Positions 1 through 64,000 of a DNA stretch of 64,000 nt are shown one piece after another; the stretch's first letter is position 1; every line of letters begins with the position of its first letter. Under the pieces are notes generated by a model that saw nothing but the letters and a program-made list of their open reading frames with translations, had not been told where the DNA came from and ran no database searches. The stretch is from contig NW_027364056.1 of the NCBI RefSeq assembly GCF_046119375.1, forward strand, positions 62,001 through 126,000, in the 5' to 3' direction. The DNA is from Phyllobates terribilis (taxonomy: Eukaryota). The position numbers and the translations under genes were made by a program.

Positions 1-3000
1 TCTCCTTCACCATCTTGGCAGTGATTCTCCTTCACCATCTTGGCAGTGATTAGTTGATTCTCCTTCACCATCTTGGCAGTGATTAGTTGATTCTCCTTCA
101 CCATCTTGGCAGTGATTCTCCTTCACCATCTTGGCAGTGATTAGTTGATTCTCCTTCACCATCTTGGCAGTGATCAGTTGATTCTCCTTCACCATCTTGG
201 CAGTTATTTTCCTTCACCATCTTGGCAGTGATTAGTTGATTTTCCTTCACCATCTTGGCAGTGATTAGTTGATTCTCCTTCACCATCTTGGCAGTGATTA
301 GTTGATTCTCCTTCACCATCTTGGCAGTGATTAGTTGATTCTCCTTCACCATCTTGGCAGTGATTAGTTGATTCTCCTTCACCATCTTGGCAGTGATTAT
401 TTGATTCTCCTTCACCATCTTGGCAGTGATTAGTTGATTCTCCTTCACCATCTTGGCAGTGATTAGTTGATTCTCCTTCACCATCGTGGCAGTAATTAGT
501 TGATTCTCCTTCAACATCTTGCAGTGATTCTCCTTCACCATCTTGGCAGTGATTAGTTGATTCTCCTTCACCATCTTGGCAGTGATCAGTTGATTCTCCT
601 TCACCATCTTGGCAGTGATTTTCCTTCACCATCTTGGCAGTGATTAGTTGATTCTCCTTCACCATCTTGGCAGTGATTAGTTGATTCTCCTTCACCATCT
701 TGGCAGTGATTAGTTGATTCTCCTTCACCATCTTAGCAGTTATTAGTTGATTCTCCTTCACCATCTTGGCAGTGATTAGTTGATTCTCCTTCACCATCTT
801 GGCAGTGATTAGTTGATTCTCCTTCACCATCTTGGCAGTGATTAGTTGATTCTCCTTCACCATCTTAGCAGTTATTAGTTGATTCTCCTTCACCATCTTA
901 GCAGTTATTAGTTGATTCTCCTTCACCATCTTGGCAGTGATTTTCCTTCACCATCTTGGCAGTGATTAGTTGATTCTCCTTCACCATCTTGGCAGTGATT
1001 AGTTGATTCTCCTTCACCATCTTGGCAGTGATTAGTTGATTCTCCTTCACCATCTTGGCAGTGATTATTTGATTCTCCTTCACCATCTTGGCAGTGATTA
1101 GTTGATTCTCCTTCACCATCTTGGCAGTGATTCTCCTTCACCATCTTGGCAGTGATCAGTTGATTCTCCTTCACCATCTTGGCAGTGATTTTCCTTCACC
1201 ATCTTGGCAGTGATTAGTTGATTCTCCTTCACCATCTTGGCAGTGATTAGTTGATTCTCCTTCACCATCTTGGCAGTGATTAGTTGATTCTCCTTCACCA
1301 TCTTAGCAGTTATTAGTTGATTCTCCTTCACCATCTTGGCAGTGATTAGTTGATTCTCCTTCACCATCTTGGCAGTGATTCTCCTTCACCATCTTGGCAG
1401 TGATTAGTTGATTCTCCTTCACCATCTTGGCAGTGATTTGTTGATTCTCCTTCACCATCTTGGCAGTGATTCTCCTTCACCATCTTGGCAGTGATTAGTT
1501 GATTCTCCTTCACCATCTTGGCAGAGATTAGTTAATTCTCCTTCACCATCTTGGCAGTGATTAGTTGATTCTCCTTCACCATCTTGGCAGTGATTAGTTG
1601 ATTCTCCTTCACCATCTTGGCAGTGATTAGTTGATTCTCCTTCACCATCTTGGTAGTGATTCTCCTTCACCATCTTGGCAGTGATTAGTTGATTCTCCTT
1701 CACCATCTTGGCAGTGATTCTCCTTCACCATCTTGGCAGTGATTAGTTGATTCTCCTTCACCATCTTGGTAGTGATCAGTTGATTCTCCTTCACCATCTT
1801 GGCAGTTATTTTCCTTCACCATCTTGGCAGTGATTAGTTGATTTTCCTTCACCATCTTGTTAGTGATTAGTTGATTCTCCTTCACCATCTTGGCAGTGAT
1901 TAGTTGATTCTCCTTCACCATCTTGGCAGTGATTAGTTGATTCTCCTTCACCATCTTGGCATTGATCAATTGATTCTCCTTCACCATCTTGGCAGTGATT
2001 CTCCTTCACCATCTTGGCAGTGATTAGTTGATTCTCCTTCACCATCTTAGCAGTTATTAGTTGATTCTCCTTCACCATCTTGGCAGTGATTAGTTGATTC
2101 TCCTTCACCATCTTAGCAGTGATTCTCCTTCACCATCTTGGCAGTGATTAGTTGATTCTCCTTCACCATCTTGGCAGTGATTAATTGATTCTCCTTCACC
2201 ATCTTGGCAGTGATTCTCCTTCACCATCTTGGCAGTGATTAGTTGATTCTCCTTCACCATCTTGGCAGTGATTCTCCTTCACCATCTTGGCAGTGATTAG
2301 TTGATTCTCCTTCACCATCTTGGCAGTGATTAGTTGATTCTCCTTCACCATCTTGGCAGTGATTAGTTGATTCTCCTTCACCATCTTGGCAGTGATTCTA
2401 CTTCACCATCGTGGCAGTGATTAGTTGATTCTCCTTCACCATCTTGGCAGTGATTAGTTGATTCTCCTTCACCATCTTGGCAGTGATCAGTTGATTCTCC
2501 TTCACCATCGTGGCAGTGATCAGTTGATTCTCCTTCACCATCTTGGCAGTGATTAGTTGATTCTCCTTCACCATCTTGGCAGTGATCAGTTGATTCTCCT
2601 TCACCATCTTGGCAGTGATCAGTTGATTCTCCTTCACCATCTTGGCAGTGATTAGTTGATTCTCCTTCACCATCTTGGCAGTGATCAGTTCATTCTCCTT
2701 CACCATCGTGGCAGTGATTAGTTGATTCTCCTTCACCATCTTGGCAGTGATTATTTGATTCTCCTTCACCATCTTGGCAGTGATCAATTGATTCTCCTTC
2801 ACCATCTTGGCAGTGATTCTCCTTCACCATCTTGGCAGTGATTAGTTGATTCTCCTTCACCATCTTGGCAGTGATTAGTTGATTCTCCTTCACCATCTTG
2901 GCAGTGATTCTCCTTCACCATCTTGGCAGTGATTAGTTGATTCTCCTTCACCATCTTGGCAGTGATCAGTTGATTCTCCTTCACCATCTTGGCAGTGATT

Positions 3001-6000
3001 TTCCTTCACCATCTTGTTAGTGATTAGTTGATTCTCCTTCACCATCTTGGCAGTGATTAGTTGATTCTCCTTCACCATCTTGGCAGTGATTAGTTGATTC
3101 TCCTTCACCATCTTGGCAGTGATTAGTTGATTCTCCTTCACCATCTTGGCAGTGATTAGTTGATTCTCCTTCACCATCTTGGCAGTGATTAGTTGATTTT
3201 CCTTCACCATCTTGGCAGAGATTCTCCTTCACCATCTTGGCAGTGATTAGTTGATTCTCCTTCACCATCTTGGCAGTGATTAGTTGATTCTCCTTCACCA
3301 TCTTGGCAGTGATTAGTTGATTCTCCTTCACCATCTTGGCAGTGATTAGTTGATTTTCCTTCACCATCTTGGCAGTGATTCTCCTTCACGATCTTGGCAG
3401 TGATTAGTTGATTCTCCTTCACCATCGTGGCAGTAATTAGTTGATTCTCCTTCAACATCTTGGCAGTGATTCTCCTTCACCATCTTGGCAGTGATTAGTT
3501 GATTCTCCTTCACCATCTTGGCAGTGATCAGTTGATTCTCCTTCACCATCTTGGCAGTGATTTTCCTTCACCATCTTGGCAGTGATTAGTTGATTCTCCT
3601 TCACCATCTTGGCAGTGATTAGTTGATTCTCCTTCACCATCTTGGCAGTGATTAGTTGATTCTCCTTCACCATCTTAGCAGTTATTAGTTGATTCTCCTT
3701 CACCATCTTGGCAGTGATTAGTTGATTCTCCTTCACCATCTTGGCAGTGATTCTCCTTCACCATCTTGGCAGTGATTAGTTGATTCTCCTTCACCATCTT
3801 GGCAGTGATTTGTTGATTCTCCTTCACCATCTTGGCAGTGATTCTCCTTCACCATCTTGGCAGTGATTAGTTGATTCTCCTTCACCATCTTGGCAGAGAT
3901 TAGTTAATTTTCCTTCACCATCTTGGCAGTGATTAGTTGATTCTCCTTCACCATCTTGGCAGTGATTGGTTGATTCTCCTTCACCATCTTGGCAGTGATT
4001 AGTTGATTCTCCTTCACCATCTTGGCAGTGATTCTCCTTCACCATCTTGGCAGTGATTAGTTGATTCTCCTTCACCATCTTGGCAGTGATTAGTTGATTC
4101 TCCTTCACCATCTTGGCAGTGATTCTCCATCACCATCTTGGCAGTGATTAGTTGATTCTCCTTCACCATCTTGGCAGTGATCAGTTGATTCTCCTTCACC
4201 ATCTTGGCAGTTATTTTCCTTCACCATCTTGGCAGTGATTAGTTGATTTTCCTTCACCATCTTGGCATTGATTAGTTGATTCTCCTTCACCATCTTGGCA
4301 GTGATTAGTTGATTCTCCTTCACCATCTTGGCAGTGATTAGTTGATTCTCCTTCACCATCTTGGCAGTGATTAGTTGATTCTCCTTCACCATCTTGGCAG
4401 TGATTATTTGATTCTCCTTCACCATCTTGGCAGTGATTAGTTGATTCTCCTTCACCATCTTGGCAGTGATTAGTTGATTCTCCTTCACCATCGTGGCAGT
4501 AATTAGTTGATTCTCCTTCAACATCTTGGCAGTGATTCTCCTTCACCATCTTGGCAGTGATTAGTTGATTCTCCTTCACCATCTTGGCAGTGATCAGTTG
4601 ATTCTCCTTCACCATCTTGGCAGTGATTTTCCTTCACCATCTTGGCAGTGATTAGTTGATTCTCCTTCACCATCTTGGCAGTGATTAGTTGATTCTCCTT
4701 CACCATCTTGGCAGTGATTAGTTGATTCTCCTTCACCATCTTAGCAGTTATTAGTTGATTCTCCTTCACCATCTTGGCAGTGATTAGTTGATTCTCCTTC
4801 ACCATCTTGGCAGTGATTCTCCTTCACCATCTTGGCAGTGATTAGTTGATTCTCCTTCACCATCTTGGCAGTGATTTGTTGATTCTCCTTCACCATCTTG
4901 GCAGTGATTCTCCTTCACCATCTTGGCAGTGATTAGTTGATTCTCCTTCACCATCTTGGCAGAGATTAGTTAATTCTCCTTCACCATCTTGGCAGTGATT
5001 AGTTGATTCTCCTTCACCATCTTGGCAGTGATTAGTTGATTCTCCTTCACCATCTTGGCAGTGATTAGTTGATTCTCCTTCACCATCTTGGCAGTGATTC
5101 TCCTTCACCATCTTGGCAGTGATTAGTTGATTCTCCTTCACCATCTTTACAGTGATTAGTTGATTCTCCTTCACCATCTTGGCAGTGATTCTCCTTCACC
5201 ATCTTGGCAGTGATTAGTTGATTCTCCTTCACCATCTTGGCAGTGATCAGTTGATTCTCCTTCACCATCTTGGCAGTTATTTTCCTTCACCATCTTGGCA
5301 GTGATTAGTTGATTTTCCTTCACCATCTTGGCAGTGATTAGTTGATTCTCCTTCACCATCTTGGCAGTGATTAGTTGATTCTCCTTCACCATCTTGGCAG
5401 TGATTAGTTGATTCTCCTTCACCATCTTGGCAGTGATTAGTTGATTCTCCTTCACCATCTTGGCAGTGATTATTTGATTCTCCTTCACCATCTTGGCAGT
5501 GATTAGTTGATTCTCCTTCACCATCTTGGCAGTGATTCTCCTTCACCATCTTGGCAGTGATCAGTTGATTCTCCTTCACCATCTTGGCAGTGATTTTCCT
5601 TCACCATCTTGGCAGTGATTAGTTGATTCTCCTTCACCATCTTGGCAGTGATTAGTTGATTCTCCTTCACCATCTTGGCAGTGATTAGTTGATTCTCCTT
5701 CACCATCTTAGCAGTTATTAGTTGATTCTCCTTCACCATCTTGGCAGTGATTAGTTGATTCTCCTTCACCATCTTGGCAGTGATTCTCCTTCACCATCTT
5801 GGCAGTGATTAGTTGATTCTCCTTCACCATCTTGGCAGTGATTTGTTGATTCTCCTTCACCATCTTGGCAGTGATTCTCCTTCACCATCTTGGCAGTGAT
5901 TAGTTGATTCTCCTTCACCATCTTGGCAGAGATTAGTTAATTCTCCTTCACCATCTTGGCAGTGATTAGTTGATTCTCCTTCACCATCTTGGCAGTGATT

Positions 6001-9000
6001 AGTTGATTCTCCTTCACCATCTTGGCAGTGATTAGTTGATTCTCCTTCACCATCTTGGCAGTGATTCTCCTTCACCATCTTGGCAGTGATTAGTTGATTC
6101 TCCTTCACCATCTTGGCAGTGATTAGTTGATTCTCCTTCACCATCTTGGCAGTGATTCTCCTTCACCATCTTGGCAGTGATTAGTTGATTCTCCTTCACC
6201 ATCTTGGCAGTGATCAGTTGATTCTCCTTCACCATCTTGGCAGTTATTTTCCTTCACCATCTTGGCAGTGATTAGTTGATTTTCCTTCACCATCTTGGCA
6301 GTGATTAGTTGATTCTCCTTCACCATCTTGGCAGTGATTAGTTGATTCTCCTTCACCATCTTGGCAGTGATTAGTTGATTCTCCTTCACCATCTTGGCAG
6401 TGATTAGTTGATTCTCCTTCACTATCTTGGCAGTGATTATTTGATTCTCCTTCACCATCTTGGCAGTGATTAGTTGATTCTCCTTCACCATCTTGGCAGT
6501 GATTAGTTGATTCTCCTTCACCATCGTGGCAGTAATTAGTTGATTCTCCTTCAACATCTTGCAGTGATTCTCCTTCACCATCTTGGCAGTGATTAGTTGA
6601 TTCTCCTTCACCATCTTGGCAGTGATCAGTTGATTCTCCTTCACCATCTTGGCAGTGATTTTCCTTCACCATCTTGGCAGTGATTAGTTGATTCTCCTTC
6701 ACCATCTTGGCAGTGATTAGTTGATTCTCCTTCACCATCTTGGCAGTGATTAGTTGATTCTCCTTCACCATCTTAGCAGTTATTAGTTGATTCTCCTTCA
6801 CCATCTTGGCAGTGATTAGTTGATTCTCCTTCACCATCTTGGCAGTGATTAGTTGATTCTCCTTCACCATCTTGGCAGTGATTAGTTGATTCTCCTTCAC
6901 CATCTTAGCAGTTATTAGTTGATTCTCCTTCACCATCTTAGCAGTTATTAGTTGATTCTCCTTCACCATCTTGGCAGTGATTTTCCTTCACCATCTTGGC
7001 AGTGATTAGTTGATTCTCCTTCACCATCTTGGCAGTGATTAGTTGATTCTCCTTCACCATCTTGGCAGTGATTAGTTGATTCTCCTTCACCATCTTGGCA
7101 GTGATTATTTGATTCTCCTTCACCATCTTGGCAGTGATTAGTTGATTCTCCTTCACCATCTTGGCAGTGATTCTCCTTCACCATCTTGGCAGTGATCAGT
7201 TGATTCTCCTTCACCATCTTGGCAGTGATTTTCCTTCACCATCTTGGCAGTGATTAGTTGATTCTCCTTCACCATCTTGGCAGTGATTAGTTGATTCTCC
7301 TTCACCATCTTGGCAGTGATTAGTTGATTCTCCTTCACCATCTTAGCAGTTATTAGTTGATTCTCCTTCACCATCTTGGCAGTGATTAGTTGATTCTCCT
7401 TCACCATCTTGGCAGTGATTCTCCTTCACCATCTTGGCAGTGATTAGTTGATTCTCCTTCACCATCTTGGCAGTGATTTGTTGATTCTCCTTCACCATCT
7501 TGGCAGTGATTCTCCTTCACCATCTTGGCAGTGATTAGTTGATTCTCCTTCACCATCTTGGCAGAGATTAGTTAATTCTCCTTCACCATCTTGGCAGTGA
7601 TTAGTTGATTCTCCTTCACCATCTTGGCAGTGATTAGTTGATTCTCCTTCACCATCTTGGCAGTGATTAGTTGATTCTCCTTCACCATCTTGGTAGTGAT
7701 TCTCCTTCACCATCTTGGCAGTGATTAGTTGATTCTCCTTCACCATCTTGGCAGTGATTAGTTGATTCTCCTTCACCATCTTGGCAGTGATTCTCCTTCA
7801 CCATCTTGGCAGTGATTAGTTGATTCTCCTTCACCATCTTGGTAGTGATCAGTTGATTCTCCTTCACCATCTTGGCAGTTATTTTCCTTCACCATCTTGG
7901 CAGTGATTAGTTGATTTTCCTTCACCATCTTGTTAGTGATTAGTTGATTCTCCTTCACCATCTTGGCAGTGATTAGTTGATTCTCCTTCACCATCTTGGC
8001 AGTGATTAGTTGATTCTCCTTCACCATCTTGGCAGTGATTAGTTGATTCTCCTTCACCATCTTGGCAGTGATTATTTGATTCTCCTTCACCATCTTGGCA
8101 GTGATTAGTTGATTCTCCTTCACCATCTTGGCAGTGATTAGTTGATTCTCCTTCACCATCGTGGCAGTAATTAGTTGATTCTCCTTCAACATCTTGGCAG
8201 TGATTCTCCTTCACCATCTTGGCAGTGATTAGTTGATTCTCCTTCACCATCTTGGCAGTGATCAGTTGATTCTCCTTCACCATCTTGGCAGTGATTTTCC
8301 TTCACCATCTTGGCAGTGATTAGTTGATTCTCCTTCACCATCTTGGCAGTGATTAGTTGATTCTCCTTCACCATCTTGGCAGTGATTAGTTGATTCTCCT
8401 TCACCATCTTAGCAGTTATTAGTTGATTCTCCTTCACCATCTTGGCAGTGATTAGTTGATTCTCCTTCACCATCTTGGCAGTGATTCTCCTTCACCATCT
8501 TGGCAGTGATTTTCCTTCACCATCTTGGCAGTCATTAGTTGATTCTCCTTCACCATCTTGGCAGTGATTAGTTGATTCTCCTTCACCATCTTGGCAGTGA
8601 TTAGTTGATTCTCCTTCACCATCTTAGCAGTTATTAGTTGATTCTCCTTCACCATCTTGGCAGTGATTAGTTGATTCTCCTTCACCATCTTGGCAGTGAT
8701 TCTCCTTCACCATCTTGGCAGTGATTAGTTGATTCTCCTTCACCATCTTGGCAGTAATTAGTTGATTCTCCTTCAACATCTTGGCAGTGATTCTCCTTCA
8801 CCATCTTGGCAGTGATTAGTTGATTCTCCTTCACCATCTTGGCAGTGATCAGTTGATTCTCCTTCACCATCTTGGCAGTGATTTTCCTTCACCATCTTGG
8901 CAGTGATTAGTTGATTCTCCTTCACCATCTTGGCAGTGATTAGTTGATTCTCCTTCACCATCTTGGCAGTGATTATTTGATTCTCCTTCACCATCTTAGC

Positions 9001-12000
9001 AGTTATTAGTTGATTCTCCTTCACCATCTTGGCAGTGATTAGTTGATTCTCCTTCACCATCTTGGCAGTGATTCTCCTTCACCATCTTGGCAGTGATTTT
9101 CCTTCACCATCTTGGCAGTGATTAGTTGATTCTCCTTCACCATCTTGGCAGTGATTAGTTGATTCTCCTTCACCATCTTGGCAGTGATTAGTTGATTCTC
9201 CTTCACCATCTTAGCAGTTATTAGTTGATTCTCCTTCACCATCTTGGCAGTGATTAGTTGATTCTCCTTCACCATCTTGGCAGTGATTCTCCTTCACCAT
9301 CTTGGCAGTGATTAGTTGATTCTCCTTCACCATCTTGGCAGTGATTTGTTGATTCTCCTTCACCATCTTGGCAGTGATTCTCCTTCACCATCTTGGCAGT
9401 GATTAGTTGATTCTCCTTCACCATCTTGGCAGAGATTAGTTAATTCTCCTTCACCATCTTGGCAGTGATTAGTTGATTCTCCTTCACCATCTTGGCAGTG
9501 ATTAGTTGATTCTCCTTCACCATCTTGGCAGTGATTAGTTGATTCTCCTTCACCATCTTGGCAGTGATTCTCCTTCACCATCTTGGCAGTGATTAGTTGA
9601 TTCTCCTTCACCATCTTGGCAGTGATTAGTTGATTCTCCTTCACCATCTTGGCAGTGATTCTCCTTCACCATCTTGGCAGTGATTAGTTGATTCTCCTTC
9701 ACCATCTTGGCAGTGATCAGTTGATTCTCCTTCACCATCTTGGCAGTTATTTTCCTTCACCATCTTGGCAGTGATTAGTTGATTTTCCTTCACCATCTTG
9801 GCAGTGATTAGTTGATTCTCCTTCACCATCTTGGCAGTGATTAGTTGATTCTCCTTCACCATCTTGGCAGTGATTAGTTGATTCTCCTTCACCATCTTGG
9901 CAGTGATTATTTGATTCTCCTTCACCATCTCGGCAGTGATTAGTTGATTCTCCTTCACCATCTTGGCAGTGATTCTCCTTCACCATCTTGGCAGTGATTA
10001 GTTGATTCTCCTTCACCATCTTGGCAGTGATTCTCCTTCACCATCTTGGCAGTGATTAGTTGATTCTCCTTCACCATCTTGGCAGTGATTAGTTGATTCT
10101 CCTTCACCATCTTGGCAGTGATTAGTTGATTCTCCTTCACCATCTTGGCAGTGATTAGTTGATTCTCCTTCACCATCTTGGCAGTGATTAGTTGATTCTC
10201 CTTCACCATCTTGGCAGTGATTCTCCTTCACCATCTTGGCAGTGATTAGTTGATTCTCCTTCACCATCTTGGCAGTGATTAGTTGATTCTCCTTCACCAT
10301 CTTGGCAGTGATTCTCCTTCACCATCTTGGCAGTGATTAGTTGATTCTCCTTCACCATCTTGGCAGTAATTAGTTGATTCTCCTTCACCATCTTGGCAGT
10401 GATTCTCCTTCACCATCTTGGCAGTGATTAGTTGATTCTCCTTCACCATCTTGGCAGTGATGAGTTGATTCTCCTTCACCATCTTGGCAGTGATTTGACT
10501 TCACCATCTTGGCAGTGATTAGTTGATTCTCCTTCACCATCTTGGCAGTGATTAGTTGATTCTCCTTCACCATCTTGGCAGTGATTAGTTGATTCTCCTT
10601 CACCATCTTGGCAGTGATTAGTTGATTCTCCTTCACCATCTTAGCAGTTATTAGTTGATTCTCCTTCACCATCTTGGCAGTGATTAGTTGATTCTCCTTC
10701 ACCATCTTGGCAGTGATTCTCCTTCACCATCTTGGCAGTGATTTTCCTTCACCATCTTGGCAGTCATTAGTTGATTCTCCTTCACCATCTTGGCAGTGAT
10801 TAGTTGATTCTCCTTCACCATCTTGGCAGTGATTAGTTGATTCTCCTTCACCATCTTAGCAGTTATTAGTTGATTCTCCTTCACCATCTTGGCAGTGATT
10901 AGTTGATTCTCCTTCACCATCTTGGCAGTGATTCTCCTTCACCATCTTGGCAGTGATTAGTTGATTCTCCTTCACCATCTTGGCAGTAATTAGTTGATTC
11001 TCCTTCAACATCTTGGCAGTGATTCTCCTTCACCATCTTGGCAGTGATTAGTTGATTCTCCTTCACCATCTTGGCAGTGATCAGTTGATTCTCCTTCACC
11101 ATCTTGGCAGTGATTTTCCTTCACCATCTTGGCAGTGATTAGTTGATTCTCCTTCACCATCTTGGCAGTGATTAGTTGATTCTCCTTCACCATCTTGGCA
11201 GTGATTATTTGATTCTCCTTCACCATCTTAGCAGTTATTAGTTGATTCTCCTTCACCATCTTGGCAGTGATTAGTTGATTCTCCTTCACCATCTTGGCAG
11301 TGATTCTCCTTCACCATCTTGGCAGTGATTTTCCTTCACCATCTTGGCAGTGATTAGTTGATTCTCCTTCACCATCTTGGCAGTGATTAGTTGATTCTCC
11401 TTCACCATCTTGGCAGTGATTAGTTGATTCTCCTTCACCATCTTAGCAGTTATTAGTTGATTCTCCTTCACCATCTTGGCAGTGATTAGTTGATTCTCCT
11501 TCACCATCTTGGCAGTGATTCTCCTTCACCATCTTGGCAGTGATTAGTTGATTCTCCTTCACCATCTTGGCAGTGATTTGTTGATTCTCCTTCACCATCT
11601 TGGCAGTGATTCTCCTTCACCATCTTGGCAGTGATTAGTTGATTCTCCTTCACCATCTTGGCAGAGATTAGTTAATTCTCCTTCACCATCTTGGCAGTGA
11701 TTAGTTGATTCTCCTTCACCATCTTGGCAGTGATTAGTTGATTCTCCTTCACCATCTTGGCAGTGATTAGTTGATTCTCCTTCACCATCTTGGCAGTGAT
11801 TCTCCTTCACCATCTTGGCAGTGATTAGTTGATTCTCCTTCACCATCTTGGCAGTGATTAGTTGATTCTCCTTCACCATCTTGGCAGTGATTCTCCTTCA
11901 CCATCTTGGCAGTGATTAGTTGATTCTCCTTCACCATCTTGGCAGTGATCAGTTGATTCTCCTTCACCATCTTGGCAGTTATTTTCCTTCACCATCTTGG

Positions 12001-15000
12001 CAGTGATTAGTTGATTTTCCTTCACCATCTTGGCAGTGATTAGTTGATTCTCCTTCACCATCTTGGCAGTGATTAGTTGATTCTCCTTCACCATCTTGGC
12101 AGTGATTAGTTGATTCTCCTTCACCATCTTGGCAGTGATTATTTGATTCTCCTTCACCATCTCGGCAGTGATTAGTTGATTCTCCTTCACCATCTTGGCA
12201 GTGATTCTCCTTCACCATCTTGGCAGTGATTAGTTGATTCTCCTTCACCATCTTGGCAGTGATTCTCCTTCACCATCTTGGCAGTGATTAGTTGATTCTC
12301 CTTCACCATCTTGGCAGTGATTAGTTGATTCTCCTTCACCATCTTGGCAGTGATTAGTTGATTCTCCTTCACCATCTTGGCAGTGATTAGTTGATTCTCC
12401 TTCACCATCTTGGCAGTGATTAGTTGATTCTCCTTCACCATCTTGGCAGTGATTCTCCTTCACCATCTTGGCAGTGATTAGTTGATTCTCCTTCACCATC
12501 TTGGCAGTGATTAGTTGATTCTCCTTCACCATCTTGGCAGTGATTCTCCTTCACCATCTTGGCAGTGATTAGTTGATTCTCCTTCACCATCTTGGCAGTA
12601 ATTAGTTGATTCTCCTTCACCATCTTGGCAGTGATTCTCCTTCACCATCTTGGCAGTGATTAGTTGATTCTCCTTCACCATCTTGGCAGTGATGAGTTGA
12701 TTCTCCTTCACCATCTTGGCAGTGATTTGACTTCACCATCTTGGCAGTGATTAGTTGATTCTCCTTCACCATCTTGGCAGTGATTAGTTGATTCTCCTTC
12801 ACCATCTTGGCAGTGATTAGTTGATTCTCCTTCACCATCTTGACAGTGATTAGTTGATTCTCCTTCACCATCTTGGCAGTGATTAGTTGATTCTCCTTCA
12901 CCATCTTGGCAGTGATTATTTGATTCTCCTTCACCATCTTGGCAGTGATTAGTTGATTCTCCTTCACCATCTTGGCAGTGATTAGTTGATTCTCCTTCAC
13001 CATCTTGGCAGTGATTAGTTGATTCTCCTTCACCATCTTGGCAGTGATTCTCCTTCACCATCTTGGTAGTGATTAGTTGATTCTCCTTCACCATCTTGGC
13101 AGTGATTAGTTGATTCTCCTTCACCATCTTGGCAGTGATTCTCCTTCACCATCTTGGCAGTGATTAGTTGATTCTCCTTCACCATCTTGGCAGTGATTAG
13201 TTGATTCTCCTTCACTATCTTGGCAGTGATTAGTTGATTCTCCTTCACCATCTTGGCAGTGATTAGTTGATTGTCCTTCACCATCTTGTCAGTGATTAGT
13301 TGATTCTCCTTCACCATCTTGGCAGTGATTAGTTGATTCTCCTTCACCATCTTGGCAGTGATTCTCCTTCACCATCTTGGCAGTGATTAGTTGATTCTCC
13401 TTCACCATCTTGGCAGTGATTAGTTGATTCTCCTTCACCATCTTGGCAGTGATTCTCCTTCACCATCTTGGCAGTGATTAGTTGATTCTCCTTCACCATC
13501 TTGGCAGTGATTAGTTGATTCTCCTTCACCATCTTGGCAGTGATTAGTTGATTCTCCTTCACCATCTTGGCAGTGATTAGTTGATTCTCCTTCACCATCT
13601 TGGCAGTGATTAGTTGATTCTCCTTCACCATCTTGGCAGTGATTCTCCTTCACCATCTTGGCAGTCATTAGTTGATTCTGCTTCACCATCTTGGCAGTGA
13701 TTAGTTGATTCTCCTTCACCATCTTGGCAGTGATTAGTTGATTCTCCTTCACTATCCTGGCAGTGATTAGTTGATTCTCCTTCACCATCTTGGCAGTGAT
13801 TAGTTAATTCTCCTTCACCATCTTGGCAGTGATTAGTTGATTCTCCTTCACCATCTTGGCAGTGATTAGTTGATTCTCCTTCACCATCTTGGCAGTGATC
13901 AGTTGATTCTCCTTCACCATCTTGGCAGTGATTTTCCTTCACCATCTTGGCAGTGATTAGTTGATTTTCCTTCACCATCTTGGCAGTGATTAGTTGATTC
14001 TCCTTCACCATCTTGGCAGTGATTAGTTGATTCTCCTTCACCATCTTTGAAGTGATTAGTTGATTCTCCTTCACCATCTTGGCAGTGATTAGTTGATTCT
14101 CCTTCACCATCTTGGCAGTGATTAGTTGATTCTCCTTCACCATCTTGGCAGTGATTAGTTGATTCTCCTTCACCATCTTGGCAGTGATTCTCCTTCACCA
14201 TCTTGGCAGTGATTAGTTGATTCTCCTTCACCATCTTGGCAGTGATTAGTTGATTCTCCTTCACCATGTTGGCAGTGATTCTCCTTCACCATCTTGGCAG
14301 TGATTAGTTGATTCTCCTTCACCATCTTGGCAGTAATTAGTTGATTCTCCTTCACCATCTTGGCAGTGATTCTCCTTCACCATCTTGGCAGTGATTAGTT
14401 GATTCTCCTTCACCATCTTGGCAGTGATCAGTTGATTCTCCTTCACCATCTTGGCAGTGATTTTCCTTCACCATCTTGGCAGTGATTAGTTGATTCTCCT
14501 TCACCATCTTGGCAGTGATTAGTTGATTCTCCTTCACCATCTTGGCAGTGATTAGTTGATTCTCCTTCACCATCTTGGCAGTGATTAGTTGATTCTCCTT
14601 CACCATCTTGGCAGTGATTAGTTGATTCTCCTTCACCATCTTGGCAGTGATTAGTTGATTCTCCTTCACCATCTTGGCAGTGATAAGTTGATTCTCCTTC
14701 ACCATCTTGGCAGTGATTCTCCTTCACCATCTTGGCAGTGATTAGTTGATTCTCCTTCACCATCTTGGCAGTGATTAGTTGATTCTCCTTCACCATCTTG
14801 GCAGTGATTCTCCTTCACCATCTTGGCAGTGATTAGTTGATTCTCCTTCACCATCTTGGCAGTGATCAGTTGATTCTCCTTCACCATCTTGGCAGTGATT
14901 TTCCTTCACCATCTTGGCAGTGATTAGTTGATTTTCCTTCACCATCTTGGCAGTGATTAATTGATTCTCCTTCACCATCTTGGCAGTGATTAGTTGATTC

Positions 15001-18000
15001 TCCTTCACCATCTTGGCAGTGATTAGTTGATTCTCCTTCACCATCTTGGCAGTGATTAGTTGATTCTCCTTCACCATCTTGGCAGTGATTAGTTGATTCT
15101 CCTTCACCATCTTGGCAGTGATTCTCCTTCACCATCTTGGCAGTGATTAGTTGATTCTCCTTCACCATCTTGGCAGTGATTAGTTGATTCTCCTTCACCA
15201 TCTTGGCAGTGATTCTCCTTCACCATCTTGGCAGTGATTAGTTGATTCTCCTTCACCATCTTGGCAGTGATTAGTTGATTCTCCTTCACCATCTTGGCAG
15301 TGATTAGTTGATTCTCCTTCACCATCTTGGCAGTGATTAGTTGATTCTCCTTCACCATCTTGGCAGTGATTAGTTGATTCTCCTTCACCATCTTGGCAGT
15401 GATTAGTTGATTCTCCTTCACCATCTTGGCAGTGATTCTCCTTCACCATCTTGGCAGTGATTAGTTGATTCTCCTTCACCATCTTGGCAGTGATTAGTTG
15501 ATTCTCCTTCACCATCTTGGCAGTGATTCTCCTTCACCATCTTGGCAGTGATTAGTTGATTCTCCTTCACCATCTTGGCAGTGATTAGTTGATTCTCCTT
15601 CACCATCTTGGCAGTGATTAGTTGATTCTCCTTCACCATCTTGGCAGTGATTAGTTGATTCTCCTTCACCATCTTGGCAGTGATTCTCCTTCACCATCTT
15701 GGCAGTGATTAGTTGATTCTCCTTCACCATCTTGGCAGTGATTAGTTGATTCTCCTTCACCATCTTGGCAGTGATTAGTTGATTCTCCTTCACCATCTTG
15801 GCAGTGATTAGTTGATTCTCCTTCACCATCTTGGCAGTGATTAGTTGATTCTTCTTCACCATCTTGGCAGTGATTAGTTGATTCTCCTTCACCATCTTGG
15901 CAGTGATTTTCCTTCACCATCTTGGCAGTGATTCTCCTTCACCATCTTGGCAGTGATTAGTTGATTCTCCTTCACCATCTTGGCAGTGATCAGTTGATTC
16001 TCCTTCACCATCTTGGCAGTGATTAGTTGATTCTCCTTCACAATCTTGGCAGTGATTAGTTGATTCTTCTTCACCATCTTGGCAGTGATTAGTTGATTCT
16101 CCTTCACCATCTTGGCAGTGATTCTCCTTCACCATCTTGGCAGTGATTAGTTGATTCTCCTTCACCATCTTGGCAGTGATTAGTTGATTCTCCTTCACCA
16201 TCTTGGCAGTGATTCTCCTTCACCATCTTGGCAGTGATTCTCCTTCACCATCTTGGCAGTGATTAGTTGATTCTTCTTCACCATCTTGGCAGTGATTAGT
16301 TGATTCTCCTTCACCATCTTGGCAGTGATTAGTTGATTCTCCTTCACCATCTTGGCAGTGATTAGTTGATTCTCCTTCACCATCTTGGCAGTTATTTTCC
16401 TTCACCATCTTGGCAGTGATTAGTTGATTCTCCTTCACCATCTTGGCAGTGATTCTCCTTCACCATCTTGGCAGTGATTAGTTGATTCTCCTTCACCATC
16501 TTGGCAGTGATTAGTTGATTCTCCTTCACCATCTTGGCAGTGATTAGTTGATTCTCCTTCACCATCTTGGCAGTGATTAGTTGATTCTCCTTCACCATCT
16601 TGGCAGTGATTCTCCTTCACCATCTTGGCAGTGATTAGTTGATTCTCCTTCACCATCTTGGCAGTGATTAGTTGATTCTCCTTCACCATCTTGGCAGTGA
16701 TTAGTTGATTCTCCTTCACCATCTTGGCAGTGATTAGTTGATTCTCCTTCACCATCTTGGCAGTGATTAGTTGATTCTTCTTCACCATCTTGGCAGTGAT
16801 TAGTTGATTCTCCTTCACCATCTTGGCAGTGATTCTCCTTCACCATCTTGGCAGTGATTCTCCTTCACCATCTTGGCAGTGATTAGTTGATTCTCCTTCA
16901 CCATCTTGGCAGTGATTAGTTGATTCTCCTTCACCATCTTGGCAGTGATTCTCCTTCACCATCTTGGCAGTGATTAGTTGATTCTCCTTCACCATCTTGG
17001 CAGTGATTAGTTGATTCTCCTTCACCATCTTGGCAGTGATTCTCCTTCACCATCTTGGCAGTGATTAGTTGATTCTCCTTCACCATCTTGGCAGTGATCA
17101 GTTGATTCTCCTTCACCATCTTGGCAGTTATTTTCCTTCACCATCTTGGCAGTGATTAGTTGATTTTCCTTCACCATCTTGGCAGTGATTAGTTGATTCT
17201 CCTTCACCATCTTGGCAGTGATTAGTTGATTCTCCTTCACCATCTTGGCAGTGATTAGTTGATTCTCCTTCACCATCTTGGCAGTGATTATTTGATTCTC
17301 CTTCACCATCTCGGCAGTGATTAGTTGATTCTCCTTCACCATCTTGGCAGTGATTCTCCTTCACCATCTTGGCAGTGATTAGTTGATTCTCCTTCACCAT
17401 CTTGGCAGTGATTCTCCTTCACCATCTTGGCAGTGATTAGTTGATTCTCCTTCACCATCTTGGCAGTGATTAGTTGATTCTCCTTCACCATCTTGGCAGT
17501 GATTAGTTGATTCTCCTTCACCATCTTGGCAGTGATTAGTTGATTCTCCTTCACCATCTTGGCAGTGATTAGTTGATTCTCCTTCACCATCTTGGCAGTG
17601 ATTCTCCTTCACCATCTTGGCAGTGATTAGTTGATTCTCCTTCACCATCTTGGCAGTGATTAGTTGATTCTCCTTCACCATCTTGGCAGTGATTCTCCTT
17701 CACCATCTTGGCAGTGATTAGTTGATTCTCCTTCACCATCTTGGCAGTAATTAGTTGATTCTCCTTCACCATCTTGGCAGTGATTCTCCTTCACCATCTT
17801 GGCAGTGATTAGTTGATTCTCCTTCACCATCTTGGCAGTGATGAGTTGATTCTCCTTCACCATCTTGGCAGTGATTTGACTTCACCATCTTGGCAGTGAT
17901 TAGTTGATTCTCCTTCACCATCTTGGCAGTGATTAGTTGATTCTCCTTCACCATCTTGGCAGTGATTAGTTGATTCTCCTTCACCATCTTGACAGTGATT

Positions 18001-21000
18001 AGTTGATTCTCCTTCACCATCTTGGCAGTGATTAGTTGATTCTCCTTCACCATCTTGGCAGTGATTATTTGATTCTCCTTCACCATCTTGGCAGTGATTA
18101 GTTGATTCTCCTTCACCATCTTGGCAGTGATTAGTTGATTCTCCTTCACCATCTTGGCAGTGATTAGTTGATTCTCCTTCACCATCTTGGCAGTGATTCT
18201 CCTTCACCATCTTGGTAGTGATTAGTTGATTCTCCTTCACCATCTTGGCAGTGATTAGTTGATTCTCCTTCACCATCTTGGCAGTGATTCTCCTTCACCA
18301 TCTTGGCAGTGATTAGTTGATTCTCCTTCACCATCTTGGCAGTGATTAGTTGATTCTCCTTCACTATCTTGGCAGTGATTAGTTGATTCTCCTTCACCAT
18401 CTTGGCAGTGATTAGTTGATTGTCCTTCACCATCTTGTCAGTGATTAGTTGATTCTCCTTCACCATCTTGGCGGTGATTAGTTGATTCTCCTTCACCATC
18501 TTGGCAGTGATTCTCCTTCACCATCTTGGCAGTGATTAGTTGATTCTCCTTCACCATCTTGGCAGTGATTAGTTGATTCTCCTTCACCATCTTGGCAGTG
18601 ATTCTCCTTCACCATCTTGGCAGTGATTAGTTGATTCTCCTTCACCATCTTGGCAGTGATTAGTTGATTCTCCTTCACCATCTTGGCAGTGATTAGTTGA
18701 TTCTCCTTCACCATCTTGGCAGTGATTAGTTGATTCTCCTTCACCATCTTGGCAGTGATTAGTTGATTCTCCTTCACCATCTTGGCAGTGATTCTCCTTC
18801 ACCATCTTGGCAGTGATTAGTTGATTCTGCTTCACCATCTTGGCAGTGATTAGTTGATTCTCCTTCACCATCTTGGCAGTGATTAGTTGATTCTCCTTCA
18901 CTATCCTGGCAGTGATTAGTTGATTCTCCTTCACCATCTTGGCAGTGATTAGTTAATTCTCCTTCACCATCTTGGCAGTGATTAGTTGATTCTCCTTCAC
19001 CATCTTGGCAGTGATTAGTTGATTCTCCTTCACCATCTTGGCAGTGATCAGTTGATTCTCCTTCACCATCTTGGCAGTGATTTTCCTTCACCATCTTGGC
19101 AGTGATTAGTTGATTTTCCTTCACCATCTTGGCAGTGATTAGTTGATTCTCCTTCACCATCTTGGCAGTGATTAGTTGATTCTCCTTCACCATCTTTGAA
19201 GTGATTAGTTGATTCTCCTTCACCATCTTGGCAGTGATTAGTTGATTCTCCTTCACCATCTCGGCAGTGATTAGTTGATTCTCCTTCACCATCTTGGCAG
19301 TGATTAGTTGATTCTCCTTCACCATCTTGGCAGTGATTCTCCTTCACCATCTTGGCAGTGATTAGTTGATTCTCCTTCACCATCTTGGCAGTGATTAGTT
19401 GATTCTCCTTCACCATCTTGGCAGTGATTCTCCTTCACCATCTTGGCAGTGATTAGTTGATTCTCCTTCACCATCTTGGCAGTAATTAGTTGATTCTCCT
19501 TCACCATCTTGGCAGTGATTCTCCTTCACCATCTTGGCAGTGATTAGTTGATTCTCCTTCACCATCTTGGCAGTGATCAGTTGATTCTCCTTCACCATCT
19601 TGGCAGTGATTTTCCTTCACCATCTTGGCAGTGATTAGTTGATTCTCCTTCACCATCTTGGCAGTGATTAGTTGATTCTCCTTCACCATCTTGGCAGTGA
19701 TTAGTTGATTCTCCTTCACCATCTTGGCAGTGATTAGTTGATTCTCCTTCACCATCTTGGCAGTGATTAGTTGATTCTCCTTCACCATCTTGGCAGTGAT
19801 TAGTTGATTCTCCTTCACCATCTTGGCAGTGATAAGTTGATTCTCCTTCACCATCTTGGCAGTGATTCTCCTTCACCATCTTGGCAGTGATTAGTTGATT
19901 CTCCTTCACCATCTTGGCAGTGATTAGTTGATTCTCCTTCACCATCTTGGCAGTGATTCTCCTTCACCATCTTGGCAGTGATTAGTTGATTCTCCTTCAC
20001 CATCTTGGCAGTGATCAGTTGATTCTCCTTCACCATCTTGGCAGTGATTTTCCTTCACCATCTTGGCAGTGATTAGTTGATTTTCCTTCACCATCTTGGC
20101 AGTGATTAATTGATTCTCCTTCACCATCTTGGCAGTGATTAGTTGATTCTCCTTCACCATCTTGGCAGTGATTAGTTGATTCTCCTTCACCATCTTGGCA
20201 GTGATTAGTTGATTCTCCTTCACCATCTTGGCAGTGATTAGTTGATTCTCCTTCACCATCTTGGCAGTGATTCTCCTTCACCATCTTGGCAGTGATTAGT
20301 TGATTCTCCTTCACCATCTTGGCAGTGATTAGTTGATTCTCCTTCACCATCTTGGCAGTGATTCTCCTTCACCATCTTGGCAGTGATTAGTTGATTCTCC
20401 TTCACCATCTTGGCAGTGATTAGTTGATTCTCCTTCACCATCTTGGCAGTGATTAGTTGATTCTCCTTCACCATCTTGGCAGTGATTAGTTGATTCTCCT
20501 TCACCATCTTGGCAGTGATTAGTTGATTCTCCTTCACCATCTTGGCAGTGATTAGTTGATTCTCCTTCACCATCTTGGCAGTGATTCTCCTTCACCATCT
20601 TGGCAGTGATTAGTTGATTCTCCTTCACCATCTTGGCAGTGATTAGTTGATTCTCCTTCACCATCTTGGCAGTGATTCTCCTTCACCATCTTGGCAGTGA
20701 TTAGTTGATTCTCCTTCACCATCTTGGCAGTGATTAGTTGATTCTCCTTCACCATCTTGGCAGTGATTAGTTGATTCTCCTTCACCATCTTGGCAGTGAT
20801 TAGTTGATTCTCCTTCACCATCTTGGCAGTGATTCTCCTTCACCATCTTGGCAGTGATTAGTTGATTCTCCTTCACCATCTTGGCAGTGATTAGTTGATT
20901 CTCCTTCACCATCTTGGCAGTGATTAGTTGATTCTCCTTCACCATCTTGGCAGTGATTAGTTGATTCTCCTTCACCATCTTGGCAGTGATTAGTTGATTC

Positions 21001-23433
21001 TTCTTCACCATCTTGGCAGTGATTAGTTGATTCTCCTTCACCATCTTGGCAGTGATTCTCCTTCACCATCTTGGCAGTGATTCTCCTTCACCATCTTGGC
21101 AGTGATTAGTTGATTCTCCTTCACCATCTTGGCAGTGATTCTCCTTCACCATCTTGGCAGTGATTAGTTGATTCTCCTTCACCATCTTGGCAGTGATTAG
21201 TTGATTCTCCTTCACCATCTTGGCAGTGATTAGTTGATTCTCCTTCACCATCTTGGCAGTGATTAGTTGATTCTCCTTCACCATCTTGGCAGTGATTAGT
21301 TGATTCTTCTTCACCATCTTGGCAGTGATTAGTTGATTCTCCTTCACCATCTTGGCAGTGATTTTCCTTCACCATCTTGGCAGTGATTCTCCTTCACCAT
21401 CTTGGCAGTGATTAGTTGATTCTCCTTCTCCATCTTGGCAGTGATCAGTTGATTCTCCTTCACCATCTTGGCAGTGATTAGTTGATTCTCCTTCACAATC
21501 TTGGCAGTGATTAGTTGATTCTTCTTCACCATCTTGGCAGTGATTAGTTGATTCTCCTTCACCATCTTGGCAGTGATTCTCCTTCACCATCTTGGCAGTG
21601 ATTAGTTGATTCTCCTTCACCATCTTGGCAGTGATTAGTTGATTCTCCTTCACCATCTTGGCAGTGATTCTCCTTCACCATCTTGGCAGTGATTCTCCTT
21701 CACCATCTTGGCAGTGATTAGTTGATTCTTCTTCACCATCTTGGCAGTGATTAGTTGATTCTCCTTCACCATCTTGGCAGTGATTAGTTGATTCTCCTTC
21801 ACCATCTTGGCAGTGATTAGTTGATTCTCCTTCACCATCTTGGCAGTTATTTTCCTTCACCATCTTGGCAGTGATTAGTTGATTCTCCTTCACCATCTTG
21901 GCAGTGATTCTCCTTCACCATCTTGGCAGTGATTAGTTGATTCTCCTTCACCATCTTGGCAGTGATTAGTTGATTCTCCTTCACCATCTTGGCAGTGATT
22001 AGTTGATTCTCCTTCACCATCTTGGCAGTGATTAGTTGATTCTCCTTCACCATCTTGGCAGTGATTCTCCTTCACCATCTTGGCAGTGATTAGTTGATTC
22101 TCCTTCACCATCTTGGCAGTGATTAGTTGATTCTCCTTCACCATCTTGGCAGTGATTAGTTGATTCTCCTTCACCATCTTGGCAGTGATTAGTTGATTCT
22201 CCTTCACCATCTTGGCAGTGATTAGTTGATTCTTCTTCACCATCTTGGCAGTGATTAGTTGATTCTCCTTCACCATCTTGGCAGTGATTCTCCTTCACCA
22301 TCTTGGCAGTGATTCTCCTTCACCATCTTGGCAGTGATTAGTTGATTCTCCTTCACCATCTTGGCAGTGATTAGTTGATTCTCCTTCACCATCTTGGCAG
22401 TGATTCTCCTTCACCATCTTGGCAGTGATTAGTTGATTCTCCTTCACCATCTTGGCAGTGATTAGTTGATTCTCCTTCACCATCTTGGCAGTGATTAGTT
22501 GATTCTCCTTCACCATCTTGGCAGTGATTAGTTGATTCTCCTTCACCATCTTGGCAGTGATTAGTTGATTCTTCTTCACCATCTTGGCAGTGATTAGTTG
22601 ATTCTCCTTCACCATCTTGGCAGTGATTTTCCTTCACCATCTTGGCAGTGATTCTCCTTCACCATCTTGGCAGTGATTAGTTGATTCTCGTTCACCATCT
22701 TGGCAGTGATCAGTTGATTCTCCTTCACCATCTTGGCAGTGATTAGTTGATTCTCCTTCACCATCTTGGCAGTGATTAGTTGATTCTTCTTCACCATCTT
22801 GGCAGTGATTAGTTGATTCTCCTTCACCATCTTGGCAGTGATTCTCCTTCACCATCTTGGCAGTGATTAGTTGATTCTCCTTCACCATCTTGGCAGTGAT
22901 TAGTTGATTCTCCTTCACCATCTTGGCAGTGATTCTCCTTCACCATCTTGGCAGTGATTAGTTGATTCTTCTTCACCATCTTGGCAGTGATTAGTTGATT
23001 CTCCTTCACCATCTTGGCAGTGATTAGTTGATTCTCCTTCACCATCTTGGCAGTGAATAGTTGATTCTCCTTCACCATCTTGGCAGTGATTCTCCTTCAC
23101 CATCTTGGCAGTTATTTTCCTTCACCATCTTGGCAGTGATTAGTTGATTCTCCTTCACCATCTTGGCAGTGATTAGTTGATTCTTCTTCACCATCCTGGC
23201 AGTGATTCTTCTTCACCATCCTGGCAGTGATTCTTCTTCACCATCCTGGCAGTGATTCTTCTTCACCATCCTGGCAGTGATTCTTCTTCACCATCCTGGC
23301 AGTGATTCTTCTTCACCATCCTGGCAGTGATTCTTCTTCACCATCCTGGCAGTGATTCTTCTTCACCATCCTGGCAGTGATTCTTCTTCACCATCCTGGC
23401 AGTGATTCTTCTTCACCATCTTGGCAGTGATTA
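1..23433. repeat. Tandem satellite of interspersed 33-bp and 25-bp units (TTCTCCTTCACCATCTTGGCAGTGA with or without TTAGTTGA), roughly 750 units, continuing beyond the left edge
   Basis: Unit read directly. The 33-bp unit translates as MVKENQLITAK on the minus strand and the 25-bp unit shifts the frame, which produces the many overlapping ORFs in the track. The array ends at about 23433, where unique sequence (GGCAGCTGTGGCACC) begins. Confidence 0.99.
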
Positions 23434-23523
23434 GTTGGCAGCTGTGGCACCACGGTCAGATTTTACTTTACACTTTAGACTCTTCCAGAAGGGAGACATG
23501 TCGGACACTTTCCTGGGTGTGTT

Positions 23524-23537
23524 CTGCCACCTGGTGG
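23524..23537 (-). promoter_or_regulatory. Candidate CTCF site CCACCAGGTGGCAG
   Basis: The reverse complement of ctgccacctggtgg matches the CTCF core consensus CCASYAGRKGGCRS at every position. It lies about 90 bp from the satellite edge. Motif match only. Confidence 0.55.
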
Positions 23538-23789
23538 TAATTTCTCATATATACAGTTTGGGCTTGATCACTTGATGGTTGTGTGTTTGTCAGATCCCTT
23601 CTGTGACCCATTGTTGTGATCATATGCTTTGGGATTTTGCCGCTTTAATAAACTGGAAATCTGTGCAATACTTCAAAGACGACGCTCAACCAAAAACAGT
23701 AGGTGAAATAAAGCAAGGATTATTTCTAGAGCCAATTGAGAAAGGATCAAGGTTGGGGAAAAGGTTGGAAGACAGAAGACGGGGGCAGC

Positions 23790-24622
23790 AGGAAGGGCTG
23801 GAGACGGAGGAGTAAGAAAGGAAGGACGGGGCAGAGGTAGTAGGACGAGGCCACAGGAAGAAGTAAGGATGGGTTGTAGCGGAGGGAGGAAGTATGGAGG
23901 ACAGGGGAGGAAAGAAAAGGTAGAGGATGAAGGAAGGATAGGAGGCAGAGGAAGGATGGGAGGCAGAGGAAGAAGGAAAAATGGGGTCAGAGAGGGAAGG
24001 AAGGACCGAGACAGAGAAAGAAGTACGGACGATTGACAAAAGAGGAATGAAGGACGGGACAGAGGATTAAGGATGTGGGATGGGACAGAGGAGGAAAAAT
24101 TGACGAAGGGCAGAGGAGGGAGGAAGAAGGGGGCAGAAAAGGAAGGAAAGATGGGATGGAGGAAGCACAGACAGAGGCAGACTAGGAAAATGGTGGACAG
24201 AGGAAGAAAGACGAGTTGCAGAGGAAGAAGAAATGATGGAGGGGCAGACGAAGAAGGAAAGATGGGGCAGAGAAGAAAGAAAAAAAAGATGGTCGATGAT
24301 GAAGGTTGGGTGACGGGACAGAGAAGGAAAGATGGATGGGTGACAGAAGTGACAGGAAGGACGGGGCAGAAGGGGAAGGAACGACGAGGTAGAAAAGGGA
24401 GGAAGACACAAAAGAAAAGGAAAGGATGAGGGCACAGGAAGAAGTAAGGTTGGGAGCAGAGGAAGAAGGAAGGACGTGGAAAGAGGATGAAGATCAGGGG
24501 ATGGGGTAGAGAAGGAAGGATTGGTGGGTGGCAGAGGAGGGATGAAGACCAAGAGGCAGAAGAGGAAAGTATGGGGGCAGAGGATGAAGGAATGATGTGG
24601 GAATAAGACAAAGGAAGGATGG
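23790..24622 (+). repeat. Polypurine (G/A-rich) degenerate repeat, part 1
   Basis: Strong purine strand bias with a recurring GGGGCAGAGG(A)GGAAGGAAGGATG-like motif. The same sequence type resumes at 29129 and 30759 after the LTR insertions. Confidence 0.9.
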
Positions 24623-25898
24623 TGTGGTGTCCCTGCGGGTTCGGTCGCCACAGAGGTACTGCATCTCACCCAGAGGTGTGGTACTCCACTCTCAGGTAAG
24701 GAGGGAGTGCTACCCGGGACCCCAACACCTGCATCCAACACTACACCATTCCAGACTAGAAGGCAAGGCTAGATGCACGTATCCTCTGCTGAGCCCTGTC
24801 CCTGGTTGGAAGGGGGGAACCAAGAGAGGGGGAACCATGTAGTGGGTGTGGGTGGAGGAAGAAGTTCAGGGGAGCACAGTCAGGAGGAGTATAAGAAGAA
24901 AGGGAACCATCTAGAAGTAGGGCAGTCAGAGCGAGTCCTGACAAGGAGAGCAGGGTAGGAGGTCCAGGCTCCTGGCTCCAGTGTTTGGAGCAGGAGTTGA
25001 GAGAAGAGAGGAGAGCGGGCCTAGTCTGAGAGGCCCAGGAAAGAGAGAGAGAGGACGGGAGCAGAGGGAAGGCTCCATAGACAGAGGGGATCCCAGCGGC
25101 ACGGGGAGTGCAGGAAGCCACCCGTGCACCCAAATCTACACGGACGTGGAGGGATCAGGCCGCAGAGAGGACCGGCCCCTAAACTAGTGGAGAACAATCA
25201 GGCTCAGCTAGATAACCGGAGGCTGCTGTACTTGCAAGGTGCAGCTGCCAACAGCCACAATTATATCGCCGAAAAGGTGGCCGCATAGGGTCCAGGGGAC
25301 TGCACGTCGCCCGAAAAGACCCGAGGCTACCGGATTGGGACACTGATTGTGAGGCGCAGGGCAGGAGGGTGAGAGCCAGCGCAGGAAGACGACCAGGAAG
25401 GAACATAGAACAGGGTCCAGTTTAAGTACTCCTGAGAGACTTGAGAGCTGCTGAACCCCTTCCCTGGTGAACACAGGACGACGTGGGCGGTTATAATCCG
25501 GAAAGTGTAACCTGAGGAACTTAACAACTGTGAGTAAACCTTGAAGAGTGCACCCCACTGTGTCCTGGAATTATTGCTGCGCCATCACACAGCACCAGCA
25601 CCATCTACCTCATAACATCACTATATCCTGCCCTGGAGCTAAGCTCTGCCTGTGGAGAGCTGAACCAACTCTGCTGCGTCACCATCAGCTCCAGAGGACC
25701 TGCTCCGCAGCGGCGGCTCCATATAGCCGCATACCACAGGTGGCGTCACGAACATTATCTATAAAAACTTTATTCCCCCTTTTTCTTTTCCCCTTTAATT
25801 GAGCACCCTGGGTCACGGACTGGGTCACTGCCACTGTGACATCCCCCAGCATCGACCGGCCCGACTACCGAGTACCCCACGGCCCAGGGGGCGCGTCT
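24623..25898 (+). mobile_element. 5' LTR
   Basis: Colinear with 27912-29128. Starts TGTGGTGTCCCTGCGGGTTCGGTCGCCACAG and ends ...GGCCCAGGGGGCGCGTC(T). Carries a ~75-bp segment (~25180-25255) absent from the 3' LTR. The right boundary is uncertain by about 2 bp. Confidence 0.88.
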
Positions 25899-25902
25899 TA
25901 CT

Positions 25903-25920
25903 TGGCGTCACAAACAGGAT
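25903..25920 (+). promoter_or_regulatory. Primer binding site, tRNA-Ser(CGA) type (TGGCGTCACAAACAGGAT)
   Basis: Starts with TGG a few nt after the 5' LTR. It is 17/18 complementary to the 3' end of a vertebrate tRNA-Ser(CGA) (...ATCCTGTTCGTGACGCCA, recalled rather than looked up). Confidence 0.8.
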
Positions 25921-26249
25921 GAACCGACCCGTTATCACAGGTCCCGATCGCCTATAGACTGTGCTTTGATACTGAATGTGGCACCCGCCCCAGAAGAATG
26001 GGCGCCATTATGTGTGTGATCAAGGACGACAAGAAACCTCCCATCGTGGGCCGGGTCACATAATGGCGCCAAAAGCAGAGCCCGCCCCATGCACCTGTGG
26101 CCATATACCTAGACGTGTCCATCAGTCTGGGGAAGCCGTCCCCAGGTGTGGCCGACAGCAAGCTGCCATGGAACCGCCCCAGAAAGGGGAGAAGAAAAAT
26201 CTAACAGACAGGGTGGGGCCTCCAGCAGAGCAGACACTCGGCAGGCGAT

Positions 26250-27356
26250 ATGGACGGAGACCTGCCTCAGACTCCGATCCTTGGCCTGCAACCTACTGCA
26301 TCATCCCTCAACCTGGAGGGGGTCCTAACCAAGTTGTCCCTGGAGGATACGGGGTTCCTCCGCAATAAGGTACAGGAGCTGGGCCGGCGGATGGAAGAGG
26401 CCGAGCAGGCCGCCGTCGTGCTGTGGAAAGAAGAGCTGCTGGAGAAGCTGATGACCCGGGAACAGCAGGCTGAGCAGCGTTCCACCGACAGCATCCCAGC
26501 CCCGGCGGAGCCTCTCCTGGACCTGGAGGCGACATGCAGTGCCGGAGCGGCCGCAGGAGCAGGTAACGACGACACCCCTGCCCCGGGCACTAACCTGCTC
26601 CTTGGCTCCCTACAGGAACCTCCTTCCCAGGGTGCTGACAACGCTAACCTGCTCCTGGGCCTCCTACAGGAACCCACTGCCCCCACACCCGAATGGGTGT
26701 ACTGGTGCCCCAAATGGGACTGGTCCGAGAAATATGAGGATCAGCAGGAAGCCCCTCTGCAACCCACGCCCGTGCCCCCTGTCACCTGTAAAGGAGATGG
26801 AGAGGAGTACAGGTGGGATAACCCGGAGGGTGATCTCATGGGGTTCCCGCGGGAGACCCAAGCTGAGGCCCTCAGAAGGGAGCAGTACTGCGAGCGGGAG
26901 CTCCGGGAGCTGGCAGCGGAGCGCAAGGAGCGACAGGAGAGGTGGGAAAGGATGGAGGCCAGCAATATGCAGGAAAAGACCCGGGCCCTCAAGACCAAGT
27001 CCGCCACACCCAGTCCACGCGCCGAGGGGCCTGTGGTTAAATTCGATCTGGATGCCGGATGGGGCTTCATTAGGGAGCCGCAATTGGCTAAGGACTTTTT
27101 CGTTAACCAGCACGACGTGGAGTCCCATCTCCAACAGGGACATCCCGGCCGGGATCTATACCCTAGTGACAGGGTCACCTATACCCGGTACAAGGGAGAG
27201 CATGGATGGTATGCTCTACCCAGGGTACACAGGGTGGAGGAGGAGGAGAGTATGCCCTCGCCATCTGAAGAAGATGACCCGGCTGGGCCATCTAGTGGTG
27301 GGCAAATGTTCCCCCGGGGGGAATACCACTACTTACTACTTCCTTTAAAAAGATAA
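26250..27356 (+). CDS. Retroelement-encoded 368-aa protein: N-terminal coiled coil, Pro-rich linker, second charged coiled coil, C-terminal cold-shock domain (Y-box-like OB fold)
   Basis: Uninterrupted non-repetitive ORF. Segment 27021-27236 reads EGPVVKFDLDAGWGFIREPQLAKDFFVNQHDV...RDLYPSDRVTYTRYKGEHGWYALPRV and aligns by eye with the YB-1 CSD ([31 protein letters not shown]...[25 protein letters not shown]), including RNP1 (GWGFI) and RNP2 (FFVNQ). No CCHC knuckle. Confidence 0.75.
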   Translation: MDGDLPQTPILGLQPTASSLNLEGVLTKLSLEDTGFLRNKVQELGRRMEEAEQAAVVLWKEELLEKLMTREQQAEQRSTDSIPAPAEPLLDLEATCSAGAAAGAGNDDTPAPGTNLLLGSLQEPPSQGADNANLLLGLLQEPTAPTPEWVYWCPKWDWSEKYEDQQEAPLQPTPVPPVTCKGDGEEYRWDNPEGDLMGFPRETQAEALRREQYCERELRELAAERKERQERWERMEASNMQEKTRALKTKSATPSPRAEGPVVKFDLDAGWGFIREPQLAKDFFVNQHDVESHLQQGHPGRDLYPSDRVTYTRYKGEHGWYALPRVHRVEEEESMPSPSEEDDPAGPSSGGQMFPRGEYHYLLLPLKR

Positions 27357-27911
27357 AAGTGACTGTAAATAGTTACCCGGAAGGGTATTGACAATAATTA
27401 GTTCAAGTGTGTGCTTAAAGTTTTATAGCGTACCCGGTTAAGATACAAAGACTGATAGGCTGTGGACGGTGAACAGCCAAAAAACTTTCCATTATAAATA
27501 GTTTGCACTTCTTAAGGTGCTTCTTGTTGGTTTTATCATGACCACCAAACAAAAACCCATTTGGCGTGGCCGAAGACGTGGTCCAACCACTGGATCACCT
27601 ATGCCCTGCAGCCACGCACAGGGTCTACGTTGAGGGTTTTCGGACGGGTCCCTCAAATTGCACCTTCTCCAGTGAGATGGACACCCGGTTATAGATCTCA
27701 CTGTAGTTTGCTGAAAATGTGTTTTATATGGAAAAATGTTTTATAAGTGTGAAGAAAAATGTTATTAAAAGTGGTTTTATAATGTTTTATATGCTGATAG
27801 AAACATGTAACGTTCAAGGAAAGTGCCTCCCGTAAAGGGAAGAAAAAGTTATGATTATTCTTCTATGTGAATGCATTCTAAAAATTTTGTATGTGTTTAC
27901 CGACGGAGGAA

Positions 27912-29128
27912 TGTGGCGCCCCTGTGGGTTCAGCTGCCACAGAGGTACTGCATCTCACGCAGAGATGTGGTATCTCACTCTCAGGTAAGGAGGGAGTACT
28001 GCCCGGGACCCAAACAACCGCATCTAACACTACACCATTCCAGACCAGCAGGAGGGGCAAGATGCACTGGCTTATGCTGAGCCCTGTCCCTGGTTGTAAG
28101 GGGGGAATCAAGAGAGAGGGAACCATGTAGTGGGTGTGGGTGGAGGAAGCAGTTCAGGGGAGCACCGTCAGGAGGAGTATAAGAAGAAAGGGAACCATCT
28201 AGAAACAGCCAGTCCTGCTCAGGAGAGCAGTGTAGGAGGTCCAGGCTCCTGGCGCCAGTGCTTGGAGCAGGAGTTGAGTGGCGTGAGAGGAGTCGGACCT
28301 AGTCTGAGAGGCCCAGGAAAGAGAGAGAGAGCGGACGGGAGCAGAGGGAAGGCTCCATAGACAGAGGGGATCCCAGGGGCACGGGGAGTGCAGGAAGCCA
28401 CCCGTGTGCCCGAATCTACACGGACGTGGAGGGATCAGGCCGCAGAGGGGACCGGCCCCAACCACCACAATTATATCGCCGAAAAGGTGGCCACAGAGGG
28501 TCCAGGGGACTGCACGTCGCCCGACAAGATCCGAGGTCAGTGGCTTGGGACACTGATTGTGAGGCGCAGGGCAGGAGGGTGAGAGCCAGCGCAGTGAGAC
28601 GACCGAGGAAGGAACATAGAACGAGGTCCCGTTTAAGCACTCCTGAAATACTTGAGAGCTGCTGAACTCCTTCCTCGGTGAACAAAACACAGGATGACGT
28701 GGGCGGTTATAATCCGGAAAGTGTAACCTGAGGTACTTAACAACTGTGAGTAAACCTTGAAGACTGCACCCCACTGTGTCCTAGAATTATTACTGCGCCA
28801 TCACCAGCCCCGCACTACACCTCACCAACAACATCTACCTCATAGCACCTCTATATCCTACCCTGGAGCTAAGCTCTGCCTGTGGAGAGCTGAACCAACT
28901 CTGCTGCGTCACCATCAGCTCCAGAGGATCTGCACCGCAGCGACAGCCCCATATAGCCGCATACCACAGGTGGCGTCATGAACATTGTCTATAAAAACTT
29001 TATTCCCCCTTTTTCTTTTCCCCTTTAATTGGCCGCCCTGGGTCTCAGACCGGGTCACTGCCACCGTGACATCCCCCAGCATCGACTGGCCCAGCTACCG
29101 AGTACCCCATGGCCCAGGGGGCGCGTCA
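27912..29128 (+). mobile_element. 3' LTR
   Basis: Starts TGTGGCGCCCCTGTGGG and ends GGGGCGCGTCA, followed by ATGG. Colinear with the 5' LTR. Confidence 0.9.
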
Positions 29129-29510
29129 ATGGGATATGAAGAAGCAGAAGGAAGGAAGGTTGGGTAAGAGGATGAAGGAAAGTCAAGGGATGGGGCGGAG
29201 GAGAAAGGAAGGATATGGAATTGGGGCAGAGAAGGGAGGAAGGACAGTGCAGAAAGACAACATAGGGGTGGGAGCAGAAGTAAAAAAACTGGAGATTGGG
29301 AGATGGGTGGGGGAGTAAGAAAGTATAGGGTACAGGGGAAGAGGAGGAACAAAGGATAGGGGACTGGGATAGAAAAGGGAGGAAGGATGGATGTAGAAGA
29401 GAAAGGATCAGGGACGGGGTTGAATAGGGAGGAATAATGGGAAAGGGGCAGAGAAGGGAGGAAGGATGGGGAGGACGAGGAAGCAAGGAAGGGGTGATGG
29501 GGCAGAAGAC
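29129..29510 (+). repeat. Polypurine degenerate repeat, part 2
   Basis: Same G/A-rich GGGGCAGA/GAAGGA motif content as 23790-24622. Confidence 0.85.
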
Positions 29511-30758
29511 TGTGACGCTCACAGCCCTCACCCTGGGAAGTGGGGTTACTCGGAGCCGGGTCAGATGTTTGGTGGTTGTAGCCGTGGCCTGGACCCGTTC
29601 CGAGCCCAGGGCCGTCACATTAAAAGGGTGTAATGGGCTTTCAGAGTTGGTGTTTAATCGAGTGGTTGTGTTGACTGTGCCAGCTGTGGTGTCTGGTGAT
29701 CCTCCACCAGCGCTGTGTTCAGTCCTCTGAGGCGGGATGTAGTGGCAGCAGCAGATGGTACTACTCCCCACAGGCGAGACAAGAGAACGGGAGTTGTAGT
29801 GCGGTGTAATGCAGTGCCGTGTTGCAATAAGAAACCGAAGGCCATAGGGGTAGTCTTCCAAGCTTTACTCATGGTAGTATGCACAGCTGCAAGGCTTCTC
29901 CCTGCTCCTTAGGGTACGCTGCGGCCACCAGGACCGGGGGTCCGACAACCTCCGGGTAGTTCAGGTGCTTTGGTCAGGACCACGCACCAGAGTGTTCCTA
30001 GACTTTCCCACTAGGTCCTCTCCTGTCCGTATGTGGTGCGTGTTACAAGGCTGGGTCTCCCTCTGGACTATGCACAGAACAAGGGTACGGGTGGCAAATC
30101 CGCTCCGCCCGTTACCCGGTGGGATCCACTGATCCTCCGGGCTTCTCCGACTGAGACGTAGAGTAACAAAGTCAGATATCGGGGGCCGGTACCCCTTTTG
30201 CAGCAGGACTCCCTCTGACTAGGCCAGAATAGTGAGGACAGGTGGCGTATACCGCTCCGTCTGCATCCCCCTGGGATCCTTTTGCCTGTGGAGCTTGTCT
30301 CCTCTGCTCCCCTCCAGGCCTTCTTGGGTAGGGACCTTGACCGGGTAGAGACAGCCGTTAACTCTAGCCCACTCCTCGTCTCAAGGCCAGAGTACGAGGA
30401 CCGTGTCCCCATCAACTGCAGGTTCACACAGAGAGCCACGTTCAGTGATGAAGATCACAATCAAAAGACCATAAGCCCAAGATGGCTGTTTATTAAATAT
30501 GAATTTTTGTTGTGTAACCTCTAAGTGTGTCCTCCACCCTCACCCACTACTAGGTTCCCCCTATCTTTTGGTTCCCCCATCTCCACTTATCCGGCTGGGG
30601 CAGCACGCTGGTGCATATAAGCCCCCCTCAGGTGGGAGAGGTGTAGTGTTGGATGCAGAGGTGGGGTCCTGACAGCTCCTTACCGCTAAGGAGAGATACC
30701 ACACCTCATTAAAGTGATGCAGTACCCCTGTGGCGACCGAACCCTCAGGGGTGCCACA
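29511..30758 (-). mobile_element. Solo LTR of a related, diverged subfamily
   Basis: The minus strand begins TGTGGCACCCCTGAGGGTTCGGTCGCCACAGGGGTACTGCATC (homologous to the LTR starts) and ends ...CCGAGTAACCCCAC...GAGCGTCACA (homologous to the LTR ends). Termini are TG...CA, flanks are AGAC/GGAC (3 of 4 match), and a minus-strand AATAAA lies near 30490. Confidence 0.85.
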
Positions 30759-31370
30759 GGACAAAAATAGAACAGGAGACAGGGCAGAGGAGGAAAGAAG
30801 TATGGGTTACTGCGGTGGGATGAATGACAAGGGCAGAGTAAGAAGGATGTTGCTGAGAAAGGATGAGGAATGGGGCAGAGGCGGAAGGGGGTATGGGTGA
30901 CAAAGGAGGAAGGAAGGATGGGGTAAAGTATGGTTGAGGTATGGGGCAGAGAACGGAGGAAGGATGTGGGGGGAAGGACAGAGGTGAAATGAGTGATGGA
31001 GGACAGGAGAAAGGAAGTATGGGTGATGGGGGAAAAGAAAGAAGGAAGAATGGGGTCAGAGGAGGAAAGGGAGATGTATGCAGAGGAAGACAAGATGAAT
31101 GATGGGGGCACATGAGGAAGAAAGAACAGGGACAGAGGAAGAAGGAAGCATGATGGTCAGGGGCAGAAGAGAAAGAAATGACAGGTACAAGGCAGAGAAG
31201 AAAGGATGGGTGGCAGGGCCAAAAAAAGGGTGTAAAGGAGACAGGGCAGATGAAGAAGGAAAGAAAGGTGATGGGGCAGAGGAGGAAGGAAGGGTGATGG
31301 AGTCAGAGGAAGAAGGGCGTATGGGTAATGAGGCAGAGAAAGAAGGATGAGTGGGTGATGGCCAGATGAG
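30759..31370 (+). repeat. Polypurine degenerate repeat, part 3
   Basis: Same G/A-rich motif content as parts 1 and 2. Confidence 0.85.
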
Positions 31371-31380
31371 GAAGTCCCTT

Positions 31381-34300
31381 TGGCGCCTTGTATCCTTTGT
31401 TTTTTTCCCTTTGGACCGGGCGCCTGGTAGCCTTTGTTTTTTCCGTTTGGATCAGGCGCATTGTATCCTTTGCTTTTTTCCGTTTGGACCAGGTGCCTTG
31501 TATCCTTTGTTTTTTCCCTTTGGACCAGGCGCCCTGTATCCTTTGTTTTTTCCCTTTGGACCAGGCGCCTTGTATCCTTTGTTTTTTCCGTTTGGACCAC
31601 GCGCCTTGTATCCTTTGTTTTTTCCCTTTGGACCAGGCGCCTTGTATCCTTTGTTTTTTCCCTTTGGACCGGGCGCCTTGTATCCTTTGTTTTTTTCCCT
31701 TTGGACCGGGTGCCTTGTAACCTTTGTTTTTTCCGTTTGGACCAGGCGCCTTGTATCCTTTGTTTTTTTTCGTTTGGACCAGGCGCCTTGTATTCTTTGT
31801 TTTTTTCCGTTTGGACTAGGCGCATTGTATTCTTTGTTTTTTTCCGTTTGGACCAGGCGCCTTGTATTCTTTGTTTTTTTCCCTTTGGACCCGTCACCTT
31901 GTATCCTTTGTTTTTTCCCTTTGGACCAGGCACCTTGTATCCTTTGTTTTTTCCCTTTGGACCGCGGCGCCTTGTATCCTTTGTTTTTTCCCTTTGGATC
32001 GGGCGCCTTGTATCCTTTGTTTTTTTCCCTTTGGACCGGGTGCCTTGTAACCTTTGTTTTTTTCCGTTTGGACCAGGCGCCTTGTATCCTTTGTTTTTTT
32101 CCGTTTGGACCAGGTGCCTTGTATTCTTTGTTTTTTTCCGTTTGGACCAGGCGCCTTGTATTCTTTGTTTTTTTCCGTTTGGACCAGGTGCCTTGTATTC
32201 TTTGTTTTTTTCCCTTTGGACCAGGCACCTTGTATCCTTTGTTTTTTTTCCCTTTGGACCAGGCACCTTGTATCCTTTGTTTTTTCCCTTTGGACCGGGC
32301 GCCTTGTATCCTTTGTTTTTTTCCGTTTGTACCAGGCACCTTGTATCCTTTGTTTTTTCCCTTTGGACCGGGTGGTTTGTATCCTTTGTTTTTTCCCTTT
32401 GGACCAGGCGCCTTGTATCCTTTGTTTTTTCCCTTTGGACCGGGCGCCTTGTATTCTTTGTTTTTTTCCCTTTGGACCAGGCTCCTTGTATCCTTTGTTT
32501 TTTCCCTTTGGACCGGGCGCCTTGCATCCTTTCTTTTTTTCCGTTTGGACCAGGCACCTTGTATCCTTTGTTTTTTCCCTTTGGACCGGGCGCCTTGTAT
32601 CCTTTCTTTTTTTCCCTTTGGACCAGACGCCTTGTATTCTTTGTTTTTTCCCTTTGGACCAGGCGCCTTGTATCCTTTGTTTTTTCCCTTTGGACCGGGC
32701 GCCTTGTATTCTTTGTTTTTTCCCTTTGGACCGGGCGCCTTGTATTCTTTGTTTTTTTCCGTTTGAACCAGGCACCTTGTATCCTTTGTTTTTTCCCTTT
32801 GGACCGGGCACCTTGTATCCTTTGTTTTTTCCCTTTGGACCGGGCGCCTTGTATCCTTTGTTTTTTCCCTTTGGACCGGGCGCCTTGTATCCTTTGTTTT
32901 TTTCCCTTTGGACCGGGCGCCTTGTATCCTTTGTTTTTTTCCTTTGGACCGGGCACCTTGTATCCTTTGTTTTTTCCCTTTGGACCGGGCACCTTGTATC
33001 CTTTGTTTTTTCCCTTTGGACCGGGCGCCTTGTATCCTTTGTTTTTTCCCTTTGGACCGGGCGCCTTGTATCCTTTGGTTTTTTCCCTTTGGACCGGGTG
33101 CCTTGTATCCTTTGTTTTTTCCCTTTGGACCGGGCGCCTTGTATTCTTTGTTTTTTTCCGTTTGGACCAGGCACCTTGTATCCTTTGTTTTTTCCCTTTG
33201 GACCGGGCGCCTTGTATTCTTTGTTTTTTTCCGTTTGGACCAGGCGCATTGTATTCTTTGTTTTTTTCCGTTTGGACCAGGCGCCTTGTATTCTTTGTTT
33301 TTTTCCCTTTGGACCCGTCACCTTGTATCCTTTGTTTTTTCCCTTTGGACCAGGCACCTTGTATCCTTTGTTTTTTCCCTTTGGACCGCGGCGCCTTGTA
33401 TCCTTTGTTTTTTCCCTTTGGACCGGGCGCCTTGTATCCTTTGTTTTTTTCCCTTTGGACCGGGTGCCTTGTAACCTTTGTTTTTTTCCGTTTGGACCAG
33501 GCGCCTTGTATCCTTTGTTTTTTTCCGTTTGGACCAGGTGCCTTGTATTCTTTGTTTTTTTCCGTTTGGACCAGGCGCCTTGTATTCTTTGTTTTTTTCC
33601 GTTTGGACCAGGCGCCTTGTATTCTTTGTTTTTTTCCCTTTGGACCCGTCACCTTGTATCCTTTGTTTTTTCCCTTTGGACCAGGCACCTTGTATCCTTT
33701 GTTTTTTCCCTTTGGACCGCGGCGCCTTGTATCCTTTGTTTTTTCCCTTTGGACCGGGCGCCTTGTATCCTTTGTTTTTTTCCCTTTGGACCAGGTGCCT
33801 TGTAACCTTTGTTTTTTTCCGTTTGGACCAGGCGCCTTGTATCCTTTGTTTTTTTCCGTTTGGACCAGGTGCCTTGTATTCTTTGTTTTTTTCCGTTTGG
33901 ACCAGGCGCCTTGTATTCTTTGTTTTTTTCCGTTTGGACCAGGCGCCTTGTATTCTTTGTTTTTTTCCCTTTGGACCAGGCACCTTGTATCCTTTGTTTT
34001 TTTCCCTTTGGACCAGGCACCTTGTATCCTTTGTTTTTTCCCTTTGGACCGGGCGCCTTGTATCCTTTGTTTTTTTCCGTTTGTACCAGGCACCTTGTAT
34101 CCTTTGTTTTTTCCCTTTGGACCGGGTGGTTTGTATCCTTTGTTTTTTCCCTTTGGACCAGGCGCCTTGTATCCTTTGTTTTTTCCCTTTGGACCGGGCG
34201 CCTTGTATTCTTTGTTTTTTTCCCTTTGGACCAGGCTCCTTGTATCCTTTGTTTTTTCCCTTTGGACCGGGCGCCTTGTATCCTTTCTTTTTTTCCGTTT

Positions 34301-35175
34301 GGACCAGGCACCTTGTATCCTTTGTTTTTTCCCTTTGGACCGGGCACCTTGTATCCTTTGTTTTTTCCCTTTGGACCGGGCACCTTGTATCCTTTGTTTT
34401 TTCCCTTTGGACCGGGCACCTTGTATCCTTTGTTTTTTCCCTTTGGACCGGGCGCCTTGTATCCTTTGTTTTTTCCCTTTGGACCGGGCGCCTTGTATTC
34501 TTTGTTTTTTTCCGTTTGGACCAGGCACCTTGTATCCTTTGTTTTTTCCCTTTGGACCGGGCGCCTTGTATCCTTTGGTTTTTCCCTTTGGACCGGGTGC
34601 CTTGTATCCTTTGTTTTTTCCCTTTGGACCGGGCGCCTTGTATTCTTTGTTTTTTTCCGTTTGGACCAGGCACCTTGTATCCTTTGTTTTTTCCCTTTGG
34701 ACCGGGCGCCTTGTATCCTTTGGTTTTTTCCCTTTGGACCGGGCGCCTTGTATCCTTTGGTTTTTTCCCTTTGGACCGGGCGCCTTGTATCCTTTGTTTT
34801 TTTCCCTTTGGACCGGGCGCCTTGTATCCTTTCTTTTTTTCCCTTTGGACCAGGCGCCTTGTATTCTTTGTTTTTTCCCTTTGGACCAGGCGCCTTGTAT
34901 CCTTTGTTTTTTCCCTTTGGACCGGGCGCCTTGTATCCTTTGGTTTTTTCCCTTTGGACCGGGTGCCTTGTATCCTTTGTTTTTTCCCTTTGGACCGGGC
35001 GCCTTGTATCCTTTGTTTTTTCCCTTTGGACCGGGCGCCTTGTATCCTTTGTTTTTTCCCTTTGGACCGGGCGCCTTGTATCCTTTGGTTTTTTCCCTTT
35101 GGACCGGGCGCCTTGTATCCTTTGTTTTTTACCTTTGGACCGGGCGCCTTGTATCCTTTGGTTTTTTACCTTTGG
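31381..35175. repeat. Minisatellite, 36-37-bp unit CCCTTTGGACCGGGCGCCTTGTATCCTTTGTTTTTT(T), about 100 copies
   Basis: Unit read directly. T-tract length varies, and there are recurring variants (CCGT/CCCT, CAGG/CGGG, ATTC/ATCC). Confidence 0.98.
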
Positions 35176-36084
35176 AAGGCATTTGTAATATTGGCCAGGA
35201 TACAACAGACATTTGCTACGTTTTGTACCCGGCTATAATGGTCATGAATTTGTTTTTTATACTTTATCCTTTTCTTCTTACTCCTTTACCTACGATGACA
35301 CTTACCTGTCGTGTGCTACCTTCAGTCACTGAGTTAGTGATGTACCGGTCGCTCATTATGGCTGGCGGCTGTATACTGGGGTGATGGGACGCTTCATGTA
35401 TAGAACATGGATATCACTGACGCACGGCTTTGTCCACCGGGTGCTGGGTTTCTGAGCTTTCGGAGGGAGGGATCAGCGGCATGGTAGCGGTTACACGCAT
35501 GTGCACTATAGACGATTGGACACTACACCAGTGTGACTGCTCTGGCATTATTTTCAGGGGTGCAGATTGTGGCACCATTATCTTTAGGGAAGACAATACA
35601 TGGCGGTGTCCTTTACAGGGGATCCCAGTGTAAGGTGGTATTATTATAGGGGAGCACAGCAGGTGTAGATTATAATTCACTTTGTGGGGCGCAGTATTGC
35701 AGGAAGCAGCTCGGTAAGTAAATGCGGGCACTGAATGGAGTGGCAGCTATAGGGGCAATATAAGGCAAGTAGGCACGGAGCCACATTCTCTCGGGTCCGG
35801 CTATGCAGCACGCCGTAGGCAGAAGCTTTAGACTACATTCACACACAGCTTTTTTGCATTCTGTTTGCAGCCGTTTTTTGCTCTGTCTGGATGTAACATT
35901 TTAGTCTACAGATAATTAGGAGAAACATTATAAACACTTGATGGCGTTTTCCTTTAGATTTAATTTTAGAGCCGATGTTCAGGGGAAACAAAGGGAAACT
36001 GAATGTGTTGGGAGCAACAAAGGCCAAAATTGATCATCTCTCAGGCTCAGACCACGGTCAGGTCCCTCACTTTATCGCTGGTGT

Positions 36085-38520
36085 CGTGGATAGGAATTAT
36101 ACTCACACCGCGGCCGAACTGGTGGAATTACACTCAGACCATGGCCGGACTGGAGGAATTACACTCAGACCGCGGCCAGACTGGAGGAATCACACTCAGA
36201 CTGCGGCCAGACTGGTGGAATTACACTCAGACCATGGCCGGACTGGAGGAATCACACTCAGACCGCGGCCGGACTGGAGGAATTATACTCAGACCATGGC
36301 CGGACTGGAGGAATTATACTCAGACCGCGGCCAGACTGGAGGAATCACACTCAGACCGCGGCCGGACTGGAGGAATTACACTCAGACCGCGGCCGGACTG
36401 GAGGAATTATACTCAGACCGCGGCCAGACTGGAGGAATCACACTCAGACTGCGGCCAGACTGGAGGAATCACACTCAGACCGCGGCCAGACTGGTGGAAT
36501 TACACTCACACCGCGGCCGAACTGGTGGAATTACACTCAGACTGCGGCCGGACTGGAGGAATTACACTCAGACCGCGGCCGGACTGGAGGAATTACACTC
36601 AAACCGCGGCCGGACTGGAGGAATTACACTCAGACTGCGGCCGGACTGGAGGAATTACACTCAGACCGCGGCCGGACTGGAGGAATTACACTCAGACCGC
36701 GGCCGGACTGGAGGAATTACACTCAGACTGCGGCCAGACTGGAGGAATCACACTCAGACCGCGGCCAGACTGGAGGAATCACACTCAGACCGCGGCCGGA
36801 CTGGAGGAATCACACTCAGACCGCGGCCAGACTGGAGGAATTACACTCAGACCGCGGCCGGACTGGAGGAATTACACTCAAACCGCGGCCGGACTGGAGG
36901 AATTACACTCAGACCGCGGCCGGACTGGAGGAATTACACTCAAACCGCGGCCGGACTGGAGGAATTACACTCAGACTGCGGCCGGACTGGAGGAATTACA
37001 CTCAGACCGCGGCTGGACTGGAGGAATTACACTCAGACCGCGGCCAGACTGGTGGAATTACACTCAGACCGCGGCCAGACTGGAGGAATTACACTCAGAC
37101 TGCGGCCGGACTGGAGGAATTACACTCAGACCGCGGCCAGACTGGAGGAATTACACTCAGACCGCGGCCGGACTGGAGGAATTACACTCAAACCGCGGCC
37201 GGACTGGAGGAATTACACTCAGACCGCGGCCGGACTGGAGGAATTACACTCAAACCGCGGCCGGACTGGAGGAATTACACTCAGACTGCGGCCGGACTGG
37301 AGGAATTACACTCAGACCGCGGCCGGACTGGAGGAATTACACTCAGACCGCGGCCAGACTGGTGGAATTACACTCAGACCGCGGCCAGACTGGAGGAATT
37401 ACACTCAGACTGCGGCCGGACTGGAGGAATTACACTCAGACTGCGGCCAGACTGGAGGAATTACACTCAGACTGCGGCCAGACTGGAGGAATCACACTCA
37501 GACCGCGGCCGGACTGGAGGAATCACACTCAGACCGCGGCCGGACTGGAGGAATCACACTCAGACCGCAGCCAGACTGGAGGAATCACACTCAGACCGCG
37601 GCCAGACTGGTGGAATTACACTCAGACCGCGGCCAGACTGGAGGAATCACACTCAGACCGCGGCCAGACTGGAGGAATTACACTCAGACCGCGGCCAGAC
37701 TGGAGGAATTACACTCAGACTGCGGCCAGACTGGTGGAATTACACTCAGACTGCGGCCAGACTGGAGGAATCACACTCAGACCGCGGCCGGACTGGAGGA
37801 ATCACACTCAGACCGCGGCCGGACTGGAGGAATCACACTCAGACCGCGGCCAGACTGGAGGAATCACACTCAGACCGCGGCCGGACTGGAGGAATCACAC
37901 TCAGACCGCGGCCAGACTGGAGGAATTACACTCAGACCGCGGCCAGACTGGAGGAATTACACTCAGACTGCGGCTGGACTGGAGGAATTACACTCAGACC
38001 GCGGCCAGACTGGAGGAATTACACTCAGACTGCGGCCAGACTGGTGGAATTACACTCAGACTGCGGCCAGACTGGAGGAATCACACTCAGACCGCGGCCG
38101 GACTGGAGGAATCACACTCAGACCGCGGCCGGACTGGAGGAATCACACTCAGACCGCGGCCGGACTGGAGGAATCACACTCAGACCGCGGCCAGACTGGA
38201 GGAATTACACTCAGACCGCGAAAGAGATGGAGGAATCACACTCAGACCGCAGCCGGACTGGAGGAATTACACTCAGACCGCAGCCGGACTGGAGGAATCA
38301 CACTCAGACCGCGGCCGGACTGGAGGAATTACACTCAGACCGCGGCCAGACTGGTGGAATTACACTCAGACCGCGAAAGAGATGGAGGAATCACACTCAG
38401 ACCGCGGCCGGACTGGAGGAATTACACTCAGACCGCGGCCAGACTGGTGGAATTACACTCAGACCGCGAAAGAGATGGAGGAATCACACTCAGACCGCGG
38501 CCGGACTGGAGGAATTACAC
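36085..38520. repeat. GC/CpG-rich minisatellite, 31-bp unit GGAGGAATTACACTCAGACCGCGGCCGGACT, about 78 copies
   Basis: Unit read directly. The 31-aa period of the translations equals three 31-bp units. Confidence 0.98.
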
Positions 38521-38537
38521 TTAGGATGCAGACAGAT

Positions 38538-38543
38538 TTTATT
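38538..38543 (-). terminator. Candidate polyadenylation signal AATAAA for C1QB
   Basis: TTTATT on the plus strand. It is the first canonical hexamer I found downstream of the C1QB stop codon, about 1.08 kb away, in a short AT-rich unique spacer between two minisatellites. Confidence 0.6.
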
Positions 38544-38590
38544 TACAATATTAAGCTGCGACATCCTGGTCATTGCCCATGAAGCGCGGG

Positions 38591-39410
38591 GCTCACATGA
38601 TAGGTGGAGTATGGACACCGGATGATGGGGTCATACAGACAGGATGGAGCTCATGTGATGGGTGGAGTATGGACACCGGATGATGGGGTCATACAGACAG
38701 GACGGTGCTCATGTGATGGGTGGAGTATGGACACCGGATGATGGGGTCATACAGACAGGATGGAGCTCACATGATAGGTGGAGTATGGACACTGGATGAT
38801 GGGGTCATACAGACAGGACGGAGCTCATGTGATGGGTGGAGTATGGACACTGGATGATGGGGTCATACAGACAGGACGGAGCTCATGTGATGGGTGGAGT
38901 ATGGACACCGGATGATGGGGTCATACAGACAGGACGGAGCTCACATGATAGGTGGAGTATGGACACCGGATGATGGGGTCATACAGACAGGACGGAGCTC
39001 ATGTGATGGGTGGAGTACGGACACTGGATGATGGGGTCATACAGACAGGACGGAGCTCATGTGATGGGTGGAGTATGGACACCGGATGATGGGGTCATAC
39101 AGACAGGACGGAGCTCATGTGATTGGTGGTGTATGGACACTGGATGATGGGGTCATACAGACAGGACGGAGCTCATGTGATGGGTGGAGTATGGACACTG
39201 GATGATGGGGTCATACAGACAGGACGGAGCTCATGTGATGGGTGGAGTACGGACACTGGATGATGGGGTAATACAGACAGGATGGAGCTCACGTGATGGG
39301 TGGAGTATGGACACTGGATGATGGGGTCATACAGACAGGACGGAGGTCAGATGATGGGTGGAGTATGGACACCGGATGATGGGGTCATACAGACAGGACG
39401 GGTCACATGT
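38591..39410. repeat. Minisatellite, 58-bp unit GCTCATGTGATGGGTGGAGTATGGACACCGGATGATGGGGTCATACAGACAGGACGGA, about 14 copies
   Basis: Units start at 38591 and 38649, giving a period of 58. The last copy decays near 39400. Confidence 0.97.
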
Positions 39411-39620
39411 ATGTAGTCCAGTGCCCTGTATGTGTCCGGAGCCTGGGGCTCACATGGGTGGAGCACGGACACTGGAGCCTTGGAGGGAAGAGGAGGGGTA
39501 CGCAGTAAATGGTATAAGTGTAAAGGCAGGCGCAAGCAGTTGGCGCTCACATGACAGTAGCAATGCAGATTGCTTAGTTCTTTGGCAGTAGAGAATCAGA
39601 AGACTTCCTCCTTGTCAATC

Positions 39621-40210
39621 TTATGACTCTGGGAAGAGCAGAAAGCCGGAGAATATAGTGTCTGCCCCTTCGGTGCCCAGCAGGTGGTTCTTCTCAGTGG
39701 GCTCCAGCCACACAGACTCATCCTTGCTGACCTTCAGAACAACGCTACCAGTGGTGGTCTGGAAGACGTTGAGGACCTGGTCACAGAAGAGGACCACCGT
39801 TTCCTTGTCACTGACGTTAGCGTTGGGGTTGAATCGGCCTTTGACGATGTGGATGCAGAGGTGTCCCCTGGACGAGGCGTGGTATGTGAAGTAGTAGAGG
39901 CCAGGGTACTTACAGGTGAACTTTCCAGTGCGGACATCATACTGATTACTTATGTTGATGATCTCTGTATCAAAGCGAATGGGCTGATCCTTTCGTGGAT
40001 TCCCCATCGTGGTCTTCTTCACTGAGAAAGCAGACTGCACCTCCGTCTTGTAGACTCCAGATTCTCCTTTTAGGCCTTTTAGACCTCTGGGTCCTGAATG
40101 ACCTGGAGGACCCGTTGGCCCTTTTGGCCCCACTTTTCCGGGGTTTCCGGGCTGACCCATATCTCCTCTGTATTCTTCTTCTTTCCAGTCAATGAAAGTT
40201 CCAGGAGGTC
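39621..40210 (-). CDS. C1QB: Complement C1q B chain, final coding exon (collagen tail and gC1q globular domain)
   Basis: Acceptor CTGCATCAG|GA with branch-like TCTAAT; phase 1; stop TAA at 39623-39621. The peptide contains [50 protein letters not shown] and [23 protein letters not shown]. These match B-chain-diagnostic motifs (human [37 protein letters not shown]) rather than A or C. Confidence 0.95.
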
Positions 40211-40280
40211 CTGATGCAGAGGAGACATTAGATCAGGAGGGGACGTCACCCCAGAATCCCGCCCTGCACCACTGACTTAC

Positions 40281-40443
40281 CCTGGTCTCCCTTCTCCCCA
40301 TTGCCTCCGTCCTGCCCATCAGCACCAGGCGTTCCAGGGATTCCCGGTAGCCCTGGCATTCGAGCTTGGCAGCTCTGCGACTGACATAAGGGAAGGGAGA
40401 GGATGATGATGCAGAAGAAGAAGGGCGCAGCTCCGGGGAACAT
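40281..40443 (-). CDS. C1QB: Complement C1q B chain, first coding exon (signal peptide, N-terminal Cys, start of collagen)
   Basis: Acceptor TTCTTCCAG|GTGGCAGCATG (exon starts 40451) and donor CAGG|GTAAGT. Encodes MFPGAAPFFFCIIILSLPLCQSQSCQARMPGLPGIPGTPGADGQDGGNGEKGDQ(G). 163 nt + 590 nt = 753 nt, or 250 aa plus stop, in frame. Confidence 0.93.
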
Positions 40444-40535
40444 GCTGCCACCTGGAAGAATAAACGGCACGGATTAGCATGGTACCAGTGTGACGGCAAC
40501 GTGTGCACAATTATCTGTCTATGGGGACTGTGCAG

Positions 40536-40590
<55 letters not shown>
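40536..40590. repeat. (TA)n microsatellite with short (GT)n tail
   Basis: Read directly. Confidence 0.97.
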
Positions 40591-40591
<1 letters not shown>

Positions 40592-40608
40592 AGTGTAAAC
40601 TCTATATA

Positions 40609-43600
40609 CAGGGGGATCTCAATAAATTAGAGTATCATCAAAAAGTGAATTTATTTCAATTCTTCAATACAAAAGTGAAGCTGCTATATTATATAGAGTC
40701 ATTACACACAGAGGGATCTATTATATAGAGTCATTACACACAGAGGGATCTATTATATAGAGTCATTACACACAGAGGGATCTATTATATAGAGTCATTA
40801 CACACAGAGGGATCTATTATATAGAGTCATTACACGCAGAGGGATCTATTATATAGAGTCATTACACACAGAGTGATCTATTATATAGAGTCATTACACA
40901 CAGAGGGATCTATTATATAGAGTCATTACACACAGAGTGATCTATTATATAGTCATTACAGACAGAGGGATCTATTATAGAGAGTCATTACACACAGAGT
41001 GATCTATTATATAGAGTCATTACACACAGAGGGATCTATTATATAGAGTCATTACACACAGAGTGATCTATTATATAGAGTCATTACACACAGAGTGATC
41101 TATTATATAGAGTCATTACACACAGAGGGATCTATTATATAGAGTCATTACACACAGAGTGATCTATTATATAGAGTCATTACACACAGAGTGATCTATT
41201 ATATAGAGTCATTACACACAGGGATCTATTATATAGAGTCATTACACACAGAGTGATCTATTATATAGAGTCATTACACGCAGAGGGATCTATTATATAC
41301 AGTCATTACACACAGAGGGATCTATTATATAGAGTCATTACACACAGAGTGATCTATTATATAGAGTCATTACACGCAGAGGGATCTATTATATACAGTC
41401 ATTACACACAGAGGGATCTATTATATAGAGTCATTACACAGAGTGATCTATTATATAGAGTCATTACACACAGGGATCTATTATATAGAGTCATTACACA
41501 CAGAGTGATCTATTATATAGAGTCATTACACGCAGAGGGATCTATTATATAGAGTCATTACACACAGAGTGATCTATTATATAGAGTCATTACAGACAGA
41601 AGGATCTATTATATAGAGTCATTACACACAGAGTGATCTATTATATAGAGTCATTACACGCAGAGGGATCTATTATATAGAGTCATTACACACAGAGTGA
41701 TCTATTATATAGAGTCATTACACACAGAGGGATCTATTATATAGAGTCATTACACGCAGAGGGATCTATTATATAGAGTCATTACACACAGTGATCTATT
41801 ATATAGAGTCATTATACACAGAGGGATCTATTATATAGAGTCATTACACACAGAGCGATCTATTATATTGCATCATTACACGCAGAGGGATCTATTATAT
41901 AGAGTCATTACACACAGAGGGATCTATTATATAGAGTCATTACACACAGAGTGATCTATTATATAGAGTCATTACACACAGAGTGATCTATTATATAGAG
42001 TCATTACACACAGAGTGATCTATTATATAGAGTAATTACACACAGGGATCTATTATATAGAGTCATTACACACAGAGTGATCTAATATATAGAGTCATTA
42101 CACGCAGAGGGATCTATTATATACAGTCATTACACACAGAGGGATCTATTATATAGAGTCATTACACACAGAGTGATCTATTATATAGAGTCATTACACA
42201 CAGGGATCTATTATATAGAGTCATTACACACAGAGTGATCTATTATATAGAGTCATTACACGCAGAGGGATCTATTATATAGAGTCATTACACACAGAGT
42301 GATCTATTATATAGAGTCATTACACACAGAGTGATCTATAATATAGAGTCATTACACACAGAGGGATCTATTCTATAGAGTAATTATACGCAGAGGGATC
42401 TATTATATAGAGTCATTACACACAGAGGGATCTATTATATAGAGTCATTACACACAGAGTGATCTATTATATAGAGTCATTACACACAGAGTGATCTATT
42501 ATATAGAGTCATTACACACAGGGATCTATTAAATAGAGTTATTACACACAGAGTGATCTATTATATAGAGTCATTACACACAGGGATCTATTATATAGAG
42601 TCATTGCACACAGAGTGATATATTATATAGAGTCATTACACGCAGAGGGATCTATTATATAGAGTCATTACACACAGAGTGATCTATTATATAGAGTCAT
42701 TACAGACAGAAGGATCTATTATATAGAGTCATTACACACAGAGTGATCTATTATATAGAGTCATTACACGCAGAGAGATCTATTATATAGAGTCATTACA
42801 CACAGAGTGATCTATTATATAGAGTCACTACACGCAGAGGGATCTATTATATAAAGTCATTACACACAGAGTGATCTATTATATAGAGTCATTACACACA
42901 GAGGGATCTATTATATAGAGTCATTACACGCAGAGGGATCTATTATATAGAGTCATTACACACAGAGTGATCTATTATATAGAGTCATTACACACAGAGG
43001 GATCTACTATATAGAGTCATTACACACAGAGGGATCTATTATATAGAGTCATTACACACAGAGCGATCTATTATATAGAGTCATTACACACAGAGTGATC
43101 TATTATATAGAGTCATTACACACAGTGATCTATTATATAGAGTCATTACAGACAGAGGGAGCTATTATATAGAGTCATTAAACGCAGAGGGATCTATTAT
43201 ATAGTCATTACACGCAGAAGGATCTATTATATAGAGTCATTACACACAGAGGGATCTATTATATAGAGTCATTACACACAGAGTGATCTACTATATAGAG
43301 TCATTACACACAGAGGGATCTATTATATAGACTCATTACAGAGAGGGATCTATTATATAGAGTCATTACACACAGAGGGATCTATTATATAGAGTCATTA
43401 CACACAGAAGGATCTATTATATAGAGTCATTACACGCAGAGGAATCTATTATATAGAGTCATTACACACAGAGGGATCTACTATATAGAGCCATTACACA
43501 CAGAGGAATCTATTATATAGAGTCATTACACACAGAGGGATCTATTATATAGAGTAATTACACACAGAGCGATCTATTATATAGAGTCATTACACACAGA

Positions 43601-46600
43601 GGGATCTATTATATAGAGTCATTACACACAGAGGGATCTATTATTATATAGAGTCATTACACACAGAGTGATCTATTATATAGAGTAATTACACACAGAG
43701 GGATCTATTATATAGAGTCATTACACACAGAGGGATCTATTATATTGAGTCATTACACACAGAGGGATCTATTATATAGAGACATTACACACAGAGGGAT
43801 CTATTATATAGAGTCATTACACGCAGAGGGATCTATTATATAGAGTCATTACACCCAGAGGGATCTATTATATAGAGTCATTACACAGAGAGGGATCTAT
43901 TATATAGAGTCATTACACGCAGAGGGATCTATTCTATAGAGTAATTACACACAGAGGGATCTATTATATAGAGTCATTACGCACAGAGGGATCTATTATA
44001 TAGAGTCATTACACACAGAGTGATCTATTATATAGAGTCATTACACACAGAGGGATCTACTATATAGAGTCATTACACGCAGAGGGATCTATTACATAGA
44101 GTCATTAGACACAGAGTGATCTATTATATAGAGTCATTACACACAGAGGGATCTATTATATAGAGTCATTACACACAGAGGGATCTATTATATAGAGTCA
44201 TTACACACAGAGCGATCTATTATATACAGTCATTACACACAGAGGGATCTATTATATAGAGTCATTACACACAGTGATCTATTATATAGAGTCATTACAC
44301 ACAGAGGGATCTATTATATAGAGTCATTACACACAGAGGGATCTATTATATAGAGTCATTACAGACAGAGGGAGCTATTATATAGAGTCATTACACACAG
44401 AGGGATCTATTATATAGAGTCATTACACACAGAGGGATCTATTATATAGACTCATTACACAGAGGGATCTATTATATAGAGTCATTACACACAGAGGGAT
44501 CTATTATATAGAGTCATTACACACAGAAGGATCTATTATATAGAGTCATTACACGCAGAGGAATCTATTATATAGAGTCATTACACACAGAGGGATCTAC
44601 TATATAGAGCCATTACACACAGAGGAATCTATTATATAGAGTCATTACACACAGAGGGATCTATTATATAGAGTCATTACACACAGAGCGATCTATTATA
44701 TAGAGTCATTACACACAGAGGGATCTATTATATAGAGTCATTACACACAGAGGGATCTATTATTATATAGAGTCATTACACACAGAGTGATCTATTATAT
44801 AGAGTAATTACACACAGAGGGATCTATTATATAGAGTCATTACACACAGAGGGATCTATAATATAGAGTCATTACACACAGAGGGATCTATTATATAGAG
44901 ACATTACACACAGAGGGATCTATTATATAGAGTCATTACACGCAGAGGGATCTATTATATAGAGTCATTACACCCAGAGGGATCTATTATATAGAGTCAT
45001 TACACAGAGAGGGATCTATTATATAGAGTCATTACACGCAGAGGGATCTATTCTATAGAGTAATTATACGCAGAGGGATCTATTATATAGAGTCATTACA
45101 CACAGAGGGATCTATTATATAGAGTCATTACACACAGAGGGATCTATTATATAGAGACATTACACACAGAGCGATCTATTATATAGAGTCATTACACACA
45201 GAGGGATCTATTATATAGAGTCATTACACACAGAGGGATCTATTATATAGAGTCATTACACACAGAGGGATCTATTATATAGAGTCATTACACACAGAGG
45301 GATCTATTATATATAGTCATTACACACAGAGGGATCTATTATATAGAGTCATTACACACAGAGTGATCTATTATATAGAGTCATTACACACAGGGATCTA
45401 TTAAATAGAGTTATTACACACAGAGTGATCTATTATATAGAGTCATTACACGCAGAGGGATCTATTATATACAGTCATTACACACAGAGGGATCTATTAT
45501 ATAGAGTCATTACACACAGAGTGATCTATTATATAGAGTCATTACACACAGGGATCTATTATATAGAGTCATTGCACACAGAGTGATATATTATATAGAG
45601 TCATTACACGCAGAGGGATCTATTATATAGAGTCATTACAGACAGAAGGATCTATTATATAGAGTCATTACACACAGAGGGATCTATTATATAGAGTCAT
45701 TACACACAGAGGGATCTATTACATATAGTCATTACACACAGAGGGATCTATTATATAGAGTCATTACACACAGAGTGATCTATTATATAGAGTCATTACA
45801 CACAGGGATCTATTAAATAGAGTTATTACACACAGAGTGATCTATTATATAGAGTCATTACACGCAGAGGGATCTATTATATACAGTCATTACACACAGA
45901 GGGATCTATTATATAGAGTCATTACACACAGAGTGATCTATTATATAGAGTCATTACACACAGGGATCTATTATATAGAGTCATTGCACACAGAGTGATA
46001 TATTATATAGAGTCATTACACGCAGAGGGATCTATTATATAGAGTCATTACAGACAGAAGGATCTATTATATAGAGTCATTACACACAGAGTGATCTATT
46101 ATATAGAGTCATTACACGCAGAGAGATCTATTATATAGAGTCATTACACACAGAGTGATCTATTATATAGAGTCATTACACACAGAGGGATCTATTATAT
46201 AGAGTCATTACACACAGAGCGATCTACAATATAGAGTCATTACACACAGAGCGATCTATTATATAGAGTCATTACACACAGAGGGATCTATTATATACAG
46301 TCATTACACGCAGAGGGATCTATTATATAGAGTCATTACACACAGAGGGATCTATTATATAGAGTCATTACACACAGAGGGATCTATTATATAGAGTCAT
46401 TACACACAGAGGGATCTATTATATAGAGTCATTACACGCAGAGGGATCTATTATATAGAGTCATTACAGACAGAAGGATCTATTATATAGAGTCATTACA
46501 CACAGAGTGATCTATTATATAGAGTCATTACACGCAGAGAGATCTATTATATAGAGTCATTACACACAGAGTGATCTATTATATAGAGTCATTACACGCA

Positions 46601-49600
46601 GAGGGATCTATTATATAGAGTCATTACACACAGAGTGATCTATTATATAGAGTCATTACACACAGAGTGATCTATTATATAGAGTCATTACATGCAGAGA
46701 GATCTATTATATAGAGTCATTACACACAGAGTGATCTATTATATAGAGTCATTACACGCAGAGGGATCTATTATATAGAGTCATTACACACAGAGTGATA
46801 TATTATATAGAGTCATTACACACAGAGGGATCTATTATATAGAGTCATTACACACAGAGTGATCTATTATATAGAGTCATTACACAGAGGGATCTATTAT
46901 ATAGAGTCATTACACACAGAGGGATCTATTATATAGAGTCATTACACACAGAGCGATCTATTATATAGAGTCATTACACACAGAGGGATCTATTATATAG
47001 AGTCATTACACACAGTGATCTATTATATAGAGTCATTACAGACAGAGGGAGCTATTATATAGAGTCATTACACACAGAGGGATCTATTATATACAGTCAT
47101 TACACACAGAGGGATCTATTATATAGACTTATTACACAGAGGGATCTATTATATAGAGTCATTACACACAGAGGGATCTATTATATAGAGTCATTACACA
47201 CAGAAGGATCTATTATATAGAGTCATTACACGCAGAGGAATCTATTATATAGAGTCATTACACACAGAGGGATCTACTATATAGAGCCATTACACACAGA
47301 GGAATCTATTATATAGAGTCATTACACACAGAGCAATCTATTATATAGAGTCATTACACACAGAGGGATCTATTATATAGAGTCATTACACACAGAGGGA
47401 TCTATTATTATATAGAGTCATTACACACAGAGTGATCTATTATATAGAGTAATTACACACAGAGGGATCTATTATATAGAGTCATTACACACAGAGGGAT
47501 CTATTATATAGAGTCATTACACACAGAGGGATCTATTATATAGAGACATTACACACAGAGGGATCTATTATATAGAGTCATTACACGCAGAGGGATCTAT
47601 TATATAGAGTCATTACACCCAGAGGGATCTATTATATAGAGTCATTACACAGAGAGGAATCTATTCTATAGAGGCATTACACGCAGAGGGATCTATTCTA
47701 TGGAGTAATTACACACAGAGGGATCTATTATATAGAGTCATTACGCACAGAGGGATCTATTATATAGAGTCATTACACACAGAGTGATCTACTATATAGA
47801 GTCATTACACACAGAGGGATCTATTATATAGAGTCATTACACGCAGAGGGATCTATTATATAGAGTCATTACACACAGAGTGATCTATTATATAGAGTCA
47901 TTACACACAGAGGGATCTATTATATAGAGTCATTACACACAGAGGGATCTATTATATAGAGTCATTACACACAGAGCGATCTATTATATAGAGTCATTAC
48001 ACACAGAGGGATCTATTATATAGAGTCATTACACACAGTGATCTATTACATAGAGTCATTACACACAGAGGGATCTATTATATAGAGTCATTACACACAG
48101 AGGGATCTATTATATAGAGTCATTACAGACAGAGGGAGCTATTATATAGAGTCATTACACACAGAGGGATCTATTATATAGAGTCATTACACACAGAGGG
48201 ATCTATTATATAGACTCATTACACAGAGGGATCTATTATATAGAGTCATTACACACAGAGGGATCTATTATATAGAGTCATTACACACAGAAGGATCTAT
48301 TATATAGAGTCATTACACGCAGAGGAATCTATTATATAGAGTCATTACACACAGAGGGATCTATTATATAGAGTCATTACACACAGAGGGATCTACTATA
48401 TAGAGCCATTACACACAGAGGAATCTATTATATAGAGTCATTACACACAGAGGGATCTATTATATAGAGTCATTACACACAGAGCGATCTATTATATAGA
48501 GTCATTACACACAGAGGGATCTATTATATAGAGTCATTACACACAGAGGGATCTATTATTATATAGAGTCATTACACACAGAGTGATCTATTATATAGAG
48601 TAATTACACACAGAGGGATCTATTATATAGAGTCATTACACACAGAGGGATCTATTATATAGAGTCATTACACACAGAGGGATCTATTATATAGAGACAT
48701 TACACACAGAGGGATCTATTATATAGAGTCATTACACGCAGAGGGATCTATTATATAGAGTCATTACACCCAGAGGGATCTATTATATAGAGTCATTACA
48801 CAGAGAGGGATCTATTCTATAGAGTCATTACACGCAGAGGGATCTATTCTATAGAGTCATTACACGCAGAGGGATCTATTATATAGAGTCATTACACACA
48901 GAGGGATCTATTATATAGAGTCATTACACACAGAGGGATCTATTATATAGAGTCATTACACACAGAGGGATCTATTATATAGAGTCATTACACACAGAGC
49001 GATCTATTATATAGAGTCATTACACACAGAGGGATCTATTATATAGAGTCATTACACACAGAGGGATCTATTATATAGAGTCATTAGACACAGAGGGATC
49101 TATTATATAGAGTCATTACACACAGAGGGATCTATTATATATAGTCATTACACACAGAGGGATCTATTATATAGAGTCATTACACACAGAGGGATCTATT
49201 ATATAGAGTCATTACACACAGAGGGATCTATTATATATAGTCATTACACACAGAGGGATCTATTATATAGAGTCATTACACGCAGAGGAATCTATTATAT
49301 AGAGTCATTACACACAGAGGGATCCATTATATAGAGTCATTACACGCAGAGGGATCTATTATATAGAGTCATTACACGCAGAGGGATCTATTATATAGAG
49401 TCATTACACGCAAGGGATCTATTATATAGAGTCATTACACGCAGAGGGATCTATTATATAGAGTCATTACACGCAGAGGGATCTATTATATAGAGTCATT
49501 ACACGCAGAGGGATCTATTCTATAGAGTCATTACACGCAGAGGGATCTATTCTATAGAGTCATTACACGCAGAGGGATCTATTCTATGGAGTCATTACAC

Positions 49601-52600
49601 GCAGAGGGATCTATTCTATAGAGTCATTACACACAGAGGGATCTATTATATAGAGTCATTACACGCAGAGGGATCTATTCTATAGAGTCATTACACGCAG
49701 AGGGATCTATTCTATAGAGTCATTACACACAGAGGGATCTATTATATAGAGTCATTCCACACAGAGGGGTCTATTATATAGAGTCATTCCACACAGAGGG
49801 ATCTATTATATAGAGTCATTCCACACAGAGGGATCTATTATATAGAGTCATTCCACACAGAGGGATCTATTATATAGAGTCATTCCACACAGAGGGATCT
49901 ATTATATAGAGTCATTCCACGCAGCGCGATCTATTATATAGAGTCATTACACACAGAGGGATCTATTATATAGAATCATTCCACGCAGCGCGATCTATTA
50001 TATAGAGTCATTACACACAGAGGGATCCATTATATAGAGCCATTACACACAGAGGGATCTATTATAAAGAGTCATTCCACGCAGCGCGATCTATTATATA
50101 GAGTCGTTACACGCAGAGGGATCTATTATATAGAGTCATTACACGCAGAGGGATCTATTCTATAGAGTCACTACACGCAGAGGGATCTATTCTATAGAGT
50201 CATTACACGCAGAGGGATCTATTATATAGAGTCATAACACGCAGAGGGATCTATTATATAGAGTCATTACACGCAGAGGGATCTATTATATAGAGTCATT
50301 ACACGCAGAGGGATCTATTATATAGAGTCATTACAGGCAGAGGGATCTATTATATAGAGTCATTACACGCAGAGGGATCTATTATATAGAGTCATTACAC
50401 GCAGAGGGATCTATTATATAGAGTCATTACACGCAGAGGGATCCATTATATAGAGTCATTACAAGCAGAGGGATCCATTATACAGAGTCATTACACGCAG
50501 AGGGATCTATTATATAGAGTCATTACACGCAGAGGGATCTATTATATAGAGTCATTACATGCAGAGGGATCTATTATATAGAGTCATTACACACAGAGGG
50601 ATCTATTATATAGAGTCATTACACACAGAGGGATCTATTATATAGAGTCATTACACACAGAGGGATCTAAAATATAGAGTCATTACACACACAGAGGGAT
50701 CTATTATATAGAGTCATTACACACAGAGGGATCTATTATATAGAGTCATTACACGCAGAGGGATCTATTATATAGAGTCATTCCACACAGAGGGATCTAT
50801 TATATAGAGTCATTCCACGCAGAGGGATCTATTATATAGAGTCATTCCACACAGAGGGATCTATTATATAGAGTCATTCCACACAGAGGGATCTATTATA
50901 TAGAGTCATTCCACGCAGAGGGATCTATTATATAGAGTCATTCCACACAGAGGGATCTATTATATAGAGTCATTCCACGCAGAGGGATCTATTATATAGA
51001 GTCATTCCACACAGAGGGATCTATTATATAGAGTCATTCCACACAGAGGGATCTATTATATAGAGTCATTCCACACAGAGGGATCTATTATATAGAGTCA
51101 TTCCACACAGAGGGATCTATTATATAGAGTCATTCCACACAGAGGAATCTATCATATAGAGTCATTCCACACAGAGGGATCTATTATATAGAGTCATTCC
51201 ACGCAGCGCGATCTATTATATAGAGTCATTACACACAGAGGGATCTATTATATAAAGCCATTACACACAGAGGGATCTATTATAAAGTGTCATTACACTC
51301 ACAGGGATCTATTATATAGAGCCATTACACGCAGAGGGATCTATTATGTAGAGTCATTACACACAGAGGGATCTATTATATAGAGTCATTACACACAGTG
51401 ATCTATTATATAGAGTCATTACAGACAGAAGGAGCTATTATATAGAGTCATTACACACAGAGGGATCTATTATATAGAGTCATTACACACAGAGGGATCT
51501 ATTATATAGACTCATTACACAGAGGGATCTATTATATAGAGTCATTACACACAGAGGGATCTATTATATAGAGTCATTACACACAGAGGGATCTATTATA
51601 TAGAGTCATTACTCGCAGAGGAATCTATTATATAGAGTCATTACACACAGAGGGATCTACTATATAGAGCCATTACACACAGAGGAATCTATTATATAGA
51701 GTAATTACACACAGAGGGATCTATTATAAAGAGTCATTACACACAGAGCGATCTATTATATAGAGTCATTACACACAGAGGGATCTATTATATAGAGTCA
51801 TTACACACAGAGGGATCTATTATATAGAGTCATTACACACAGAGGGATCTACTATATATAGTCATTACACACAGAGGGATCTATTATATAGAGTCTTACA
51901 CACAGAGGGATCTATTATATAGAGACATTACACGCAGAGGGATCTATTATATAGAGTCATTACACACAGAGGGATCTATTATATATAGTCATTACACACA
52001 GAGGGATCTATTATATAGAGTCATTACACGCAGAGGGATCTATTATATAGAGTCATTACAGGCAGAGGGATCTATTATATAGAGTCATTACAGGCAGAGG
52101 GATATATTATGTAGAGTCATTACACGCAGAGGGATCTATTATATAGAGTCATTACACGCAGAGGGATCTATTCTATAGAGTCATTACACGCAGAGGGATC
52201 TATTCTATAGAGTCATTACACGCAGAGGGATCTATTCTATAGAGTCATTACTCGCAGAGGGATCTATTCTATAGAGTCATTACACGCAGAGGGATCTATT
52301 CTATAGAGTCATTACACGCAGAGGGATCTATTCTATAGAGGCATTACACGCAAAGGGATCTATTATATAGAGTCATTCCACACAGAGGGATCTATTATAT
52401 AGAGTCATTCCACACAGAGGGGTCTATTATAAAGAGTCATTCCACACAGAGGGATCTATTATATAGAGTCATTACACACAGAGGGATCTATTATATAGAG
52501 TCATTCCACACAGAGGGATCTATTATATAGAGTCATTCCACGCAGAGGGATCTATTATATAGAGTCATTCCACACAGAGGGATCTATTATATAGAGTCAT

Positions 52601-55600
52601 TCCACACAGTGATCTATTATATAGAGTCATTACACACAGAGCCATCTATTATATAGAGTCATTACACACAGAGCGATCTATTATATAGAGTCATTACACA
52701 CAGAGGGATCTATTATATAGAATCATTCCACGCAGCGCGATCTATTATATAGAGTCATTATACACAGAGGGATCTATTATATAGAGTCATTACACACAGA
52801 GGGATCTATTATATAGAGTCATTACACACAGAGTGATCTATTATATAGTGTCATTACACACAGAGGGATCTATTATATAGAGTCATTACACACAGAGCGA
52901 TCTATTATATAGAGTCATTACACACTGAGTGATCTATTATATAGAGTCATTACACACAGAGTGATCTATTATATAGTGTCATTATACACAGAGGGATCTA
53001 TTATATAGAGTCATTACACACAGAGGGATCTATTATATAGAGTCATTACACACAGAGGGATCTATTATATAGAGTCATTACAGGCAGAGGGATCTATTAT
53101 ATAGAGTCATTACAGGCAGAGGGATCTATTATATAGAGTCATTACACACAAAGGGATCTATTATATAGAGTCATTACACACAGAGGGATCTATTATATAG
53201 AGTCATTACAGGCAGAGGGATCTATTATATAGAGTCATTACACACAGAGGGATCTATTATATAGAGTCATTCCACACAGAGGGATCTATTATATAGAGTC
53301 ATTCCATGCAGAGGGATCTATTATATAGAGTCATTCCACACAGAGGGATCTATTATATAGAGTCATTCCACACAGAGGGATCTATTATATAGAGTCATTC
53401 CACACAGAGGGATCTATTATATAGAGTCATTCCACACAGAGGGATCTATTATATAGAGTCATTCCACACAGAGGGATCTATTATATAGAGTCATTCCACA
53501 CAGAGGGATCTATTATATAGAGTCATTCCACACAGAGGGATCTATTATATAGAGTCATTCCACGCAGCGCGATCTATTATATAGAGTCATTACACACAGA
53601 GGGATCTATTATATAAAGCCATTACACACAGAGGGATCTATTATAAAGAGTCATTACACTCACAGGGATCTATTATATAGAGCCATTACGCGCAGAGGGA
53701 ACTATTATATAGAGTCATTACACACAGAGGGATCTATTATATAGAGTCATTACACACAGTGATCTATTATATATAGTCATTACACACTGAGGGATCTATT
53801 ATATAGAGTCATTACACACAGAGGGATCTATTATATAGACTCATTACACAGAGCGATCTATTATATAGACTCATTACACAGAGGGATCTATTATATAGAG
53901 TCATTACACACAGAGGGATCTATTATATAGAGTCATTACACACAGAGGGATCTATTATATAGAGTCATTACTCGCAGAGGAATCTATTATATAGAGTCAT
54001 TACACACAGAGGGATCTACTATATAGATCCATTACACACAGAGGAATCTATTATATAGAGTAATTACACACAGAGGGATCTATTATAAAGAGTCATTACA
54101 CACAGAGCGATCTATTATATAGAGTCATTACACACAGAGGGATCTATTATATAGAGTCATTACACACAGAGGGATCTATTATATAGAGTCATTACACACA
54201 GAGGGATCTACTATATATAGTCATTACACACAGAGGGATCTATTATATAGAGTCTTACACACAGAGGGATCTATTATGTAGAGACATTACACGCAGAGGG
54301 ATCTATTATATAGAGTCATTACACACAGAGGGATCTATTATATATAGTCATTACACACAGAGGGATCTATTATATAGAGTCATTACACGCAGAGGGATCT
54401 ATTATATAGAGTCATTACAGGCAGAGGGATCTATTATATAGAGTCATTACAGGCAGAGGGATCTATTATATAGAGTCATTACACGCAGAGGGATCTATTC
54501 TATAGAGTCATTACACGCAGAGGGATCTATTCTATAGAGTCATTACACGCAGAGGGATCTATTCTATAGAGTCATTACACGCAGAGGGATCTATTCTATA
54601 GAGTCATTACTCGCAGAGGGATCTATTCTATAGAGTCATTACACGCAGAGGGATCTATTCTATAGAGTCATTACACGCAGAGGGATCTATTCTATAGAGT
54701 CATTACACGCAGAGGGATCTATTATATAGAGTCATTCCACACAGAGGGATCTATTATATAGAGTCATTCCACACAGAGGGGTCTATTATATAGAGTCATT
54801 CCACACAGAGGGATCTATTATATAGAGTCATTACACACAGAGGGATCTATTATATAGAGTCATTCCACACAGAGGGATCTATTATATAGAGTCATTCCAC
54901 ACAGAGGGATCTATTATATAGAGTCATTCCACGCAGAGGGATCTATTATATCGAGTCATTACACACAGAGGGATCTATAATATAGAGTCATTACACACAG
55001 AGTGATCTATTATATAGAGTCATTACACACAGAGCCATCTATTATATAGAGTCATTACACACAGAGGGATCTATTATATAGAATCATTCCACGCAGCGCG
55101 ATCTATTATATAGTGTCATTATACACAGAGGGATCTATTATATAGAGTCATTACACACAGAGGGATCTATTATATAGAGTCATTACACACAGAGTGATCT
55201 ATTATATAGTGTCATTACACACAGAGGGATCTATTATATAGAGTCATTACACACAGAGCGATCTATTATATAGAGTCATTACACACTGAGTGATCTATTA
55301 TATAGAGTCATTACACACAGAGTGATCTATTATATAGTGTCATTATACACAGAGGGATCTATTATATAGAGTCATTACACACAGAGGGATCTATTATATA
55401 GAGTCATTACACACAGAGGGATCTATTATATAGAGTCATTACAGGCAGAGGGATCTATTATATAGAGTCATTACAGGCAGAGGGATCTATTATATAGAGT
55501 CATTACACACAGAGGGATCTATTATATAGAGTCATTACACACAGAGGGATCTATTATATAGAGTCATTACAGGCAGAGGGATCTATTATATAGAGTCATT

Positions 55601-57660
55601 ACACACAGAGGGATCTATTATATAGAGTCATTACACACAGAGGGATCTATTATATAGAGTCATTACACGCAGAGGGATCTATTATATAGAGTCATTACAG
55701 GCAGAGGAATCTATTATATAGAGTCATTACACACAGAGGGATCTATTATATAGAGTCATTACACACAGAGGGATCTATTATATAGAGTCATTACACACAG
55801 AGGGATCTATTATATAGAGTCATTACACACAGAGGGATCTATTATATAGAGTCATTACACACAGAGGGATCTATTATATAGAGTCATTACACACAGAGGG
55901 ATCTATTATATAGAGTCATTACACACAGAGGGATCTATTCTATAGAGTCATTACACGCAGAGGGATGTATTCTATAGAGTCATTACACGCAGAGGGATCT
56001 ATTATATAGAGTCATTCCACACAGAGGGATCTATTATATAGAGTCATTCCACACAGAGGGGTCTATTATATAGAGTCATTCCACACAGAGGGATCTATTA
56101 TATAGAGTCATTACACACAGAGGGATCTATTATATAGAGTCATTCCACACAGAGGGATCTATTATATAGAGTCATTCCACACAGAGGGATCTATTATATA
56201 GAGTCATTCCACGCAGAGGGATCTATTATATAGAGTCATTACACACAGAGGGATCTATAATATAGAGTCATTACAAACAGAGTGATCTATTATATAGAGT
56301 CATTACACACAGAGCCATCTATTATATAGAGTCATTACACACAGAGCGATCTATTATATAGAGTCATTACACACAGAGGGATCTATTATATAGAGTCATT
56401 ACACACAGAGGGATCTATTATATAGAGTCATTACACACAGAGGGATCTATTATATAGAATCATTCCACGCAGCGCGATCTATTATATAGAGTCATTATAC
56501 ACAGAGGGATCTATTATATAGAGTCATTACACACAGAGGGATCTATTATATAGAGTCATTACACACAGAGTGATCTATTATATAGTGTCATTACACACAG
56601 AGGGATCTATTATATAGAGTCATTACACACAGAGCGATCTATTATATAGAGTCATTACACACTGAGTGATCTATTATATAGAGTCATTACACAGAGGGAT
56701 CTATTATATAGAGTCATTACACACAGAGGGATCTATTATATAGAGTCATTACAGGCAGAGGGATCTATTATATAGAGTCATTACAGGCAGAGGGATCTAT
56801 TATATAGAGTCATTACACACAGAGGGATCTATTATATAGAGTCATTACACACAGAGGGATCTATTATATAGAGTCATTACAGGCAGAGGGATCTATTATA
56901 TAGAGTCATTACACACAGAGGGATCTATTATATAGAGTCATTACAGGCAGAGGGATCTATTATATAGAGTCATTACAGGCAGAGGGATCTATTATATAGA
57001 GTCATTACACCCAGAGGGATCTATTATATAGAGTCATTACACACAGAGGGATCTATTATATAGAGTCATTACACACAGAGGGATCTATTATATAGAGTCA
57101 TTACACACAGAGGGATCTATTATATAGAGTCATTACACACAGAGGGATCTATTATATAGAGTCATTACACACAGAGCGATCTATTATATAGAGTCATTAC
57201 ACACAGAGGGATCTATTATATAGAGTCATTACACACAGAGCGATCTATTATATAGAGTCATTACACACAGAGGGATCTATTATATAGAGTCATTACACAC
57301 AGAGGGATCTATTATATAGAGTCATTACACACAGAGAGATCTATTATATAGAGTCATTACACACAGAGGGATCTATTATATAGAGTCATTACACACAGAG
57401 GGATCTATTATATAGAGTCATTACACACAGAGGGATCTATTATATAGAGTCATTACACACAGAGAGATCTATTATATAGAGTCATTACACACAGAGCGAT
57501 CTATTATATAGAGTCATTACACACAGAGGGATCTATTTCAGCCATTGAAAACACAAAAGTCATTATCTCAGTAAATTAGAATACTTTATAACAACAGGTT
57601 TGATTGTGGAGCCTACTGAAACAGACTAAGGGACTTTTGCAGGTGTTTTTTGTTAATTAT
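40609..57660 (-). mobile_element. Degenerate, internally deleted Tc1/mariner (IR/DR type) remnant whose terminal repeat is split by the 32-bp satellite
   Basis: TA followed by CAGGGGGATCTCAATAAATTAGAGTATC at 40607-40636. A second copy of the same core, ATTATCTCAGTAAATTAGAATAC, lies at about 57562-57584. The reverse complement of 57600-57660 (AAAACACCTGCAAA...TCAGTAGGCTCCACAATCA) resembles the sequence just upstream of the transposase ATG in fish/frog Tc1-like elements (from recall). No transposase and no opposite TIR were seen. Confidence 0.7.
40688..57535. repeat. AT-rich satellite, 32-bp unit TATTATATAGAGTCATTACACACAGAGGGATC, about 525 copies (16.8 kb)
   Basis: GAGGGATC recurs at 40711 and 40743. 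There are frequent 30-bp (CA-deletion) variants and diagnostic substitutions. Confidence 0.99.
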
Positions 57661-57990
57661 GAAAAATAATAACAATAATCTTCATCGATAATGAAAAAAA
57701 TAGTCATTTTTAATGTGTTTTTTTTTTTTAAATAATAAAGATCACAAACCAGCAAAAAGTGTTTTTTTTTTCAGAAGAAGCCAGAGAGAGAAAATGCTCC
57801 AAAACCGCAGAGTTCAGCAGAGTCTTCAGAGCTCAGAGAGCGGAGACCTCATGGAGTCACATCCACTCTGCTTGGACATTTAGACCTTGTTCACATGTAG
57901 CGTAAATGCCGCGTGTTTTTTGTGGCTTCTCTTGCACAAAATTCTGCTGTTTAACTGTCTAAGCAAAGGGGATGTGATTTCATGAGAAGG

Positions 57991-58004
57991 GCGCCCCCTG
58001 TGGT
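57991..58004 (-). promoter_or_regulatory. Weak CTCF-like motif (ACCACAGGGGGCGC)
   Basis: The core AGGGGGCGC is present but the 5' half matches imperfectly. It lies in the unique island between two satellites. Confidence 0.3.
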
Positions 58005-58689
58005 CTGAAAACGCCGGTGAACGCTGCGGTTTTGGTGCTTTTTTCTCTCTCGTCTTCTTGTGGAGCCTAAAAAAAAAAACGCAGGTAAAAAACTGCAGAA
58101 ACTTTATTAAGAATCAAAGCTTTTCTGTATATAAAAAACACATTAAAAAGGCGTCTTCACATCTGCACCAGAATCGCATCAAATAAGGGAGAAGATGGTT
58201 ATTGTGGAGTCTGGTGCGGATCCTGCAGTATTTCTGCACCGTGTGAACACGGCCACAGACGCCGGATGTCGTATAGTGACGCCACATAGAGATGAGAAAG
58301 ATCTGGCGGCTCCGACTGCGAATGAAGGAGAAAGAAATAATCCGAGAGATGAGCCGGACGCACAGAGGACGTCGCTGCGGCCCGGGGGGATCAGCAGCCG
58401 CCGGGGGCTCCGGGAGGTGAGAGATTCACGGCCTACGTCCACCCGCCGGGGACCAGAGACCCAGGAACCATCCGCCCGTCTCTAGACTCATCTGTCCTGG
58501 ACACAGTGGACAGTCCTGGATTCTACGCCCTGCAGTCTCGAGCGTCTGCTGTGTGTCCCTCACTGCTAGCGCCCCTCTGACAACTCCTCCTGCCAGGCGC
58601 ATGGCCAAAAGTTACCACGGGCGCAATACACACGCCACATGATCTGACCCTCTTTCTTTTCTTCAAAATTTGGGCGGTCTGACACAGCA

Positions 58690-61600
58690 CCCACTAGACA
58701 CACACTAGACACACATGCACAGAACACACACTAGACACACATGCACAGAACACACACTAGACACACATGCACAGAACACACACTGGACACACATGCACAG
58801 AACACACACTGGACACACATGCACAGCACACACACTAGACACACATGCACAGAACACACACTGGACACACATGCACAGCACACACACTGGACACACATGC
58901 ACAGCACACACACTAGACACACATGCACAGAACACACACTAGACACACATGCACAGCACACACACTAGACACACATGCACAGCATACACAGGACACACAT
59001 TAGACGCACATGCACAGCACACACACTAGACACACATGCACAGCATACACAGGGCACACACTAGACACACATGCACAGCACACACACATGCACAGAACAC
59101 ACACTAGACACACATGCACAGCACACACACATGCACAGCACACACACTAGACACACATACTCAGGACACACATTAGACGCACATGCACAGCACACACACT
59201 AGACACACATGCACAGCATACACAGGGCACACACTAGACACACATGCACAGCACACACACATGCACAGCACACACACTAGACACACATACTCAGGACACA
59301 CATTAGACACACATGCACAGAACACACACTAGACACACATGCACAGCATACACAGGACACACATTAGACGCACATGCACAGCACACACACTAGACACACA
59401 TGCACAGCACACACAGGGCACACACTAGACACACATGCACAGCATACACACATGCACAGCACACACACTAGACACACATGCACAGCATACACAGGGCACA
59501 CACTAGACACACATGCACAGCACACACACATGCACAGCACACACACTAGACACACATGCACAGCATACACAGGACACACACTAGACGCACATGCACAGCA
59601 CACACACTAGACACACATGCACAGCATACACAGGGCACACACTAGACACACATGCACAGCACACACACATGCACAGAACACACACTAGACACACATGCAC
59701 AGCATACACAGGACACACATTAGACGCACATGCACAGCACACACACTAGACACACATGCACAGCACACACAGGGCACACACTAGACACACATGCACAGCA
59801 CACACATGCACATCATACACAGGACACACATTAGACACACATGCACAGCACACACACTAGACACACATGCACAGCATACACAGGACACACACTAGACACA
59901 CATGCACAGCACACACACTAGACACACATGCACAGCACACACAGGACACACACTAGACACACACTAGACACACATGCACAGCACACACACATGCACAGCA
60001 TACACAGGACACACATTAGACGCACATGCACAGCACACACACTAGACACACATGCACAGCATACACAGGACACACACTAGACACACATGCACAGCACACA
60101 CACTAGACACACATGCACAGCACACACAGGACACACACTAGACACACACTAGACACACATGCACAGCACACACACTAGACACACATGCACAGCAGACACA
60201 GGACACACACTAGACACACATGCACAGCACACACACTAGACACACATGCACAGCACACACACTAGACACACATGCACAGCACACACAGGACACACACTAG
60301 ACACACATGCACAGCACACACACTAGACACACATGCACAGCACACACACTAGACACACATGCACAGCAAACACAGCACACACACTAAACACACATGCACA
60401 GCACACACACCAGACACATGCACAGCATACACAGGACACACACTAGACACACATGCACAGCACACACTAGACACACATGCACAGCACACACTAGACACAC
60501 ATGCACAGCATGCACACTAGACACACATGCACAGCATACACAGGACACACACTAGACACACATGCACAGCACACACACTAGACACACATGCACAGCATAA
60601 ACAGGGCACACACTAGACACACATGCACAGCACACACACATGCACAGCATACACAGGACACACATGCACAGAACACACACTAGACACACATGCACAGAAC
60701 ACACACATGCACAGCATACACAGGACACACATGCACAGAACACACACTAGACACACATGCACAGAACACACACTAGACACACATGCACAGCACACACACT
60801 AGACACACATACACAGCACACACACTGGACACACATGCACAGCACACACACTAGACACACATGCACAGCATACACAGGGCACACACTAGACACACATGCA
60901 CAGCACACACACTAGACACACATGCACAGCATACACAGGGCACACACTAGACACACATGCACAGCACACACACATGCACAGCATACACAGGGCACACATT
61001 AGACGCACATGCACAGCACACACACATGCATAGCACACACACTAGACACACATGCACAGCATACACAGGACACACACTAGACACACAGGCACAGCACACA
61101 CACTAGACACACATGCACAGCACACACAGGACACACACTAGACACACACTAGACACACATGCACAGCACACACACTAGACACACATGCACAGCACACACA
61201 GGACACACACTAGACACACATGCACAGCACACACACTAGACACACATGCACAGCACACACACTAGACACACATGCACAGCAAACACAGCACACACACTAA
61301 ACACACATGTACAGCACACACACCAGACACATGCACAGCATACACAGGACACACACTAGACACACATGCACAGCACACACTAGACACACATGCACAGCAC
61401 ACACTAGACACACATGCACAGCATGCACACTAGACACACATGCACAGCATACACAGGACACACACTAGACACACATGCACAGCACACACACATGCACAGC
61501 ATACACAGGACACACATGCACAGCACACACACTAGACACACATGCACAGCATACACAGGACTCACACTAGACACACATGCACAGCACACACATATGCACA

Positions 61601-62530
61601 GCATACACACTAGACACACATGCACAGCATACACAGGACTCACACTAGACACACATGCACAGCACACACATATGCACAGCATACACAGGACACACATTAG
61701 ACACACATGCACAGCACACACACATGCACAGCACACACACTAGACACACATGCACAGCATACACAGGACACACACTAGACACAAGCATGCACAGCACACA
61801 CACTAGACACACATGCACAGCACACACAGGACACACACTAAACACACATGCACAGCACACACAGTAGACACACATGCACAGCACACACACTAGACACACA
61901 TTCTCAGCAGACACAGCACACACACATTCTCAGCACGCACAGCACACACATTAGACACACATGCACAGCACACACACTAGACACCCATGCACAGCATACA
62001 CAGGACACACACTAGATACACATGCACAGCACACACACTAGACACCCATGCACAGCATACACAGGACACACACTAGATACACATGCACAGCACACACACT
62101 AGACACACATGCACAGCACACACAGGACACACACTAGACACACATGCACAGCAAACACAGGACACACACTAGACACACATGCACAGGACACACACTAGAC
62201 ACACATGCACAGCACACACAGGACACACACTAGACACACATGCACAGCACACACACTAGACACACATGTCACATGCACAGCACACACACTAGACACACAT
62301 TCTCAGCAGACACAGCACACACATTAGACACACATTCTCAGCACACACATTAGACACACATTCACAGCACACACATTAGACACACATGCACAGCACACAC
62401 ATTAGACATACATTCACAGCACACACACATTCACAGCACACACATTAGACACACATGCACAGCACACACATTAGACACACATGCACAACACACACATTAG
62501 ACACACATGCACAGCATACACACACACTAG
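58690..62530. repeat. CA-rich compound minisatellite, ~26-bp base unit ACACACACTAGACACACATGCACAGC with modular variants
   Basis: Read directly. Modules CTAGACACAC, ATGCACAGC and ATACACAGG are combined in varying order. Confidence 0.97.
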
Positions 62531-62847
62531 TCAGCACTCTGCAGGTTAGATATTACTGTTTCTCGGTGGTAGCGCTCCCCTGATAAACCTCTCATGTTCC
62601 CGATGAGGGGCTCCTCATTATGGTGGGCTCATTCCCAGCATTTCTGTATTCTGTGAAACCTCGGATGAATTGGACACATATGCTTTTATGGCACAGTTTC
62701 CCTCACCGCACCGCTAATTATCTGCTCTCTAATATAGAGGAACAAGAAGTGGGGTCTGACAGTTGCCAGCAGGGATCCAGGGATCTCAGCACCCCACATG
62801 CCCTTCTTATGGTGGGGACTGGGACCCCACAGAGAAGTAGCCCTTAC

Positions 62848-62950
62848 CTTGCTGTCTGGACCTTGTGGCGAGGTTCGGAGAAGTTGTGAATCTGGATGAA
62901 CATGAGCCTGAGAACATACCGAAAGCAGAAGTGTCAGCGGAGCCAGGGAC
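62848..62950 (-). other. C1QB: Candidate 5' (largely non-coding) exon 1 of C1QB; upstream boundary approximate
   Basis: Strong donor AAG|GTAAGG (62848/62847) directly downstream of ETS/PU.1 motifs and a GC box. Mammalian C1QB has a non-coding first exon, and the ATG exon here has a clear acceptor 8 nt before the ATG, so an upstream exon must exist. Confidence 0.5.
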
Positions 62951-63079
62951 GGGCGGAGGGGGCGCTCAGGACTTCCTCGAGATCTCCGCTTCCTCTTCAC
63001 CCACAGCCAAAGAAAAGGGATGAATCAGATCTGGTGCTTCTAAAAATGAGACGGGGACTTTTAGGATTGCTACTTCCTG
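62951..63079 (-). promoter_or_regulatory. Candidate TATA-less myeloid promoter: GC box plus three ETS/PU.1-type GGAA sites
   Basis: GGGCGG at 62951-62956; ACTTCCTC at 62971-62978; CGCTTCCTCTTC at 62987-62998 (reverse complement GAAGAGGAAGCG, close to the PU.1 consensus); ACTTCCTG at 63072-63079. C1q genes are known PU.1/IRF8 targets in macrophages. Confidence 0.5.
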
Positions 63080-63092
63080 TAGGTGGCGCTAG
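63074..63092 (+). promoter_or_regulatory. Candidate CTCF site (TTCCTGTAGGTGGCGCTAG)
   Basis: Matches CCNNNAGGTGGCGCTA of the CTCF consensus and overlaps the third ETS site. Confidence 0.45.
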
Positions 63093-64000
63093 AGTTCTAG
63101 TCTCTTCCCCTCTGTCAGGCAAAATGTATTTTTGTCCTAGTTTTAAAAATGTTGACAGGACAGCCAGAGATGTCTTAAATCTCAATCCCTGTTCACTTGG
63201 AAGGGACCTCCATAGAAATCTACTCTTGCTTCCCCCAAACAAGGAATTTTTATAACTGTCATAAACCTCAGCCAAAAGCAAGCATACTGATCTACACTGG
63301 ATTTTCCCTCCAAAGCCCTATTGTGTAACTGTACAAACTTTTAATGTCGAGTTTAATAATGCTCATTTGTCACAAACACGTGGACCACATTTTTGGGATG
63401 CTCACCTTTTTCCAGTTATGATGGTGTATCATTCATAACTGGGAAATCACTAGAAACCTAGGAAATGGGGTCTGAGCTTCTGAACGTCATAGAAATATCA
63501 TATTTGATATCAATCTCCGTGAATATTGGTGATGGCAAACATGATGTATCCATCTTGGATGTGGGGCCCCCCCATACCAAGATATGGAAGATGAAGGATT
63601 TTTATGTCTTGTGAAGCTGGGTAGGTTCACAAAACCGAGCCCCCGTGTGAGTTAAACAACATGGGGGTGTCCTAGTGTTTTGCCTCCTTACTAAAGACCA
63701 GAACGGCCATGTTGGCTCATTCTACCCAGGGATGTCAGACGCAAGCACTCCTCGTTGCGTGGAGGAATCACACCTAATTTCCGGGGAGCTGTCCCCCCCC
63801 ACAGAATCTGAGACCATCACCTCGTGGCACAGGTTTTGTTATTACTTTTCCCTTTTATTTTAATAACTGTTTATGCATATATGTAAATTGTCTCTTTTAT
63901 AATATCTTGCACATCTTTTGTAAACACTGCCCACTTTCGGGAGTAAATCATTATTATTTACCAGCTTCGTTCTTCTTGTCCTATGTCGAGCAAACACATT

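What the first reader, a model, noticed from the sequence alone, without database searches (positions are those of the whole stretch)
40607..57660. 16.8-kb satellite born inside a Tc1/mariner IR/DR terminal repeat
The left flank is TA plus a TIR start with the core ATCTCAATAAATTAGAGTAT, running straight into the first 32-bp unit. The right flank leaves the last unit (GATCTATTTCAGCC...) and reaches a second core, ATCTCAGTAAATTAGAATAC, then an inverted piece resembling a pre-transposase leader. This fits the outer/inner direct-repeat design of IR/DR Tc1 elements, with ~525 copies of a spacer segment amplified between the two transposase-binding repeats. It would be a directly readable case of a satellite originating from a DNA transposon, inside the putative first intron of an immune gene.
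Basis: partly seen in the sequence, partly recalled or inferred. Interest (0 to 1): 0.7.

Follow-up and report, generated by a model that had tools for sequence, protein, structure and literature searches.

The report
Tandem array grown inside Tc1 end
A dead Tc1-type jumping gene just upstream of a frog complement C1q B-chain gene has had one 32-base piece of its terminal repeat copied 528 times in a row (16.85 kb); the origin is easy to read, but this is an ordinary example of repeat DNA arising from a transposon, and this genome seems to hold many more.

Summary
Observation confirmed. A 32-bp x 528 tandem array (40687-57533, 96% like its consensus) lies between two direct copies of a 20-bp core (40616, 57565).

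Reading supported, with refinements. With the array collapsed to one unit, the flanks align colinearly (85-88%, E 3e-32) to an unexpanded terminal repeat on an unrelated metagenome contig. That repeat holds the 32-mer once (28/32). Contigs from three frog species show the same single-unit form.

The same contigs show that 57601-57660 is the inverted leader that runs up to a transposase start (MGKTADLTDV). So the copy lies on the minus strand. The array sits in its 3' terminal repeat. The ORF is deleted from the start codon to 14 bp before the inner repeat, and the 5' terminal repeat is missing. Next to the array, 39 bp of spacer are also lost.

Repeated multi-unit variant blocks point to growth by unequal exchange. 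Summed contig depth suggests the 32-mer is several hundred times more abundant in this genome than this locus explains, so this is one array of a family-wide phenomenon, not a unique birthplace. Earlier notes of this scan describe similar Tc1-born arrays elsewhere in this genome.

The neighbouring gene is a C1q B-chain homologue. Whether the array lies in its first intron is untested, and the array length is not confirmed by long reads.

Known kind (Tetris, Xstir, miDNA4). Interest is low to moderate.

The parts
40605..40606 (.). TA target dinucleotide next to the preserved terminus, at the edge of a (TA)n microsatellite (40536-40582 by TRF)
   Evidence: Homology to L001 starts at the shared TATACAGG.
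40607..40635 (-). Element terminus (TACAGGGGG) plus the outer direct-repeat core at 40616-40635
40636..40686 (-). IR spacer between the outer core and the amplified segment
   Evidence: Colinear with L001 4522-4573. Matches the loose-end consensus before 57502 in X9 and X13.
40687..57533 (-). Array of 528 units of 32 bp. Each unit begins with TATT, and TATT also follows the last unit.
57534..57564 (-). Rest of the IR spacer. 39 bp present in other copies are missing between 57540 and 57541, with a CA microhomology at the junction.
   Evidence: Loose ends behind 57540 and before 57539 in all four runs. 39-column gap against L001.
57565..57584 (-). Inner direct-repeat core, 17/20 identical to the outer core
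57585..57597 (-). Last bases of the element's 3' UTR. They are shared only with copies that continue into 3'-type sequence, which marks this as the 3' IR.
   Evidence: Loose ends behind 57597, compared with those behind 57583
57598..57600 (-). 3-nt filler (GTT on the + strand) at the internal-deletion junction
   Evidence: Lies between the two loose-end boundaries at 57597 and 57601
57601..57660 (-). 5' leader of the transposase gene, up to the A of the ATG. About 20 bp are missing after 57638. Homology to other copies and contig depth both end near 57660, so the 5' IR is absent.
   Evidence: Loose ends before 57601 and behind 57638, plus the depth table. No other IR piece in the window.
39621..40443 (-). 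Neighbouring gene, a complement C1q B-chain homologue. The ATG exon runs from 40443 downwards (signal peptide plus Gly-X-Y). The collagen plus C1q exon is at 39621-40160.

Best explanation
This is a dead copy of an abundant IR/DR-type Tc1-like DNA transposon. It lies on the minus strand, and its preserved terminus sits about 160 bp 5' of the start codon of a C1q B-chain gene. The copy lost its transposase ORF through an internal deletion that runs from the second base of the ATG to 14 bp before the 3' inner repeat. It also lost its whole 5' terminal repeat.

In the remaining 3' terminal repeat, a 32-bp piece of the spacer between the outer and inner transposase-binding repeats grew to 528 head-to-tail copies (16.85 kb). 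This pushed the two repeats from about 170 bp to 16.9 kb apart.

Shown here: the unit is a single-copy, colinear part of the unexpanded terminal repeat in unrelated DNA and in other copies in related frogs; the orientation and the deletions; and the block-wise internal duplications.

Inferred: the first duplication arose by slippage or misalignment between the two TATT tetranucleotides that lie 32 bp apart. Later growth came from unequal exchange or replication restart in registers of many units. The array has no function of its own. It is one of many such expansions of this terminal-repeat segment in this genome.
For: - Array anatomy.
- Colinear alignment of the collapsed IR to L001, at 143/162 identical columns. 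By blastn, positions 1-121 match L001 4491-4612 (85%, E 3e-32) and 120-164 match 4650-4694 (84%, E 2e-8). The unit homologue is at L001 4574-4605 (28/32). The L001 cores are 174 bp apart.
- Loose-end consensuses from other copies in four runs of three species:
  - single-unit form, with spacer sequence directly before 57502, in X9 and X13;
  - the 39 bp missing here, in all four runs;
  - two classes of continuation behind the inner core, leader-type behind 57583 and 3'-type behind 57597, of which the window shares the 3'-type bases;
  - the sequence before 57601 is the reverse complement of ATG GGG AAG ACT GCT GAC TTG ACA GAT GTC;
  - opposite-strand joints between 57581-57583 and 57638.
- Depth falls about 100-fold at about 57653.
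- Exact internal repeats of 250-397 bp at lags of 412-3796 bp, and recurring variant strings.
- Tc1 elements with close relatives in fish are among the most abundant repeats of poison frogs (PMC6278860, PMC11152451).
Against: - No transposase ORF of this family was fetched, so assignment to Tc1 rests on the end structure, the TA target, 10 codons and abundance.
- Only one terminus is present, so the TA duplication and the inverted pairing cannot be checked in this copy.
- The array length is not validated by spanning reads.
- In-situ growth cannot be separated from arrival with a shorter array already present.
- The depth-based abundance comes from summed contig depths, which the tool itself says are not copy numbers.
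Confidence: 0.85

Rival explanations
1. The array was not grown here. The element, or an ancestor copy, already carried an expanded terminal repeat and brought a sizeable array with it by transposition, as a mobile, foldback-like satellite carrier.
For: Summed contig depth over the unit is 5-9 million in X1 and X5, against about 20 for unique contigs and 2.6 million for the adjacent spacer bin. That implies many arrays elsewhere. Earlier notes of this scan (s1-218010, s1-218061; unchecked) describe Tc1 copies with the same-sized piece expanded in both terminal repeats.
Against: The block-wise duplications inside this array show that much growth was local. This copy's deletion junctions look private, because most other copies diverge at 57597-57601 and a unique-depth contig covers 57609-57715. 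From general knowledge of Sleeping Beauty-type elements, both repeats of an IR act together, so a 16.9-kb separation is unlikely to be mobile. A short starting array cannot be excluded.
Confidence: 0.2
2. The order of events is the reverse: a pre-existing 32-bp satellite was captured by, or interrupted by, Tc1 sequence, so the resemblance to the terminal repeat is secondary.
For: [quoted passage not shown]
Against: The unit is a single, colinear part of the terminal repeat in L001, an unrelated contig about 85% alike, and in single-unit copies in species B and C. Both array junctions are in register with that repeat. In species C the unit bins are far less deep than the spacer bins.
Confidence: 0.03
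3. The array length or its continuity is an assembly artefact, for example a much shorter array, or two Tc1 fragments joined through a collapsed repeat.
For: No spanning read evidence could be obtained, because all runs on offer were k-mer contigs. The window is about 80% tandem arrays, which is hard to assemble.
Against: There are 113 unit variants in a non-periodic order with long-range block structure and no N, unlike a simple assembler loop. Both flanks belong to the same IR, in the same orientation and in register.
Confidence: 0.1

Closest known systems
miDNA4, a Tc1/mariner MITE of Xenopus tropicalis that carries and drives a satellite (Scalvenzi and Pollet 2014, as summarised in PMC12628747 and PMC9659126)
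   Same: It is a frog Tc1/mariner-derived non-autonomous element. Its internal monomer occurs once or as arrays of variable length, and short AT-rich direct repeats flank the monomer. Here TATT flanks the unit.
   Different: In miDNA4 the repeat is central in a short MITE and was proposed to be captured. Here the unit is a native piece of the IR spacer between the two direct repeats of a full-size IR/DR Tc1 family, and this copy is a broken fragment with a 16.85-kb array.
Tetris foldback transposon and the TIR-220 satellite of Drosophila virilis (PMC4079207)
   Same: Tandem repeats arise within the terminal inverted repeats of a DNA transposon and expand into satellite-scale arrays.
   Different: Different superfamily and host, and a monomer of about 220 bp. 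Tetris arrays also exist free of the element, which was not tested here.
Xstir satellite derived from the Xmix MITE of Xenopus laevis (Hikosaka and Kawahara 2004, via PMC12628747 and PMC9659126)
   Same: An amphibian tandem repeat derived from MITE/TIR sequence, with MITE, composite and array forms coexisting.
   Different: The mechanism proposed there is stem-loop excision between adjacent elements. Here one IR holds the array, and the junctions point to microhomology slippage followed by unequal exchange.
Sleeping Beauty-type IR/DR Tc1-like elements of fish and frogs (general knowledge)
   Same: TA target, a terminal repeat of about 200 bp with an outer and an inner copy of a transposase-binding core about 170 bp apart, and a leader before the ATG.
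   Different: This is a different sequence family. No transposase sequence beyond 10 codons was seen here, and binding of the cores was not tested.

Membership tests
Tc1/mariner superfamily, IR/DR-type Tc1-like element | TA target-site duplication at both termini | tested here: inconclusive
   TA precedes the one preserved terminus here (40605-40606) and in L001. The other terminus of this copy is missing.
Tc1/mariner superfamily, IR/DR-type Tc1-like element | Terminal repeat with an outer and an inner direct copy of a short core, about 160-180 bp apart | tested here: met
   Cores at 40616 and 57565, 17/20 identical, with 0.01 such matches expected by chance. The collapsed spacing is 134 bp, or about 173 bp with the 39 bp lost. 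L001 cores are at 4502 and 4676.
Tc1/mariner superfamily, IR/DR-type Tc1-like element | The same repeat at both ends in inverted orientation | tested here: inconclusive
   Not present in this copy. At family level, two classes of continuation behind the inner core and opposite-strand joints fit a left and a right IR, but no complete element was read.
Tc1/mariner superfamily, IR/DR-type Tc1-like element | DDE (DD34E) transposase ORF between the repeats | not testable with these tools
   The ORF is deleted in this copy. Other copies start MGKTADLTDV. No Pfam transposase hit in 16 window ORFs. Collection scans gave no full element.
Transposon-derived satellite or minisatellite (TIR-derived) | The monomer is homologous to a single-copy segment of the parent element | tested here: met
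   L001 4574-4605 matches 28/32 and occurs once. Single-unit copies exist in species B and C.
Transposon-derived satellite or minisatellite (TIR-derived) | Array junctions are in register and colinear with the parent element on both sides | tested here: met
Transposon-derived satellite or minisatellite (TIR-derived) | Arrays at many loci or free of the element (a true genome-wide satellite) | tested here: inconclusive
   Summed contig depth over the unit far exceeds what 528 copies would give, but the tool warns that this is not a copy number. No other locus was read.

The most novel reading that the evidence does not exclude
This 32-bp spacer segment may be a recurrent, family-wide expansion hotspot of one Tc1 family. 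It would have expanded independently in many copies, in either terminal repeat, and so built a multi-megabase satellite in this frog lineage after its split from species C. The expansion might be promoted by something specific to the terminal repeat, such as transposase-bound repeats or repair after excision, rather than by generic slippage.
Probability: 0.15. Interest if true: 0.5.

Novelty: new member of a known kind. Interest (0 to 1): 0.3.

Why it matters
This is a clean, fully readable example of a tandem array still embedded in its parent transposon. The unexpanded state is documented in other copies and other species, so it could illustrate how terminal-repeat segments seed satellites in giant amphibian genomes. 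If the rough depth figures hold, this one Tc1 segment contributes megabases of satellite in this species, which bears on genome-size growth in poison frogs. The array also puts 17 kb of AT-rich repeat directly 5' of the coding exons of a complement gene, though no effect on that gene was shown. The mechanism and the kind are already described in other animals, frogs included.

Tried and rejected
- Scanned viral contigs for the outer core and for the start of the ORF: no matches.
- Scanned bacterial and archaeal genomes for the outer core: one hit (L002). It lies inside an ordinary bacterial coding region with no similarity beyond the 22-mer, so it is a chance match and was discarded.
- The metagenome scan gave one true relative, L001, but the contig ends at the inner core, so it has no transposase.
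- A full-text paper search for the core sequence found nothing.
- Pfam scans of 16 window ORFs found no transposase to use as a protein query.
- I checked whether the 23-kb 33-bp array at the window's left end abuts a Tc1 coding remnant. Its flank (23433-23700) shows none.
- A look-up of earlier findings by sequence returned nothing.
- I did not type a transposase from memory into any search, and I did not build a consensus of the element.

Full report
**Observation**

Tandem Repeats Finder reports a 32-bp array at 40687-57537, with 528.1 copies and 93% matches. My own unit-by-unit parse gives 528 units from 40687 to 57533. Of these, 490 are 32 bp long and 30 are 30 bp long. There are 113 distinct variants, 148 units are identical to the consensus, and the mean is 1.14 mismatches per 32-bp unit, or 96.4% identity. 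The window contains no N.

The left flank reads TA, then TACAGGGGG, then the 20-bp core at 40616-40635. A second copy of the core, with 3 mismatches and in the same orientation, lies at 57565-57584. Dinucleotide-preserving shuffles of the window give 0.01 such matches on average.

**Is it a transposon terminal repeat, and is the unit part of it?**

A scan of metagenome contigs for the outer core returned one locus, L001. At 4492-4696 it reads TA, TACAGGTGC, the outer core, a spacer, and a second core at 4676, where the contig ends.

I collapsed the window's array to one unit and aligned it to this stretch:

- The global alignment has 143 identical of 162 aligned columns, with one 39-column gap.
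- By blastn, positions 1-121 match L001 4491-4612 (85%, E 3e-32), and positions 120-164 match 4650-4694 (84%, E 2e-8).
- The 32-mer has exactly one homologue in L001, at 4574-4605 (28/32), at the colinear position.

**Evidence from the species itself and its relatives**

Public runs that hold the unique flank belong to one species (A) and, at low share, to two others (B and C). All are kept as k-mer contigs. I laid four runs on 57438-58700 at 85% likeness. Thousands of contigs from other copies aligned, and their loose-end consensuses are informative:

1. Before 57502, contigs of species B and C carry the left spacer sequence (ending ...AAAAAGTGAAACTCATA) directly in front of one unit. This is the unexpanded form.
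2. Behind 57540 and before 57539, all four runs carry about 39 bp that this copy lacks, with a CA microhomology at the junction. This matches the gap against L001. The deletion lies 7 bp from the array's end.
3. Behind the inner core there are two classes of continuation:
   - One class leaves at 57583 and runs into ATTAACAAAAAACACCTGCAAAGG....
   - The other class shares the window's next 14 bases and leaves at 57597.
4. Before 57601, the other copies read the reverse complement of ...CACAATC ATG GGG AAG ACT GCT GAC TTG ACA GAT GTC. This is a leader followed by an ORF that starts MGKTADLTDV.
5. Behind 57638, this copy lacks about 20 bp of that leader.
6. Contigs join 57581-57583 to 57638 on opposite strands.
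7. Depth falls about 100-fold near 57653-57660. A contig at unique depth covers 57609-57715.

**Structure**

Taken together, the element lies on the minus strand. Read in its own direction, it runs as follows:

- The 5' IR is absent.
- The leader is 57660 down to 57601, ending at the A of the ATG.
- A 3-nt filler follows (57600-57598).
- Then come the last 13 bases of the 3' UTR (57597-57585).
- The 3' IR follows: inner core (57584-57565), shortened spacer (57564-57534), the array (57533-40687), spacer (40686-40636), outer core (40635-40616) and terminus (40615-40607).
- The TA target is last.

It is not inverted relative to the element. The whole ORF has been deleted, so the leader now abuts the 3' IR.

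No other fragment of the IR, and no other copy of the 32-mer with up to 6 mismatches, occurs elsewhere in the window.

**How it grew**

- The unit starts with TATT, and TATT also follows the last unit. In the unexpanded form, two TATT therefore lie 32 bp apart. I infer that slippage or misalignment between them produced the first duplication.
- Later growth was in large registers. Strings of unit variants recur as blocks, and exact repeats of 250-397 bp occur at lags of 412, 1151, 2361 and about 3750 bp. This is the signature of unequal exchange or replication restart within an array.
- These are generic mechanisms. Nothing here shows that transposase was involved.

**Not a unique birthplace**

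In run X1, the window's own perfectly matching contigs have depth 14-24. The summed depth over the unit bins is 5.3-9.0 million, against 2.6 million for the adjacent spacer bin and 1.15 million for the inner-core bin. X5, another individual, is similar.

In species B the unit bins are 1.3-1.8 times the spacer bin. In species C they are far below it.

The tool warns that such sums are not copy numbers, so I use them only for order of magnitude. A locus with 528 units at 20-fold coverage would give about 10,000, so this locus explains well under 1% of the signal.

Earlier notes of this scan, which I did not check, report several Tc1-born arrays elsewhere in this genome. Two of them describe copies with a piece expanded in both terminal repeats: s1-218010, for which a follow-up gives the piece as 32 bases, and s1-218061. 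The scan has thus met this kind of thing before on other DNA of this genome.

**Context**

On the minus strand, 39621-40160 encodes a collagen stretch and a C1q domain (Pfam E 5e-31). The best solved relatives are C1q B chains, at E 2e-44, against 1e-27 for C chains and 3e-19 for A chains.

The ATG at 40443 opens a signal peptide followed by Gly-X-Y repeats. An acceptor-like ttcttccag lies just 5' of the ATG. The transposon terminus is about 160 bp 5' of the ATG.

The array is therefore in a 5'-UTR intron or in upstream DNA. No RNA data were available to decide between the two.

About 80% of the window is tandem arrays of six kinds.

**Comparison with what is known**

Satellites and minisatellites that arise from terminal repeats or internal pieces of DNA transposons are well described: Tetris in Drosophila virilis (PMC4079207), Xstir/Xmix and the Tc1/mariner MITE miDNA4 in Xenopus (reviews PMC12628747 and PMC9659126).

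Tc1 elements are among the most abundant repeats of poison frogs, and many have close relatives in fish (PMC6278860, PMC11152451). That fits the 85-88% match to L001, whose host organism I did not identify.

Assignment of this element to the Tc1 family rests on four things: the TA target, the two-core terminal repeat, abundance, and ten codons. No full transposase was obtained.

**Verdict**

This is a new member of a known kind. Its interest is as a clear illustration, and as a pointer to a possibly large Tc1-derived satellite in this genome.

Noticed in passing
window 1-23432: A 33-bp array of about 743 copies runs off the left end of the window. It ends in a block of a shorter, 25-bp variant (23178-23432, listed by TRF as period 75). 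Because 33 = 11 codons, one minus-strand frame stays open and yields dozens of spurious ORFs. Its inner flank shows no Tc1 coding remnant.
   Followed up: partly
window 31382-35176, 36092-38521, 38587-39401, 58698-62523: Four further arrays (37 bp x 104, 31 bp x 78, 58 bp x 14, and a CA-rich 26 bp x 150) surround the C1q gene. Tandem arrays make up about 80% of the 64 kb. Their origins were not examined.
   Followed up: no
window 39621-40443 (-): Complement C1q B-chain homologue in two coding exons: signal peptide plus collagen start, then collagen plus the C1q globular domain. The short intron between them was not mapped exactly.
   Followed up: partly
window 57791-58043: MITE-like inverted repeat (95-nt arms, 76% complementary, 63 nt apart) directly beside the truncated Tc1. 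Contig depth marks it as a moderately repeated family in all three frog species.
   Followed up: no
window 26250-27356 (+): The ORF that another note calls cold-shock-like gives only a sub-threshold Pfam CSD hit (E 0.002, 18.3 bits against a cutoff of 27).
   Followed up: partly
L001 2700-3880: The metagenome contig that carries the unexpanded Tc1 end also holds a long ORF that looks like a reverse transcriptase of a non-LTR retrotransposon just upstream, so the contig is eukaryotic host DNA. The organism was not identified.
   Followed up: no
window 57497 (unit position 28): The T variant at this unit position (GAGTGATC) is the majority in species B contigs and agrees with L001, so it may be the ancestral state. 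In this array, G dominates (387 of 490 units) and T units cluster in the left third.
   Followed up: partly
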